This document shows positions 1 through 64,000 of a stretch of DNA of 64,000 bases, one piece after another. The notes beneath the pieces were generated by a model, which did not search any database, was not told the DNA's origin, and was given only the letters and a program-made list of their open reading frames with translations. The stretch spans positions 2,237 to 66,236 of the forward strand of contig JAPPFB010000018.1 in NCBI GenBank assembly GCA_028875225.1, in the 5' to 3' direction. The translations under genes and the position numbers were made by a program. Each line of letters opens with the position of its first letter. Within the stretch, counting starts at the first letter, position 1. Source of the stretch: Chloroflexota bacterium. Lineage in GTDB: Bacteria; Chloroflexota; Dehalococcoidia; Bin125.

Positions 1-998
1 GCGGGGACGATCAGAAGCGAGCGCGACTGCGCTTCAGCGAACAATTCGTCGCGGCTGCGCTGCTTCAGGAACTCGCCGACCACCTCCATTAGCCGGGCCC
101 AGTCGGAGAGGGGACGCGCGCCGGAGATGAACTCCGCGCCGAGACCGATCCAGTCGAGGTCTCGGTCCTCGAGCGAGCACTCGCCCTCGTCGTACATCCA
201 GTTGAAGAGTCGCTGGGAGAACGGTCCGATGCCGGAACCGAAGAGGAAGGTGAGGGAGATGTAGCCGTCGGCGACCTCCCAGATCAGCTTGCCGGTGAAC
301 GGGCCGACGGCCATGCCGCCGGCGACGCGGGCCGTCTCGGCGGCGCCGATCGAGGCGGCGAGGTTGGCCGACATCGTGGCGGCGGCCACGGACTGCTGGG
401 CGGAGATGTCGATGTACTGTCCTCTGCCGATGTTGCTGCGCGCGCGCAGGGCGACCATCGTGGCGATCGCCGCTTCGCCCGAGGCGTGGCTCCAGGCCTG
501 CGGGACGGAGACGCGGACGGGCGCCTCACCGGCGCCTCCAGAGAGAATCAGCGGGCCGCCCGCGGCCATGAGGATCAGGTCGGTCGCCTGGTAGCCGGCT
601 TTGGGTCCGTTCTGTCCGAAGGCGGAGATTGAGGTGTAGATCAGCGCATCGTGTTCCGCTGAGAGGTCGCGATAGCCCAGCCCGCGTGCGGTCATCGCGC
701 CGGGATCGCTGGATTCGAGGACAAAGTCGGCGTCCGCTGCCAATTGGCGGACCAGGGCCTGACCGTCCGGGTGGTCGAGGTTGCAGGTGATGCCGCGCTT
801 GTTGCGCGCGTAGGCCCACCAAAAGAGGGAGCGATCCGGTCCGGGGTCGTCTCCGGCGAAGGGTCCGACGGCGCGCGCGGGCGAGCCCTCGGGCGGCTCG
901 ATTGCGATCACGTCGGCGCCCAGGTCGGAGAGGATCTGGCCGGCCAACATGCCGCGCTGATCGGTCAAATCGAGGACGCGATAGGGCGTCAACAGCAT
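1..998 (-). CDS. Family III CoA-transferase (CaiB/BaiF-like); 3' end runs off window edge
   Basis: Own minus-strand translation from ATG at 998 gives MLLTPYRVLDLTDQRGMLAGQILSDLGADVIAIEPPEG..., the N-terminal L-D-L-(T/S)...G..LADLGA-V-I-K-I-E-PP signature. GGAGGAGG RBS 5-12 nt upstream. Frame stays open to position 1, so it is absent from the ORF track. The track ORF 526..1305(-) is an Arg-rich out-of-frame artefact. Confidence 0.8.
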   Translation of the reverse strand, partial: MLLTPYRVLDLTDQRGMLAGQILSDLGADVIAIEPPEGSPARAVGPFAGDDPGPDRSLFWWAYARNKRGITCNLDHPDGQALVRQLAADADFVLESSDPGAMTARGLGYRDLSAEHDALIYTSISAFGQNGPKAGYQATDLILMAAGGPLILSGGAGEAPVRVSVPQAWSHASGEAAIATMVALRARSNIGRGQYIDISAQQSVAAATMSANLAASIGAAETARVAGGMAVGPFTGKLIWEVADGYISLTFLFGSGIGPFSQRLFNWMYDEGECSLEDRDLDWIGLGAEFISGARPLSDWARLMEVVGEFLKQRSRDELFAEAQSRSLLIVP

Positions 999-1089
999 CG
1001 GACTGCCTCCTCCCGCTCAGCGATTGAAGGGTATCGCAAGCGCAGGCAGGGGGCGACGCCGACACGCTAGGCTGTGGCTGGAGCAAGCG

Positions 1090-1365
1090 ATGACGACGAC
1101 GGAACGACCGAGCGAATCGTCGGCGAAGCCGAAGTATCTGACCGACGAATATGAGGTCGTCCGCGACGGTCGGACATTTCGCTGCCGACTGTTCGAGTAC
1201 CGAGGTGACGAGTACGAGTCGTGTTACGAGGTCGGAGCGACTACGGATGTCCTCAGAGAGATCATTCCTGAACCGCTCATTGGGCCAGACAACCCCATCT
1301 ACCACGAACTCGTCGCGTACTTGGATCAGTTCTTGATCGAGCCCGAGGAACCGACGTCCGAATGA
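1090..1365 (+). CDS. Small hypothetical protein, candidate antitoxin partner of the downstream PIN protein
   Basis: 92-aa ORF (internal ATG of track ORF 1024..1365). Its stop overlaps the PIN gene start (ATGA). No recognisable DNA-binding motif, so the antitoxin role is inferred from position only. Confidence 0.4.
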   Translation: MTTTERPSESSAKPKYLTDEYEVVRDGRTFRCRLFEYRGDEYESCYEVGATTDVLREIIPEPLIGPDNPIYHELVAYLDQFLIEPEEPTSE

Positions 1366-1793
1366 CGTCCCACGTCCAGGTGTTCGTCGATACTTCGCAG
1401 CTGATCGGCGAGGAGCTTGTTCACGATCAATGGCGAGAGGCGGCTCTGCTCGCGGCCGATGCCACGGAAGAGATGCAGAGAGTTACGAGCGAGGGTGTCT
1501 TTCAGGAGTTGCTTGCTCACTTTGCACGAGCATCTGGAGAAGATCGGTCTTCCATAGCGGCAACCGTCAGAGGGATGCAAGCGGATGCTCGCGTGATTGT
1601 TGTGCGGCACACTCCGGCACTGCTGGCCGCTGCATTGGACCTGTACGACGGTGAGTTTCGGCATACTCGGCTGAGCTATCAGGATTGCATCGCGATACAG
1701 ATCATGCGGGACCTTGAGATCGACACGATTCTGACGGCAGATCAGGAGTTCGCGGTCGCCGGGGTCACGCCGCTGCTGCGTCGCTACGGCTGA
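1362..1793 (+). CDS. PIN-domain ribonuclease (VapC-like toxin)
   Basis: 143 aa, starts VFVDTS, with acidic residues spaced as in PIN domains (..GEF.., ..DCIAIQIMRD.., ..TADQEFAVAG..). Paralog of 42511..42951. Confidence 0.7.
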   Translation: MTSHVQVFVDTSQLIGEELVHDQWREAALLAADATEEMQRVTSEGVFQELLAHFARASGEDRSSIAATVRGMQADARVIVVRHTPALLAAALDLYDGEFRHTRLSYQDCIAIQIMRDLEIDTILTADQEFAVAGVTPLLRRYG

Positions 1794-1796
1794 TTT

Positions 1797-2867
1797 CTAC
1801 TGCAGCGCGCCTGAGCCACTGATCTCCCAGGTGTCCTCGACGACACCGGCTCGGTGGGCGTGGAGCGTCCGGTGCAGGAGGACGGTGCTGTCGGAGTAGT
1901 GGGGGATCATCTCGATCCGGTCGCCGATCCTGAGCGGCTCACCGCCGTCGCGAGAGAAGTGGGTGTGCTCGGCGCTGAGTCCGACACAGTTCCAGCCATC
2001 TGGATTGACAACCGCGGGCAAACCGGTGTGCCGGCCGGTTGCTTTCCAGCCGGCGTCGCCGGCCGCCCGGTCGGGGTTGGCGGCTGAGACGACCTGACAG
2101 ACGAGACTGAGCGCCTGGCGGTGTCCGCCGACGCCCATTGATTCGTAGGTCAGGTCCATGAGCGCGGCTCCGCCGGCCTGGAGTTCATTCAGGACGCTCT
2201 GCTTGAGGACGTATCGATAGTTGCCGCTGCCGCCTCCGGAGAGCACGCCAATCTGGTGGCCGTCGGACTGGCAGAGCTCGTTGGCGCGAGCCAGGATCGA
2301 CGCCGAGGCGGACGTTTCGCGTTCCTTTTCGTCGTCCGGGAGGCCCATCACGTGGCCCTCGTAGCCCATCAGGCCGCGGAGTCGGACTGCCGGTAGATCG
2401 GAAATCAGGGAGCAGAGCGCGGGCGATTCCTCAGGAGTGACACCGCAGCGGTGGAGGTTGACGTCGATGTCGACGAGCAGATCGATGGTGACGCCGGCGG
2501 CGTCGGCGGCGGCGGAGATCTCGCGGATGTTGTCCGCGTCGTCGACCGCGACGCAGAGGGTCGCCAATTTGGCCACTTCGACCAGTCGGGCGACCTTTTG
2601 CTCGCCGACGACCTCGTTGGCGATCAGGATGTCGGTGACGCCGCCTCTGGCCATGACGAGAGCCTCGGACGACTTGGCGCAGGTGATCCCGACGGCTCCC
2701 GCCTCAAGCAAACGCAGCGCCATCGCGGGTGCTTTGCAGGCTTTGACGTGAGGACGCCAGGCAATGCCGGCGTCGGCGCAGCGCTGGGCCATCAGCGAGG
2801 CGTTGTGTTCGAGGGCGTCGAGGTCGACCAGCAACGCCGGTGTGTCCAATTCCCAGATTGAGGTCAT
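1797..2867 (-). CDS. PLP-dependent alanine-racemase-N-domain protein (D-serine deaminase / D-threonine aldolase-like, DSD1 family)
   Basis: Track ORF 1797..2921. Internal ATG at 2867 (MTSIWELDTPALLVDLDALEHN...) with GGGAG RBS. HVKACKAP, lysine-containing motif typical of this fold. Confidence 0.65.
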   Translation of the reverse strand: MTSIWELDTPALLVDLDALEHNASLMAQRCADAGIAWRPHVKACKAPAMALRLLEAGAVGITCAKSSEALVMARGGVTDILIANEVVGEQKVARLVEVAKLATLCVAVDDADNIREISAAADAAGVTIDLLVDIDVNLHRCGVTPEESPALCSLISDLPAVRLRGLMGYEGHVMGLPDDEKERETSASASILARANELCQSDGHQIGVLSGGGSGNYRYVLKQSVLNELQAGGAALMDLTYESMGVGGHRQALSLVCQVVSAANPDRAAGDAGWKATGRHTGLPAVVNPDGWNCVGLSAEHTHFSRDGGEPLRIGDRIEMIPHYSDSTVLLHRTLHAHRAGVVEDTWEISGSGALQ

Positions 2868-2914
2868 AGCATGCTCCCAATTGAACCACAGGAATCGTAA
2901 CGAAACGCCGACCG

Positions 2915-3667
2915 ATGCCATTTGCCGAGATCAACGGGCTGCAGCTGTTCTACCACGAGCAGGGACCAGACGACCCAGATGCGCCGACGATCGTCTTCGT
3001 GCACGGCACACAGGGCAACGCGTCGCTGTGGGCCGGGCTGTTCGACGTACTGTCGGACCGATTCCGCTGCGCGGCGCTGAATCATCGGGGACGCGCGCCG
3101 TCGGAGTCGCCGGACGATCCTTCGATGTACAGCATTGAGCAGTTTGCCGACGACCAGGCGGCGTTCATCGAGCAGCGCGGCTACCGGAACGTCACCATGA
3201 TGGGCTGGTCGCTGGGCGTGCGCACGACGCTGGCCTATCTGCATCGGCATGGATCGGAGCGCGTCGGACAGGCGATTCTGGTTGCAGGTCCGCCTTCGCC
3301 GAACTTTGGCGGTCAACCGCTGACGCCGCCCGACCAGGACGCGCCGGCCCGGGAGGTCTGGGGCCAGCAGTTTCGGCCGTCGACCGAGGCCTGCTGGGAG
3401 GGCTCGCAGCAGTCTCGGGCTACCTGTGACCTTGAAGCCACGCTGTCGAGCATTGACATCCCGGTGGCGATCTTCCCGGGTCGGCACGACCCGATCTGCC
3501 CGCACGCCGCCGCCGAGTTCATGGCTCGGGAGATCCCCAACGCGACGCTGAGAACGTTCGAGGAGTCGGGTCATGCGCCTCTGATCACGGAATCGGAGCG
3601 GTTCGTCGAGGAGACCGTCGCCTTCATCCAACGCTCGGAAGCGGCGCGAGCGGGGTCGGCCGACTAG
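2915..3667 (+). CDS. Alpha/beta-fold hydrolase
   Basis: 250 aa. IVFVHGTQGN...MMGWSLGV (GxSxG nucleophile elbow). Confidence 0.7.
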   Translation: MPFAEINGLQLFYHEQGPDDPDAPTIVFVHGTQGNASLWAGLFDVLSDRFRCAALNHRGRAPSESPDDPSMYSIEQFADDQAAFIEQRGYRNVTMMGWSLGVRTTLAYLHRHGSERVGQAILVAGPPSPNFGGQPLTPPDQDAPAREVWGQQFRPSTEACWEGSQQSRATCDLEATLSSIDIPVAIFPGRHDPICPHAAAEFMAREIPNATLRTFEESGHAPLITESERFVEETVAFIQRSEAARAGSAD

Positions 3668-4440
3668 ACGGTCTCCGCGGCGTCCTCGGCCTCATCGATT
3701 TCCTCGGTCTCCTCCGCCTCCGCTTCTGCATCGCTGCCGGCGCGGAAGAAGTGGTGGTAGAGGAGGCCGGCCGCGATGGCTCCGATGCCCGGGCCGACGA
3801 CGTAGACCCAGAACGAATCGAAGGCGTTCGAGATCAAGGCTGGACCGAAGGTGCGGGCCGGGTTGACCGAGGCGCCGGTCATGGGCACGGCGATCAGGTG
3901 AATGACCACAACGGTCAGGCCGATCGCCAGCGGCGCGGCAACGCCGAATCCCTTCTTCGAGACGGCGACGGCGAAGATGACGGAGACCAGAGCGGCGGTC
4001 AGGAGCAGCTCGAGCAGCAAGGCGCCGCCTTCGCCGAGAGCCATCTCATTGATCCCGTGTGCTCCGAAATTGGTCAGGTTGCCGATCTCGTTGAACAGGA
4101 TCGCGTAAAGCAGTGAGGTTGCCATGGCGGCGCCGAGCAACTGCATGAGCACATACACGCAACCCGGCGCGATCTTGATGTTCCGGGTGACGATCATGGC
4201 GAGGGTCACGGCAGGGTTCAGGTGACCGCCAGAGTAGTTCGCCGTGGCGTAGACCATGACGGCGATGCCGATGCCATGGGCCAGCGCGATCGCGACCAGA
4301 TCGCCGCCGCCGGTGGCAATCACAGCGCCCGTCCCAATCAGGACGAAGAGCATGGTTCCAATCAGCTCTGCTACGTAGGCGCGGATGTTGTCCCGCGATG
4401 TGATTTCTGTCAGACCAAGCTGTTCGGAGTCCATCTGCAT
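3664..4440 (-). CDS. Aquaporin / MIP-family channel
   Basis: 258 aa with two NPA boxes (HLNPAVT and NPARTF) and six hydrophobic segments. Acidic C-terminal tail. Confidence 0.85.
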   Translation of the reverse strand: MQMDSEQLGLTEITSRDNIRAYVAELIGTMLFVLIGTGAVIATGGGDLVAIALAHGIGIAVMVYATANYSGGHLNPAVTLAMIVTRNIKIAPGCVYVLMQLLGAAMATSLLYAILFNEIGNLTNFGAHGINEMALGEGGALLLELLLTAALVSVIFAVAVSKKGFGVAAPLAIGLTVVVIHLIAVPMTGASVNPARTFGPALISNAFDSFWVYVVGPGIGAIAAGLLYHHFFRAGSDAEAEAEETEEIDEAEDAAETV

Positions 4441-6808
<2,368 letters not shown>

Positions 6809-6819
6809 GGCCTGTTCAC

Positions 6820-6940
6820 ATGGGCTGACATCAGCCCCAGATGCCGTCATTGCCGCGGTTGACGCGGCAATCTCGCCATGATCTCTACTGACGTCCGTGC
6901 TGAACGCGGCGAGATACCCGCGGCAAGCGCGGGTATGACG
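6820..6940. terminator. Cluster of GC-rich hairpins between convergent katG and rhodanese genes (likely bidirectional terminators)
   Basis: GGGCTGA-ca-TCAGCCC, ATTGCCGCG-gttgac-CGCGGCAAT and ATACCCGCG-gcaa-GCGCGGGTAT perfect inverted repeats within 170 bp of convergent intergenic DNA. No T-tracts, as expected in high-GC genomes. Confidence 0.5.
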
Positions 6941-6976
6941 GAGTTTCTTACGTCTATTCGGCCCATGTGAGCAGAT

Positions 6977-7855
6977 CTAGTCCACCGCCAAAGGCAGCGA
7001 CTCGTCGGCCGCGTATTCCGACATCGAGGCGTCGTAGACGGCGACGTTGTCGTAGCCGAGCAGGCTGAGGATGAAGGCGTCGTTCGATGCCGCGATCCCG
7101 CCGCCGCAGTAGGTCACGACGCGCTGCGTCTTATCCGGGGCGACCTCGGCGAACATGTTGGCGAGGTCGTCGGACGGCCGGTACAGACCCGTGTCGGGAT
7201 CGATCAGTTCCATTGCCGGCACGTTGGTCGAGCCCGGAATGTGTCCGGCGCGACCGTATGTGCGTCCGCCGTCGGCGCCGGAATGCTGGTCGCGGCCCAG
7301 GGCGTTGATCAGGCAGCTGCCGCCCGACTCGACGAACGCCTTAACCTCGTCCAGGTCGGCGAAGCGGTCCAGATCAGCGGTCGGGGTGAAACCGGTCGGC
7401 GCGTAGGTCGCCGGCTCGGTCGAGACGGCGCGGCCTTCATCGCTCCAGCGACGCCAACCGCCGTCGAGCACGGCCGCGTTGCTGCAGCCCATCGACTGGA
7501 ACATCCACCACAGCCTGGCCGCCCACATCGAGCCGAGGCGGTCATACAGGACCAGCCTGGACGACTCGGAGATGCCGTGCCTGCCCGCTGCCGCGGCGAA
7601 CTCGTCGGCTGACGGCATCATGAAGCGCAGACGCTGGTTGTTGTCGGAAAAGTCGGCTTGCAGGTCGAGGTATCCGGCCCCGGGGATGTGTCCCGAGTCG
7701 TATTCGGCCCGCCCCGACTCGACGCGGTATCCACCTCCATCTCGGGGACGCAGGAACACGGTCGACTCGAAGACCCGGACGTCCGGATCATTCAGGTGCT
7801 CGGCGAGCCAGTCGGTTGACACCAGGTATTCGGGATGCGCAAACGCCATGGTCAA
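6977..7855 (-). CDS. Thiosulfate/3-mercaptopyruvate sulfurtransferase (tandem rhodanese domains)
   Basis: 292 aa. Two rhodanese modules with catalytic CGGGIAAS loop in the second; HIPGAGY in the first. Confidence 0.8.
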   Translation of the reverse strand: MTMAFAHPEYLVSTDWLAEHLNDPDVRVFESTVFLRPRDGGGYRVESGRAEYDSGHIPGAGYLDLQADFSDNNQRLRFMMPSADEFAAAAGRHGISESSRLVLYDRLGSMWAARLWWMFQSMGCSNAAVLDGGWRRWSDEGRAVSTEPATYAPTGFTPTADLDRFADLDEVKAFVESGGSCLINALGRDQHSGADGGRTYGRAGHIPGSTNVPAMELIDPDTGLYRPSDDLANMFAEVAPDKTQRVVTYCGGGIAASNDAFILSLLGYDNVAVYDASMSEYAADESLPLAVD

Positions 7856-7957
7856 TGGTCCTTGTCAGTTCAATGGTGTTCGGGTTCATGGCTAGGTTAC
7901 CCATGTCCCGCGATAGACTGCCCCAGTACGTCCGACGCAGTCCACGAGAATCCGCCC

Positions 7958-8914
7958 GTGCCTTACCTCAATACCTTTGCTTCCACCGTTGACGCTGTCG
8001 ATCTGACCGGAACCGACGAGTTCGCGTCGCTCTGCGAATCAGCCGCCGACCTTGGGATCGCGCACGCCGGGCAGATTCGCTACGTCTCGCGCAACAAGGT
8101 GATCAACCACCTTCGGCTGCACCTGCTCGAGTGGGGCGACCCGTCCAATCCGACAATTGTCCTGCTGCATGGCGGCAACCAGTCGGCTCACAGCTGGGAT
8201 CTGGTCGCGCTCCACCTGGCCGATCGGTTCCACATCATCGCCCCGGACCAACGCGGACACGGCGACTCGGAGTGGGCCCGCGACGCCGACTACGGCCCGG
8301 ACCAGATGGCCTCCGACGCGCTCCAGTTGATCCATGAAGACGGCATTGAAGCCCCGATCGTGATGGGCCACTCGATGGGCGGCATGGTCACCATGCGGCT
8401 GACCGCGCGCGAGCCGTCGCTGCCTCGCGCCGTGGTGCTCGTCGACGTGGGCCCGGAGGTTTCGCAGCGGGGCGCGCAGGCGATTCGCAACTTTGTTGTG
8501 CGCAATGTCGAGTTTGAACATCTGGACGAATTCATCGACCGCGTCGCGGCCTACGACCCGTTCCGCTCGCGAGAGCACATGGAACGCACGGCGCGGTACA
8601 ACCTCGTGCATCGATCCGACGGCAAGTACGTCTCCAAGTCCGACCGCATCCTGCATGACCCCGGCTTCCAGCGCCCGGCGGCCGACCGCCGCGATGTGGC
8701 CGACGGCTTTCACCAGTTCGACGGCCCCACGCTGCTCGTGCGCGGCGCGTCGAGCAACATCCTCGAGGCCGACGCCGCCGAGCGATTTGTGTCCGACCTG
8801 CCCAACGCCCGGTTAGTCGAAGTGCCGGACTGTGGACACAACGTCCACTCGCAGAACACGCCCGGCTTCATTGCCGCAGTTTCAGATTTCCTGCTCTCAG
8901 CGGCCCAGGTCTGA
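7958..8914 (+). CDS. Alpha/beta-fold hydrolase
   Basis: Track ORF 7835..8914 overlaps the rhodanese start. The first plausible in-frame start is GTG at about 7958. IVLLHGGNQS...MGHSMGG nucleophile elbow. Start uncertain. Confidence 0.65.
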   Translation: MPYLNTFASTVDAVDLTGTDEFASLCESAADLGIAHAGQIRYVSRNKVINHLRLHLLEWGDPSNPTIVLLHGGNQSAHSWDLVALHLADRFHIIAPDQRGHGDSEWARDADYGPDQMASDALQLIHEDGIEAPIVMGHSMGGMVTMRLTAREPSLPRAVVLVDVGPEVSQRGAQAIRNFVVRNVEFEHLDEFIDRVAAYDPFRSREHMERTARYNLVHRSDGKYVSKSDRILHDPGFQRPAADRRDVADGFHQFDGPTLLVRGASSNILEADAAERFVSDLPNARLVEVPDCGHNVHSQNTPGFIAAVSDFLLSAAQV

Positions 8915-8932
8915 CAGGCGTACCATCGAATC

Positions 8933-9514
8933 ATGGCCGAGCAATATGTCGCCAGGGACAAGAACACGGGCTTCGAGGTCTCCGTCACCGGCGACTTCCC
9001 CGAGCATCCTGACGACCGGATGCGCATCGCGCGCACGACCACGCTGTTCACCCGATTGATGTCGACCCTGCTGCAGCGTGATGAAGCCCAGCGTCGGATC
9101 GGATTCCGCGCGATCGAGACGCAACTCGAATTGGCCGACGCCCTGATCCGCCAGGATCACGCGGAGGTCCAGCGGCTGGTCCGCGAGACCCTGACCTCGA
9201 TGGGCGTGAGCGAAGATCAGTTGCGCGAGCTGGCCCAGCGGCTGGCCGAGGCGGGCGGGCTCGATCCGCGCGTGGCGCAGGAACTGTCGCGCGCATTCGG
9301 ATTTGACGGCGACATGCTTGAGATGGAGGCCGAACCGGCGGACGATCCGTCCGACGACGACGGCGCGGCGCTCGATCCGAAGATCATGCAGCAGCTTGAG
9401 GACTTGCTCGCCAACTCTGACATGCAGTCAGATACGCAGCCCGGCACGCCGGAAGCTGACGCCGACGGCCAGGATGACGATTCCGAAGACGCTTCGAAAG
9501 GACCAACAACGTGA
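8933..9514 (+). CDS. Hypothetical protein with highly acidic C-terminal tail
   Basis: 193 aa, high GC3. Stop overlaps the next gene start (GTGA). No recognised motif. Confidence 0.5.
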   Translation: MAEQYVARDKNTGFEVSVTGDFPEHPDDRMRIARTTTLFTRLMSTLLQRDEAQRRIGFRAIETQLELADALIRQDHAEVQRLVRETLTSMGVSEDQLRELAQRLAEAGGLDPRVAQELSRAFGFDGDMLEMEAEPADDPSDDDGAALDPKIMQQLEDLLANSDMQSDTQPGTPEADADGQDDDSEDASKGPTT

Positions 9515-10047
9515 GCACTTCAGCGGTTGGCTACATCAAGGACATGCTCAGCTTCATTCACGGCGGCTTCCGCGACGCCCGTAGCGGGCAGACGGCGGAG
9601 CAGTTGCACTTCGTCCCCGAGGGCGAATCGCACTCGGTCGCCTGGGTGCTCTGGCACGCCGCGCGCGTTGAAGACCTGCTCGTTCAGGGCGCCTGGCAGG
9701 GCAAGCAGGAGATCTGGCGCGAGGGCAACTGGGCCGAGAAGACCGGCCTGCCCGAGCGCGGTTTCGGCACCGGCCAGTCGACCGAAGAAGCCTCGACCGT
9801 TGCGATTGGCGACATGGATGCCTTCTGCGCCTACCAGGACGCCGTCAACGAGTCGACCCACGCATTCCTCGACTCGCTCTCGGACGACGACCTGGCGCGT
9901 GAAGTCAAGCTCGGCGAGGCCACCGAGACCCTTGGCCAGTCGATCACCCTGCACCTCTGCACCCACCTCAACGGTCACCGCGGCGAGATCAACCTGATCC
10001 GGGGCATGCACGGACTCGATCCCGTGCGTCCCAACATGGGCGGCTGA
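9511..10047 (+). CDS. DinB/YfiT-like (DinB_2 superfamily) putative metal-dependent protein
   Basis: 178 aa with conserved His triad spacing (WVLWHAARVED...HLCTHLNGHRGEI) typical of the DinB four-helix-bundle family. Confidence 0.6.
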   Translation: MSTSAVGYIKDMLSFIHGGFRDARSGQTAEQLHFVPEGESHSVAWVLWHAARVEDLLVQGAWQGKQEIWREGNWAEKTGLPERGFGTGQSTEEASTVAIGDMDAFCAYQDAVNESTHAFLDSLSDDDLAREVKLGEATETLGQSITLHLCTHLNGHRGEINLIRGMHGLDPVRPNMGG

Positions 10048-10086
10048 TGACGCTCGCCGTGCGGGCGCGATGAGGGGAGCCAGTTC

Positions 10087-10968
10087 ATGCATGTAGTGAT
10101 CACCGGCGCAAGCGGCCTGATTGGCAGCGCCCTCATTGACCAGCTTCGACAACGCGGAGTCAGCGTGACCGCCGTCTCCCGCAATCCTCGCGCTCACCTC
10201 GCCCTGTCCGGCGTCAACTGGACCGGCTGGGAGGGTCTCGCCGACGCCGTCTCGGGCGCGGCTGGCGTCATCCACCTCGCCGGCGAAGGCATCGTCGATC
10301 AACGCTGGAACAACAATCGCAAGGCCGCATTGCGCGACAGCCGGCTTGAGACGACGCGGCAAGTCGCACAGGCGATCCAAGCTGCGGGCGAGAAGCCCGG
10401 TGTCCTGATCAGCGCCTCTGCGATTGGCTACTACGGCAACATCGTTGAACGCGAATCGACCGAGTCGGCGCCGGCCGGCAGCGACTTCCTCGCACAGCTC
10501 TGCGCCGATTGGGAACAGGAGGCGAAGGCCTCCGGGGTGCGAACGGTGAACGCCCGGATTGGCATTGTGATGTCCGCCGACGGCGGCGCGCTCCCCCGTC
10601 TGCTGATGCCGTTCAAGCTGGGACTCGGCGGTCCGATCGGTCTAGGCCGAGCCTGGTGGAGTTGGGTGCACATCGACGATGTCGTCGGCGGCATGCTCTT
10701 TGCCCTGGAAGAGAACTACGTCGAAGGCGCGATCAACCTGACGGCGCCTAATCCGATCAGGAACAGTGAGTTCTCCGGCGCGCTGGGACGGGCCCTGAAG
10801 CGTCCGGCGCTGATGCCGGTACCACCCCTGGCGCTGAAGCTCATGCTGGGCGAAGGAGCGAGCGTCCTGCTCGCCTCGCAACGAATACTGCCCACGCGAA
10901 CGCTTGAGCTCGGCTACCGGTTCCAGTTCACCGAGATCGACGCCGCGCTCCAGGATCTCGTCGCCTGA
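10087..10968 (+). CDS. NAD-dependent epimerase family protein (TIGR01777/YfcH-like, SDR39U1)
   Basis: 293 aa. N-terminal ITGASGLIGSAL Rossmann motif. C-terminal DUF1731-like region. Confidence 0.75.
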   Translation: MHVVITGASGLIGSALIDQLRQRGVSVTAVSRNPRAHLALSGVNWTGWEGLADAVSGAAGVIHLAGEGIVDQRWNNNRKAALRDSRLETTRQVAQAIQAAGEKPGVLISASAIGYYGNIVERESTESAPAGSDFLAQLCADWEQEAKASGVRTVNARIGIVMSADGGALPRLLMPFKLGLGGPIGLGRAWWSWVHIDDVVGGMLFALEENYVEGAINLTAPNPIRNSEFSGALGRALKRPALMPVPPLALKLMLGEGASVLLASQRILPTRTLELGYRFQFTEIDAALQDLVA

Positions 10969-10973
10969 CCGAC

Positions 10974-12143
10974 ATGTCCGACACTATTCCGCTGCGCTAC
11001 GGCATCAACCCGCACCAGTCGCCGGCGACGGCCTCGGCGATCGGCGAGTGGCCCTTCGAAATCCTCAACGGCCAACCGGGATACATCAACTTGCTCGACG
11101 CCATGAGCTCCTGGAACCTCGTACGCGAACTGCGCTCAGCGCTCGAGGTTCCCGCCGCGGCGTCGTTCAAGCATGTGTCACCTGCCGGCGCCGCCATCGG
11201 TCTGCCCATCGGCGATCGGCTGGCTCGCGCGTACGAGGTTGAGCGGTTGGATCTGTCGCCTGTTGCCGCGGCATATGTCCGCGCCCGCGGCGGAGACCTG
11301 GTCAGCGCCTACGGCGACTTCGCCGCCGTCTCGGACGTGGTCGACGAATCGCTGGCTCGCTTCCTGCGCCGCGAGGTCTCGGACGGCATCATCGCTCCCG
11401 GTTACGAGCCGGCAGCGATCGAAATTTTGCAAAAGAAGAAGGGCGGGCGCTATCTCATCCTTCAGGCCGATCCCGACGCAGACGTTCCGACGGTTGAGTC
11501 CCGTGATCACTTCGGTATCCGCCTGGAGCAGCCGCTCGACCGCAAGCTCATCGATGGCTCCATCTTCGCCAACCCCGTGACAGAACAGACCGACTTTCCC
11601 GCCGATGTCCGGCGCGATCTGCTGGTCGCCACGATCGCGCTGCGCTACACACAGTCCAACTCGGTCTCCGTCGCCGCCGACGGCCAGGTGATCGGCCTGG
11701 GTGCGGGGCAACAGTCGCGGATTCACTGCACGCGTCTCGCCTGCGGCAAGGCTGACCGTTGGATGCTGCAACAGCACGATCGTGTGCTGGACCTGGAGTT
11801 CGACTCATCGCTCAAGCGTCCCGACCGATTCGCCGCCCGCGAGCAATACATCGCCTGGAACGAACTCTCCGAGCCGGAGCGCGCTCGGTTGCAGTCCCAG
11901 ATCGTGAACTGGTCCGGCCCCCTGAGCGATGACGAGCGCCGAGAGTGGATCGGCCAGTTCCAGACCGTCCTCAGCCACGACGCCTTCATGCCCTTCCGCG
12001 ACAACGTCGACCGCGCTCAGGCGTCGGCCGTAACTCACATTCTGCAGCCGGGGGGCTCAATCGCCGACAGTGACACCACAGATGCGTGCAACCAGTACGG
12101 CATCGTCATGGCGCTTACAGGACAACGGTTGTTCCGCCATTGA
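10974..12143 (+). CDS. AICAR formyltransferase domain only (PurH C-terminal domain homolog, PurH2-like), no IMP cyclohydrolase domain
   Basis: 389 aa. YGINPHQ near the N-terminus, FKHVSPAGAAIG, C-terminal SHDAFMPFRDNVD. These match the AICARFT half of PurH. The MGS-like IMPCH domain is absent. Confidence 0.7.
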   Translation: MSDTIPLRYGINPHQSPATASAIGEWPFEILNGQPGYINLLDAMSSWNLVRELRSALEVPAAASFKHVSPAGAAIGLPIGDRLARAYEVERLDLSPVAAAYVRARGGDLVSAYGDFAAVSDVVDESLARFLRREVSDGIIAPGYEPAAIEILQKKKGGRYLILQADPDADVPTVESRDHFGIRLEQPLDRKLIDGSIFANPVTEQTDFPADVRRDLLVATIALRYTQSNSVSVAADGQVIGLGAGQQSRIHCTRLACGKADRWMLQQHDRVLDLEFDSSLKRPDRFAAREQYIAWNELSEPERARLQSQIVNWSGPLSDDERREWIGQFQTVLSHDAFMPFRDNVDRAQASAVTHILQPGGSIADSDTTDACNQYGIVMALTGQRLFRH

Positions 12144-12173
12144 TCCGCCACTGATCAGTTGTAACCTCGTTTC

Positions 12174-13820
12174 ATGTCCACCTTTACTGAATCTCCAATC
12201 GCCCTCTACGACACGCTGCTCCGAGATGGATCGCAGATGGAGGGCATTGCCTTTTCCCTGCAGGACAAGATCACGGTCGCGCGGCGTCTGGATTCGATCG
12301 GAATGCACTACGTCGAGGGCGGGTTCCCCGGCTCCAACGAGAAGGACAAGCAGTTCTTCGAGCGGATGAAGTCGCAACCGCTCGAGCGAGCCAAACTGGT
12401 CGCATTTGGCGGCACACGCAAGCCGGGCGCAGACGTCGAGACCGATTTCAACATCGTGGCCCTGCGCGAGGCCGAGACGCCGGTCGTCACGTTTGTCGGC
12501 AAGGCGATCGCCTCGCAGGTCAAGACGGTGCTCAACACCTCGCGCGAAGAAAACCTCTCGATGGTTCGTGAGTCAGTGGAGTACATGGCCTCAATCGGCC
12601 GTGAGGTTCACTTCGACGCCGAACACTTCTTCGACGGCTTCAAGCAGGATCCCGACTACACGCTCAATGTCGTCAGCACCGCGTTCCGTTCGGGCGCGCA
12701 ATACCTGATCCTCTGCGACACCAATGGCGGCGCGATGACGGACGAAGTGTCCAATGCGGTCCAGGCCGTTCGGGAGATGCTGCCCGAAGCCAAGCTCGGC
12801 ATCCACACCCACAATGACTGCGACCTGGCGGTAGCCAACTCGCTCGCCGCCGTCCAGGCCGGCGTGACCCAGGTCCAGGGTTGCCTCAACGGCTACGGCG
12901 AGCGTTGCGGCAACGCCAACCTCTCTTCGATCATTCCCAACCTGCAACTCAAGATGGGACTCCGCGTCGTCGAGGATCACCAACTCCAGGAGATCACCAC
13001 GGCGTCGCGATTCATCGCGGAACTTGCCAACTTGCCGCTCAACGGTCTGTCACCGTATGTCGGCGCGTCGGCGTTCGCTCACAAGGCCGGCTACCACGTA
13101 GCTGCCGTGGTCAAGGATCCTGCTCACTATCAACACATTGAGCCCGCCGATGTCGGCAACGACCGGCGAGTACTGGTCTCGGAACTTTCGGGTCGACGCA
13201 ACATCCAGGTCAAGCTTGAGGAGCGCGGACACGATCTGCCGCTCTCCCCGGAGGAGACCACGGAGTTGCTGGGCCGGGTCAAGCAGATGGAATCGCGAGG
13301 TTTCCAGTACGAGGCCGCTGACGCTTCGTTCGAGCTGCTCGCGCTCCGCTCACGACCCGACTACATTGCGCCGTTCGAACTCGATGACTTCCTGGTCATC
13401 GAGCGCCGTCGCCCGGGAACGTCGCAGGCCGCCAACGGTGGCGCCGACGAATCGCTGATGATGGCCGAAGCCACCACCAAGATCCGCGTCGACGATGAAC
13501 TCTTCCACACCACGGCCGACGGCAACGGCCCGGTCAACGCGCTTGACCGAGCCGCGCGCAAGGGTCTTGAACTGGCCTATCCCGAACTCAAGGCGGTATC
13601 CCTGCTCGACTACAAGGTGCGGATCATCGACGCCGACTCCGGCACCGAAGCCCAGACCAGGGCGCTGATCGAGTCAACCGACGGCAAACACACCTGGGCG
13701 ACCGTCGGCGCGTCGCCCGATGTGATCGAGGCCTCGTGGCTCGCCCTCGCCGACGCCTATGAGTACTACCTGTTGCATCGCGAGCAGTGGCGGGAAGAAG
13801 ACGGGCACATCGCCGGCTGA
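12174..13820 (+). CDS. cimA: Citramalate synthase / 2-isopropylmalate synthase family (LeuA-dimer C-terminal domain present)
   Basis: 548 aa. DTLLRDGSQ, HTHNDCDLAVANSLAAV, C-terminal regulatory-domain-like region. Length and N-terminus fit CimA better than LeuA. The symbol is tentative. Confidence 0.7.
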   Translation: MSTFTESPIALYDTLLRDGSQMEGIAFSLQDKITVARRLDSIGMHYVEGGFPGSNEKDKQFFERMKSQPLERAKLVAFGGTRKPGADVETDFNIVALREAETPVVTFVGKAIASQVKTVLNTSREENLSMVRESVEYMASIGREVHFDAEHFFDGFKQDPDYTLNVVSTAFRSGAQYLILCDTNGGAMTDEVSNAVQAVREMLPEAKLGIHTHNDCDLAVANSLAAVQAGVTQVQGCLNGYGERCGNANLSSIIPNLQLKMGLRVVEDHQLQEITTASRFIAELANLPLNGLSPYVGASAFAHKAGYHVAAVVKDPAHYQHIEPADVGNDRRVLVSELSGRRNIQVKLEERGHDLPLSPEETTELLGRVKQMESRGFQYEAADASFELLALRSRPDYIAPFELDDFLVIERRRPGTSQAANGGADESLMMAEATTKIRVDDELFHTTADGNGPVNALDRAARKGLELAYPELKAVSLLDYKVRIIDADSGTEAQTRALIESTDGKHTWATVGASPDVIEASWLALADAYEYYLLHREQWREEDGHIAG

Positions 13821-13957
13821 ACGGCAACGTTGGACGGTCGTTGGCGATCCGAAGTGTGCAGCCGCTAACATACGCATTGGACATCGGGGGCTGCTGCTGA
13901 GCGGGACTGTGCTGTGGAGGCCGGCGAGCGGGCGTGGCCCTAGGGAGATGCGGGGCG

Positions 13958-14182
13958 ATGGCGAACGATACGCTCGACGTGGTTCAAGGCGGATTTCCCC
14001 GCTGCGCGCAGTGTGAGAAGGGTGTGTTAGTGCCCCTCTCCGACTTCGGCGGCCAAGGGGCGGCGGTGCACTTCAAAGCCTGGGTCTGCACCGACCCCAA
14101 GTGCCTCTTCAACCTCAAGATCCGCAACGGCGACGTCTACCTCAACGAACCGATCTACGACGGCCGCGACGACCGCCGCTAA
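13958..14182 (+). CDS. Small zinc-ribbon protein (CxxC...CxxxxC)
   Basis: Internal ATG of track ORF 13934..14182 with GGGAGA RBS 9 nt upstream. Two Cys pairs (CAQCEK, CTDPKC). Confidence 0.45.
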   Translation: MANDTLDVVQGGFPRCAQCEKGVLVPLSDFGGQGAAVHFKAWVCTDPKCLFNLKIRNGDVYLNEPIYDGRDDRR

Positions 14183-14188
14183 CAGACA

Positions 14189-14308
14189 AGAGCTCCCCCT
14201 CTGGGCCAACTGGGCCGAAGGGCCTGAGGGGGCCCGCTTTCGCCTGTCCTTCGGGATACGGGGAGCCCGCTCAGTCGCTCCGCGACAGCTCCCCCGGAGG
14301 GGGAGCTC
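14189..14308. repeat. Inverted pair of ~45 bp palindromic repeat units (MITE-like composite)
   Basis: Left arm GAGCTCCCCCTCTGGG...CTGAGGGGGCC, ~30 bp spacer, right arm is the reverse complement (...GCTCAGTCGCTCCGCGACAGCTCCCCCGGAGGGGGAGCTC). The same unit recurs at 7 other loci. The 25 nt AACAGACAAGAGCTCCCCCTCTGGG also occurs at 52069-52093. Confidence 0.8.
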
Positions 14309-14333
14309 TTGATCGTCGAGACATGGAGCAGCA

Positions 14334-15473
14334 ATGAACATCGCCAGCGTCGACGTCTTTCCCATCATGTCCTGGCGACCCCACCTGTTCGTCACTGTCA
14401 CCGCCGACGACGGAACCTACGGCGTTGGTGAGTCGGGCTTGAGCTGGCAGGAGAAGCCGATCGCCGCCGCCATCGAGCGTTTCTCGGAACTGGTCGTCGG
14501 CGAAGATCCGATGCGCACCGAGCACCTCTGGCAGCTCATGGCCCGTGCCTCCTTCTTCCCGGCCGACCGGATCAACTGCGCCGCCATCTCCGCCATCGAC
14601 CTCGCGCTCTGGGATCTCAAGGGCAAGCTGCTGGGACAGCCCGTCTACAACCTGATTGGCGGACTCGTCCGCGACCGGATTCACTGCTATCCGCACAACG
14701 AAGGCGAGGACGACCCTCCCAAGCTGATTGCTGACATCGAGCGCACCGTCGCCGACGGCTGGCGTTTCGCCCGCTGGGGCTTCAGCGGCACGACCGGCGA
14801 GGCCTTTGACCCGTCCGATGCCGTGCGCAAGTCCGTCCGCGCGATCGAAGCCGTCCGCTCCCACTTCGGACCAGAGTTGGAACTCTGCGTCGATGTCCAC
14901 ACCCGCATCGATCTGCCAGACGCACTCCGCTACTGCCGCGCGGTCGAGGACTTCCATCCGTTCTTCATCGAGGACGCACTCCGCTCCGAGCGACCCGAGT
15001 CATATCGGCGCCTGCGCGAGCGCACCAGCGTCCCGCTCGCCGCCGGCGAGCAGTGGTTCACCAAGTGGGGTTTTGCGACCGCGATCGAGGAAGAGCTGAT
15101 CGACTACGCCCGCATCGACCTCTGTCTGGTCGGCGGCTTCACCGAGGCGCTCAAGATCGCTCGCTGGGCCGAGACGCATCACATCCAGATCGTCCCGCAC
15201 AATCCGCTCGGACCGGTCTCATCGGCCGCCGGCGCGCACCTGACCCTCGCCGCCGCCAATGCCGGAGTGCTCGAAATGGCCAAGGAGCCGGGCACGAACC
15301 TCCAGGATGTCTTCCCCGAGCAGACCCCGTTCGAGCGCGGCCACGCCCTGCCCACCGACCAGCCCGGTTGGGGTATCACATTCGACGCTGAAGCTGCATC
15401 CAGGTATCCAGAACCGGGCGTCGGCTACGCGCCGATGCTGCATCGCCGCGACGGATCATTCACGAATTGGTGA
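14334..15473 (+). CDS. Enolase-superfamily dehydratase (mandelate racemase/muconate lactonizing enzyme family, D-galactonate/mannonate dehydratase-like)
   Basis: 379 aa. MR/MLE N- and C-domain motifs ([15 protein letters not shown], metal-binding D/E/D ladder). Confidence 0.8.
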
Positions 15474-15497
15474 GGGCTGGTAGTAAGCTGAATCGGT

Positions 15498-15574
<77 letters not shown>

Positions 15575-15803
15575 TCTCAATTCTCCTGTTGACGCTCCGA
15601 TTACAGTCCTTACGCCGTCGCTAAACAGCGCCGATCCTGCCGGCGTACTCTCGACCTCGAACGACTGAGATGCGCTTGACATACAGATTCGTTGGACGAC
15701 ATGAACTCGCGACGCACCAGCATCCTTCCCGACGCCATCTTTCTCACCATCGCCATCATTGCCCTGACGCTCCTGATCGTCACCTGACCGGCCCAGAACC
15801 GGC

Positions 15804-17090
15804 TCAGGTTCGTTGGAACGGTTGCGGCAACCGGCTCGCGATCAGGAACACCACGCAACTCGCTGCCACGCAAATCGCATAGATGATCAACACCAGGTCG
15901 TAGCTGCCGTTCCGGTCATAGATGCTTCCGGCGATGATCGGCGAGAAGACGATCGCGATCGTTTGGAACAGGAACGCCGTGCCCATGATCGTGGCGAAGT
16001 TCTTCAATCCGAACGCGCGTGAGAGCATCAGAGCCTCCAATGGAGGAGTCGCGGCGAAGCCGACGATGTACAGCACCACCGCGACGCTGACGCCAGGAAT
16101 GTTGCCTCCGGTGGCATAGAGCACCAGTAGCGATCCGCACACGAACAGCGCTCCTACCGCGGCGATTCGTTCGGGCCGGCGGAACCGCTCCAACTGCGAT
16201 CCGGCTGTCAGCAACCAGATCACCGCGCCGCCGGCCGTCAACGACACGATCTGCGCCGACCAGGTGTCGGAGAAGCCAACGGAGCGGTAGTAGGGCACGC
16301 CCTGAGACATCCAGCCGAAGACGACGAAGTAGAGCAGCATCAGGCCGAAGACCAGCGCCCAGAAGAGCGGCGTACGCATGGTCTGACCGATCGTCAGTCC
16401 GCTCAGTGCGACCTGTTGCTGCGAGGGTGCTCCTGCCGTCGTCGCCAGCGGTGCGTCGTGTTCCGTCGGCCTGGGCTGATCGCGCACGAAGATGAATGCC
16501 ACGATGTACGCGCCTACGACGAGCATGGCCGAGTAGAGGAAGGCGTCCTCCCAGCCCAACCTGGAGATGATGATCTGGACCAGCGGCAGCATCACCAGCT
16601 GCCCCATCCAGACCGACGCGCCGATGATGCTCAATGCGACGGCCCGCCGACGGTCGAACCAGCGCACCGCCAACGCCTGCGCCGGGATGTACGCGATCAA
16701 GCCCAGCGCCAACGAGGACAACCCCAGGTAGACGTACCACTGCCAGAGCTCGGTCATGAAGGCCAGCAGCACGAACGCCGCGGCACAGAGCGGGGCGCCG
16801 ATCAGCATCAATCGCCGAGGTCCCACCACATCAATCAGGCGGCCGATGAACGGCGCAAACAGTCCAATCGTGCCGACCGTGACCGAGAATCCCATCGAGA
16901 CCTGCGCTCGCGACCAGCCGAAGTGATTCTCCAGCGGCAAGGTGTACGCGCTCAGCGAACCGATCGTCACCCCCTCGGCCACCACCAGCGCCACGACCAT
17001 GCCGAACAGCACGTACCAGCCGTAGTAGAACCGGCTAATCCGCCAACGCTTGAGACCGCGAGGTTCGTAGGTCGTCGCTTCGACAGCCAT
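15804..17090 (-). CDS. MFS transporter
   Basis: Track ORF 15804..17174. Its first 28 codons are a translation of the palindromic repeat, so the real start is probably [10 protein letters not shown] at about 17090. 12 predicted TM segments. Confidence 0.8.
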
Positions 17091-17113
17091 AGCCTGCAGG
17101 CTACCGCGACATT

Positions 17114-17157
17114 CGACCTCCCCCTCTGGGGGAGGTGTCACGAAGTGACGGAGGGGG
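17114..17157. repeat. Single ~45 bp palindromic repeat unit
   Basis: GACCTCCCCCTCTGGGGGAGGTGTCACGAAGTGACGGAGGGGGC in the divergent region between the MFS and amidohydrolase genes. Confidence 0.8.
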
Positions 17158-17220
17158 CTCCCTCGAACGCTCACACACTATCCTGATCGCCAACGACCGC
17201 CAGAGACCGAGAGACGTCCC

Positions 17221-18354
17221 ATGACCACGACCCTGAGCAGCATCAGCACCACCCCACTGCCCTGGCCGAACCAGCGCGAATTGCCCGAGACCACCCGGCC
17301 GCTGCCTGCCGGCACGACGGTCATCTCGGCCGACAGTCACTGGCTGGAAACGGGCGAGTTCATCGACCGCATGCCCGCGAAGTACCGCGACCGCGCCCCG
17401 CGCGGCGTCTTCAATGAGCGCGGTTTCCACATGGAGATCGACGGCGAGACGACCGACAACCCGGCCATGCCCAGCGAGATGATCGAAGGCCGCGCCGGGA
17501 TGTGGGACGCCGGCGTCCGCGTTGATGAGATCAGGCGCGAGGGCGTCGACCAGGAGATTCTCTTCCCGCAGCGCATGCTTGGTGTGATCCGCAACAAGGA
17601 TTTCGACTACATCCAGGCCTGCATGGACGCCTACAACGAGATGCTGGCCGACTTCTGCGCCAAGTATCCCGACAAGCTGCACGGCCTGGCGCTGCTGAGC
17701 TACTGGAACCCCGAAGCGACCGAGGACGAGCTGCAGAAGATCAAGGCGCTCGGCTTCAAGGGCGTGCTCATGCCTTCGCTGCCGCCGCCGCACTCCAAGG
17801 TCTATTACAACGCCCGCGCCCTGGAACCGATGTGGAAGGCGATCGGCGAATCCGGCCTGCCGCTTAGCTTCCACGTCGGCGAGACCTTCGACGCCCGCGG
17901 GCAGGGCGGCCTGGCCACGACCATCGTGGTCGCCTTCCAGCCCTTCCGACGTCTGTTCGCGCTGCTGGCGTTCGCCGGCATCTTCGAGCGCAACCCCGGG
18001 CTGCGCGTCGTCTTCACCGAGGGCGGCATCTCCTGGGTGCCCAGTTGCCTCTTCGACTGCGACAAGGTCTACGCCTCGTTCGAGAGCGAGATGACGCCCA
18101 AGCTGGCCAAGCCGCCCAGCCACTACTGGTTTGAGAACTGCTACGCCACCTTCATCGAGGACCCCTCAGGCCTGCGCCAACTCGACCTGATCGGCGTCGA
18201 CAAGGTCCTCTGGGGCTCCGACTACCCGCACCCCGAAAGCGCCGTCGGCTACACCCAGCAATCCCTCTGGGACGTCTTCGACGCGACTGATTCGATCGAA
18301 GACGCCCAGAAGATCGTCGGCGGCAACGCCAAAGAAATCTGGGGCCTCGCCTGA
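17221..18354 (+). CDS. Amidohydrolase-2 family (ACMSD-like TIM-barrel metal-dependent hydrolase)
   Basis: 377 aa. SADSHWLE near the N-terminus, HVGE, WGSDYPHPE C-terminal motif. Confidence 0.75.
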   Translation: MTTTLSSISTTPLPWPNQRELPETTRPLPAGTTVISADSHWLETGEFIDRMPAKYRDRAPRGVFNERGFHMEIDGETTDNPAMPSEMIEGRAGMWDAGVRVDEIRREGVDQEILFPQRMLGVIRNKDFDYIQACMDAYNEMLADFCAKYPDKLHGLALLSYWNPEATEDELQKIKALGFKGVLMPSLPPPHSKVYYNARALEPMWKAIGESGLPLSFHVGETFDARGQGGLATTIVVAFQPFRRLFALLAFAGIFERNPGLRVVFTEGGISWVPSCLFDCDKVYASFESEMTPKLAKPPSHYWFENCYATFIEDPSGLRQLDLIGVDKVLWGSDYPHPESAVGYTQQSLWDVFDATDSIEDAQKIVGGNAKEIWGLA

Positions 18355-18443
18355 CCCACCGACCGCGCATCGTCTCGCCGGACGAGGCCGCGGCCTCGAT
18401 CTCCGATGGCGCCTCGATCACGATCTCCGGCACGATCGGCTAC

Positions 18444-20000
18444 ATGCTGCCGATCCCCATCCTCGACGCCATCGAGGCGCGCTTCCTCTCCGAAGGCCAT
18501 CCCCGCGATCTGAGCTGGTTCGACGTCTTCCCCACCGGTCTGGCCGGGATCGAGCCGCTCGCTCACCACGGACTGCTGAGGCGAGTGATCAGCGGCTGGT
18601 ACACGCTGCATCCCAGGTTGCGCGAAATGGCGCTCGCCGAAGAGGTCGCGGCGTACTGCTACCCATTGGGCACGTTGGGCTTCTGGTGTCGCGCCAGCGC
18701 CGCGGGTCAGTCCCTGCTGACCCAGACCGGTCTCGACACCTACATGGACCCGACCCATCCCGACTCGTGCGCTGGAGGACGGCTCAATCGGGCGGCGTCC
18801 GAATCGCTGGTCCAGCGCGTCGAGTACGACGACGGGCCGCAGCTCATGTTCCGGCCGATGCCAATCGATGTCGCGATGATCCGAGGCTCGACGGTCGATC
18901 GCGCCGGCAACCTCTCGCTCGAGGACGAGCAGGTCACGATGAGCGTCCTCTACCAGGCGCTCGCGGCCAGACGGCAACCAGAAGGCCAGGTCATTGTCCA
19001 GGCCGCTCGGTTGGTCGATGAAGGTGAGATTCCGGCTCGAAGCGTTGCCGTGCCAGGCGAACTCGTTGATCAGATCGTGATTCATCCCGACTCCCACATC
19101 GACGAGTCGGCGCCGATGCTCGACTGGCTCGACCAGGAGGCGCGACTGTCGCGTCCCCCGAGACAGGTCCTCCTCGACCACGACACCGAGGTTTGGCGGC
19201 GCTGGCAGGAGACGGGCGAGTCTCCGCCGTTGGTCGAGCGACGGCTGACCGCCGATGTGCTCGCCGGCCGTCGCGCACTCATGCAGCTCAACAGAGGCGA
19301 GCTGGTCAATCTCGGGCTCGGCCCGCCGATGCGCGATGTCGCCTCAGCGGCCGTCGACGACGATGTCGACCTCGAACTGCGATTCTCCGTCGAGACCGGA
19401 GTACTCGGCGGCACAATGAACGGTCGCTGGTACCGCTCCGGCGTCACCAGCATCCTCGAAACTCCCGACATCTTCAGCCTCTACACCACCACGGTCATGG
19501 ACGCTTCCTGCCTCGGCATGCTTGAGTTCGACGCCGAGGGCAACGTCAACCTGCTCCGCTACGGCGACACCATCGTCGGACCGGGCGGCTCGATGGATAT
19601 CGCCGCGCACATCAAGCGGATCATCTTCCTCGGACCGTTTCGCGCCGGCAGCCTCGACGCGATCGGTAAGGATGGTCGCCTCCACATCCGGAGCGAGGGC
19701 GCATTCCCGCGCGCAGTCGAGCAAGTCCAGGCCGTCTGCTTCAACGGTCCTCGCATGCTCGAACAGGGCAAGACTGTCCACTACGTCACCGAACGAGCCG
19801 TCTTCCAACTCACCACAAGCGGTCCCAAGCTCACCGAGATCGCCCCCGGCATCGATCTCCAATCAGACATCCTCGATCAGATGGAGTTCACCCCGGCGAT
19901 CTCATCCGACCTCCGAGATATGGACCCGCGTATCTTCACCATGGGCCCAATTGGTATCCGTGAGGATTGGGGACTCCCTCCACTGGAAGCCGACGCGTAG
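18444..20000 (+). CDS. Family I CoA-transferase (acetyl-CoA hydrolase/transferase, YdiF/propionate CoA-transferase-like, fused alpha-beta)
   Basis: 518 aa from ATG at 18444. The same frame upstream to about 18351 encodes RIVSPDEAAASISDGASITISGTIGY, which matches the conserved N-terminus of this family. The true start is probably upstream and non-canonical. Confidence 0.7.
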   Translation: MLPIPILDAIEARFLSEGHPRDLSWFDVFPTGLAGIEPLAHHGLLRRVISGWYTLHPRLREMALAEEVAAYCYPLGTLGFWCRASAAGQSLLTQTGLDTYMDPTHPDSCAGGRLNRAASESLVQRVEYDDGPQLMFRPMPIDVAMIRGSTVDRAGNLSLEDEQVTMSVLYQALAARRQPEGQVIVQAARLVDEGEIPARSVAVPGELVDQIVIHPDSHIDESAPMLDWLDQEARLSRPPRQVLLDHDTEVWRRWQETGESPPLVERRLTADVLAGRRALMQLNRGELVNLGLGPPMRDVASAAVDDDVDLELRFSVETGVLGGTMNGRWYRSGVTSILETPDIFSLYTTTVMDASCLGMLEFDAEGNVNLLRYGDTIVGPGGSMDIAAHIKRIIFLGPFRAGSLDAIGKDGRLHIRSEGAFPRAVEQVQAVCFNGPRMLEQGKTVHYVTERAVFQLTTSGPKLTEIAPGIDLQSDILDQMEFTPAISSDLRDMDPRIFTMGPIGIREDWGLPPLEADA

Positions 20001-20429
20001 CTTTTCGCCCGATACAGCTTGCGTCCGACTTGGCTAGCCGACAGCCGAACAGTGCTGGCCCTTGCGGTCCCAATCGACCGATGCCCCAGTAGAACATGGG
20101 AGCGATTAGCACAAGGTCTCCACACCGAGCAGTTGCTCAAGGGGAGGACATCAATGCGCGATGGCTAGCCGACAAAGTTGCCGTCTCCCAAAGAACAAGT
20201 GGTTGACACGGTCGCTCTCGGCGAACCAGGGCCTTCCAAACCCGACCAAAGCCAACCACCTCGGGACGCCTTCATTCGGCGGATTCCCAGTGTTTCACGG
20301 CACTTCGCAGCTCTTTTTCTCCAGGGCTGCCCGGAGAAAGAGTTTCGGACCAACCACCTGAGCGCGTACCACCTACCCTGCCGTTGAGCCCGCTGTTACG
20401 CAGTTCCGCTTCTTGAATCGAGGCCGACC
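20001..20429. other. 429 bp non-coding region, visibly lower GC than flanks; possible leader or small RNA
   Basis: No ORF with genome-typical GC3 (the 66-codon ORF 20161..20361 has GC3 of about 68%). Twice-occurring GGCTAGCCGACA motif. Strong GGGGAGGA RBS followed by a 4-codon mini-ORF (ATG CGC GAT GGC TAG) at ~20154. TTGACA hexamer at ~20205. Confidence 0.4.
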
Positions 20430-22316
20430 ATGTCCGTTGAACGAATCGAGATCACCCACCAGGAGCCCTACGCCGACGGCCAGGACTTTGGCGCGCACGG
20501 ACCCTTCGAGCTGATCCGCGCTCGGCTGCGCTATGCCGTCAATCCCATGCTGGAGGACCATCGGCGCATCACCGACCTCGAGTGCGCCAACCGGGGCACG
20601 GACGGATGCGTCCGCTTCAGCGGCGACCTGGTGCTGATTCGGCCCCAGGATTCGTCGGCCGGCAACTGCGCGTTGGTGATCGACGTGCCCAACCGAGGAC
20701 GCAGTCTGCTGCCCAGCGCGCTCAACCGTACACCGCCCGAGTTCTCGCTGACCGATCCGCTGCATCCCGGCGACGGCTTCCTCTTCAGCCAGGGATTTAG
20801 CGTCGCCTCCGTCGCCTGGCAGTGGAACACGCCGGACATGGAGACGCTGCTCGACTTCGAGGCGCCGGAGGCGCTTGGCCTGGACGGCAATTCGATCTCC
20901 GGCGAGGCGATCACCGACCTCCGCCCCAGCGAGGCGGTCGCCTCGATGCCGATTGAACACCTCGCTCAGCCTGGCTATCCGGTCTCCGACAACGAGGACG
21001 GCCGCGCGCGCCTCTATGAACGCGACTTCGAGGACGACGAGCCGCGCGAGATTCCCCGCGACCGCTGGCGATTCGCGCGCCAGACCGCCGATGGCGTTGT
21101 GCCCAGCACCCGCGACCTCTGGATCGAGGACGGATTCACGCCCGGCAAGATCTACGAGGTTGTCTACCCCACCGACCGCTCGCCGGTCGTGGGAACCGGA
21201 CTGCTCGCCTTCCGCGACGCCGCCCTCTTCCTGCGCAACTGGCAACGCTCCTACGAGCGCGTGCACGGCTTCGGCATCTCCCAGAGCGGCCGATTCCTCC
21301 GCCATCTCCTCTATCTCGGCCTCAACCGCGATCCGGACGCTCCGACTGAACGCGCCTTCGACGGCATGCACATCCACGTCGCCGGCGGCATCCGTGGTGA
21401 ATTCAATCGCCGCTACGGGCAGCCATCGCAGCTCTTCCTCGCCGGCCCGATCCACGAGTTCCCCTTCGCCGACGTGACTCGCGACGACTCATTGACCGAC
21501 GTCGCCGACGGCCTACTCAAGCGCTCCGACGAACAGGGCGTCACGCCGAAGATCGTCAAGACCAATACCAGCTGGGAATACTGGCGCGGCGACGCGTCGC
21601 TGATCGACATCGACCCGGCCACGGGCGAGGACATCCCTCAGCATCCCGACTCACGCCACTACCTGCTCGCCTGCACTCAGCACGGCGCCGGGCAGGCCGA
21701 GCCGATTGACAGCTTCTACCTGACCGCCGACCGCAGCATGTACCGCCACAACGCCGTCGACCAGTCGCCGCTAATGCGGGCCGCGCTAGTTAACCTCGAC
21801 CGTTGGACCGCCGGTGAGTCCGAACCGCCACCGACCTGCGTGCCCAGCCTGTCCAACGGCACGGCTGCGACCCGAGACGACGTGCTGTCGCAACTCAGCG
21901 ATCGAGTAACCACGCCCGACGCCGATCGTCTCTCCAGAGTCCGAACCGTCGACTGGTCGACCCTGCCGCCGGTCGAGGGCGACGAATACCAGGGCTACGT
22001 CTCCGCCATCGACGACGTCGGAAACGAAGTCGCCGGCCTCCGGCTGCCCGACCTGACCCAGCCGCTCGGTCTGCACACCGGCTGGAACCCGCGACACCCC
22101 GAAACCGGCGGCGAGCATCTCACCAGCCACTTCGTCGGTCTGACCCAGTGGCTCAGCCGAGACGAAATCCTCGCCCGCTACGGCGACAGGGCGTCGTATC
22201 TCGATCGCGTTAGAGCTGACGCCGAACGGTTGGCGACGGATTGCATCATCCTCGCCGAGGACATTGACCTCGTCGTTGCCAACTGCGCCGAACGCTGGGA
22301 TGTCGCCGTGCGTTGA
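20430..22316 (+). CDS. Large hypothetical protein with lipase-like GxSxG (GISQSG) motif, putative alpha/beta hydrolase
   Basis: 628 aa, high GC3. Single serine-hydrolase elbow HGFGISQSGRF. No other recognised family motif. Confidence 0.55.
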   Translation: MSVERIEITHQEPYADGQDFGAHGPFELIRARLRYAVNPMLEDHRRITDLECANRGTDGCVRFSGDLVLIRPQDSSAGNCALVIDVPNRGRSLLPSALNRTPPEFSLTDPLHPGDGFLFSQGFSVASVAWQWNTPDMETLLDFEAPEALGLDGNSISGEAITDLRPSEAVASMPIEHLAQPGYPVSDNEDGRARLYERDFEDDEPREIPRDRWRFARQTADGVVPSTRDLWIEDGFTPGKIYEVVYPTDRSPVVGTGLLAFRDAALFLRNWQRSYERVHGFGISQSGRFLRHLLYLGLNRDPDAPTERAFDGMHIHVAGGIRGEFNRRYGQPSQLFLAGPIHEFPFADVTRDDSLTDVADGLLKRSDEQGVTPKIVKTNTSWEYWRGDASLIDIDPATGEDIPQHPDSRHYLLACTQHGAGQAEPIDSFYLTADRSMYRHNAVDQSPLMRAALVNLDRWTAGESEPPPTCVPSLSNGTAATRDDVLSQLSDRVTTPDADRLSRVRTVDWSTLPPVEGDEYQGYVSAIDDVGNEVAGLRLPDLTQPLGLHTGWNPRHPETGGEHLTSHFVGLTQWLSRDEILARYGDRASYLDRVRADAERLATDCIILAEDIDLVVANCAERWDVAVR

Positions 22317-22326
22317 CCTCGGCCGC

Positions 22327-23520
22327 TCAGCCGGTGGACACGATTCCCGACTGGGCGAGCGCTTCAACCTCGGAGGCTGCTAGCCCGAGCTCCTCGGCCA
22401 GCACCTCGGCCGTGTGCTCGCCCAACAGCGGCGCTCGGCGATGGACGGCCGGGCTCTCGCTCAGCCGAATCGGGCAGCCAAGCAGTGTCATCGGACCGCG
22501 GGTCGGATGCTCAATATCGACCAGCATCCCGCGCTCGCGCAGGTGCTCGTTGGCGAAGATCTCACCCGAGTCCAGTACCGGCCCGGACGGTACACCGACC
22601 TCGCGCATCTTGTCCATGACTTCGTACTTGGTCCGCTGACTGGTCCAGGCCTCAATCGCCTGACGGACATCGTCGCCTTCGTTGCGAGTGATTCCGCGAG
22701 CGCCGTTTGACTCCGCCAGATCCGGCCGCCCGATCGTCTCCATCAGCGCTTTGCGCATCCGGCCGCCGGCGACAACGATCCAGACCCAGTCGGACCGCCC
22801 GCCGGGCTTGCATGGGAACAGTCCGGTCGGCGCGGTCAAACCGTCGCCGTAGGGTGGCGCGGGATCGCCAGCAATTTCGCGGCGGGTCATCGGGACTCGG
22901 GTGTAGTTGGTCACGGCCTCCATCATCGACAACTCGACCTTCTGGCCGACGCCGTCGCGCTGGCGCTGCCAGAGCGCGGCCAGCATGCCAATCGCCGCCT
23001 GCACGCCGGTGCCGGTGTCGCCGATCGTCGGGCCGGGCTTGAGCGGCATGCCGTCCGCCATGCCGGTCACCGCCATCGCACCGCCGGCCGCCTGGGCGAC
23101 CATGTCGAACGACTTCGTCGGCGCCCAGGGACCGGTCGTGCCGAAGCCCTTGACCGTGCAGTAGATCAGCTGCGGATGAAGCTCCTTGAGCGTGTCGTAG
23201 CCGATGCCCAGCCGCTCCATCGTGCCCAGCGTGAAGTTCTCGACGACGATATCGAAGTTGGGCACCAGTTTGAGGAAGATCTCACGGCCTTCGTCGGTCT
23301 TGAGATCGAGCGTCAGCGAACGTTTGTTGTTGTTCAACGTGATGAAGTAAGTCGAGTCGACCGAATTGCCGGCGCCCAGACGTCTGCCTGGTTCACCTCG
23401 TCCGGGCGGCTCCACCTTGACGATCTGAGCGCCCAGCCAGCCCAGGGCCTGGGTCGAGGAGGTCCCCGCCTCGTATTGGGTCAGATCCAGAATTCGAACA
23501 TCCGACAGCGCCAAGGCCAT
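22327..23520 (-). CDS. Family III CoA-transferase (CaiB/BaiF/Frc-like)
   Basis: 397 aa. N-terminal VRILDLTQYEAGTSSTQALGWLGAQIVKVEPP. Central catalytic Asp region. Confidence 0.85.
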   Translation of the reverse strand: MALALSDVRILDLTQYEAGTSSTQALGWLGAQIVKVEPPGRGEPGRRLGAGNSVDSTYFITLNNNKRSLTLDLKTDEGREIFLKLVPNFDIVVENFTLGTMERLGIGYDTLKELHPQLIYCTVKGFGTTGPWAPTKSFDMVAQAAGGAMAVTGMADGMPLKPGPTIGDTGTGVQAAIGMLAALWQRQRDGVGQKVELSMMEAVTNYTRVPMTRREIAGDPAPPYGDGLTAPTGLFPCKPGGRSDWVWIVVAGGRMRKALMETIGRPDLAESNGARGITRNEGDDVRQAIEAWTSQRTKYEVMDKMREVGVPSGPVLDSGEIFANEHLRERGMLVDIEHPTRGPMTLLGCPIRLSESPAVHRRAPLLGEHTAEVLAEELGLAASEVEALAQSGIVSTG

Positions 23521-23600
23521 GGTCAGCCCCTCTCAAGTCTGGGGTGAGGATAGCCACTCCAGGGCTATTGATTGACGAACAGGGCTGAGTCGAACGGCGC

Positions 23601-24029
23601 TTACTGCCGAATGCCCTTGAGGCGGACAGCTGGCAGCCGCCTAAGTCGCTGATTCAGCGGATCCACTTCTATGCCGAGAGATTCCAGTGCGGTCACGCCA
23701 AGCAGCGGTTCGGCGTCGTCATCGCCAAACATAACCGTTGAGCCAACAATCTCCCCAAGGATCTCGAGTCTTGCGACGGCAATGTCGAGGCGCAGTTCGC
23801 TGCCGTCGGCCAAGACGTAGACGCGCTGCCCATCAGGTTCGATGCCAATCTCCTCCAGATGACATCTCGGAACCAAGGAATCCGTCGCACCCGTGTCGAC
23901 CAGAAACAAACCGCTCCACTCGCGGTTGTGATCGCCGGGATTACTCACATTGACGGTCACGTGCGTGGCCCCCATGGCAGGGCTCCTACTCGTAGGCTCT
24001 TGGTTTGATGATACCAGTTTGATAGTCAT
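23601..24029 (-). CDS. Retropepsin-like (clan AA) aspartic protease
   Basis: 142 aa (or 125 aa from ATG at 23975; both have GAGGAG-type RBS). FLVDTGATDSLV active-site D-T-G motif. Local GC of about 58%, below window average. Confidence 0.6.
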   Translation of the reverse strand: MTIKLVSSNQEPTSRSPAMGATHVTVNVSNPGDHNREWSGLFLVDTGATDSLVPRCHLEEIGIEPDGQRVYVLADGSELRLDIAVARLEILGEIVGSTVMFGDDDAEPLLGVTALESLGIEVDPLNQRLRRLPAVRLKGIRQ

Positions 24030-24041
24030 GTGGGAGTCTCC

Positions 24042-26228
24042 TCAGTCAGCCGCGACGACCACTCCGGCCTCAGACAGGTCAGGCTCACGCTGGCCGAACA
24101 CTTCCTTGGCTGCCGAGCCAGGCAGCATCGCCGGCCGTCCGATCGTGACCGGCGTTCGGCTCATCTTGATCGATGGGCCATTGGTCCGTACTCGACCTCG
24201 GCCTTCGTGCTCACGAGTCACCGACATGCCATTGGTGACGGCGCGGTACTCGGTCATCGCCTCCTCAACGGAACCCACTGGCGACGCGCCTATCCCGTTC
24301 GACGTCAGCTCGGTTACCCACTCGGCGACGGTCTTCGTTGCGAACTCGTCTGCGCTGGGCATGTCGGCCGATTGCTCCGGCTTCGCGCCGGCGAACAGCC
24401 AACCGTCGGATGCCTCGTAGAGACGGTGCAGCGGTCCCTCGCCCACCGCGTCCTGGCCGGCCGGCTCGTCCCAGTGCTTGCCTTCGTAGCCGTGCAGCAT
24501 GTTCGACTGGAGCGTGCTGGCCGTGCGAGCCAGCGCTGTGAAGACCTGCTGGCCCTCGCCGGTTCGCAGACGGTGATATAGCGCCATGCCCACGCCGAAC
24601 GCGCCGTTGATCCCGGTGCCGTAGTCGTTGATCGCGAACGGTTGCAGCGTCGGCTCGGTGTCGCCGTAGCGGGTCATCATCCCGCTCGCCGACTGCGCCA
24701 GCTGCTCCCATCCGGCCCGCTCGGCCCACGGACCGATCTCGCCGAATGCGTTCAGCGACGCGTAGACCACATCGGGATTGACTTGCCGCACCGACTCATA
24801 GTCGACGCCCAATCCGCCAACCTTGCCCAGGCGATAGTTCTGGACCACGACATCGACGTCTGCGGCCAGTTCCAGGAAGACCTCGCGGCCCTCGTCGCGC
24901 TTGAGATCGAGCAGCACTGACCGCTTGCCGCGATTGATGTCCTCGTGCAGCATGATCCCGTTCTCGCGGGAGGGGTTGTCGATCTTGACGACATCTGCGC
25001 CGTACTCGGCCAGCGTGCGTCCGCAGGTGGGTCCGGCGAGAATGATGCACAGGTCGAGGGCCGTCATCCCCTCCAGCGCTTGCGACAGTCGATCGCCCGG
25101 CGCGCGGATCGCAGACGGCGCCGATGCCGACAGTTCAGCGAGGATGTCGTCGCGATCGTTGTCGAGCGCCGTACGAGGCCCTCGAATCTCGCCCGGCGTT
25201 CCGCCCATGCGAACCTGGATGCCCGGTTGCAGCATCGGCCCCAGTTCGGGGTCGTCCAGTTCGACGATGATCTCCGCTTCACGGGCGTGCGGCTCGTGCA
25301 ACCACTCCGAGGAGTCGAGACAGCGCACGGTCGGCGGTCCGTTGCCGCCGTCGTTGATCAAGTCTTCCCACTCTTTCGCTGTGCGGGTCAGGAAGATGTT
25401 GGTCAGGTGGGCGCGCGCGGTGTCGGCCAGGGAGAAGTCTTGTAGGATTTCCGACGCCTTCGACCACGGCTCGTCCAGCCACTGCGGCACACCCGCCGAG
25501 ACGCAGAACTGCCGGATGAAGTGCGAATAGGCGGCATGGAAGAAGACCCAGCGCCCGTCGGAGCATTCGTACGGCCCAACCCAGGGCACCGGCGGCCGCG
25601 GCGCTTCACGGTCGAGGTATCTCAGGCCGCGGATGCCAATCGCCTGATACAGACTGTCGTGCAGCGATGCCTCAATCTGTTGGCCGAAGCCGTCGCGCTC
25701 CCGCGCGACCAGCGCCATCGCCACACCGGCGCAACCGGTAAAGGCCGCGTATGAGGAGGCGATGGGGATCGCCGTGTAGACGGGCTTGGGCGCGTCTTGC
25801 ATGAGGGATCCGCTGTAGGTGCCGACCGGCGCTGAGACGACGCCTTCCCAGCCGGGCACGGACGCGCGCTCATCGTCGGAAGAAAACCCCGGCAGCGACA
25901 GATAGATCAGCCGGTCGTTACTGTTGGTCGACTCCTCTGCGCCCAGTCCCAGCCGATCCATGACTCCGGGCCGGAAGTTTTCGACCACCACGTCAGCCGA
26001 AGCGATCAATTCCTGTGCCGTGCGACGACCGTCGGCGGTCTTGAGATCGAGCGACATGCGCCGCTTGCCGCGATTCCAGACCGCGTTCCCCGGTGTGTCC
26101 CACAATGGTCCCGACGGTGGGTCGACGCGAAACACGTCGGCCCCGTGGTCGGCGAGCATCATCGCCGCCAGCGGTCCTGCCATATATTGGCCGAAATCAA
26201 TGACCCGAATTCCGTCGAGCGCACCCAT
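24042..26228 (-). CDS. Tandem didomain family III CoA-transferase (two CaiB/BaiF modules fused)
   Basis: 728 aa from ATG at 26228 (GGAGG RBS). First module begins IRVIDFGQYMAGPLAAMMLADHGADVFRVDPP. Second begins MTALDLCIILAGPTCGRTLAEYGADVVKIDNP. Confidence 0.8.
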   Translation of the reverse strand: MGALDGIRVIDFGQYMAGPLAAMMLADHGADVFRVDPPSGPLWDTPGNAVWNRGKRRMSLDLKTADGRRTAQELIASADVVVENFRPGVMDRLGLGAEESTNSNDRLIYLSLPGFSSDDERASVPGWEGVVSAPVGTYSGSLMQDAPKPVYTAIPIASSYAAFTGCAGVAMALVARERDGFGQQIEASLHDSLYQAIGIRGLRYLDREAPRPPVPWVGPYECSDGRWVFFHAAYSHFIRQFCVSAGVPQWLDEPWSKASEILQDFSLADTARAHLTNIFLTRTAKEWEDLINDGGNGPPTVRCLDSSEWLHEPHAREAEIIVELDDPELGPMLQPGIQVRMGGTPGEIRGPRTALDNDRDDILAELSASAPSAIRAPGDRLSQALEGMTALDLCIILAGPTCGRTLAEYGADVVKIDNPSRENGIMLHEDINRGKRSVLLDLKRDEGREVFLELAADVDVVVQNYRLGKVGGLGVDYESVRQVNPDVVYASLNAFGEIGPWAERAGWEQLAQSASGMMTRYGDTEPTLQPFAINDYGTGINGAFGVGMALYHRLRTGEGQQVFTALARTASTLQSNMLHGYEGKHWDEPAGQDAVGEGPLHRLYEASDGWLFAGAKPEQSADMPSADEFATKTVAEWVTELTSNGIGASPVGSVEEAMTEYRAVTNGMSVTREHEGRGRVRTNGPSIKMSRTPVTIGRPAMLPGSAAKEVFGQREPDLSEAGVVVAAD

Positions 26229-26267
26229 AACCGCCTCCATCGCCTGTCAATCCAGTGCGAGTAGAGG

Positions 26268-26879
26268 TTAACCGCTGACGTGGTGGTTCAGCGCCTCGCC
26301 AACGGCGACATCGATCGCTGCCTGGAAATCCGCGATAGAGCCATCGTTGTGCAACACAAGATCGGCCCGTGACGCGCGTACTCTCCACGGCGTCGCTGAA
26401 GCCATCCGCTGCTCGGCTTCCACGCGCGTCAGGCTGTTGCGAGCCATGAGGCGAACAATCGCGGTGTCATCCTCTGAGGCGACGAGCCAGCCGGCGTCGC
26501 AGATTTCCATGTACGGACCTTCAAACAAACGGACGGCTTCGAACACCGCAATCGGGGCGGGATCGTCTTTCAACTCGCCCAGCAGGCGCATGAACTCGCC
26601 CTCGATGTCGCCGATCGCCGTCCGCAGAGCAGCTAACAGGTCGGGCTTGCCGAAGACGATGTCGCCCAACGCCTTGCGGTCGATGGAGCCGTCCGAGCCC
26701 ACTACCTGGTCGCCAAACTGAGCCACGATTCGGTCGAACGCCGGCTTGCCGGGTTCATACATGGTGTGAACGTGCCTGTCGGCGTCGATGTGCCTGGCGC
26801 CGTGAAAGTTGGCCAGGTGCCGACAGAGCACCGACTTGCCGCAGGCGATCGATCCGGTGACGCCGAGCAGATAGGCCAT
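26268..26879 (-). CDS. coaE: Dephospho-CoA kinase
   Basis: 203 aa. N-terminal P-loop LLGVTGSIACGKS. Confidence 0.8.
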   Translation of the reverse strand: MAYLLGVTGSIACGKSVLCRHLANFHGARHIDADRHVHTMYEPGKPAFDRIVAQFGDQVVGSDGSIDRKALGDIVFGKPDLLAALRTAIGDIEGEFMRLLGELKDDPAPIAVFEAVRLFEGPYMEICDAGWLVASEDDTAIVRLMARNSLTRVEAEQRMASATPWRVRASRADLVLHNDGSIADFQAAIDVAVGEALNHHVSG

Positions 26880-26970
26880 TCGCGTAGGGTACCGGCGGGC
26901 CTGACATTCCTTGCCTGGCCGGCTCTAGCCTGTGCCCGAAGCGGCATGTTACGGAGCTGTTGAGGACGCC

Positions 26971-27558
26971 ATGCCCGAACGATGCCAATGGCCCGGCGAC
27001 GATCCCGATGAGATCGCCTACCACGACTCTGATTGGGGCGTACCGACTCAGGACGAATCGACGCTGTTCGAAGCGCTGACGCTTGAGGGCGCACAGGCCG
27101 GATTGTCATGGCATACGATCCTCCTGCGCCGTGCCGGCTATCGTCGCGCCTTCCTGGACTGGAATCTCGAGGCCATCGCCGAGATCGATGCGGCCGGCGT
27201 GGATCTCCTGGTTCAGGATGAAGGAATCATCCGACACCTGGGCAAGATCGAGTCGACGATCGCCAATGCGAACGCCACGCTCCTGCTGCGACAACAGGGA
27301 CTGTCGCTGGCCGAGGTCGTCTGGGCCTACGCCGACCCTTCCAACGAACCGCGCGGCGAGATTCAGTCACAGACCGACGAGTCCAGAGCGATGTCGCGCG
27401 AACTCAAGCGTCGCGGGTTCCGCTTTGTCGGCCCCACGACCTGCTACGCCTTCATGCAAGCGGTGGGAATCGTCAATGACCACGCCGAGACCTGCTTCCG
27501 ATTCCCGGAGATTGTCAGGATGCGCGATAGGCTGCTCAACGAACGGAGCAACACATGA
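26971..27558 (+). CDS. tag: DNA-3-methyladenine glycosylase I
   Basis: Internal ATG (MPERCQWPGDDP...IAYHDSDWGVP...CYAFMQAVGIVNDH) matches Tag throughout. Track ORF starts 39 nt earlier. Confidence 0.8.
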   Translation: MPERCQWPGDDPDEIAYHDSDWGVPTQDESTLFEALTLEGAQAGLSWHTILLRRAGYRRAFLDWNLEAIAEIDAAGVDLLVQDEGIIRHLGKIESTIANANATLLLRQQGLSLAEVVWAYADPSNEPRGEIQSQTDESRAMSRELKRRGFRFVGPTTCYAFMQAVGIVNDHAETCFRFPEIVRMRDRLLNERSNT

Positions 27559-28349
27559 CCTTCCAGCATCTGCGCCTCGATATCTCCGACCAGATCGGCA
27601 CGATCACGCTCGACCGGCCGGAGAAACTCAACGCGCTCTCGCGCGATCTGCACAACGAGATGGTCGCGGCTGCCAGTCAGCTCCAGGCCGACGATGATGT
27701 CCGGGTTGTGATCGTGACCGGCGCCGGACGTGGTTTCTGTTCGGGGGCCGACCTCACTGCCCGGCCTCGCGACGACGCTCCCGACACTCAGAACGATCGT
27801 ATGGACGAGTTCGGCTGGGTCGGCCACCAGGCGCTGGCATTTGGGCACCTGGACAAGCCAACGATTGCCGCTGTCAACGGCGTAGCGGCCGGGGCCGGCA
27901 TGAGCCTGGCGCTGTCCTGCGACCTGCGAGTGGGTTCAGAGAAGGCGCGATTCAAGGTCGTCTTTCTCGAGCGCTCGCTCAGCCCCGACGCCGGCATGAC
28001 CTGGTTCCTGCCCCGCGTCGTGGGCTATCCCAAGGCGGTGGAGTTGGTCCAGACCAGCCGCTTCGTCGAATCGGACGAGGCGCTGCAGATCGGCCTGATC
28101 AACCAGCGCGTCCCGCACGAAGAGTTGATGAACAGCGCTCGGGCCATGGCTCGGGAGATCGCCTTCTGGCCGCCGCTCGCATCGCGCGCGGCCAAGCGTG
28201 TGATGCAGCGCAACCTCAACGCCACGCTTGAGGAGGCGCTGCGCAATGAGATCACCGCGATCTCTCACGCCACGCGTTCCGAGCACGATGTTCGCGAGGC
28301 GCAGGCCTCGTTCATCGAAAAGCGACCGCCGGTCTTCACCGGCGAATAG
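27555..28349 (+). CDS. Enoyl-CoA hydratase/isomerase (crotonase family)
   Basis: 264 aa. TLDRPEKLNAL, VIVTGAGRGFCSGADL oxyanion-hole motif. Confidence 0.85.
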   Translation: MTFQHLRLDISDQIGTITLDRPEKLNALSRDLHNEMVAAASQLQADDDVRVVIVTGAGRGFCSGADLTARPRDDAPDTQNDRMDEFGWVGHQALAFGHLDKPTIAAVNGVAAGAGMSLALSCDLRVGSEKARFKVVFLERSLSPDAGMTWFLPRVVGYPKAVELVQTSRFVESDEALQIGLINQRVPHEELMNSARAMAREIAFWPPLASRAAKRVMQRNLNATLEEALRNEITAISHATRSEHDVREAQASFIEKRPPVFTGE

Positions 28350-28360
28350 TTGGGATCGAC

Positions 28361-28855
28361 GTGTCCGACGTCATCATTCGCGAGGCTGTTCCCAACGACG
28401 CGCAGACGATTCTTGACTTCATCGTCGGCCTGGCCGAGTTCGAGAACGAACCACGCTCCATCGTCGAGGCGACCGTCGAGAGCATCAGCCGCGATGGCTT
28501 CGGCGACAATCGGCTGTTCGAGACGCTGATCGCCGAGCGCGATGGTGAACCGCTCGGAATGGCGCTGTTCTTCCCTCACTATTCGACCTGGACCGGGACT
28601 CCGGTGCTGTACCTCGAGGATCTTTTCGTCAAGCAGGAAGCGCGGGGTTCGGGCGCCGGGTTTGCGCTGATGCAGGCGTTGGCCGAGATCGCCGAGGCAC
28701 GGGGGTGGAAGCGGCTCGATCTCTCCGTGCTCGACTGGAATCCGGCCCGCCGGTTCTATCACCGACTCGGAATGGAGCACGAGTCCGAGTGGTTGCTCTA
28801 CCGGCTCGACGAAGATGGGATTGCCAATCTGGCGCAGACGGGTCGTGATGGCTGA
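28361..28855 (+). CDS. GNAT family N-acetyltransferase
   Basis: 164 aa. QEARGSGAGFALM acetyl-CoA-binding motif. GTG start. Confidence 0.75.
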   Translation: MSDVIIREAVPNDAQTILDFIVGLAEFENEPRSIVEATVESISRDGFGDNRLFETLIAERDGEPLGMALFFPHYSTWTGTPVLYLEDLFVKQEARGSGAGFALMQALAEIAEARGWKRLDLSVLDWNPARRFYHRLGMEHESEWLLYRLDEDGIANLAQTGRDG

Positions 28856-30047
28856 ACTCAAGGTCTACGGCGCACCCTGGTGCCCCGATTGCCGACGCTC
28901 CAAGGCCTTCCTCAGCGAACATCGAATCGACTACGACTGGATCGATGTCGACCAGGACGCCGACGCACTCGCCTACGTGGAAGAGTTGCAGAACGGCGGC
29001 CGCTCGATCCCGACCGTCATTCTGCCCGACGGCGGGATGCTGATTGAACCGAGCGACGAGGAACTTGCACAGGCGCTGGGCGTCCAGGTTCGGCCCCAGC
29101 GACAGTTCTACGACCTTGCCATCATCGGCGGCGGCCCGGCCGGGCTGGCTGCCTCGATCTACGCCGCGCGAGAAGGCATCGACACCGTCGTCATCGAACG
29201 CTCCGCGCTGGGCGGACAGGCAGGTCTGACCAATCGGATCGACAACTATCCCGGCTTTCCCGACGGCGTCGACGGCGACGATTTGATGTCGAAGTTCGTT
29301 GCCCAGGCTCGTCGCTTCGGGGTCGAGTTGCTGTCTGCCGTCGGCGCAACCGATGTCGCCGCTCCGTCCGATGTCGAGATCGCGCTGTCGAGCGGTGATC
29401 GCGTCGCCGCTCACGCGGCGATTCTCACGCCCGGCAGCACGTATCGAAGACTCGGCGTGCCCGGCGAGATGGAACTGATCGGTAGCTCGGTCCACTTCTG
29501 CTCGACCTGCGACGGTCCGTTTTACGCCGGCGCCGGAGAGCTTGCCGTGATCGGCGGCGGCAACTCTGCCCTGGAAGAGGGTCTGTACCTCACCCAGTTC
29601 GCAGAGCAGGTACACATCATTCACCGAGGCGACGAGCTCACCGGCTCGGCCGTGCTGCAGGACAAGGTTCGGTCGCACCCGAGGATTGAGCTGTCGCTTC
29701 GGACGACCGTCAAGTCAATGCAGGGTGACAGCAAGCTTGAGGCGCTGACTCTGGAGTCGAGCGGCACAACGGTGCAAACGTCGCCGGACGGCGTCTTTGT
29801 CTTCATTGGTCTGCAACCGAACACCGAGTTTCTGCACGGCGTCGTCAACCTGGACGAGCGTGGATTCATCACAACCGACGAACGATTCCAGACCAGCGTC
29901 GAGTCGATCTACGCCGCCGGCGACGCGCGAGCCGGTTCAACCAAGCAACTGGGCGCCGCCGTCGGCGAGGGCATTACGGCGTTGATGATGGCTCGCGAGT
30001 ATCTCAGGTCCCACCAGCACATCCGCACTCCGTCGGCGGTTGAGTAG
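28848..30047 (+). CDS. Glutaredoxin-like domain fused to thioredoxin-reductase-like FAD/NAD(P) oxidoreductase
   Basis: Start MAELKVYGAPWCPDC (Grx CPxC) overlaps the GNAT stop (ATGGCTGA). C-terminal part has DLAIIGGGPAG, CSTCDGPF redox CxxC and AAGDARAGS motifs of TrxB. Confidence 0.75.
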   Translation: MAELKVYGAPWCPDCRRSKAFLSEHRIDYDWIDVDQDADALAYVEELQNGGRSIPTVILPDGGMLIEPSDEELAQALGVQVRPQRQFYDLAIIGGGPAGLAASIYAAREGIDTVVIERSALGGQAGLTNRIDNYPGFPDGVDGDDLMSKFVAQARRFGVELLSAVGATDVAAPSDVEIALSSGDRVAAHAAILTPGSTYRRLGVPGEMELIGSSVHFCSTCDGPFYAGAGELAVIGGGNSALEEGLYLTQFAEQVHIIHRGDELTGSAVLQDKVRSHPRIELSLRTTVKSMQGDSKLEALTLESSGTTVQTSPDGVFVFIGLQPNTEFLHGVVNLDERGFITTDERFQTSVESIYAAGDARAGSTKQLGAAVGEGITALMMAREYLRSHQHIRTPSAVE

Positions 30048-30050
30048 CGA

Positions 30051-31385
30051 TCAGCGGCTGGCGCCGACCGGCGGAGTGTCGACCAGCGTGCCATCGGCAA
30101 TGAATCCGTCGATCTCTTCGCCCGAGAATCCGAGCTCTTCGCAGATTTCCCGGTTGTCTCCGCCCAGAAGCGGCGCCGGACGCATCTGCGCCGGTCCCCA
30201 GTCGCTGAAGTGGATCGGGAAGCCGCCGTACTCGTAGACGCCGACGCCGGGCTGATCCCACTCAACGATGAATCCCCGCTCGCGCAGATGCTCGGACTGG
30301 ACCAGGTCGCCATTGGTCATCACCGGCAAGGCGGTAACGTCTTCCGCTTGCAGTTGCTCCGTCAGGACGAACCGGTCCTGGTCGCGAGTCCATTCGCCGA
30401 TCAGGTCGTCAAGCTCGTCGTGATGCTCGAAGCGACCCTCCAGCGTCTCGAATCGTCGATCGTCGAATCGCTCGTCCGTGACGACCTCTCGGAATCTCAA
30501 CCAGGCCGCGTCATCTTCAATCGTGATGGCGATCCACATGTCCATCGACTCGCGTGCGTCCGGACGCTCGTCGCGGCAGCGGTAGACGCCCTGCGGTGCG
30601 GAGCTTCTGGATCGATTCCCGCGCCTCGGAGCCTGTCCCTTCACTGAGGTCTCGAGGATCAGGTCGCCGGCGACCGCAGCATTGGTTTGCAGCTGCGACA
30701 GGTCAACGAAACTGCCGCGACCGGTTTCCTCGCGTTCCCAGAGTGCCGCCAACACGGCGAACGCGCCATGTAGCCCGCCGATCGGGTCGGGGAATGCGTG
30801 ACCCATCTTCATCGGTCCGTCCCCGACGTAACCGGTTGCCGATGCTGTGCCGGCATGCGCTTCGAGCACCGGTCCATAGGAGACTCGCTGCCGAAACGGC
30901 CCGGTGTGGCCGTAACCCGTGCAGGACACCGAAATGAGTCGTGGATTCCACTGTCTGACCGTCTCGTAGTCGATGCCCAGGCTCTTGGCTCCGCGAGGAC
31001 TGAAGTTGTCGACGATCACATCCGACGTTTCCACCAACCGCCGCCAGATGCGCTTGCCGGAGGCGGTCTTCAGATCGGCGCAGAGGCCGCGCTTGTTCCG
31101 GTTGTGCTTGTTGAAGATGCCGGCCCGATTCCACGGCTCCGGCTCGGGCTCGCCCTCGGGAAAGACCGAAGCGCGCAACGTCGGCTCCACTGCTTCGCCG
31201 CGCCGCCAATCGTCAAGCGCGGCGCGCAGCGACGGATCGTCCGGCAGCCGTCCGCCGCGCGCGTTGTCCTGCTCGACTTTGATCACGTCCGCGCCCAGAT
31301 CGCCGAGCGTCCGGCCGACCAGCGGTCCCGCCCAGGCGTAGCCGAACTCGACCACACGGACGCCCGACATCATTCCTTCAGTCAT
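30051..31385 (-). CDS. Family III CoA-transferase (CaiB/BaiF-like)
   Basis: 444 aa. VRVVEFGYAWAGPLVGRTLGDLGADVIKVEQ. Start overlaps the upstream paralog stop. Confidence 0.85.
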   Translation of the reverse strand: MTEGMMSGVRVVEFGYAWAGPLVGRTLGDLGADVIKVEQDNARGGRLPDDPSLRAALDDWRRGEAVEPTLRASVFPEGEPEPEPWNRAGIFNKHNRNKRGLCADLKTASGKRIWRRLVETSDVIVDNFSPRGAKSLGIDYETVRQWNPRLISVSCTGYGHTGPFRQRVSYGPVLEAHAGTASATGYVGDGPMKMGHAFPDPIGGLHGAFAVLAALWEREETGRGSFVDLSQLQTNAAVAGDLILETSVKGQAPRRGNRSRSSAPQGVYRCRDERPDARESMDMWIAITIEDDAAWLRFREVVTDERFDDRRFETLEGRFEHHDELDDLIGEWTRDQDRFVLTEQLQAEDVTALPVMTNGDLVQSEHLRERGFIVEWDQPGVGVYEYGGFPIHFSDWGPAQMRPAPLLGGDNREICEELGFSGEEIDGFIADGTLVDTPPVGASR

Positions 31386-32592
31386 CGCTCTCTTGCCCCA
31401 ATCCGATCACCCCCGACGCGGACAACGACTCGATCTCAGCGGGTCGGAGTCCCGCCTCGTCGAGCGCGGCCGCCGTATCCGCCCCGATGTCTGGTGCGGC
31501 GCTGAAACTCTCCGGCGACGAGGGCAGGACGAACGGCACGCCGGGCATCTTGACGCCAACGCCCAACGGTTCTGGATACGCCCAGAAGGCGCGCGCCTGC
31601 AACTGCGGGTCTTCGAGCACTTCGTCCATCGACAACACGGCGCTCGCGGGCACGTGGAACCCCTGCAGATGCTCGACCACCTCATTCCGGGTGCGAGCCA
31701 TCAGAAACTGCGCGAATCGGCCGTCGATCTCCTCGGCCACGTCGAATCGCAGTCCGGCGGTGGCGAATCGCGGATCGTCCGCCATCTCCGGTAGGTCGAG
31801 CGCGACGCAGAGATTCACCCACTGCGCCTGCGTCGGCGCGGCGATGCAGACCCAGCCGTCGCGCACTGCCATGAGCGAGACCGGATGATGCGCCTCGGCG
31901 TGGCGGTTGTTGGCTCGATGCTTGATCCGGCCCTGGTGGGACCACATGACCAGGCTCCACTGGTGGGCTGAGGCCATTACCTCCATCGCTCCCACATCGA
32001 CCAGCTGTCCCCTTCCGGTAGCTCGTCGAGCGTGGAGCGCGGCCATCGCGCCGATCGCCGATGCGATGCCCGCGACATAGGAGGCCCATGGTCCGGCGCC
32101 CTGGAGCGGCTCGCGCAGTGGGTCGCCGGTGATGTAGAGGTAACCGCTCGCGGCCCAGTCTGTGAGATCCGACGATCGCCAGCCGGCCCAGGGTCCGGTC
32201 AGCCCGTATGACGACGCCGCCACATGAACCAGAGACGGTCGCGCCGCTCGCGCCCGGCGATCGAAGTCCAGCGCCCGATCAGCGGGAAGAGTCGTGATCA
32301 CCACGTCCGAGTGGTCGAGCAGCCTCTCCAGCGCTGTCCATCCCGTGTCGGTCGACCAGTCCAGCGCCACGCCGCGCTTCCAGGCCGAGAGATACTCGAA
32401 CGCGGCGCTGCGCGTTGGTTCCTGCGAAGTGAGCAGCGGCGGACGGGATCGCAGCGCTGATCCGGCCGTGGGCTCGACCAGCGTCACCTGAGCGCCGGCG
32501 GTGGCGAGCAGGCGCGCGGCATAGGCCCCCGACACGTGGACGCTCAGATCGAGCACACGTAGGCCCGACATACCGCCGCTCTGACCGCTCAT
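31378..32592 (-). CDS. Family III CoA-transferase (CaiB/BaiF-like)
   Basis: 404 aa. LRVLDLSVHVSGAYAARLLATAGAQVTLVEP. Confidence 0.85.
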   Translation of the reverse strand: MSGQSGGMSGLRVLDLSVHVSGAYAARLLATAGAQVTLVEPTAGSALRSRPPLLTSQEPTRSAAFEYLSAWKRGVALDWSTDTGWTALERLLDHSDVVITTLPADRALDFDRRARAARPSLVHVAASSYGLTGPWAGWRSSDLTDWAASGYLYITGDPLREPLQGAGPWASYVAGIASAIGAMAALHARRATGRGQLVDVGAMEVMASAHQWSLVMWSHQGRIKHRANNRHAEAHHPVSLMAVRDGWVCIAAPTQAQWVNLCVALDLPEMADDPRFATAGLRFDVAEEIDGRFAQFLMARTRNEVVEHLQGFHVPASAVLSMDEVLEDPQLQARAFWAYPEPLGVGVKMPGVPFVLPSSPESFSAAPDIGADTAAALDEAGLRPAEIESLSASGVIGLGQESDD

Positions 32593-32595
32593 GCG

Positions 32596-33477
32596 CTATG
32601 CGCTCGCCACTGGTACGACACCCTCATAGATGCCTGGTTTCCAATCGCCTTGCAAATCGAGGGCCTGATCGATCATCACGGGCGCGAGCTCCTTCGCCGA
32701 AGCGTAGAGCTCCTCCACGTCACCGAACGAACCGAACGACACGGCCCGTAACCCCGGTCGCCAGACCACCGTCGGCACGATCGATCCGAATTGGTCGATC
32801 TCCGCCTTCGTTCGCTCCTGCACCGCGATCTCCATCGAGCGCGCCAACAGATCCACCAGACCGCGGGGCTGATACGGCGAGGGATGGACGCCCAGATCGA
32901 CGGCCAGCGTATGCGTCGCTCCCTGGAGGATCGCCGTCTCGAGGTCGAGTCCCGATGACAGTCCGCCGTCAACGCACCAGTCGCCCTCGAGACGGACCGG
33001 AGGGAATAGCCCCGGCAGCGCAATCGACGCCATCACCGAGGACAACAACTGTCCCCTGGACATCACTCGCTTGCGGCCGCTCGAGAGACTGGTCGTGACG
33101 ATATGCAAGGGGATCTCCGCCGCAGCGATCTCGTCGATCGTCACATGTCGCTTGAACAGTTCTCGCAAGAACCGGTTCGAGTAGACCGACGTGCCCCGGG
33201 TCAACAGGTTCCGCGTGATTCGCAGCAGGTTGCGGTGCCATAGCCGGGTGTCCCGCAGCGCAATCCAGAGGTCGGCCAGCCCCTCGATGTTGTCGGGGTG
33301 AAAGGCCAGAAACGCTCCGTTGACCGCGCCGACCGAAGATCCCACGATCATGTCGGGTCGGACCCCGCGGCGGATCAGCTCCTCCAGGAACGGCACTTGC
33401 ACGATCCCGGACGCACCGCCGCCGCTCAGCACGAGCGCCAGCCGCCGCTCTTCGAATCCCCGCAAGCTCAGCGTCAT
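32596..33477 (-). CDS. Patatin-like phospholipase
   Basis: Track ORF starts with TTG at 33537. An in-frame ATG (MTLSLRG) with AGGAGG RBS is more convincing. LVLSGGGASG oxyanion and GSSVGA nucleophile motifs. Confidence 0.75.
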   Translation of the reverse strand: MTLSLRGFEERRLALVLSGGGASGIVQVPFLEELIRRGVRPDMIVGSSVGAVNGAFLAFHPDNIEGLADLWIALRDTRLWHRNLLRITRNLLTRGTSVYSNRFLRELFKRHVTIDEIAAAEIPLHIVTTSLSSGRKRVMSRGQLLSSVMASIALPGLFPPVRLEGDWCVDGGLSSGLDLETAILQGATHTLAVDLGVHPSPYQPRGLVDLLARSMEIAVQERTKAEIDQFGSIVPTVVWRPGLRAVSFGSFGDVEELYASAKELAPVMIDQALDLQGDWKPGIYEGVVPVASA

Positions 33478-33596
33478 CGGAACTGCTTGCCGCCCTCCTT
33501 CTCCGCACTCTCGCACAACACGTTCCGACAACGCCAACCGTCATGCCCGAGAGACGCCCGGGCACGAGAGTCAGTGTTGGGGAATTGAGCCCTGGT

Positions 33597-34031
33597 TCAG
33601 GCCTGCGGCCGCCGATCGGGAACAATCTCAGTCAGGATCCCGTCGGCCGTCTTGGGGTGGAAAAAGGAGGCGGTGATCTCGTCAATCGGCCCGCCGAAGT
33701 CGATGTAGCTCAGACCACGCTCCATGAACAGCTTGGTGTCGCCAACCACGTCGGTCGAGCCGTAGCCCAGGTGATGCAGTCCGGCCCCTCGGCGCTCGAG
33801 GAACCGGCCGATGCCACTCTCATTGTCTTCCGGCAAGAGAATCTCGATCCGCGTCTCGCCGAGATTGACCTTGACGAAGAAGATCTTCGTCCGCTCGGGC
33901 GCGAAGTACCCGCCCTTCGGATACGGCGTACGCTCGGTGTCTCGCTCAAGTCCGAGCTGGTCAACGAGCACCGCCAGCGATTCCTCCAGCGAGTGCGCAA
34001 CGATGCCGACGTGATCGAGATAGGTAATCAT
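33597..34031 (-). CDS. VOC-family protein, methylmalonyl-CoA epimerase-like
   Basis: 144 aa. LDHVGIVAHSLEES N-terminus and paired beta-alpha-beta-beta-beta modules with His/Glu ligands (HHLGY). Confidence 0.65.
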   Translation of the reverse strand: MITYLDHVGIVAHSLEESLAVLVDQLGLERDTERTPYPKGGYFAPERTKIFFVKVNLGETRIEILLPEDNESGIGRFLERRGAGLHHLGYGSTDVVGDTKLFMERGLSYIDFGGPIDEITASFFHPKTADGILTEIVPDRRPQA

Positions 34032-34090
34032 GCTCGCCTCCTGGCGCTTCCCCCGGACCTGCTTGCCGTCGGCGTCAAGATAGTCGACGC

Positions 34091-35320
34091 CTACTGCAGC
34101 CGTCTCAGCGTCGGCGAGAACGTCCCGAACAGCGCCATGACGGCGAGCAGGACGACGGCAACGGCGAAGACCGCGAGCCGCACCCCAATCAACTCCGCTG
34201 CGATGCCAAGGACGAAGACGCCACCCTGCATGACCGCGAACTGCATCATCAGCACCGACATCGCCCGACCGCGGTAGGCAGGCTCGGCCTGTTCCTGGAT
34301 CAGCGCCGATGCCATCGACATCCGTCCCGACTGGCCGATACCCATCAGGATCATGATCGGCAGGCTGATCCAGATCCAGGGTGAGATTGCGATGCCCAGG
34401 GTCGCGCCGCCGAGCAGCACGCCCATCAGGATCAGCAGTTTGCCCCGCCCGCTCCGCCTTAGCGAGGCGATGATCAACGCGGCCAGGAACGCGCCGATCG
34501 CCGAGAAGGTCATGAACAGCGCCGCGAGGGCTGGACCGGCGTCGAATGCGTCCTGCACGAATCCCGGCAACAGACCCTGGAACGGCGTGCCCAGCATCGA
34601 GACGAAGAACGACAGGAACAGGATCATGCGCAGCACGCGATGCCTTGCGATGTAGCGGAATCCGTCGCTGATATCGCCCATCGCTTCGCGCAATCCGCCG
34701 CGTCCGCGACCTGCCTGCGCAGCGACCGTCGGGATCGGCAGCATCGTCAGCATGGCCAGCGCATAGCAGCCGGCCATCGCATAGAAGGTCACGCCAGCGC
34801 CGGTCGTGGCCAACAGGGCGCCGCCGATCAGCGGCGCGGCAAACTGCATGATGTTCATCGCCGCGGTGTTCAACGCGACCCCGTTCATGATCCGGTCCCT
34901 GGACACGATCTCCGAAACCATCGCCTGGCGCGCCGGCACCATCAGCGCGACCAACACCCCTTGCGAGACGGCCGAGATCAGCAGGTGCCAGAACTCGAGA
35001 ATGCCGAGGATCGCCAGCGTGCCGATCAGGAACGCATTGAGAAATCCGACGAACTGGAAGATCTGCGTGACCGATTTCTTGGGAAACCGGTCGGCCAGGA
35101 CGCCGCCATAGGGCCCAAGCAGGAACTGCACCAATCCACTCACCAGCGCGACCAGGCCGACCGCCGCGTAGGACTCGGTCAACTCGTAGACCAGAAACGT
35201 CCGGACAAACATCTGTCCGATCGCCGAGTACATCTGAGCAAGCGTCGAAACGAAGAACCAGCGAAACGGAGGCTCGCGGAACGATTCGAAGGTCCGCACC
35301 CTGCGCCCGAACAGGCGCAT
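34091..35320 (-). CDS. MFS transporter
   Basis: Track ORF 34091..35518. Its first 66 codons read through the palindromic repeat. The real start is probably MRLFGRRVRTF at about 35320. Multiple TM segments. Confidence 0.8.
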   Translation of the reverse strand: MRLFGRRVRTFESFREPPFRWFFVSTLAQMYSAIGQMFVRTFLVYELTESYAAVGLVALVSGLVQFLLGPYGGVLADRFPKKSVTQIFQFVGFLNAFLIGTLAILGILEFWHLLISAVSQGVLVALMVPARQAMVSEIVSRDRIMNGVALNTAAMNIMQFAAPLIGGALLATTGAGVTFYAMAGCYALAMLTMLPIPTVAAQAGRGRGGLREAMGDISDGFRYIARHRVLRMILFLSFFVSMLGTPFQGLLPGFVQDAFDAGPALAALFMTFSAIGAFLAALIIASLRRSGRGKLLILMGVLLGGATLGIAISPWIWISLPIMILMGIGQSGRMSMASALIQEQAEPAYRGRAMSVLMMQFAVMQGGVFVLGIAAELIGVRLAVFAVAVVLLAVMALFGTFSPTLRRLQ

Positions 35321-35339
35321 CGGCGGCTCGGACTCTTTC

Positions 35340-35384
35340 AGCGCTCCCCCTCTGGGGGAGCTGTCGCGGAGCGACTGAGGGGGC
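35340..35384. repeat. Single ~45 bp palindromic repeat unit
   Basis: AGCGCTCCCCCTCTGGGGGAGCTGTCGCGGAGCGACTGAGGGGGC immediately upstream of the MFS start. Confidence 0.8.
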
Positions 35385-35507
35385 TGTCTGTCGCCTAGTG
35401 ACGGAGCGAACTGCTCTCCGTCGTGAGATGTCACCGCTTCCAGCGAGGGAGGCTGAAGGTACGGGTGCTGTCCGGCCCGCCGGATCACGACGGAGTCGGT
35501 CGGCGGC

Positions 35508-36299
35508 CTAGCCGCCATAGTGCCAACCGGTGTAGAGCGAGGTCAGCGGTCCCTCGTCGATCGGCAGCGCGTCGCCATCGAACACCCGGCAGAGCGCCAG
35601 GATGTGTTCGCCGATGGGGATGAACTGCTGCGCCTCGGCTGCAACCCAGGCCAGTGAGTCTTCGAGCACCGGCGCGCCGCCCTCGAGGTCCGGATGATCG
35701 AGCTGCACGTAGGACACGCCGCGCATCTTGTCCGGCGCGGCAAACTCGGCCGATCGCCCTTCGATCTTGGACGGATCGCTCGGCTGCAGGAACCGCGCGG
35801 CCAGGTCCATCCCCGACTCCGGCAGCAGGCTGACGGTGAGCTGACGTGTCTCGCGCAGGTTCTTCAGCGAGGTCGCGTCGCGCTCGAACGAGACGCAGAG
35901 GATGCGCGGTTTGAACGACACCTGCATCACCCAGTCGGCGACCATCGCGTTCGGCTTGCCCTCAGGCGTGACCGTGCCAATGACATAGATGCCATAGGGC
36001 AGATGCTGGAGCGCCGAACGAATCCTCGCATCCTGTCGACGCTCGCGCGGCGTGAGCGACCGCTCCCGCGGCTGCGGCTCAAAGTCCAGGTCGATCGTCG
36101 GGGTGTCCGCTCCCAACAGCAGGTCAATCGCCGCGTTCAGCTCCAGCATGCGGGTGCCGGCAGCGTCGTCGTCGGGGTTGGCGTCGGGATGGTAGATGCG
36201 GGCCAGTCGTCGGTACCGATCGCGGATCGTGTCACGATCTGCCGTGACTCCCACGCCCAGGAGCGCTGCAGCGTCGGCCGCTGTACTGGGAATCGGCAT
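35508..36299 (-). CDS. J-domain (DnaJ-like) fused to flavin-reductase-like FMN-binding domain
   Basis: 263 aa. N-terminal IRDRYRRLARIYHPDANPDD (J-domain HPD motif). C-terminal LPYGIYVIGT...NAMVADWVMQVSFKPRILCVSFERD resembles the flavin reductase split-barrel domain. Confidence 0.6.
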   Translation of the reverse strand: MPIPSTAADAAALLGVGVTADRDTIRDRYRRLARIYHPDANPDDDAAGTRMLELNAAIDLLLGADTPTIDLDFEPQPRERSLTPRERRQDARIRSALQHLPYGIYVIGTVTPEGKPNAMVADWVMQVSFKPRILCVSFERDATSLKNLRETRQLTVSLLPESGMDLAARFLQPSDPSKIEGRSAEFAAPDKMRGVSYVQLDHPDLEGGAPVLEDSLAWVAAEAQQFIPIGEHILALCRVFDGDALPIDEGPLTSLYTGWHYGG

Positions 36300-36316
36300 C
36301 GGTTTTCCCCAATCCC

Positions 36317-38491
36317 CTATTTCAGGTGTCGATCGAAGTAGCGAGCGACCCGGCGCTCCTGGTACTCCAGGCCTGCCTGATCTCGAGGCATGTGACGCTC
36401 TTCCGGGAACATCAACAGATCGTAGTCCCGATCGGCGGCAGTGAGCGCCGTGATCAATCGCGCCGTATGCCGGAAGTGAACGTTCTCGTCGACACCGCCG
36501 TGAATCAGCAGCAGTTGACCTCGCAGCTTGTTCGCTTGCGTCAGCAACGAGCCCTCGCGATAGCCCTCCGCGTTGTTCTGCGGCGTTCCCATGTATCGCT
36601 CGGTGTAACCGGTGTCATAGCCATCCCAGTCCGACACCGGCGCGCCCGACACGCCCACCTTGAACAGGTCGGGCCGCCGCAGCATCGACATGACGGTCAT
36701 GTATCCGCCATACGACCAGCCATAGACGCCCACCCGCTCAACGTCGATCAGTCCTTCGTCTGCGAGTTGCTGCACCGCAGCCGCCTGGTCGTCGACCTCG
36801 ATGGTGCCCATCTGTCGATGCAGATGCGCCTCGAACTCAAGCCCCCGACCGGCCATGCCGCGATTGTCCAGCTTGAGCACCAGGTAGCCCTGCTGCGCCA
36901 GGTACTGGGCTCGCAGATCAACGGTCAAACCCCAGGCGTCGAGCACGGTCTGAGCATGCGGCCCGCCGTACACCGCGACCAGCATCGGATGCGGCCCCTT
37001 GCCCTCAGGCCGGTATAGGGCGCCGTACAGCGTCGTGCCGTCGGCTGCCGAGAATGTCCGCAGTTCAGGAGCGGCTAATCCCAGAGTTTCGGTGGTGGCG
37101 TCCGACTCGAACAGCGTCCGCTTCGACGCTCCCCCGGTCGCGACCAGGCTGATCTCAGGCGGCGAATTCAGCGACGAACTCGTCATCGCCAGCCACTTGC
37201 CGTCACGTGACAGGGACGCGCCGTGCAGCCCGCCGGGCTCGGATAACGTCTCAATCTCGCCGCCGCTCAGCGAAACACGTTCAACTCGACGTTCCAGCGG
37301 CGAGCCCCTCGTGCTGGTGAAGTAGACCCAGCCGGAACCCTCATCAATTCCGATCACGCCATCGACGATCCATTCGCCCTCGGTCAGGCGGCAAATCTCG
37401 GAACCGTTGATGTCCCGCACGGAGAGATGCCGAAACCCCGTCGTCTCCGACGACCAGAGAAACGACCCGTCCTTCAATCCCCGAGCGTCGTCGGCCACGT
37501 TGATCCACGGCTCCTGAAACTCGTCGATCAGCACCCGCGCGCTGTCGCCGTCGAAGGCGATCAGCTGCAGACGCCTCTGTTCGCGATCGACCCACTGTGC
37601 CAGCAACCGTTGACCGCCATCGCCGTCGGGCCACCAGGCGACTCGGACGAGATAGCCGTCCTCATCGGGCAGCGGCAGTTCCTGCGTGTCGCCAGATTCC
37701 AGCTCCACAACCCAGAGCGAAACATGTGCGTTCTCGTCGCCCGCGAACGGATAGCGATGGGTCTCGACATCCACATCGTTGCCGCCCTGGTGCACGATCG
37801 GATACGGCGCGACGTGCCGCTCATCGACGCGCAGATAGGCAATGCGCCCGTCCTTCGACCACCAGTGACCACGCAATTGGCCAAACTCCTCTTGGGCGAT
37901 GTAGTCGGGCAAACCATGGCTCAGACCATCTTCCGCCCCGGAGGTCAACTGCTTCGGCTCTGATTGACCTTCAACTGCCTGGACGAAGAGCTCACCGCCT
38001 CGCACGAACGACAGATGCGACCCATCCGGACTGAGCGTGGGAGTCAACGCGCCCTCGCTGCCCGGCAGCTCGCGCAACGCTTCGCCGTCCACAGAGACCC
38101 GGACCGTCGGTCCGGGGATCATCAACACTGGAACCTCAGACTCGCGCGCCCAGGAGTATGACGAGACGCCAAGCTCGCGAGTCCGAGTCCGCTCACGCAG
38201 CAACTCCTCCTCGCGCGACATGGGCGCGTCGGCGCCGGGCCCGGCGATCACCGAGCGGTCGTACGTCTCAATCTCAATCCGCCACAGCGACCTGACGAGG
38301 CCGCCGTCTCCGGCGTGTAGCCAGGTCACCGCCGAGCTATCGGGCGTGAACCCAATCATGCCCGGTGCGTCCATTCCCGGACGCGGATAGGTCGCAACGT
38401 CGGAGATCGTCAACCGCTCAGCCACGCAACGCGCCCAACGCATCGCGCCGAACCGCCTCAATCTCCGAGGCCGCGCTGGGCAGCGCGTCAC
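36317..38491 (-). CDS. S9-family serine peptidase (dipeptidyl-peptidase / acylaminoacyl-peptidase-like, beta-propeller + alpha/beta domain)
   Basis: 724 aa. GVYGWSYGGYM nucleophile elbow, C-terminal D and H (LLIHGGVDENVHF). The start may be the GTG at about 38425, which overlaps the pepP stop by 8 nt. Confidence 0.8.
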   Translation of the reverse strand: MTRCPARPRRLRRFGAMRWARCVAERLTISDVATYPRPGMDAPGMIGFTPDSSAVTWLHAGDGGLVRSLWRIEIETYDRSVIAGPGADAPMSREEELLRERTRTRELGVSSYSWARESEVPVLMIPGPTVRVSVDGEALRELPGSEGALTPTLSPDGSHLSFVRGGELFVQAVEGQSEPKQLTSGAEDGLSHGLPDYIAQEEFGQLRGHWWSKDGRIAYLRVDERHVAPYPIVHQGGNDVDVETHRYPFAGDENAHVSLWVVELESGDTQELPLPDEDGYLVRVAWWPDGDGGQRLLAQWVDREQRRLQLIAFDGDSARVLIDEFQEPWINVADDARGLKDGSFLWSSETTGFRHLSVRDINGSEICRLTEGEWIVDGVIGIDEGSGWVYFTSTRGSPLERRVERVSLSGGEIETLSEPGGLHGASLSRDGKWLAMTSSSLNSPPEISLVATGGASKRTLFESDATTETLGLAAPELRTFSAADGTTLYGALYRPEGKGPHPMLVAVYGGPHAQTVLDAWGLTVDLRAQYLAQQGYLVLKLDNRGMAGRGLEFEAHLHRQMGTIEVDDQAAAVQQLADEGLIDVERVGVYGWSYGGYMTVMSMLRRPDLFKVGVSGAPVSDWDGYDTGYTERYMGTPQNNAEGYREGSLLTQANKLRGQLLLIHGGVDENVHFRHTARLITALTAADRDYDLLMFPEERHMPRDQAGLEYQERRVARYFDRHLK

Positions 38492-39821
38492 TCATGACGT
38501 CGCAGCCATCCGGAGTGATCAGCACATCATCCTCAATCCGGATGCCGCCGAAATCGAGTAAGCCGTCCACGACGTCCCAGTCGACCATCTCCGCGTAGCG
38601 TTCACGCCGGACCGGATCATTCAGCAACGCCGGGACGAAGTACACGCCCGGTTCGATCGTCACGACATAACCCGGCGCCAGCGGCAAGTCCGCCCGCAGA
38701 TAGGCGAGTCCGAATCGATCCTCCGGCACGCGGCCCTCGAGATATCCGCCGCAGTCATGCGTCGAGAGTCCCAGCATGTGGCCGAGCCCATGCGAAAAGA
38801 ACAACGCATGCGCGTCTGCCGCGACGAGATCTTCGACCGATCCGCGCAGGATCCCCGCATCGACCAGGCCCTGCGCAATCGTCGCCGACGCCTGCATATG
38901 CAGCGATTTGTACTCAACGCCGGGGCCGGCGCCCGCAATCGCCTCCTGCTGGGCGGCCAGGACCACGTTGTACAGGTCGCGTTGAATTCCAGTGAACGCT
39001 GCCGAGACCGGGAACGTGCGGGTCACGTCCGAGGCATAACCTTCGATCTCCGCTCCGGCGTCGATCAGCACCAGTTCCCCATCCGACATCACCCGCTCGC
39101 CCGGCGTTCCGTGCAGGATTGCCGAATTCGGCCCAGAACCAACAATCGACCCATACGCGGTCCGAGCCCCGCCCTGGCGGAAGAACTCCGCCTCCATCTC
39201 GATCTGCAGCGCCCGCTCAGTCAATCCATTTCTTGCCAGCCGCTGCGCCGCGAGGTGGCCGGCCACTGCGGCATCCACCGCACGAGTCATACGGTCCAAC
39301 TCAACCGAATCCTTCGACCGCCGCAATTCAGCTAGCGCTCTGCCCAGACGATCCGTCGCGTCCTCATCGACGACCGCTTCGAGCGTCGACCAGGCCTTTA
39401 CGCCGTACTCCGTCGCGCGCTGTTCGATATCGCGTGAGCCGAGCAGGGCCATCCCTCGACCCCGCCGAGACTCCAACCAGCCCGACAACTCGGATCGATC
39501 AACTGATTGAGCCACGCCGGTCTGTGACGTCAGCTCCTCGGGAGAGGGTGGCGCCGACATCCAGACCAGGTCCTCGACTGAGAGCGACGGCGCGAACAGC
39601 GTCCAGCCCGCATCCGGCTCCCAGGCCAGGGCCGCGCCCGGCTCGGCCACGCCGGTCAGGTACTGGAACTCCGGATGCGCGTGGAACTCATGAAACTGAT
39701 CGGTCCCGTCGATCGGAATCGGCAGGCTGGCCGGGATCAACACCGGTCCATCGAAGTCGACGCCGGACCACTCCGACTCAACCCGACGCCGCCTGGCTCG
39801 CAGGACATCCGCATCGCTCAC
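38418..39821 (-). CDS. pepP: Xaa-Pro aminopeptidase (M24B, aminopeptidase P)
   Basis: 467 aa. HGLGHMLGLSTHD metal-ligand motif and pita-bread C-domain. 4-nt overlap with the upstream biotin carboxylase stop. Confidence 0.85.
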   Translation of the reverse strand: MSDADVLRARRRRVESEWSGVDFDGPVLIPASLPIPIDGTDQFHEFHAHPEFQYLTGVAEPGAALAWEPDAGWTLFAPSLSVEDLVWMSAPPSPEELTSQTGVAQSVDRSELSGWLESRRGRGMALLGSRDIEQRATEYGVKAWSTLEAVVDEDATDRLGRALAELRRSKDSVELDRMTRAVDAAVAGHLAAQRLARNGLTERALQIEMEAEFFRQGGARTAYGSIVGSGPNSAILHGTPGERVMSDGELVLIDAGAEIEGYASDVTRTFPVSAAFTGIQRDLYNVVLAAQQEAIAGAGPGVEYKSLHMQASATIAQGLVDAGILRGSVEDLVAADAHALFFSHGLGHMLGLSTHDCGGYLEGRVPEDRFGLAYLRADLPLAPGYVVTIEPGVYFVPALLNDPVRRERYAEMVDWDVVDGLLDFGGIRIEDDVLITPDGCDVMSDALPSAASEIEAVRRDALGALRG

Positions 39822-41719
39822 GAAGTCGCTCCCAATTCAATCAGCACCGCGTCCTCGTCGACGGAGTCACCGGCGCTGGAGTGCACCGCCTTCACGATGC
39901 CCGCGTTCGGGGCAGTCAACAGGTGTTCAATCTTCATTGCTTCCATCACTGCCAGGGTCTGGCCCGCCTCGACTTCATCGCCGACAGCCACCAGCACCTC
40001 GATCATCGTCCCCGGCATCGGCGCGCGCACCACGTTCGCTCCGCCGGCGCGACTTCTTCCCGCTCCCGTTCGCCGCCGCCGCTCACGCAGGAAGACCCAG
40101 CGGCGCTCGTTGTTCGTCACGACCACACCGCGCGGCGATACCTCCGCCGTCCAGTCCCGGCCCTTGGCGACGGGGCCGTGCGTGGCGTCGTCAACCGTGG
40201 CCGACCATCCGTCGGCCGTTCGCGACATGCGGACTTCATGGACCCGGCCATGGAGCAGGTACTTGCGCGTCAACTCGCCCGAAGATCGCCAGGCGCCCGC
40301 CTCCGCGTCCGCCAGGGCGGCTGCAGCGAGCGCATCCGCTGGCGCTTCTCGTTGCGGCAACTCAACCCGATCGAGCCAACCAATATCTACCGCACCGCCG
40401 CGGAAGTCTTCCGACTCGAGGATCGCAGCCAGCTGTCCCAGATTGGTCGTCACGCCCTCGATCGCCCAGCCGTCAAGAGCCTCCGCCGCTCGATCCAGCG
40501 CTGCTTCACGAGACTCGGCATGAACGATCGTCTTGGCCAGCATCGGGTCGTAGTGTGCCGTCACCAGGTCACCGGTGGCAGGACCGACGTCGTGCCGCGC
40601 GCGGTAATCCAGCGCGTCGAACCAGCGCAATCGCCCGGTCGAGGGTACATAGCCTCGCGACGGATCCTCGGCGTAGATCCGAGTTTCGATCGAGTGGCCG
40701 TCAAAGCTGACGTCTTGCTGAGAGATCGGCAACGCGCCCCCACCGGCAACACGAAGCTGCAGTTCGACCAGGTCCAACCCGGTCAGCATCTCCGTGACCG
40801 GATGCTCGACCTGCAGGCGCGTGTTGACCTCGAGAAACATGAACGATCCGTCCGGCATCAGCATGAACTCGACTGTGCCCGCTCCGACATATCCGGCCGC
40901 TCGGCAGACATTCAGCGCCGCTTGTCCAAGTTCCTCGCGCAACGCTTCGCCAACGGCCGGCGAGGGCGATTCCTCAATCACTTTCTGTCGGCGGCGCTGA
41001 ACCGAGCAGTCCCGCTCGCCAAGGTGGACGCCGTTGCCATGCTCGTCGAACAGCACCTGGACCTCGACATGCCTGCCTTCCGACATCGCCCGCTCGACCA
41101 ACAGTCGACCGTCGCCGAACGCCGCTTGCGCCTCACGCCGGGCGCCCGCCACAGCCGATTCGATTCCATCCGGTGCATCGTCCGCCGAACGCAACAGGCG
41201 CATCCCGCGGCCGCCGCCTCCGGCTGCCGCCTTGATCATCACCGGCAGGCCCATCGCCTCAATCGCCGAGGCCAGCGCCGCATCGCCCTCATCCTCCTCC
41301 ACGCCCTCGGCCACCGGCACGCCGGACGCAATCGCCAACCGTCGCGCCGCCACCTTGTCGCCCAGCGCCTCAATCGCCGACGCCGGAGGGCCGATCCACG
41401 AGAGTCCCGCCTCAGTCACCGCCTCGGCGAAGTCGGCCCGCTCGGAAAGAAATCCATAGCCGGGATGCACCGCGTCGGCACCCGTGGACCGGGCTGCCTC
41501 AATCAGCGCGGGGATGTTGAGATAGCTATCCGCGGCAGGGGCGGAACCGATTCGCACCGCCCGATCCGCGTTTGCCACATGCGGCGCCGACCGGTCGGCG
41601 TCGGAGTAGACCGCGACCGAACCCACGCCCAGCCGCCGGCAAGTGCGAATGATCCGCGAGGCGATCTCGCCTCGATTGGCAACGAGAACACACGAAGGGA
41701 GCCTGTCGGCGCCAGACAT
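39818..41719 (-). CDS. Biotin carboxylase fused to biotin-carboxyl-carrier domain (acyl-CoA carboxylase alpha subunit)
   Basis: 633 aa. CVLVANRGEIASRIIRTCR, ATP-grasp motifs, C-terminal EAMKIEH biotinylation motif (AMKM variant). No carboxyltransferase subunit gene in the window. Confidence 0.85.
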   Translation of the reverse strand: MSGADRLPSCVLVANRGEIASRIIRTCRRLGVGSVAVYSDADRSAPHVANADRAVRIGSAPAADSYLNIPALIEAARSTGADAVHPGYGFLSERADFAEAVTEAGLSWIGPPASAIEALGDKVAARRLAIASGVPVAEGVEEDEGDAALASAIEAMGLPVMIKAAAGGGGRGMRLLRSADDAPDGIESAVAGARREAQAAFGDGRLLVERAMSEGRHVEVQVLFDEHGNGVHLGERDCSVQRRRQKVIEESPSPAVGEALREELGQAALNVCRAAGYVGAGTVEFMLMPDGSFMFLEVNTRLQVEHPVTEMLTGLDLVELQLRVAGGGALPISQQDVSFDGHSIETRIYAEDPSRGYVPSTGRLRWFDALDYRARHDVGPATGDLVTAHYDPMLAKTIVHAESREAALDRAAEALDGWAIEGVTTNLGQLAAILESEDFRGGAVDIGWLDRVELPQREAPADALAAAALADAEAGAWRSSGELTRKYLLHGRVHEVRMSRTADGWSATVDDATHGPVAKGRDWTAEVSPRGVVVTNNERRWVFLRERRRRTGAGRSRAGGANVVRAPMPGTMIEVLVAVGDEVEAGQTLAVMEAMKIEHLLTAPNAGIVKAVHSSAGDSVDEDAVLIELGATS

Positions 41720-41767
41720 GCCTTGAGTCTATCCCTCGCCCCAAGAGTCACTGGATACTCTGGAGAC

Positions 41768-42514
41768 ATGGCGAGTCAGATCGAGGAACTGCACGTCTTT
41801 GCCGGACAGAACTTCGGCCGCCACCTGCTGGCGAACAGCTATCCCGGCCGCGGCATCGTCGTCGGGAGACTGGAGACCGAGGATGAAGTCGACGTCTGGG
41901 TCCAGATCTACTGGATCATGGGCCGAAGCGAGAACAGTCGCAACCGCCGATTCGTGGTCGGTGGATCAGCCGACCAGGAACTCCGCACCGAAGCGCGCGA
42001 TCCAGCCCTGGTCACTGATCCAACCAACATCATCTACGAAGCGATGCTGGAACTGCCCGACATCTATCTCGTCTCAAACGGGGATCACACCCGCACCATC
42101 CACGAGACGATCGAGCGCTCAGCCCGCTTCGAAGATGCGCTCGCCGTACGCGAACGGGAGGACGACGCCCCCAACTACACCCCTCGCATCGCATCCATGC
42201 TCGATCTGCGCGGCCACGGCGAACTCTGTTTCGCCATCCTCAGGGCAAACGCCGCCGACCACGATCAGACCGACAGGATCGTGTGGCGATTTCCGTTCCC
42301 GCCGCAAGGCCTCGGATACGGCATCACCACCTATCGCCACGACGGCAATCCCTTGCCCCCCTTCGCCGGCGACCCGCTCTGGCTCCCCTTGCCCGGCACA
42401 CCCGAGGACATCGCCGATGCCTATTGGAACGCCCTCGATGAAGACAACAGGATCGCACTCGCCGTCAAAGTGATTGACGCGGACGGCTCCCGCATCATCC
42501 TGCGCCAGCACTAA
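41768..42514 (+). CDS. purO: PurO-type (archaeal-type) IMP cyclohydrolase-like protein
   Basis: 248-aa C-terminal part of the spurious 1131-aa track ORF 39119..42514, with its own ATG and GGAGA RBS. GRGIVVGR, VSNGDHTRTI and NYTPRIA segments resemble my recollection of PF07826 PurO motifs. Family assignment from memory only. Confidence 0.5.
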   Translation: MASQIEELHVFAGQNFGRHLLANSYPGRGIVVGRLETEDEVDVWVQIYWIMGRSENSRNRRFVVGGSADQELRTEARDPALVTDPTNIIYEAMLELPDIYLVSNGDHTRTIHETIERSARFEDALAVREREDDAPNYTPRIASMLDLRGHGELCFAILRANAADHDQTDRIVWRFPFPPQGLGYGITTYRHDGNPLPPFAGDPLWLPLPGTPEDIADAYWNALDEDNRIALAVKVIDADGSRIILRQH

Positions 42515-42951
42515 CGCCTGGCTGTCGGCGCCTGCATCAACACATTGATCCCGGCCAGCGAGAACTCCCGGTCCGCAGTCAAGGCATCCGAAACTCTTCG
42601 CTCGCGCATGACCAAAATCGAGATGCAGTCGTGCAGGCTCAGCCTGCTGTACCGAAACTCTCCGCCGTAGGCTTCGATTGCGTTCTCGACTAGTCCAGAC
42701 GTCAACTCCACAACTTCGATCCTGTCATTGGATCTGAGTTGTTGCGCAATCCCTGCTGCGCTGCGCCGCCGCACTGGGCTGAGTCGCGAGCAGTGTGCGA
42801 GGAACTCACCAATGATTCCATCGGTCGTCAGGAGACTTCGGGTCTCGTACAGGCCAGCGAACTCTGCGGCTGACTCATTCCACTGGTCGAGTGGATCAAA
42901 GGAGGCAATGAGGTAGACGGAATCGACGAAGACTGGAGGCTCGGGATTCAT
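42511..42951 (-). CDS. PIN-domain ribonuclease (VapC-like toxin), paralog of 1362..1793
   Basis: 146 aa. VFVDSV..., GEFRYSRLSLHDCISILVMRE, TADREFSLAG share motifs with the first PIN protein. Confidence 0.7.
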   Translation of the reverse strand: MNPEPPVFVDSVYLIASFDPLDQWNESAAEFAGLYETRSLLTTDGIIGEFLAHCSRLSPVRRRSAAGIAQQLRSNDRIEVVELTSGLVENAIEAYGGEFRYSRLSLHDCISILVMRERRVSDALTADREFSLAGINVLMQAPTARR

Positions 42952-43175
42952 TCCTCAGGTGAAGGTGGGCGCCGAGAAGGTTCACGAGCAGCCACTTCAT
43001 CCAGGTACGCCACCATTTTGGCGCGCTCAGCCTTACGCGTCTCTTCTGGAATCAATGCCGCCAACCGGCGCCCCAGCTCGTTGATGTACCGGAGCGGCTG
43101 TGATTTCAGAGGCTCCAGCTCATCGAAGATGGCTTGCGCTTCCGGATCGAGCTCTATCTCGGTTCGATTCGTCAT
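42948..43175 (-). CDS. Small protein upstream of and overlapping PIN gene, candidate antitoxin
   Basis: 75 aa. 4-nt overlap with the PIN start. Role assigned by position only. Confidence 0.4.
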   Translation of the reverse strand: MTNRTEIELDPEAQAIFDELEPLKSQPLRYINELGRRLAALIPEETRKAERAKMVAYLDEVAAREPSRRPPSPEE

Positions 43176-43208
43176 GACCGGCTCCCTGGCTCAGCGTATC
43201 GCGTTCGC

Positions 43209-45608
43209 TTAGTCGTCGGACGAACTCAGCCCACCACGAGCAATCAGCACTGGCGCAGTCGGAACATCCGACGTGATCTCCAGCGCATATAACTCCGCGA
43301 TCTGCTCGTCGTCGTAACCCAGCTCCGACAGCACCTCGTGATTGTGCTCGGCAAACCTGGGGGCCGCGCGGCGGATCGATGGGTTCGTTCGGCTGAATCT
43401 CCAGGGCCAACTCGGATACGGATAGACGCCCACGACCGAATGCTCTACCCATTGATAGAAGCCGCTGGCGTGGATATGCGGGTCGTGCAGCACCTGCCAG
43501 TTGGCCAGGATTGGCGCCGCCGATACGCCGCCCCGTTGCAGTTCCCACGCGCCCTCGTACTGTTCACGCTCGCTCGTCCACGCTTCAATCGCGGCGTCCA
43601 GCTCGTCGTGACGCGCAATCCGCCCCTCAAGAGATGCCAACTCCGAATCAGCCAGCAGATCATCGCGTCCGATCACCTCGCACAGCGCGAACCAGTCCGC
43701 ATCGCTCTGCACCGACACCGCAATCCAGCAATCCTCGCCGGCCGCGCGGTACGCGCCCTGCGGAGCGGAGCGTCGATCGCGGTTGCCATTCGGCCGGCGA
43801 ATCTCGCGGGTCGTCTGATACTCCATCAGCGCCTCGAAGAAGTACGCGGCTCCGGCCTCGTTCAGCGCGACGTCGATGTACTGGCCGTCGCCCGTCGCAT
43901 CCCGATGTTCCAGACCGGCCAGGATCGCCACCGTCGCATGGTTGCCCGAGACCGGATCGGCGTAGAACAACGGCGTCCGGCGCACCTGGTCGGCCTGGTA
44001 GCCAGTGACCGATGCCAGACCCGACGACGCCTCGATGTTCGACCCATACGCTGACCAGTCCCGCCAGGGTCCAGTCGCGCCGAAGCCCGACATCGAGACG
44101 TAGATCAGTCCTGGGTTCTCCTGGCGCACGGTCTCGTAGTCAAGCCCGAGGTTGGGCATCACCCGGGCCGAGTTGTTCTCAACGAACACGTCCGCCTCCC
44201 GCATCAGCTCGAGGAAGATCTGCTTACCCTCCTCGGCCGACAGATCGACGACCAAGTCGCGCTTGTTCCGGTTGAGCAGGTTGAAGTACATCGCGCGGTC
44301 GTAGGGATACTTCTGCGGATCCTGCGTCGGACCGGGCATGAACAACGCCCGCGTCGCCGGACGCGCCGCCCACTCGAGCTTGACTACATCCGCGCCCAGG
44401 TCACCCAGGTGCCGTCCGACAATTGGACCCGCCCAGTTGCCGGTCAGTTCGACCACCTTGAGCCCGGCGAGCGGCAAGTCGGTGGTCGCCATCGCGGGCG
44501 GCGGTGTCGGCGCGGGAGTCGAGGCGAACTCCTCCATCAAGGCCGTTGTGTGCTGTCCCAGCTTCGGCGCTTCGCCCTGCCGCTCTGCTGGCGTCGCCGA
44601 CATCAGGTAGGCCGGACCGGGAAAGCGCAAATCATCCCACTCGGCGTCGTTGCCGTACTCCCACCAACCCCGAGTCGCCAGCTGGATGTTGTTCGTCAGC
44701 CCCCGCGCATCGAGTACCGGTGTGCATGCGATTCTCAGTTCCTGAGCCTTTGTCGCGACCTCCTCCGCGTCATAGTCCTGCGCCCACGACTCGACATCCT
44801 CATACAGCTGACCCAGCTGCTTGCGCCAGTCGTCGATGTCGTTGATCTCGACGCTCTCCATCCGCTCCGGCTGATCGATCAGCAGGAAGATGTTGGGATT
44901 CGGCACTGCCCGCATGAACAGCGCCCAGCCGTCCCGCGTTTTGGTGAAATCGTGCGGAACCCGATTCATCGCAGATCCGCTCGCGATCCAGGACGAGATC
45001 AACCACGCGTGCGCTGACAGGTTGGACTCCAGCGCCGACACCTCGACCGACTGTCCGTGGCCCGAGCGCCGCCGTTCCCGTACGGCGGTCAATGCGCCAA
45101 TCGCTGCATGAACGCCCGCGTGTAACTCCGATTGTCCGCCCGGCAGCATCAGCGGTGCGCCGTCCGGATCGCCGGTGAAGAACATGTAGCCGCCCATCGC
45201 CCATGTCGCGATCTCCGATCCGCGCCAGCCCGCGTATAGTCCCTCGGAGCCCCAGGGCGAGAGCTCAATCCGAATCAACCGCTCCGCCAACACGGTCGGC
45301 AGCGCCGACCGCCAGCTCGATCCCTCATCGAGGATCAACACGTCCGCGGCCCGGCACAGCCCGGCGAGCAACCTGCGCGCCGATTCCTCGTCATCGGGAG
45401 CGGCTGACTCCTTGCCGCCGGCGAGATGCGCCCAGGGACCGCCCCAGGCCCGATCCTTCGCGCCCCACGCCCGCAGGAACGATCCCTCAGGCGGTTCCAC
45501 AACGACCACTCGGGCGCCAAGGTCGCCCAACAACTTCGAACAGTACGCCCCGCCCAATCCCGAGCTCAGATCAACGACCAGCAATCCGTCCAATGCTCGA
45601 GTGCTCAT
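43209..45608 (-). CDS. Tandem didomain family III CoA-transferase (two CaiB/BaiF modules fused)
   Basis: Start at ATG 45608 (MSTRALDGLLVVDLSSGLGGAYCSKLLGDLGARVVVVEPP) with GAGAGGA RBS. Second module LAGLKVVELTGNWAGPIVGRHLGDLGADVVKLE. The track ORF adds 36 spurious N-terminal codons. Confidence 0.8.
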   Translation of the reverse strand: MSTRALDGLLVVDLSSGLGGAYCSKLLGDLGARVVVVEPPEGSFLRAWGAKDRAWGGPWAHLAGGKESAAPDDEESARRLLAGLCRAADVLILDEGSSWRSALPTVLAERLIRIELSPWGSEGLYAGWRGSEIATWAMGGYMFFTGDPDGAPLMLPGGQSELHAGVHAAIGALTAVRERRRSGHGQSVEVSALESNLSAHAWLISSWIASGSAMNRVPHDFTKTRDGWALFMRAVPNPNIFLLIDQPERMESVEINDIDDWRKQLGQLYEDVESWAQDYDAEEVATKAQELRIACTPVLDARGLTNNIQLATRGWWEYGNDAEWDDLRFPGPAYLMSATPAERQGEAPKLGQHTTALMEEFASTPAPTPPPAMATTDLPLAGLKVVELTGNWAGPIVGRHLGDLGADVVKLEWAARPATRALFMPGPTQDPQKYPYDRAMYFNLLNRNKRDLVVDLSAEEGKQIFLELMREADVFVENNSARVMPNLGLDYETVRQENPGLIYVSMSGFGATGPWRDWSAYGSNIEASSGLASVTGYQADQVRRTPLFYADPVSGNHATVAILAGLEHRDATGDGQYIDVALNEAGAAYFFEALMEYQTTREIRRPNGNRDRRSAPQGAYRAAGEDCWIAVSVQSDADWFALCEVIGRDDLLADSELASLEGRIARHDELDAAIEAWTSEREQYEGAWELQRGGVSAAPILANWQVLHDPHIHASGFYQWVEHSVVGVYPYPSWPWRFSRTNPSIRRAAPRFAEHNHEVLSELGYDDEQIAELYALEITSDVPTAPVLIARGGLSSSDD

Positions 45609-45621
45609 CTGAGCGTTCCTC

Positions 45622-46377
45622 TCAAACCAGCGGCCAGGGATACGAACGACGACCGGTCGGCGGATCCGGCAATCGACCTTCCTCCACGACCCGTTCCGCC
45701 CGCCGACGCAACACATCCATCTCGCCCTCGCTCAGCAACCCGGACAGTCTCGCCGCCGCCTCGCCGCCGTTGTCGAGTCGTGGAATCAGATGCTGCACAT
45801 CCGCGATCAGCGACGGCTGAATCTGCTCTCCCGCGTAGTCCCAGATCACAGTCCGCAACTTCTCTTCCTGGTGGAACGACAGCCCGTTGTCGATCCCCCA
45901 CAGCTGGTCGCCGATCCCCTTGAGGATGTGTCCGCCCTTCCGGTCAGCGTTGTTGGCGATCCAGTCGAACAGCGCAAACTTGCGCATGTCGTCCGCATAT
46001 TGCTCGCGAAGCTCGAAGAACGTCCGGCTGTAATCCGTCGGGATGTACGCCTGCAGCGACCCGACCCCGTACTCCATCCCCTCCTCCCGCTCGATCGTCG
46101 GAGGGATCAGCTCCCAGCCCAGCGCCGCCGATAGCTGATAGGCCGCCACCTCGCGCCGGTACAGATTGGGTGGGAAATCCCACAGCGGATTCTCGCCCTT
46201 GCCGGGCTTGTAGATCGCGTAGCCGGGCATGGCGGCGTCTTCGTGCTGTAGTTCCAGCAGAAAGACGTAGTTCGAGGCGTACGGGACGCGCGCCCCGTCA
46301 GTGACCGTGGAGGTCTCCAGCCACGACGTCACCCGCTCGTCCAGCGGATCCCAGGACTGCTCCGGAAAGCGCTCCAT
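45622..46377 (-). CDS. Hypothetical protein, possibly SCO1664-family / PI3-PI4-kinase-like fold
   Basis: 251 aa. DWIANNADRKGGHIL resembles the catalytic-loop region of HipA/PI-kinase-like proteins. Weak assignment. Confidence 0.45.
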   Translation of the reverse strand: MERFPEQSWDPLDERVTSWLETSTVTDGARVPYASNYVFLLELQHEDAAMPGYAIYKPGKGENPLWDFPPNLYRREVAAYQLSAALGWELIPPTIEREEGMEYGVGSLQAYIPTDYSRTFFELREQYADDMRKFALFDWIANNADRKGGHILKGIGDQLWGIDNGLSFHQEEKLRTVIWDYAGEQIQPSLIADVQHLIPRLDNGGEAAARLSGLLSEGEMDVLRRRAERVVEEGRLPDPPTGRRSYPWPLV

Positions 46378-46415
46378 GGCCGCAAGCGTACGCGATGTTG
46401 CGGCCCCTCCGAACG

Positions 46416-47195
46416 CTAATCCACGACCGTAATCTCGTCCCCGACCCGCACGTTGCCGCCGACGATCACGTTCGCCTCGACGCCAAAGTCCAGGTGCCCG
46501 TACTCGGCATTCAGCAGCTTCATCAGGTCCAGGTCCCGACCCTCTCCGGTCGGCGACGCGTTGACCGCATTGCAGCGCTGGATCGGAGCTGTCACTTCAA
46601 TCTCCACCGTCTCGCCGATCTTGACCCGCTTCCCCACCCACTCGAACTCGCTCCATTGGCCAATGCCCTCGACGGAGAAGTTGAGCCGGAAGCGGCGCAT
46701 ATCGACATCCACGCCCGCCTTCTCCGACAGGTCGGCCAGCGAAGCCAGGCCGCCCAGCGATATCTGCGTCGGACCGCGATCCGTGAAGCGCGACTCCCCG
46801 TCGCCCAGCAATCTGAGCGGTTCGCGCTCCGGCCGACCCCGCAGCGGATTCTCCGGCAATCCCAGCACCACGTCGGTCATCCAGTCCGACAGTTCCAGGC
46901 GCGACGCCTGGTCGTCGACTGCCGCCGACTTCGTCTGACCTTTGACCGTCACCGACAACACCCGTGCTTCAGGATCCCAGCCCGACTCAATCCACGGCAG
47001 ATACGGAGTGTTCAGCATCGTCACCGACTGCCGCTTCGACACCCAGCCAATCGACCCCATCATCTCCGCATTCCCAAACGCAAAGATGAACGCCCGGTCC
47101 CCCACAACCGACTCCCCCGGCCGAAGCTCCAACGACGCCATCGAATGAGTCGTCATCCCCTTCACCGGATACGTGTAACACGCCGCAATCTTCAT
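46416..47195 (-). CDS. MOSC-domain protein (YcbX-like)
   Basis: Internal ATG MKIAACYTYPVKG (typical MOSC N-terminal beta-barrel start). Conserved Cys in PIQRCNAVN. Confidence 0.7.
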   Translation of the reverse strand: MKIAACYTYPVKGMTTHSMASLELRPGESVVGDRAFIFAFGNAEMMGSIGWVSKRQSVTMLNTPYLPWIESGWDPEARVLSVTVKGQTKSAAVDDQASRLELSDWMTDVVLGLPENPLRGRPEREPLRLLGDGESRFTDRGPTQISLGGLASLADLSEKAGVDVDMRRFRLNFSVEGIGQWSEFEWVGKRVKIGETVEIEVTAPIQRCNAVNASPTGEGRDLDLMKLLNAEYGHLDFGVEANVIVGGNVRVGDEITVVD

Positions 47196-47197
47196 GA

Positions 47198-49780
47198 TCA
47201 GCCTCCAGCCTGCGCGACGGCAAACTCCCGACACGCCCGAGCCCGTTTCGCTTCGTCCAGCGACTCGCGCAGCGGTCGCGACAGGATCACCAGTTCGTCG
47301 CCCAACTCGTCCAGCAACGCCTCCGACCGTGCAATCACATGGTCCGACGGGGCCATCTGACCCGGATACAGCGCCCCGAAGAAGCGCGACGCATACTCCT
47401 TGTCCCGCTTGTCGAACACCGACCGCACCTCATCGAAGAACCGGTCGGTATAGCCATCGAGCAAGTCCGCCTGGGGCTTCCACCAGAATCCGTGCATCGA
47501 CGCCGTCAGCATCTGCAGCGACGCCTCCGTGTCCTCCTGGTACCGAGTCCACGCCTCGGCCTTCACCGAGGCGTCCGCCCGCGACGTACGAATCTGCTCC
47601 GCCGCTCGGCGCCCGCGATCCGATCCGTCTCGTTCCAACTCAGCCTCGAGCCGCTCGAATCCGCCCTCGACCCCATACGCCGTCGCCTTGGTCACCAGAG
47701 ACCAGCGCATGTCCTGATCGAGCTCAAACCCGTCAATCCCGGTGCCCTCGTCGACCAGCGCCAGCGCCTCGCCGATGTGCTCGACGTTCTGCGCCGCGCC
47801 GATCATCACCCGCGACCACATGATCCGGAAGTCCTGTTCGTTCGCCGAGAACAGCTGTTCCCGCGCGAATCCGTACAGCCCCGCCGCGCTCTCCAGCCGC
47901 AGATCGTCCGGCAGATACGAACTGACCGCGTGCAGCGCGTTGTACGCCACCGTCTGAGCGATCTCCAGCGTCGACTCCGATGACAGCTTGTCCGTCGCGA
48001 GCGACGCATAGTCCGCCGCCGAGAACTGTTGATCGCGGACCATGTCCCACAGCGTGTGCCACAGCAGCAGCCGCTGGAAGCCGTCCGGGAACCGATCCAG
48101 CTCGTCCTGCACGAACGCCAGGGTGCGCTCGTCCAGCGCGATCTTGGCGAACGCGTGGTCGTCATGATTCGGGAACACCGCCGCCGGCGCCGCCGCGCCC
48201 GACAACTCCTCGATCACCGTCGACGCCCCGTCGATGTCAACCGGCTGCGCATCGCGAAGCTGCGGCCCGTCGTCCGAGCGGTCGTAGACCGCGATTTCGG
48301 TTCGATGAGGACGCAGCGTGGGATGCTCTGCCGGCGCAGTCTGCTGGATCGTGAACGAGTTGACCGCTCCTTCCGCCACGTCCCACTGCGGCGCGATCGT
48401 GTTCACCCCGGCCGATTCCAGCCACAGCTCCGACCAGCGACCCAGCTCGCGCCCCGAGCCGCGCTCCAGCGCCGCCAGGAACTCGGCCAGTGTCGTGTTG
48501 CCCCAGGCGTGGGTCTGGAAGTAGTCGCGCATCCCGTCGCGGAACCCGTCCGCGCCGATGAACGCCACCAGCTGCTTCAGCACCGCCGCGCCCTTGCCGT
48601 AGGTGATCCCGTCGAAGTTGAGGAATGTCGCGTCCGTGTCGGGCACCTCGCCGGCGATCGGGTGAGTCGTCGGCATCTGATCCTGCTCGTACGCCCACGC
48701 CTTCATCCGCGCATGAAACGCCGACCAGGCGCTCTCCGACCAGCGGGTCGCGTGCTCCATCGCCAGGTAGGCCATGTAGGTCGCGAACGACTCGTTCAGC
48801 CACAGGTCGTTCCACCAACGCATGGTGACCAGGTCGCCGAACCACATGTGCGCCATCTCGTGCAGCACCACCTCGGCCCGGTTCAGCCGCTGAATCTCCG
48901 TTGGCGGGTCGCGGAAGATCATCCGCTCCGAGAACGTGATGCAGCCCACGTTCTCCATCGCGCCCATGTTGAACTCGGGCACGAAGACCTGGTCGTACTT
49001 GTCGAACGGATAGCGGAAGTCGAAGAACTCCGAGAAAAACGTCAACCCGTCCCGCGTCACCTGGAAGAACTCGTCCGGGTCGAAGTAGGGCGCAATCGAC
49101 TCCCGGCACAGTACCCCCAGCGACGTCTCGCCCGCAGCGTCCGACCACGTGTCCTCATAGCGCTTGTACGGACCCGCAATGAAGGCAAACAGGTACGTCG
49201 AGATCCGAGGCGTCTCCGTGAACACGTGAGTCGTCCGACCGTCGCCCGCGTCCGACGACGACACCACCGGATAGTTCGCCGCCACTTCCCACTCCGACGG
49301 CGCCGTCACCGTCAGGTCCAGCGACGCCTTGATGTCCGGCTGGTCGAAGCAGGGCAACAGCCGGTGAGCGTCGTACGGCTCAAAGTGCGTATACAGGTAC
49401 TCCTCGCCGTCCTCTGGATCGACAAACTGGTGCAGCCCCGCGCCGATGTGGTCGTACTCGTTCGTATACGAAATCTCCACCACGTTCTCCCCGGACAGGT
49501 CCGCCCCATCCAGGTACAGCCGATTCCGCTCGTGCCTGACCTCAACCTCTGACCCGTTGACCGACAGCGACTCGATCGACTTCGACGTGCAGTCAAGAAA
49601 CGTCCCGGCCGAAGGCTCAGCAAGCCTGAATCCAACCCGCACCGACCCCTCATACGTCGGAGACCCCTTGCGCAAGCTCAGCGAAAGCGTGTACCCAACA
49701 TCCGAAACCCGCCCCGCCCGCTCCTGCGCTTCCACCTCACTCAACACATTCAGCGTGTCCATCGTCGCTGCCTCTGTCAT
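47198..49780 (-). CDS. pepN: Aminopeptidase N (M1 family)
   Basis: 860 aa. GAMEN exopeptidase motif and HEMAHMWFGDLVT-(x18)-E zinc site. Confidence 0.9.
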   Translation of the reverse strand: MTEAATMDTLNVLSEVEAQERAGRVSDVGYTLSLSLRKGSPTYEGSVRVGFRLAEPSAGTFLDCTSKSIESLSVNGSEVEVRHERNRLYLDGADLSGENVVEISYTNEYDHIGAGLHQFVDPEDGEEYLYTHFEPYDAHRLLPCFDQPDIKASLDLTVTAPSEWEVAANYPVVSSSDAGDGRTTHVFTETPRISTYLFAFIAGPYKRYEDTWSDAAGETSLGVLCRESIAPYFDPDEFFQVTRDGLTFFSEFFDFRYPFDKYDQVFVPEFNMGAMENVGCITFSERMIFRDPPTEIQRLNRAEVVLHEMAHMWFGDLVTMRWWNDLWLNESFATYMAYLAMEHATRWSESAWSAFHARMKAWAYEQDQMPTTHPIAGEVPDTDATFLNFDGITYGKGAAVLKQLVAFIGADGFRDGMRDYFQTHAWGNTTLAEFLAALERGSGRELGRWSELWLESAGVNTIAPQWDVAEGAVNSFTIQQTAPAEHPTLRPHRTEIAVYDRSDDGPQLRDAQPVDIDGASTVIEELSGAAAPAAVFPNHDDHAFAKIALDERTLAFVQDELDRFPDGFQRLLLWHTLWDMVRDQQFSAADYASLATDKLSSESTLEIAQTVAYNALHAVSSYLPDDLRLESAAGLYGFAREQLFSANEQDFRIMWSRVMIGAAQNVEHIGEALALVDEGTGIDGFELDQDMRWSLVTKATAYGVEGGFERLEAELERDGSDRGRRAAEQIRTSRADASVKAEAWTRYQEDTEASLQMLTASMHGFWWKPQADLLDGYTDRFFDEVRSVFDKRDKEYASRFFGALYPGQMAPSDHVIARSEALLDELGDELVILSRPLRESLDEAKRARACREFAVAQAGG

Positions 49781-49799
49781 ACCTGACTCCGATTCTCTA

Positions 49800-49916
49800 G
49801 ACCTCCCCCTTTGGGGGAGGTGCCCCGTAGGGGCGGAGGGGGCCTCCGCACATAGCGGAGCGCTCCAACCGAGCCCCCTCAGTCGCTACGCGACAGCTCC
49901 CCCAGAGGGGGAGCTC
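49800..49916. repeat. Inverted pair of ~45 bp palindromic repeat units (MITE-like composite)
   Basis: GACCTCCCCCTTTGGGGGAGGTGCCCCGTAGGGGCGGAGGGGGCC, 27 bp spacer, then GAGCCCCCTCAGTCGCTACGCGACAGCTCCCCCAGAGGGGGAGCTC, between divergent pepN and hydrolase genes. Confidence 0.8.
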
Positions 49917-49995
49917 CTTCTAACGGCGAGAGTACCAGCGACCCTGCCGTACCATGCCGCTGGAACCGCAGAACTGAACCAGAGAGGCCCAGACC

Positions 49996-50763
49996 ATGTC
50001 CGACGGCTACACCGAGTCCACCATCGAGGTCGCCGGCCTCCCCATCCAGGTCCTCCGCGGCGGCGACGGACCTAGCGTCCTCGTCATCCACCACGAGACC
50101 GGCAATCCCGGCTGGCTCGAGTTCCACAACGCCCTCTCCGCCCAGCGCGACGTCATCCTGCCGACCCTGCCCGGCTGGGACGGCACCGAGCGAGGCGACT
50201 GGATGCGCAGCGTCCGCGACATCGCCGCCGTCTGTTCCCTGCTCCTGGACGAACTCGGTGTCGGCGACGTCACCCTGGTCGGCCTCGGCTTCGGCGGCTA
50301 CATCGCCGCCGAGATGGCCACGGCCAACCAGTCCCGCCTCAGCGGCCTGGTCCTCGTCAACGCCGTCGGATTGCAACCTGAAGAAGGTGAAATCCGCGAC
50401 CAGTTCCTCGAGGCCCACGCCGACTACGTCAAATCCTGCTTCGCCGATCCCGCCAACTTCACCGACCTCTACGGAGAGGAAGTCTCCACCGAGCAGCTCG
50501 TCGCCTGGGACGCCAACCGAGAAATGACCGCCCGCACCGCCTGGAAACCCTTCCTCTACAGCCAGACCCTCCCTCACCTCCTCGCCAACGTCAACACCCC
50601 CACCAAAGTCATCCGAGGCGCCGACGACACCGTCGTCCCGGCGTCGGTCGCGAGCCAGTACGCAACCCTCCTCGGCAACGCCACCCTCATCACCCTCCCC
50701 GGAGGCCACAACCTCGAGTCGGACGCCCCCGAAGCCCTCGCCGAGGCGATCGTAAGCGACTAG
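49996..50763 (+). CDS. Alpha/beta-fold hydrolase
   Basis: 255 aa. VLVIHHETGNPGW, LVGLGFGGYIA elbow (Gly in place of Ser/Cys nucleophile is unusual; may be non-canonical). Confidence 0.65.
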   Translation: MSDGYTESTIEVAGLPIQVLRGGDGPSVLVIHHETGNPGWLEFHNALSAQRDVILPTLPGWDGTERGDWMRSVRDIAAVCSLLLDELGVGDVTLVGLGFGGYIAAEMATANQSRLSGLVLVNAVGLQPEEGEIRDQFLEAHADYVKSCFADPANFTDLYGEEVSTEQLVAWDANREMTARTAWKPFLYSQTLPHLLANVNTPTKVIRGADDTVVPASVASQYATLLGNATLITLPGGHNLESDAPEALAEAIVSD

Positions 50764-50817
50764 CTCGGCGCCTCAGAACGTTAGACTGCCCACCGACAAC
50801 GACCGAAAGGCCCTCCC

Positions 50818-52068
50818 ATGCACCTGATGTACTTCACCGAACAGCCGATGTCGGCCTACGACGAACATGCCGCCGAGGAGGGCGTCACCGCGCTGCTGTT
50901 CTCCAACTCCAACTTCGACCCCGTCGCCGGCTCGCAGCTCTACAACGATCGGCTGACCGAGTACAAGCTGGCCGAGGAGGTCGGCGTCGACGGGATCATG
51001 CTCAACGAGCATCACAACGCGCCCTTCTGCATGCAGGCCAAGTGCAACATCTGGGCCTCGGTGCTGGCCGGCGCCACCGAGCGCGTCAAAATCGTTCTGC
51101 TCGGCAACCCCCTCCCGCTGGCCGACAACCCGATCCGCCTCGCCGAAGAGCTGGCCATGATCGACATGATCTCCGGCGGCCGCCTCGTCTCCGGATTCGT
51201 CCGCGGCGGCGGCACCGAGCAGCTCGCCACCGGCGTCAACCCCGCCTACAACCGCGAGCGTTTCGAGGAGGCCCACGACCTGATCGTCGAAGCCTGGACC
51301 CGCCCCGGACCGTTCCGCTGGGAGGGCCGCCACTACCAGCACCGCGTCGTCAACCCCTGGGCGCTGCCGATGCAGCAGCCCCACCCGCGCATCTGGATCC
51401 CCGGCGTGCTCTCACGCGAGACCGTGATCTGGGCGGCCAAGCACCGCTATCCCTACATCGCGCTCAACACCACGATCGAAGCCACCAAGCGCATCTGGCA
51501 GACCTACGACGATGCGGCGCACGAGGTCGGCTACGACCCCGGCCCCGAGAACCGCGGCTACCTGCTCCGCGTTCACGTCGCCGACACGACCGAAAAGGCG
51601 ATGCAAAACGCCTCGCAGTTCATGTGGATGCAGGGCGAGTTCACCGGCCTCGCGCACCCGGTCTGGTCGAATCCCGCCGGCTACGCCTCGCCGCGCAACC
51701 GTGAGGCCCTGGTCGAGGTCATGAATGGCCGCCGACCCCCGCCGCGCGCACAGTCCTTTGACAACCAGATCGAAAACATGCAGATCATCGCCGGCACCCC
51801 GGACGAATGCATCCGCAAACTGCGCACCATCCTCGAGGAAACCCGGCCCGGCATCCTCGCCCTCTGGGGCAACGACGGCCGCGTCACCCACGAGGACTCG
51901 ATGCGCTGCATTGAACTGCTCGGCACCGAGGTCATGCCCGCCCTCCGAGACATCGGAGCCGAGCTCGACCTCGACGGCCCCTTCGACTCGGAGCCGCCCG
52001 TCAGCATCAACTACGACGAAGCCGCCAAAGCCCGCGTCGCCTCCGCCGCCGCAGCCTCCGGCGACTAG
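50818..52068 (+). CDS. LLM-class (luciferase-like) flavin-dependent oxidoreductase
   Basis: 416 aa, TIM-barrel LLM motifs (LNEHHNAPF, GGRLVSGFVRGGG). Confidence 0.8.
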   Translation: MHLMYFTEQPMSAYDEHAAEEGVTALLFSNSNFDPVAGSQLYNDRLTEYKLAEEVGVDGIMLNEHHNAPFCMQAKCNIWASVLAGATERVKIVLLGNPLPLADNPIRLAEELAMIDMISGGRLVSGFVRGGGTEQLATGVNPAYNRERFEEAHDLIVEAWTRPGPFRWEGRHYQHRVVNPWALPMQQPHPRIWIPGVLSRETVIWAAKHRYPYIALNTTIEATKRIWQTYDDAAHEVGYDPGPENRGYLLRVHVADTTEKAMQNASQFMWMQGEFTGLAHPVWSNPAGYASPRNREALVEVMNGRRPPPRAQSFDNQIENMQIIAGTPDECIRKLRTILEETRPGILALWGNDGRVTHEDSMRCIELLGTEVMPALRDIGAELDLDGPFDSEPPVSINYDEAAKARVASAAAASGD

Positions 52069-52077
52069 AACAGACAA

Positions 52078-52120
52078 GAGCTCCCCCTCTGGGGGAGCTG
52101 CCGCGAAGCGGCTGAGGGGG
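52078..52120. repeat. Single ~45 bp palindromic repeat unit
   Basis: GAGCTCCCCCTCTGGGGGAGCTGCCGCGAAGCGGCTGAGGGGGC, preceded by the same AACAGACAAG leader seen at 14181. Confidence 0.8.
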
Positions 52121-52177
52121 CTCCCCCACTCTCCTGACTCATTCCCCGATCCAATCCGAGACGAAAGACTCCTGGAA

Positions 52178-52951
52178 ATGGCAACCCTCGACATCCTCCT
52201 TCCCGGCTACTCGTTCGGTACCGACTCCGGCACGCCCGCCTTCTGCGCCGTGATCCTGGTCGAATCCGACGGCCGCCGCATCCTCGTCGACACCGCCCAC
52301 GTCGGCCGCCGCGTGCAACTGCAGGAACAGCTCGCCTCCCGCGGCCTCGGCGTCTCCGACATCGACATGATTCTGATGACCCACGCGCACTGGGACCATG
52401 TGCAGAACTTCGACGCCTTCCCCGACGTGCCCATGGCCATCCACCCGCACGAGCGCAAGTACGCCTCCGAGCCCCACGTCAATGATTGGGCCACCCCGCA
52501 GTGGACCGGCGCCGCCATCGAGACCCACCCAATGACCGAAGTCAACGAGGGCGACGAACTGGCCAAGGGCGTCCGCGTCATTCGTTTGCCGGGACACTCC
52601 CCTGGCAGCATCGGACTGCTGGTCGAGACCGAGGCCGGTATCTGCGGCATCACCGGCGACGCCATGCACACCGCCGCCGTCGGCAAGGCGGGACGCAGTC
52701 CGCTCGTCTTCTACAGCGAGTCCCAGGCCAACGAGTCCATCGCCCGCGTGATGAGCGCCTCCGACGTCCTCTATCCCGGCCACGACCGCCCGTTCCAAAT
52801 GGTCGACGGCGAACCGGAGTACGTCGAGGAGTACAAGCTCACCCTCAGCGGCGTCCAGCCCAACATGGAGGGCCTGACCTTCGCCGACCCGCCCACCGAG
52901 CTCGTCACCTGGGTCATGCCCGGCATTGAGGATCAGCCCCAGTACGACTGA
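52178..52951 (+). CDS. MBL-fold metallo-hydrolase (N-acyl-homoserine-lactonase-like)
   Basis: Real ATG at 52178 inside track ORF 51725..52951, whose N-terminus translates the repeat. THAHWDH zinc motif, GHSPGS, HD. Confidence 0.75.
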   Translation: MATLDILLPGYSFGTDSGTPAFCAVILVESDGRRILVDTAHVGRRVQLQEQLASRGLGVSDIDMILMTHAHWDHVQNFDAFPDVPMAIHPHERKYASEPHVNDWATPQWTGAAIETHPMTEVNEGDELAKGVRVIRLPGHSPGSIGLLVETEAGICGITGDAMHTAAVGKAGRSPLVFYSESQANESIARVMSASDVLYPGHDRPFQMVDGEPEYVEEYKLTLSGVQPNMEGLTFADPPTELVTWVMPGIEDQPQYD

Positions 52952-52952
52952 G

Positions 52953-53837
52953 GTGCGACTGGCCCTGATCAACGGTCGCCGAGTCGCCTACGAAGTCTCA
53001 GGCGACCCTGCCGGCCGACCCGTCCTGATCATCCACGGAGCCTGGGGCGGCCCATCCTCTACCCTCTGGAACGGCCCCCGCCTCCGTTGGCACGTCCCCA
53101 CCGACGGCCTACGGCTCATCTGGTACGACCGCCGCTGCGCCGGCCTCTCCCAGTACGACACCGGGCCCTTCACCCTCGAAGATCTCGCAAACGACGCGGT
53201 CGACCTGCTCGACTACCTCAACATCGACCAGGCCGCCATCATCGCCACCTCAGCCGGCGGCCCAATCGGCCTTCGCCTCGCCCTCGATCACCCCGACCGA
53301 GTCGAGTCGCTCGTCCTGCTCAACACCGGCGCATCCCTCATGTCGCTCACGCCGACCGCCATCTCGCTTCACGACCCGTTCGTCGCCGATCGCCTCGCTA
53401 CCGTCGCGAAGCGTCTCGCGCTCCTTGACCTGTTCGAATGCGAAGGCATAGAAGCGGTGATTGCAGAGTCGGAGGAGGAGTGGCGATCGCCCCCGCAACC
53501 GCCCGAACCGGACCCGGCGCTCTCGACACATCGCGAGAACCGACAGCGGTTTCTACAGGGCATAAGTAACGAAGAGCTGACCCCCCTCGCGCGCGGCGCG
53601 CTCCTCAACATGAAGGCCCAACGAGGCGTCGATCTCTGCGATGAGTTGAGCCGGATCAGATGCCCCGTGCTCATCATCCACGGCGACGCCGATACCACTG
53701 TGCCAGTCGCCTTCGGCCGTGCATTGGCCGAAGAAATCCCCCATGGCGAGTTCACGGTGCTCAACGGGCAAGGGCATGGTCTGATTGTCAATCCCGCCGC
53801 GCAGCAGCTCGTCATCCAATGGCTGCGATCGGGCTAA
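52953..53837 (+). CDS. Alpha/beta-fold hydrolase
   Basis: GTG start just after the MBL stop. VLIIHGAWGG, ATSAGG nucleophile elbow, C-terminal HGDADTTVP. Confidence 0.65.
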   Translation: MRLALINGRRVAYEVSGDPAGRPVLIIHGAWGGPSSTLWNGPRLRWHVPTDGLRLIWYDRRCAGLSQYDTGPFTLEDLANDAVDLLDYLNIDQAAIIATSAGGPIGLRLALDHPDRVESLVLLNTGASLMSLTPTAISLHDPFVADRLATVAKRLALLDLFECEGIEAVIAESEEEWRSPPQPPEPDPALSTHRENRQRFLQGISNEELTPLARGALLNMKAQRGVDLCDELSRIRCPVLIIHGDADTTVPVAFGRALAEEIPHGEFTVLNGQGHGLIVNPAAQQLVIQWLRSG

Positions 53838-53846
53838 CATGGCCGC

Positions 53847-54032
53847 ATGACAACAACGGAACCCAAGCCGGAGACGCAGGACCTGAGCGAGCTGCTGGCA
53901 GAGCAAGGCGTCAAGTTGCCGTCTACTCAGGAGTTTGCCGAGGCGCTTCGGAACCTCTTTGACACGGAAGAGGAGAAGCAAGAGTTCCTCGATAGCTTCG
54001 ACGACTTCTGGCCGAACGAGCCGGACGGCTGA
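53847..54032 (+). CDS. Small acidic hypothetical protein
   Basis: 61 aa, GC3 of about 79% (below neighbours). No motif. Confidence 0.35.
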   Translation: MTTTEPKPETQDLSELLAEQGVKLPSTQEFAEALRNLFDTEEEKQEFLDSFDDFWPNEPDG

Positions 54033-54058
54033 GTTGCCGAAGTGGTCTTCGAGGCTTA

Positions 54059-54418
54059 CTAATGTCCCTGTCCTGATTCGCCAATCTCAACTTCGGACCA
54101 GTCGAAGTTGTACACACACTGAACAAGTTCACGCCACCACTGGTAGTTGTCGGGGGTGACGCTCTGTCCCTCCGGTGCGAACGCTTGTCCCGGACGGCGG
54201 GTCCTTTTGTTCACAACCAGGGCGGAAAGCCAAGGCCGACCGTATGGTCGGCACACTTCGTCCTCTATGAATCTCAACGGACCTGGCACGGCACGTGCGA
54301 TGAGTCCCGCCTTGCGTTCGATCTCGCCGTATGTGATGAGTTCCCTTTGCGCTGCGCACTCCTTGAGTAACGTCAGAATCTCTCTTGTGTACTTCGGTGT
54401 CTTCCTGTGCCTCCTCAT
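54059..54418 (-). CDS. Hypothetical protein in low-GC pocket, translationally coupled to upstream CoA-transferase
   Basis: 119 aa. Local GC about 56%. ATGA start/stop overlap with the CaiB gene at 54415. Confidence 0.5.
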   Translation of the reverse strand: MRRHRKTPKYTREILTLLKECAAQRELITYGEIERKAGLIARAVPGPLRFIEDEVCRPYGRPWLSALVVNKRTRRPGQAFAPEGQSVTPDNYQWWRELVQCVYNFDWSEVEIGESGQGH

Positions 54419-55671
54419 CGCAACTCCGACAAGATCTCATCCGTATGCTCCCCAAGCAGCGGAGGACGCCGTGTGATGCCCCAGCTCCCCTTCGTCAACT
54501 GATACGGCGCGCCCGGGTAGATCACGTCCCGTCCTAGCTCCGGATGCTCCACCTTGACCTGCATGCCTCGATCGACGAAGTGCGGATCCTCCAGCGCTTC
54601 CTCGGGACTGTGAATCACGCCGACCTGGAAGCCGAAGTTTTGCGCCTTGGTGAAGAACTCGTAGGCGGTCAGCTTCGAGGCCAGCAGGTCGAACGCCTCT
54701 CGGCCCGCCCCAAAGATCGCCAGCAACTCTTCGTTGTCGCCTCGGAACACATCGGCCAGCGAGAAGCTCTCCAGCTCCGCCCCGACAAGGAGCAGCGCTG
54801 CCTCGGGCAGCTGGTCCAGCAGACCCTCGTCCTCCAACCACCGGTAGCAGAGACCAAACTCCGCCGGTCGACGCGGCGGAATGCCGGTGTTCACGTAGCG
54901 GCCGTCGGCGCACATGATCTGCGACGGCATCGACGGCGCCACGCCCGCGTGCCGCCCGGTCTGACGCTGCACCGTGGAGTGCGAGACCAGCCACGAGTAC
55001 GACCCTGCCTCAGTCGTGACATTCACCGACGCATTGATGTTGACGTTGATGTGCTGCCCAACACCCGTTGCGTCGCGGTGCAGGAGCGCCGTGAGAATCG
55101 ACATGAAGGCATAGTTCGAGCCCGTGTGATAGGCCTGCTGGCCGCCGCCGCGGACCGGCGGCAGCGAGTGGTCGTCGTAGCCGTTCATCCAGGCGAAGCC
55201 GCCGTTGGCGGCCAACGTCAGGTCGGTGTGCGGCTCATCGTCTCGCACCGAGCCGAAGCCGAAGTTGGTGATCGTGCACCAGATCAACCCTGGGTTGTCG
55301 GACATGATCTGGTGGTAATCGACCCCAAGACGGCCGACCGGATCGTAGGTGTTGGTGTCGAAGATGATGTCGGCCGACTCGACCAATTTGAGGAACGCGT
55401 CGGCATTCGAGCGGTCGTTGAAGTCCATCACGACGCTGCGCTTGGACGTGTTGTAGTACCAGAAGAAGAGTGATCGCTCGTGATGCGGCTCGTCGTCGAC
55501 GAACGGCTCGTACTGCCGCGACGGATCGCCCTCGGGTGGCTCGATCTTGATCACATCCGCGCCCATGTCGGCCAATAGCTTGCCGCACCAGGCGCCTCGT
55601 TCATCGCCGATCTCAAGCACGCGCAGATCGTCGAGCGCCATCATTGCCAGTGGGTTCGAGTTGGTCGTCAT
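54415..55671 (-). CDS. Family III CoA-transferase (CaiB/BaiF-like)
   Basis: 418 aa. LRVLEIGDERGAWCGKLLADMGADVIKIEPPEG. Confidence 0.85.
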   Translation of the reverse strand: MTTNSNPLAMMALDDLRVLEIGDERGAWCGKLLADMGADVIKIEPPEGDPSRQYEPFVDDEPHHERSLFFWYYNTSKRSVVMDFNDRSNADAFLKLVESADIIFDTNTYDPVGRLGVDYHQIMSDNPGLIWCTITNFGFGSVRDDEPHTDLTLAANGGFAWMNGYDDHSLPPVRGGGQQAYHTGSNYAFMSILTALLHRDATGVGQHINVNINASVNVTTEAGSYSWLVSHSTVQRQTGRHAGVAPSMPSQIMCADGRYVNTGIPPRRPAEFGLCYRWLEDEGLLDQLPEAALLLVGAELESFSLADVFRGDNEELLAIFGAGREAFDLLASKLTAYEFFTKAQNFGFQVGVIHSPEEALEDPHFVDRGMQVKVEHPELGRDVIYPGAPYQLTKGSWGITRRPPLLGEHTDEILSELR

Positions 55672-56945
55672 CAGATCACGCCCTCCTCGTGCAGGCCTGC
55701 GATCTCATCCTGGCTCAAGCCCAGCAATTCGCCGTAGACGTAGTCGTTGTCCTCGCCCAACACTGCCGCGCCGCGCGTCATCGACCAGTCGGTCTTCGTG
55801 AAGTGCGCGGGAATCCCGTCGACCCGCACGCGGCCCATCTCCGCCTGCCGGATTGTCGGCCAGAGCTGCGCCTCGGCCGAATTGACGTCCTGATCAATCC
55901 GCTGCTCCGGCGTTTGCACGGCATTCGCCGGCACTCCGGCCGCGCGCAGCAGCTCCGCCGACTGGAACGGATCGCGGCGCATGCACCACTCGCCGATCTT
56001 TGAGTCCAGGTCGTCCTGCGCCGACAATCGTCCGGCCAGCTGGCCGTAATCGTCGTTGGCGGCCCAATCACAGCCGTCGGCGACCAGCACGTCGCGCATC
56101 GCGTGCCAGTCCTCGTCATTGCGGCAGGCAATGGCGATCCAGGCCTCGTCGAACGAGCCGGGAATCGGCTGTGCCGCATAGATGTTGTGCGGCGCCATCG
56201 CCGGGAACTGCGAATGGTTGGCGTCCGGGAATCCGTCGCGGCGCAGCGGTCGGCCGTTGACCGTGTAGTCGAGCAGCACCGGACCGTTCAGTGTCAGGGC
56301 CGCCTCGGTCGCGGCAACATCGACGTACTGCCCTTCGCCGGTGCGATTGCGGTGGTGGATGGCCAGCATGATCGCCATCGCCATGAAGTAGGCGCCGGTG
56401 TGGTCCATGTAGGAGTAGCCCCAGCCGGCCGGCGGCTGGTCGGGTATCGCCGACGACATCGTCAGGCCGCTGGTCGCCTGCACGATCGGACCCCAGGTCT
56501 TGAACTTCTCGTACGGCCCCGAGTGTCCGAAGCCGCAGTTGGAGACGTAGATGATGTCTTCCTTGATCTCCTTGAGCGCGTCGTAGTCGTAGCCCCACGA
56601 GCGCATCACGCCGGAGGAGAAGTTCTCGGTCACGCAGTCGGAGATCGCGACCAGCCGCTCGAACAGCTCGCGTCCCTTCTCCGTCTTGATGTTGAGCGAG
56701 ATGCCCAGCTTGCCTACGTTGTGGTTGTTGAATGGTCCGCCCAACTCGGGACCGCGCCGGTCGTCCACATAGGGCGGCATCCCGCGCAGGATGTCCCAGC
56801 GGCCATGGTTGGACGGATCCTCGATCCGGATCACTTCGGCGCCAAACGCAGCCATGAACTTGGTCGCGCCGGCGCCGGCCAGCTGACCGGTGAAATCGCA
56901 GATCCGCAGATGCGAAAGCGCCTGGCTCTTGACGTGATGGGGCAT
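55671..56945 (-). CDS. Family III CoA-transferase (CaiB/BaiF-like)
   Basis: 424 aa. LRICDFTGQLAGAGATKFMAAFGAEVIRIEDP. Confidence 0.85.
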   Translation of the reverse strand: MPHHVKSQALSHLRICDFTGQLAGAGATKFMAAFGAEVIRIEDPSNHGRWDILRGMPPYVDDRRGPELGGPFNNHNVGKLGISLNIKTEKGRELFERLVAISDCVTENFSSGVMRSWGYDYDALKEIKEDIIYVSNCGFGHSGPYEKFKTWGPIVQATSGLTMSSAIPDQPPAGWGYSYMDHTGAYFMAMAIMLAIHHRNRTGEGQYVDVAATEAALTLNGPVLLDYTVNGRPLRRDGFPDANHSQFPAMAPHNIYAAQPIPGSFDEAWIAIACRNDEDWHAMRDVLVADGCDWAANDDYGQLAGRLSAQDDLDSKIGEWCMRRDPFQSAELLRAAGVPANAVQTPEQRIDQDVNSAEAQLWPTIRQAEMGRVRVDGIPAHFTKTDWSMTRGAAVLGEDNDYVYGELLGLSQDEIAGLHEEGVI

Positions 56946-57001
56946 CGTCCTACTCCTCCAGCGGAAGTCTATATGGCGGATATGCTGAAGCCGAATACAA
57001 A

Positions 57002-57129
57002 GAGTTCCCCCACTGGGGGAGCTGTCCTCGACGCAGTCGAGGGCTGAGGGGGCCTGCCGCCAGTTTTGCGAAGTGCAGGCACCGAGCCCCCTCCGTCACT
57101 TCGTGACACCTCCCCCATTGGGGGAGGTC
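57002..57129. repeat. Inverted pair of ~45 bp palindromic repeat units (MITE-like composite)
   Basis: GAGTTCCCCCACTGGGGGAGCTG...GGGCTGAGGGGGCC, 30 bp spacer, then GAGCCCCCTCCGTCACTTCGTGACACCTCCCCCATTGGGGGAGGTC, between divergent CaiB and SDR genes. Confidence 0.8.
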
Positions 57130-57151
57130 CATCTCGCAAGGAGCAACCACC

Positions 57152-57925
57152 ATGGCCAAAGTCGCATTCATCACCGGAGCCAGCCGTGGGATCGGCAAGC
57201 AGCTGGCGCAGGATTTCGCGATTGCCGGCTATGACATCGCCGCCGTTGCCCGCTCAACCGCCGACACGCCGACCAAGCTTCCCGGCACGGTCAACGAGAC
57301 CGCCCAACTCGTCGAGGAAGCCGGCCAGCAGTGCCTGCCAATCGGCGCCAACCTGGCCAAAGTGGAAGATCTCGACCGCGCCGTCGCCGAAACCTACGAC
57401 CGTTTCGGCCAGATCGACGTGTTGATCAACAACGCCGCGATCGCGCCACCGGGCAAGGCGCTGGAGTCAGGACGCCATCTCTGGGGCCTGGCCGTCGAGA
57501 TCAACGTCAACGCGCCCTTCTACCTGACCCACGCCGTCGCGCCAAAGATGGCCGAGGCCGACGGCGGCGCGGTGATCAACATCGGTTCCGGCGCCTCCGT
57601 CAGCCCCGACTTCGGCCGCGCCAGCTACACGACGACCAAGCGCGCGCTGGAGGCGATGTCGGAGTCCCTGGCCAGCGACCTCAAGGGCACCGGCATTTCG
57701 GTCAACTGTCTCAGGTTGGAACTCTCCGTCTGGAGCGAGGGCTACGCCTTCACCCTCGGCGAGCAGGCCAAGCAGATGGACTTCGAAGACCCGATCATCA
57801 TGTCCGACGCCTGCCTCTGGATCGTCGCCCAGGGCCCCGAGTGGACCGGCCGGATCGTCACCATCGCCGACCTGCGCAAGTACGGAGCGGTCCGCCCGGT
57901 GACGCGCAAGACCTTCGACGACTAG
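57152..57925 (+). CDS. SDR-family oxidoreductase
   Basis: 257 aa. FITGASRGIGK, NNAA, Y-x3-K catalytic motif. Confidence 0.85.
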   Translation: MAKVAFITGASRGIGKQLAQDFAIAGYDIAAVARSTADTPTKLPGTVNETAQLVEEAGQQCLPIGANLAKVEDLDRAVAETYDRFGQIDVLINNAAIAPPGKALESGRHLWGLAVEINVNAPFYLTHAVAPKMAEADGGAVINIGSGASVSPDFGRASYTTTKRALEAMSESLASDLKGTGISVNCLRLELSVWSEGYAFTLGEQAKQMDFEDPIIMSDACLWIVAQGPEWTGRIVTIADLRKYGAVRPVTRKTFDD

Positions 57926-59346
57926 TCAGCTGCGTCAGCGGGGTTGAGGTCGCTCAACTCTCGATGGGTCAAGCTGCGGGTGGTGACAGCCAGTTCATCG
58001 AGCTCGGGAGCGTCCTTGCCCTCGGTGCCACCACCGAGTTCGCGCATTCGTCGCGCTCCGACGAGCAAGTCGCCTTGCAGAGAGCCGACCCCGGTGTCGT
58101 AAGCTTTGGCCGTGCTCGAGATTGCCCGACCGAGGCGGGCGTAGTGCTCGGCATGTCGGCGAACTCCGTCATAAATCGTCTGGGCGTGCTGCTGAATCTC
58201 ATTGGCCTTCTCGTGAAAGCGTTCCTGGCGCAATGCCTCAGCCACGCCGGTCACTAACGCGAGCATGGTGACTGGAGTCGCCAGCAACACGCGATGCTTC
58301 TCGAACGCCTCGGCAATCAGATCCGGGCGGGCTCGGGTCGCCGCTTCGAGAATGCTGTCCGATGGTATCCACATAACGACCACGTCGAGCGCCTGGTCGA
58401 TGTTCTCCGCGTACTCCACTCGAGCCAGGTCGCGAGCGGTGTTCAAGACGTTCGCCGCATGACTCTTGAGCAGTTCCTGCTGCTGTGTTTCGTCCCTGGC
58501 GTCGAGCGCCGCTCGATAATCGTCAAAGGGGACCTTTGAATCGATCACGATCTTTCGTCCGCCCGGCATCCGCACAACGACGTCAGCACGGCCAGATCCT
58601 TGATCGGTGTTGACCTGGGTCTGGTAGTCGGTGTCTGGGCGCATTCCTGCGAGTTGCAAAATGTTCTCCAGGGTTCTTTCACCCCAGTCTCCCCGCAACT
58701 GACTTGAGCGCAGGATTTCGCGTAGGTCGCCGGTCTCAGAACTCAGTTGGCCGACCTGCTGCTGGGTGGCTTTGATCAGTTCGCTGACGCCCTCATATGC
58801 GCCCTCGCGATGCTTTTCCAAATCAATGATCTGCCTGCGCAACTCGTCGAGGCTCTTGCCCACGGGTTCGACTCGCTGCTTCAGCTCTTGCTCGGCGAGT
58901 TCTCGTTGGCGCTTGAAATCTTCAGACGCCTGCTTACGGAACTCTTCGTTACTCGCTTTGGCGACATCTGCCGCGATGCCCTTAAACAGGGCGTCGATTT
59001 CTTCCTGCTTCTTGTTGAGTTCCTCCATGCGCGCCTCGCGATCCGAGGCGACCTGCTGCAGTTCCTCGCGTGCTTCCCCGAGGCTGTCGCGCAGTCCCGA
59101 CACACGAGATCGTTCCTCGTCCAATTCCGCAGCGGTCTGTTGCAACTGCGAGGAACGTTCCTCCAGCCGCGCCGATGCTTCGGTGCGCTGCTGTTCAACA
59201 ACATGCAACGTGCTCCGTACTTCCTCCAGCTCGCCGCGCAGATCGGCAGCGTTTGAGCGCAGTGCCGAAGCCTCTCTGCGAACGATCCACGCGACTGATC
59301 CGCCAACCAGCAACCCAATGATCAAGCCAATGACAATTTCCACCAT
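57922..59346 (-). CDS. rmuC: DNA recombination protein RmuC
   Basis: 474 aa. N-terminal TM helix, long coiled-coil, C-terminal RmuC nuclease-like region (GRADVVVRMPGGRKIVIDSKVPF). Confidence 0.8.
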   Translation of the reverse strand: MVEIVIGLIIGLLVGGSVAWIVRREASALRSNAADLRGELEEVRSTLHVVEQQRTEASARLEERSSQLQQTAAELDEERSRVSGLRDSLGEAREELQQVASDREARMEELNKKQEEIDALFKGIAADVAKASNEEFRKQASEDFKRQRELAEQELKQRVEPVGKSLDELRRQIIDLEKHREGAYEGVSELIKATQQQVGQLSSETGDLREILRSSQLRGDWGERTLENILQLAGMRPDTDYQTQVNTDQGSGRADVVVRMPGGRKIVIDSKVPFDDYRAALDARDETQQQELLKSHAANVLNTARDLARVEYAENIDQALDVVVMWIPSDSILEAATRARPDLIAEAFEKHRVLLATPVTMLALVTGVAEALRQERFHEKANEIQQHAQTIYDGVRRHAEHYARLGRAISSTAKAYDTGVGSLQGDLLVGARRMRELGGGTEGKDAPELDELAVTTRSLTHRELSDLNPADAAD

Positions 59347-59428
59347 GACCTCCCGACTCTGGCGCCCATCCGGCCACCTCGATGCTATCTAATGGACGTA
59401 ACGAGGGAGATCGTGAGGCGGAACGGAT

Positions 59429-60196
59429 ATGCATCGACTCGTCCTCTGCGTTGCTGCGGCCCTGCTGTTCGTCGCCTCGATACTCGGTTGCAACTCCACC
59501 GACAGGGTCAGCGGCGAGGTTCGATTCCACCGCGAGGTCGACCTGCCCGAAGGCGCGACAGTTACAGTGATGCTGCTTGATACATCGCTGGCCGACGCCT
59601 CCGCCATTGAACTGGGCCGCGACGTCATCGACGACGCCGAACGACTTCCGGTCCGATTTAGCATCGAGTACGACCCCGGCGAGCTCGACGGCCGAGCAGA
59701 AATCACGCTCAGCGCCCGCGTCGAGCTCGGCGACGAGCTGCTCTACATCAACGACACCGTGCATCCCGTCCTCACCCGAGGCGCCCCGCGCAACAGCGAC
59801 GTGAGTGTGATCTCAGTCAGCGAGTTCGACCAGTGCGTCGAGCCGCTGCGAGGGCAGATCCATTCCAGTTTCTGGGACGGCGACCTGCCCGACGACGCGG
59901 TCCTTGAGATTCGGCTCTGGGATGTCTCCGAACCGGAGGAACGGTTCGTCGTCGTTGAAGCGAGCTTCGAAGATCTCGGCGAATTCCCGATCCACTTTGA
60001 ATTGCCCTATGAAGGCGTCGAGATCAGCCGCCACCACCGCTACGAGCTCGAGGCCAACATCCGCTTCGACGGCGAGCTGCAGTTCCACATCCCCAACTCC
60101 GAATGGCGCCGCACCGTCCTGCCCTACTGTCCCGACGGCGACGACCTCTCCATCGTCAACGACGTCTTCCCCGTCTCTGAGTTCCCGGCAGATTGA
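59429..60196 (+). CDS. Lipoprotein with internally duplicated YbaY-like domain
   Basis: Signal peptide plus lipobox (ASILGC). Two ~100-aa repeats (EVRFHREVDLPEGATVTV... and EIRLWDVSEPEERFVVV...). Confidence 0.6.
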   Translation: MHRLVLCVAAALLFVASILGCNSTDRVSGEVRFHREVDLPEGATVTVMLLDTSLADASAIELGRDVIDDAERLPVRFSIEYDPGELDGRAEITLSARVELGDELLYINDTVHPVLTRGAPRNSDVSVISVSEFDQCVEPLRGQIHSSFWDGDLPDDAVLEIRLWDVSEPEERFVVVEASFEDLGEFPIHFELPYEGVEISRHHRYELEANIRFDGELQFHIPNSEWRRTVLPYCPDGDDLSIVNDVFPVSEFPAD

Positions 60197-60214
60197 AGCC
60201 TGCACGCCAAGCCC

Positions 60215-60300
60215 AACGAAAGTCGCCCCCCCGTAGGCGGGGGCGCCGGCTCAGATGGGCGCTGCGAGGCCCCGCCCCCGCATCAAGTGCGGGGCAGGCT
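60215..60300. terminator. Nested GC-rich hairpins downstream of lipoprotein gene
   Basis: CGCCCCCC-gtag-GCGGGGGCG and CCCCGCA-tcaag-TGCGGGG nested inside GGCCCCGC...GCGGGGCC. Confidence 0.4.
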
Positions 60301-60425
60301 GCGCGGGGCCGACCTTGATTCGGTTACTCATTTGTCGCTATGACTGACCTATGACTCATCAGCCTCAGGTGCGATAATGCCTACCGATCTGGTGCCTGTT
60401 CCGTCCGAATTCCGGAGAGACTGAC
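60300..60425. promoter_or_regulatory. Putative promoter/operator of acyl-CoA synthetase gene
   Basis: Relatively AT-rich stretch with TTGATT/TTGTCG -35-like and GATAAT -10-like hexamers and a direct repeat CTATGACT(g/c)A x2. GGAGAGA RBS before the ATG at 60426. Confidence 0.25.
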
Positions 60426-62015
60426 ATGGAAGTTCCGCTGCTAGTCAACGATTTTCTGCGCCGAGCATCGAAGCTCTACGGACCCTCCGAGGCCGTCGTC
60501 GACGGCGACCAACGCTTCACCTGGGCCGAGTTCAACAGCCGCGTGAATCAGCAGGCGCACGCGCTGCTCGACGCTGGCATCGGCAAGGGCGACCGCGTCG
60601 GCATCATCGCCCCCAACTCGCACCAGTTCCTAGAAACGTTCTACGCCACCGCCGCGATCGGCGCGGTCATCGTGCCGATGAACTACCGTCTGATTCCCGC
60701 CGACTTCGAGTACATGCTCGAACACTCCGGTTCGCAGGTCGTCCTCGTCGACGCCGAGTTCACCCACCTCGTCGATGAGATTCGCGGCAACGTCAACACC
60801 GTCGAGCATTTCATCGCCATCCCCTATGGCGACGCGCCGATCAATCCGGGCTGGACCAACTACGAGGACTGGATCGGCGAACAGTCGACCGCGCCGCCTC
60901 CTGATCCGGGACTGGAAGAGACCGATCTGCTCTCTATCAACTACACCTCGGGCACGACGGCTCGGCCCAAGGGTGTGATGATCACCCACCGCAACGCCTA
61001 CATCAACGCCTACAACTTCATCGCCCACCTGCGCATCTCGCAGGACGACGCCGAGATGTGGACGTTGCCGATGTTCCACGCCAACGGCTGGGGCGGTCCC
61101 TACGCGATCACGGCGATGGGCGGCAAGCATGTTGTCCTGCGCGCGCCCGAAGCGGCCGACATCTACCAGGTCATCCAAGACGAGAACTGCACCTTCGCCT
61201 GCATGGCTCCGGCCGTTCTGGCCCGCATCCTCGAATTCGAGCGCAAAGACGACTACAACATCACCGTCCGCCCGCGCTTCACGGTCGCCGGCGCGCCCCC
61301 GCCGCAATCGTTCATCGAGCGCCTGGAAAAGGAAATCGGCTGGGAGTTCATTCAGATCTACGGCCTGACTGAAACCTCGCCGATCCTCACCGTCTCCGAA
61401 GTCAAGCCCTACCTCGGCGCCGACGAGGACGGTTACTTCGGGACCAAGGTCCGCGCCGGACACGACGTGATCGGCGTCGAGGTGAAGGTCGTGCGCGACT
61501 CCGGCAAGGAGGTCGCCTGGGACGACGAAGAAGTCGGCGAAGTCGTCGCCCGCTCCAACGTGGTCCTGCGCGGTTACTGGCAGCAGCAGGAGGAGACCGA
61601 CAAGGTCATCGTCGACGGCTGGTTCCATACCGGAGACATGGCCACCGTCAACCTGGACGGCTACATCAACATCGTCGACCGCGCCAAGGACGTGATCATC
61701 TCCGGCGGAGAGAACATCTCCTCAATCGAAGTGGAAGACGTCCTCTACGACCACCCCGCCGTCCTCGAAGCCGCCGTCATCGGAGTCCCATCGGAGCAAT
61801 GGGGAGAAACCCCGCTCGCGTTAATCGTCCCCCGAGAAGGCCACGACGTCACCCGAGACGACATCGTCGCCCACTGCCGATCCACCATGGCCGGCTTCAA
61901 AATCCCCCGGCAAGTGGAGTTCGTGGAGACGTTGCCTCGGACGGCGACGGGCAAGTTGAAGAAGTTTGAACTCCGAGAGGCCTACTGGCAAGGCGTCGAA
62001 AAGCGGGTGAACTAA
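60426..62015 (+). CDS. Acyl-CoA synthetase / AMP-dependent ligase
   Basis: 529 aa. YTSGTTARPKGV AMP-binding motif. GYGLTET, GDMA, C-terminal K (GKLKKFELRE). Confidence 0.85.
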   Translation: MEVPLLVNDFLRRASKLYGPSEAVVDGDQRFTWAEFNSRVNQQAHALLDAGIGKGDRVGIIAPNSHQFLETFYATAAIGAVIVPMNYRLIPADFEYMLEHSGSQVVLVDAEFTHLVDEIRGNVNTVEHFIAIPYGDAPINPGWTNYEDWIGEQSTAPPPDPGLEETDLLSINYTSGTTARPKGVMITHRNAYINAYNFIAHLRISQDDAEMWTLPMFHANGWGGPYAITAMGGKHVVLRAPEAADIYQVIQDENCTFACMAPAVLARILEFERKDDYNITVRPRFTVAGAPPPQSFIERLEKEIGWEFIQIYGLTETSPILTVSEVKPYLGADEDGYFGTKVRAGHDVIGVEVKVVRDSGKEVAWDDEEVGEVVARSNVVLRGYWQQQEETDKVIVDGWFHTGDMATVNLDGYINIVDRAKDVIISGGENISSIEVEDVLYDHPAVLEAAVIGVPSEQWGETPLALIVPREGHDVTRDDIVAHCRSTMAGFKIPRQVEFVETLPRTATGKLKKFELREAYWQGVEKRVN

Positions 62016-62055
62016 CACCTTCCTCCATCAACGAGGTGACCCGAGCGGAAGACAA

Positions 62056-62527
62056 GACCTCACCCTCCGGGGGAGGTGCCCCGAAGGGGCGGAGGGGGCC
62101 CGACGAGCCGTCAGCCATGCCGAAACGCGATCGCGAGTACGCGCCACGAGAGCAGATCGAATTCGCCAGGAAGCTGCGCGCAAACGCCACCGATGCGGAG
62201 GTGCTTCTCTGGGGTCGACTCCGACGTCGCCAGGTCGCCGGGTGTCGGTTCCGACGTCAGCATCCGATTGGTCGGTATGTGGTCGACTTCGCATGCGTCT
62301 CTGAGCGTCTTGCCATCGAGCTTGACGGCGGTCAGCACGCTGAGCGACAGAAACGTGATGAAACCAGAGATCAAGAACTGAGAGCCAAGGGCTACCGCAT
62401 TCTCCGCTTCTGGAACCACGAAGTCCTTGGTGATCTTGACGCTGTCATAGACCGTATTGCGGCCGAATTGCCCTGACGGGCGGGCCCCCTCAGTCGCTTC
62501 GCGACAGCTCCCCCGGAGGGGGAGCTC
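62056..62527. mobile_element. Candidate small TIR element: DUF559 nuclease gene bracketed by inverted copies of the ~45 bp palindromic repeat
   Basis: Left unit GACCTCACCCTCCGGGGGAGGTGCCCCGAAGGGGCGGAGGGGGCC (62056-62100). Right unit in opposite orientation GGGCCCCCTCAGTCGCTTCGCGACAGCTCCCCCGGAGGGGGAGCTC (62482-62527). The enclosed DUF559 ORF has its ATG 16 nt after the left unit and its stop 5 nt before the right unit. The composite repeats elsewhere look like the same element with the interior removed. Confidence 0.45.
62117..62476 (+). CDS. DUF559 (Vsr-like / restriction-endonuclease-fold) protein
   Basis: Internal ATG (MPKRDREYAPREQIEFARKLRANATDAEVLLW...GCRFRRQHPIGRYVVDFACVSERLAIELDGGQH...KGYRILRFWNHEV) has the typical DUF559 layout. 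Track ORF 62036..62476 adds 27 repeat-derived codons. Confidence 0.75.
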   Translation: MPKRDREYAPREQIEFARKLRANATDAEVLLWGRLRRRQVAGCRFRRQHPIGRYVVDFACVSERLAIELDGGQHAERQKRDETRDQELRAKGYRILRFWNHEVLGDLDAVIDRIAAELP

Positions 62528-62531
62528 TTGG

Positions 62532-63461
62532 CTACCCCAGACACCCACTCAGGAAGTTGTTCACCCGATTCGTCGCGTCCATCCCCGCCGGCGTGGGGAA
62601 GCCGTCGAAGCCGTGCGGCGCGTCGGGGAAGACGTGCAACTCCGTCTCGTGACCCGCGGCTTGCCAGCGAGCGGCCATGAACAGTGAGTCGTCCAGCAAC
62701 GGATCCAGCGTCCCGACGGTGAAGATCGCCGGCGGCATGTCCGACAGATCGGCCAGCAGCGGGGTCACGTCGGGCAGCTCGCGCAGTTCCGGCTCCTCCG
62801 GCGTCACGTAGTGGTCGATGAACCACTCCATGATCGGCGACGAGAGAATCAGGTTGCGCTCGCCCCACAAACGCGCAGATGGGGAGTGGCGCAGGTCGTA
62901 GACGCCGTAAGTCAGCGCCGCGCCCTGGAAGCCGGTGTAGCCGTGGTTGTCGCGCATCCTGAGCAGCGTCGTCGCCGAGAGATGACCGCCGGCCGACTCG
63001 CCGCCGATCGTAAAGACATCGGTGCCGAACTCCGATTGCCCGTTCTCGACCAGCCAGACGGCAGCCGCCTCACAGTCCTCGTTCGGCGCCGGATACGGAT
63101 GCTCCGGCGCGAGCCGGTACCCGACCGAGACGACCGCCTGTTGCGTCGCCTGGGCGCGACCCCAGAGGCGCTCGTCGGCGCCGTCGTGCGAGCCGATCAC
63201 CCAGCCGCCGCCGTGGATGTGGAGGTACACGCCGCGCACGACCGGCGGGATGAAGACGCGCACGGGAATCTCACCCGCCGGCCCCGGCACCGACCGCTCC
63301 TGCGCGATGTCGTCCAGCTTCGCCGGCGGCGGACCGAATGGCCCGCCTTCAGCCAGCACATCGCGCAACTCTTGCGCCTCCATCTCGTGCCAGGGCTTGC
63401 CCTGCGCCGAGGCCTCCTCGATCATCACGTTCAACGCCTGCGTCTGTGGGTCGGGTCTCAT
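62532..63461 (-). CDS. Alpha/beta-hydrolase fold-3 esterase/lipase (HSL family)
   Basis: HGGGW oxyanion motif and GESAGGHL nucleophile elbow. Real start probably MRPDPQTQ (about 63461), because the first 16 track codons translate the repeat. Confidence 0.8.
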   Translation of the reverse strand: MRPDPQTQALNVMIEEASAQGKPWHEMEAQELRDVLAEGGPFGPPPAKLDDIAQERSVPGPAGEIPVRVFIPPVVRGVYLHIHGGGWVIGSHDGADERLWGRAQATQQAVVSVGYRLAPEHPYPAPNEDCEAAAVWLVENGQSEFGTDVFTIGGESAGGHLSATTLLRMRDNHGYTGFQGAALTYGVYDLRHSPSARLWGERNLILSSPIMEWFIDHYVTPEEPELRELPDVTPLLADLSDMPPAIFTVGTLDPLLDDSLFMAARWQAAGHETELHVFPDAPHGFDGFPTPAGMDATNRVNNFLSGCLG

Positions 63462-63482
63462 GGTGTGCTCCTGCCTGACGAA

Positions 63483-63527
63483 GACCTCCCCCTCCGGGGG
63501 AGGTGTCACGAAGTGACGGAGGGGGCC
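63483..63527. repeat. Single ~45 bp palindromic repeat unit
   Basis: GACCTCCCCCTCCGGGGGAGGTGTCACGAAGTGACGGAGGGGGCC, near-identical to the unit at 17114. Confidence 0.8.
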
Positions 63528-63582
63528 TACACTGCTACCTCCGCGAACTCACGAAGTATAGATATCCGACTTGGAGAGGCCG

Positions 63583-64000
63583 ATGTCACTCAGCGGACCC
63601 GCCCAGCCAGCATTCGACACGGCCTGTGAACTCCTTGACCGCATTCTCGCCGCCGCCGACGGACTCTCGGCCGCGCAGCTCGACGCCGCCCCCTGGGACG
63701 ACTCTTCCACCCTGTTCATCCTCGCCACCCACGCGATCTCGGCGACCGAGTGGAACTTCGTCGAAGTCCTCGCCGGCCAACAGGTCGACCGCAGCCGACA
63801 GGCCGAGTTTGATTCCCGCGCGGTCTCGGTTGACGATCCGCATCGCCTGCTGAGCGAGCGCCTGGCGGGCGCCAAAGCGGCAATTCAATCCGCGCTCGCC
63901 GGACTCTCCGACGACGCCTGGGACGGCCTGCACTACCACATGTTCATGGACAAGGACCTCAGCGGTCACGAGCTGGTCTGCCGAGCCCTCGCCCACACGG
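63583..64000 (+). CDS. DinB_2 / mycothiol-dependent maleylpyruvate isomerase N-terminal-domain-like protein; 3' end runs off window
   Basis: Own translation from ATG 63583 (GGAGAGG RBS): MSLSGPAQPAFDTACELLDRILAAADGLSAAQLDAAPWDDSSTLFILATHAISATEWNF... stays open to the window end. High GC3. Confidence 0.55.
   Translation, partial: MSLSGPAQPAFDTACELLDRILAAADGLSAAQLDAAPWDDSSTLFILATHAISATEWNFVEVLAGQQVDRSRQAEFDSRAVSVDDPHRLLSERLAGAKAAIQSALAGLSDDAWDGLHYHMFMDKDLSGHELVCRALAHT

Follow-up and report, generated by a model that had tools for sequence, protein, structure and literature searches.

A Vsr-fold DUF559 nuclease gene bracketed by inverted copies of a dispersed, triplex-motif-like repeat in a Chloroflexota genome

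The window analysed here, i.e., the whole 64-kb stretch of DNA, represents about 2% of a genome of about 3 Mb and contains one DUF559 gene. This gene is a free-standing open reading frame (ORF) between two convergent-side genes, and its product is named Vsr-type in annotation pipelines. It is enclosed by two inverted arms of 56 nt each, which are 82% complementary and have 378 nt between them. The bracketing of the gene by inverted repeat copies, proposed in an earlier note on this DNA, was thereby confirmed in both its coordinates and its architecture (Table 1). The left arm consists of hairpin 1 (ACCTCACCC-TCC-GGGGGAGGT), hairpin 2 (GCCCC-GAA-GGGGC) and a G-rich tail (GGAGGGGGC) that faces the gene. 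The tail of the right arm also faces the gene and is C-rich as read on the plus strand. The ATG lies 17 nt beyond the end of the left unit and the stop codon ends 5-7 nt short of the right unit, the arm of which abuts the stop codon of a convergent alpha/beta-hydrolase gene (62532-63509, minus strand).

Table 1. Coordinates of the DUF559 gene, its flanking arms and the other repeat units in the 64-kb window.
Feature	Position	Strand	Details
Doublet D14, gene-less, tail-to-tail	14190-14311		Plus unit 14190-14234 (hairpin 1 degenerate); spacer of ~29 nt; minus unit 14264-14311
Single unit	17115-17160	+	nhmmer E=1e-14
Single unit	35340-35385	+	nhmmer
Doublet D49, gene-less, tail-to-tail	49800-49916		B-type plus unit; 27-nt spacer; A-type minus unit
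Single unit	52078-52123	+	nhmmer; 9 nt past the stop of a luciferase-like monooxygenase gene
Doublet D57, gene-less, tail-to-tail	57002-57129		Plus unit with longer hairpin 2; spacer; minus unit
Left inverted arm, B-type unit	62047-62102; core 62056-62100	+	Inverted-repeat search; nhmmer E=5e-11
DUF559 / YcjD-type Vsr-fold nuclease gene	62117-62476	+	ATG 62117, TGA 62476; 119 aa plus stop
Right inverted arm, A-type unit	62481-62536; core 62483-62527	-	Inverted-repeat search; nhmmer E=2.6e-14
Single unit	63483-63527	+	nhmmer; upstream of the hydrolase start

The encoded protein is a member of the DUF559/YcjD family (Pfam PF04480), matching positions 3-108 of the 109-position profile with E=8.4e-41 and 138.7 bits against a cut-off of 20.6. 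It is 46% identical to E. coli YcjD, and scores 93.6 bits, below the cut-off of 218, with the model for E. coli YcjD equivalogs (NCBIfam NF007294), placing it in the family of YcjD but in another orthologous group. Among solved structures, sequence matches were obtained to PDB 3HRL (E=2.4e-25) and to the homing endonuclease I-Bth0305I (3R3P; E=6e-4). An AlphaFold model (pLDDT 83) retrieved the same two structures with Foldseek (E=4e-7 and 1.4e-4, respectively), as well as Vsr itself (1VSR; E=1.2e-2), in keeping with the Vsr-like identity that had been proposed from the sequence. The predicted structure has an intact Vsr-like PD-(D/E)xK fold with conserved acidic and histidine residues, and the site that the earlier note had suggested looking for in a model appears to be preserved: D57, E68, D70 and H74 were invariant across 34 homologues, as were Q73, R97 and N100.

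The fold and catalytic-type residues are thus common to the window protein, Vsr and Caulobacter VsrA, which is a DUF559-domain protein (PMC12907096). Compared with Vsr, however, the window protein falls far below the cut-off of the mismatch endonuclease model TIGR00632 (18.8 versus 97.85 bits), and no cytosine methyltransferase gene adjoins DUF559 in the window or in the related clade loci L164-L166. The known facts about Vsr offer no explanation for the repeat bracket. Nor was a Y1_Tnp match reported for the gene between the repeats in the Pfam profile comparison. A role as a defence system was considered and rejected: PADLOC returned weak matches only (“homing endonuclease”, the best, at E=1e-4, and DpdF at E=3e-3), and the family is rare on mobile replicons, occurring in 37 of 72,556 plasmid records and three of 50,697 phage records. 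The rarity on plasmids and phages marks DUF559 as a chromosomal family, and a very large one, with 7252 matches at E<=1e-10 in one database search.

The repeat unit itself is about 46 nt long and forms a double hairpin. A profile search with nhmmer located 12 units in the window, arranged as the bracket around the gene, four singlets and three gene-less doublets. Allowing at most one mismatch, the core CCTCCGGGGGAG occurs eight times in the window versus 0.9 times expected, a count reached in none of 100 shuffles. The arms CTCCCCC and GGGGGAG and the tail GAGGGGG, which mirrors the G-arm, are present in nearly all of the 26 units aligned, and the arms pair in 97.4% of cells. Both hairpins are kept by compensatory changes, with 97.5% of cells paired versus about 50% when partners were slid, and none of 500 shuffles equalled the observed value. 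In all doublets a plus unit is followed by a minus unit after a spacer of about 27-37 nt. D14, D49 and D57 fold as single-stranded DNA with z-scores of -4.8, -7.3 and -6.2, respectively; D49 has the same pairing of B-type left and A-type right units as the DUF559 gene, and the site orthologous to D57 in the related locus L001 is also occupied by a doublet. At the gathering threshold, Rfam returned only tRNA for the window and seven related loci, and described RNA families therefore do not cover these repeats.

These features place the unit close to a class of extragenic elements known in E. coli since the 1990s under the names BoxC, PIT (potential intrastrand triplex), TM/TMECO and HPGQ, which have been described from E. 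coli and from over 260 further bacterial genomes, are conserved in hundreds of genomes and are associated with instability of the genome around them (Holder et al. 2015, PMC4666352; Kaplan et al. 2016, PMC5100583). Their consensus in E. coli is CCCTCNCCC-N3-6-GGGNGAGGG-N3-GGGNGAGGG (PMC4666352). Their origin, their mechanism of spreading and any partner protein are not known, and ycjD, DUF559 and endonucleases of any kind go unmentioned in both papers (PMC4666352, PMC5100583). Like them, the window unit combines a C-rich arm with a complementary G-rich arm and a third, mirror-image G-rich segment; it is extragenic, dispersed and highly conserved, frequently pairs up in inverted orientation, one subtype with the other (A plus B), and is tied to local rearrangement. 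It differs in arm sequence (CTCCCCC/GGGGGAG versus the published CCCTCTCCC/GGGAGAGGG) and in its loops. The published motif has short loops (1-6 nt in the ITxF definition, N3 in TMECO), whereas the second loop of the window unit is 14-20 nt long and folds into its own 5-bp hairpin, which is conserved with compensatory changes. Owing to this long, hairpin-forming loop, the unit is a structural variant and not a canonical member, and by sequence comparison we regard the window repeat as a Chloroflexota variant of the BoxC/PIT/TM potential intrastrand-triplex motif. The earlier note did not recognise the repeat as belonging to this described class. A G-quadruplex reading was also considered; it fits the proteobacterial motif but was rejected, given that long G-runs number only two in the A-type units of the window.

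The earlier note had asked whether DUF559 genes elsewhere are consistently flanked by repeats. Our survey covered 81 homologues, drawn from Dehalococcoidia, Binatia, alpha-, beta-, gamma- and delta-proteobacteria, Nitrospirota, Omnitrophota and others. With gene boundaries set from the conserved core of the protein and a score of at least 15, a flanking inverted repeat was found in 68 of the 81 (84%), as compared with 0.25% of 1620 control segments from the same loci; it was absent from the other 13. With ORF-based boundaries, 29.5% of homologues and 2.7% of 963 other ORFs were flanked (Fisher p=6.5e-15), and a scan limited to 30 nt inside the ORF gave about 46%, an underestimate relative to the core-based boundaries. 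Among the remaining small genes of these loci (<700 nt), such flanks were found in only 2.2%. Flanking is thus nearly universal among the homologues, with a shared geometry of hairpin, G-rich tail, gene, C-rich tail and hairpin. The density of tailed hairpins within 100 nt of the gene core exceeded that at distances above 2 kb about 100-fold, and those pointing inward outnumbered those pointing outward by 26 to 7 upstream and 21 to 4 downstream of the gene. The flanking arms are members of dispersed families, of which the same loci also contain doublets and copies without a gene. In one relative from the Dehalococcoidia (L002), the flanks are formed by another hairpin repeat, which has no G-rich tail. 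The bracket of a gene and inverted repeats is therefore a real, recurrent unit that is not due to chance. A literature search found no paper linking DUF559 to such repeats, which bears out the supposition that a DUF559 protein had not been described as the mobilising enzyme of a repeat element.

Outside Chloroflexota, i.e., in proteobacteria, Nitrospirota and others, the units flanking DUF559 fit the TMECO consensus. Across 1.33 Mb of sequence, 95 of 191 TMECO-consensus-like elements fell within the 2.6% that lies next to DUF559 genes. E. coli K-12 has both ycjD and 23 TMECO copies; ycjD adjoins TMECO no. 9, with an imperfect bracket that has no upstream unit and in which the nearby full unit faces outward. 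E. coli O157:H7 is without ycjD and keeps about 14 repeat copies, indicating that the repeats persist without the gene.

At this locus the module is stably resident. Six related genomes carry it at the same site, with the same gene orientation and with B-type left and A-type right arms, and all six syntenic relatives have the DUF559 gene. Where identical proteins occur in other lineages (P0055, P0038, P0084 and P0025), the upstream neighbour is always the same and only the downstream context varies, breaking at the repeat. A metagenome scan with the hydrolase gene revealed no clean empty site and no orthologous empty doublet at the locus; L084 was a further filled ortholog, the L154 contig had a different island after the hydrolase gene, L085 was not clearly orthologous, and further matches were non-orthologous. 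The single unit at 63483-63527 is missing from the orthologous intergenic region of L001 and was hence gained or lost within the clade. Among the related genomes, the dN/dS of the DUF559 gene was 0.09-0.15, indicative of purifying selection, and its protein distances were approximately congruent with those of the neighbour genes. Its dS was 1.8-2.5 versus 0.5-0.7; we make no claim of cassette replacement from this, as low codon bias (GC3 of 0.60, versus 0.85-0.88 in neighbour genes) and saturation can account for the excess.

Taken together, the data are best fitted by a resident Vsr-fold nuclease nested tail-to-tail between copies of its cognate repeats as one conserved module, a reading to which we assign a probability of about one in two. 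The alternatives differ in what they make of the gene-less doublets. The earlier note had cast the DUF559 gene as the autonomous parent of a terminal inverted repeat (TIR) transposon, with DUF559 as transposase, the units as terminal inverted repeats and the doublets as internally deleted, MITE-like copies. The 56-nt terminal inverted repeats, the short non-coding composites with the same end arrangement and the generality of the association among homologues do recall such systems, and the tail-to-tail geometry common to the composites and the gene-bearing element stands. The derivation of the former from the latter by deletion is not supported: no spacer resembles the subterminal sequence of the gene-bearing copy or another spacer, leaving no shared internal sequence. 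Direct repeats indicative of target-site duplication are absent around the gene-bearing copy and all three doublets, singlets are as common as doublets in the window, and instead of a multi-copy parent there is a single gene copy, syntenic in six genomes and under purifying selection. Identical-protein look-ups found no identical copies in differing contexts, and the family scarcely occurs on plasmids or phages. Nor is the enzyme of a transposase type; Vsr-fold nucleases hydrolyse DNA and are not known to have strand-transfer or covalent-intermediate chemistry. The notion of an autonomous TIR parent is accordingly regarded as very improbable.

A selfish cassette of the homing type would instead take the doublets for empty target sites and not derivatives, with repeats and doublets spread by other means: a free-standing DUF559 nuclease would cut gene-less doublets between their tails and be copied in by repair, the units serving as homology arms. 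I-Bth0305I, of the EDxHD family, has the same Vsr-like catalytic fold, is in both sequence and fold the closest relative of characterised function, and shows that such a fold can serve a selfish break-and-copy element. It is encoded within a group I intron of a phage and possesses an additional DNA-binding domain, whereas the window protein is a free-standing 119 aa, and its ORF lies between repeats and not within a host gene's self-splicing intron or intein. Consistent with homing are the exact placement of the gene in the position of a doublet spacer, the B/A pairing that D49 has in common with it, spacers unrelated to the gene ends as empty sites predict, ghost fragments of another copy of the gene adjacent to it in L001 and E. 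coli, the deviating GC3, the weak but best PADLOC match and a cross-phylum identity of 50-60% with little taxonomic order. Three empty doublets nevertheless sit unconverted beside the gene in the same window, one copy occupies one conserved locus in six genomes, identical proteins never have a different upstream neighbour and no orthologous empty doublet was found, such that we hold homing to be unlikely. We judge it quite improbable that enzyme and repeat have no link at all, i.e., that the gene was captured or retained at recombination-prone or replication-stalling sites, that the repeats locally insulate a potentially toxic nuclease gene or structure its mRNA ends, or that they form an invertible on/off switch. 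TM loci are rearrangement hot spots in E. coli (PMC4666352), synteny breaks exactly at the DUF559-adjoining repeat in P0055, L154 and E. coli (ycjD versus eefRABCD), and DUF559 is enriched among predicted targets of programmed inversion (odds ratio 14.3; PMC9881135). Such accounts are at odds, however, with the rarity of similar flanks among other small genes of the same loci, with the conservation of inward orientation and close spacing across phyla, and with the published tests, as cited in PMC4666352, in which PIT elements had neither promoter nor terminator activity. A phase-variable switch was rejected, since both orientations were not observed; the same gene orientation and unswapped arm subtypes in 6/6 clade genomes give no sign of inversion.

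For the resident nuclease, the closest parallel that we can draw is that of RAYT genes with REP/REPIN sequences, which the gene-repeat relation appears to resemble in having a long-resident, vertically inherited and selectively maintained enzyme gene. In both cases, the genome's own short palindromic repeat brackets an enzyme gene in inverted copies and also occurs away from it as singlets and inverted doublets without a gene; target duplications are absent, and the gene is chromosomal, single-copy (here, one in 64 kb) and held long-term at one locus (here, in six genomes). REP sequences vary from species to species, whereas the window-type repeat is conserved in sequence across phyla; moreover, its 5' end has no GTAG-type tetranucleotide, unlike REP, and the enzyme is a hydrolytic nuclease of the Vsr fold, unrelated to the HUH/Y1 (IS200/IS605-like) transposase of RAYT. 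Judging from the genomic association, the dispersed repeat family is most likely recognised by the DUF559 nuclease. The enzyme would bind or nick the folded or duplex repeat, and breaks at repeats would be repaired by copying. Such repair could keep the gene linked to the repeats and drive their gain, loss and homogenisation, and break and repair together may render repeat sites prone to rearrangement. A hydrolytic nuclease by itself does not account for how new repeat copies arise. More tentatively, the comparison across phyla raises the possibility that YcjD-type DUF559 proteins are dedicated nucleases of the BoxC/PIT/“triplex-motif” repeats, acting on the folded repeat and causing its spread and homogenisation as well as the genome instability at its sites.

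The described roles of DUF559 are confined to a Vsr-like activity in Caulobacter and a distant homing endonuclease. Its physical link to the repeats, which is specific and spans phyla, merges two open questions into one hypothesis that is testable in E. coli K-12, where ycjD and TMECO copies are both present. The long-orphan BoxC/“triplex motif” repeats may thereby gain a candidate enzyme. If the hypothesis is true, a second, RAYT-independent system of a short-repeat population with its resident enzyme would exist beside RAYT/REPIN, built on a different catalytic chemistry and found in many bacterial phyla, including in E. coli K-12.

The 64 kb of the window hold a single copy of the DUF559 gene, whose ORF lies between the stop codons of its two neighbours and matches the full length of the DUF559 Pfam profile (E=8.4e-41). 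The gene starts 17 nt to the inside of the left repeat unit and stops 5-7 nt short of the right one. An earlier note had described it as bracketed by inverted copies of a dispersed repeat, and this proved correct in every detail, including the arms, the ORF and a repeat family for which profile search gave 12 units in the window, the bracketing pair included. An RmuC-family gene (57922-59346, minus strand) is located two genes upstream of the DUF559 module, as it is in the related loci L164-L166. RmuC is implicated in limiting inversions at short inverted repeats; its proximity here is probably coincidental synteny.

Features of the DUF559 locus and repeat units elsewhere in the window
Feature	Position	Strand	Remarks
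AMP-binding (acyl-CoA synthetase-like) gene	60426-62015	+	left neighbour of DUF559 gene
Left inverted arm	62047-62102		56 nt, 82% complementary to right arm
DUF559 ORF, 119 codons	ATG 62117 to TGA 62476	+	between the two neighbours' stops
Right inverted arm	62481-62536		56 nt, 82% complementary to left arm
Alpha/beta-hydrolase gene, convergent	62532-63509	-	right neighbour of DUF559 gene
Singlet (lone) units, four	17115, 35340, 52078, 63483		profile search
Doublets ('+ then -' units) without gene, three	14190-14311, 49800-49916, 57002-57129		spacers ~27-37 nt

The window units are all extragenic and occur in every intergenic context, divergent gene pairs included; their core 12-mer is found eight times against 0.9 expected. 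Each unit comprises a first hairpin (A(G/C)CTCCCCC, a 3-nt loop and GGGGGAG(C/G)T), a second hairpin with a 5-bp stem and a GAA-type loop, and a tail, (T/G)GAGGGGGC, in which GAGGGGG mirrors the GGGGGAG of the G-arm. When 26 units of the window and of five related genomes were aligned, standard pairs made up 97.5% of cells across both helices, compared with ~50% when the partners were slid. Compensatory changes were present at three pairs (e.g., GC/CG at 13:12, UA/CG/GC), and the observed covariation was reached by none of 500 shuffles. Single-strand folding of the doublets was likewise far better than that of shuffled sequences (z=-4.8 to -7.3). The A- and B-type units also co-vary at alignment columns 3, 21 and 36 (G-C with tail T in A, C-G with tail G in B), as a base triad extending the triplex would predict; with just two main subtypes, common descent accounts for it equally well. 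No Rfam family covered these repeats; at gathering threshold, a tRNA gene (15498-15571, plus strand) was all that matched in the window. The long direct-repeat families D4-D8 are due to paralogues of CoA-transferase family III, of which there are at least six (22327-26240, 30051-31385, 43209-45716, 54415-56945), two of them double-length fusions; together with a luciferase-like monooxygenase gene (50818-52068), these many paralogues suggest a SAR202-type Dehalococcoidia genome.

The unit has the layout of the BoxC/PIT/TM potential intrastrand-triplex repeats, known from E. coli and many further bacteria and defined by a C-arm, a G-arm and a mirror G-segment (PMC4666352), but differs in that its second loop is enlarged into the second hairpin. 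Those repeats have been described as conserved, as having A and B types paired on opposite strands, and as having triplex, hairpin and G-quadruplex potential (PMC4666352, PMC5100583); PMC4666352 also links them to genomic instability and states that the motif has no association with transposons, phages or plasmids. The words ycjD, DUF559 and endonuclease are absent from both papers. Our search of open-access texts found no link between DUF559 and repeats, and nothing relevant on Vsr with REPIN, Vsr-like proteins with inverted repeats, or RAYT with endonuclease. DUF559 proteins are listed as enriched targets in a survey of programmed inversions (odds ratio 14.3; PMC9881135), which is an indirect record of their flanking inverted repeats.

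We took 80 loci encoding relatives (47-68% identical), one genome per species, across Dehalococcoidia, Binatia, alpha-, beta-, gamma- and delta-proteobacteria, Nitrospirota, Omnitrophota, Elusimicrobia and others. When the 200 nt before conserved codon 17 were compared with the 200 nt after codon 114, an inverted repeat scoring >=15 flanked 68 of the 81 genes (84%; median score 24.5) in this set, which was picked by similarity to the window protein and stops short of fused forms and the remoter DUF559 subfamilies. Among 1620 random equal-spacing segments from the same loci, just 0.25% had one. With ORF-defined boundaries the figures were 29.5% for DUF559 genes, as against 2.7% among 963 other ORFs (p=6.5e-15; small ORFs, 2.2%). 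The bracket is not due to chance. The density of hairpins whose 5' arm is pyrimidine-rich and whose tail is G-rich was ~100 times higher up to 100 nt from the gene core than at distances above 2 kb, with inward orientation outnumbering outward by 26:7 upstream and 21:4 downstream.

The 84 gene-proximal units of these loci share the consensus YCCCTCTCCC-N3-6-GGGAGAGGG-NN-GGGGTGAGGG, which is the published consensus of TMECO, the E. coli set of these repeats. Elements of this type numbered 191 in 1.33 Mb, and 95 of them fell within the 2.6% of sequence beside DUF559 genes. Within the stretches covered (64 kb of the window genome, 5-20 kb per related locus), the arms of homologue loci recurred at other places in their own loci, where tail-to-tail doublets without a gene were also present. 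In another Dehalococcoidia genome (L002), a different hairpin repeat, CCCCCGCTGACCAC-ATTGA-GTGGTCAGCGG, brackets DUF559 at 9878-9911 and 10383-10416; a further 12 copies of it lie in 20 kb. At L028, two complete and identical doublets of 112 nt, both in direct orientation (9714-9825 and 10423-10534), enclose the gene.

The closest solved relative of the window protein was the Neisseria DUF559 protein 3HRL (E=2.4e-25), followed by the catalytic domain of the homing endonuclease I-Bth0305I (3R3P, E=6e-4). A Foldseek search with its AlphaFold model (pLDDT 83) matched 3HRL, 3R3P and E. coli Vsr, and residues D57, E68, D70, Q73, H74, R97 and N100 were invariant among 34 homologues. The protein scored under the threshold of the Vsr equivalog model, and no methyltransferase gene lay beside the DUF559 gene. 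A database entry with the identical sequence bears the name 'MAG: endonuclease domain-containing protein [Chloroflexota bacterium]'.

The gene occupied the same site, in the same orientation, in all six genomes of a clade formed by the window, L001, L084, L164, L165 and L166 (AMP-binding proteins 90-99% identical), with a B-type left arm (hairpin 2 CCCC/GGGG) and an A-type right arm (TCGC/GCGA) in each. A dN/dS of 0.09-0.15 indicates purifying selection on a gene that diverged much faster than its neighbours (amino-acid identity 68-75% vs 91-95%; dS 1.8-2.5 vs 0.5-0.7); its GC3 was 0.60, that of the neighbours 0.85-0.88. No empty site for the DUF559 gene was found among related loci. Repeat units do come and go. 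The unit at 63483-63527 was absent from the orthologous L001 spacer (11375-11480), which held ~30 nt of unrelated sequence there; units are therefore gained or lost on a time scale of ~13% nucleotide divergence. L001, the closest syntenic genome, also carried three tandem ~166-nt copies (9593-9990), two more than the single copy of the window and L084, each comprising the left unit and a diverged fragment like the DUF559 start and ending in a copy of the last bases of the AMP-binding gene. On the metagenome contig L154 (209-1373), the hydrolase end (87% identical in DNA, 99% in protein) was followed directly by a low-GC island, where two reverse-strand ORFs of 165 and 176 aa (HExxH in the second) replaced the repeat, the DUF559 gene and the AMP-binding gene; this alternative junction fell exactly at the hydrolase stop. 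We take the ORFs to resemble a putative pair of DUF4411/PIN-like protein and ImmA/IrrE-like peptidase.

The earlier note had read the gene-bearing copy as the autonomous parent of a classical TIR transposon and the doublets, which have the two units without the gene, as its MITE deletion derivatives. Against this, neither the gene-bearing copy nor the doublets had target duplications, and no relatedness was found between the doublet spacers and the inner ends of the gene-bearing copy, or among the spacers. For identical proteins in four other lineages, the upstream neighbour was constant and differing context always lay downstream, with identity stopping exactly where the downstream hairpin ends. 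For example, the homologue P0055 (L167, L168 and L170) had an identical gene and upstream region, followed by a DEAD helicase, an AAA ATPase or a TPR protein, with divergence beginning ~500 nt after the gene start; the repeat may have been a breakpoint of rearrangement, or the difference may stem from assembly. Plasmids and phages almost lacked the family (37 of 72,556 plasmid records, most of them megaplasmids; 3 of 50,697 for phages). Taken together with the single copy in 64 kb, these data are at odds with a cut-and-paste element that still moves, and accord with a resident gene. We hold the transposon reading to be highly improbable.

We favour, with a probability of about 0.5, the reading that the gene and its two inward-facing repeats form one module, whose nuclease recognises its own flanking repeat family. 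The enzyme would bind or nick the repeat, perhaps at the tail and in folded form, and the breaks would be repaired by copying from other family members. Such repair could keep the family homogeneous, create and remove units, render the sites rearrangement-prone and retain the gene within repeats. The partnership would resemble that of RAYT tyrosine transposases with REPINs, here with a Vsr-fold hydrolytic nuclease as the enzyme. A homing-type cassette that merely targets doublets already present is an unlikely but tenable explanation. We regard as somewhat more doubtful the idea that enzyme and repeat have no enzyme-substrate link and that the repeats serve as a hot-spot, insulator or switch.

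YcjD of E. coli K-12 is 46% identical to the window protein. In the ycjD locus L081 (NC_000913.3 1347000-1354000), its gene has sapF and fabI as neighbours. In the stretch 4190-4480, a hairpin that lacks a tail overlaps the stop codon, and a diverged ghost copy of the gene's last ~50 nt lies downstream (4320-4370, resembling 4425-4475). The full unit ~170 nt downstream is listed by Holder et al. as TMECO no. 9 (1,351,239-1,351,204). The complete fabI-ycjD-sapF region was present in 3346 of 5426 complete E. coli genomes; the others, e.g., O157:H7, have the eefRABCD efflux island in place of the ycjD region, as previously described (PMC12817139). With a 61-nt TMECO query, the median count per genome was 18 places (range 1-32). 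Among 60 genomes sampled at even spacing, 37 rows had a full-length ycjD-adjacent repeat, a share like that of the complete ycjD region (62%), and were taken as ycjD-positive; these had 14-29 places, and many of the other 22 chromosome rows 1-7, with O157:H7 (14) and a few others at 11-24. This excess with ycjD is suggestive only, being confounded by phylogeny and phylogroup. E. coli K-12 carries both putative partners, ycjD and the repeat.
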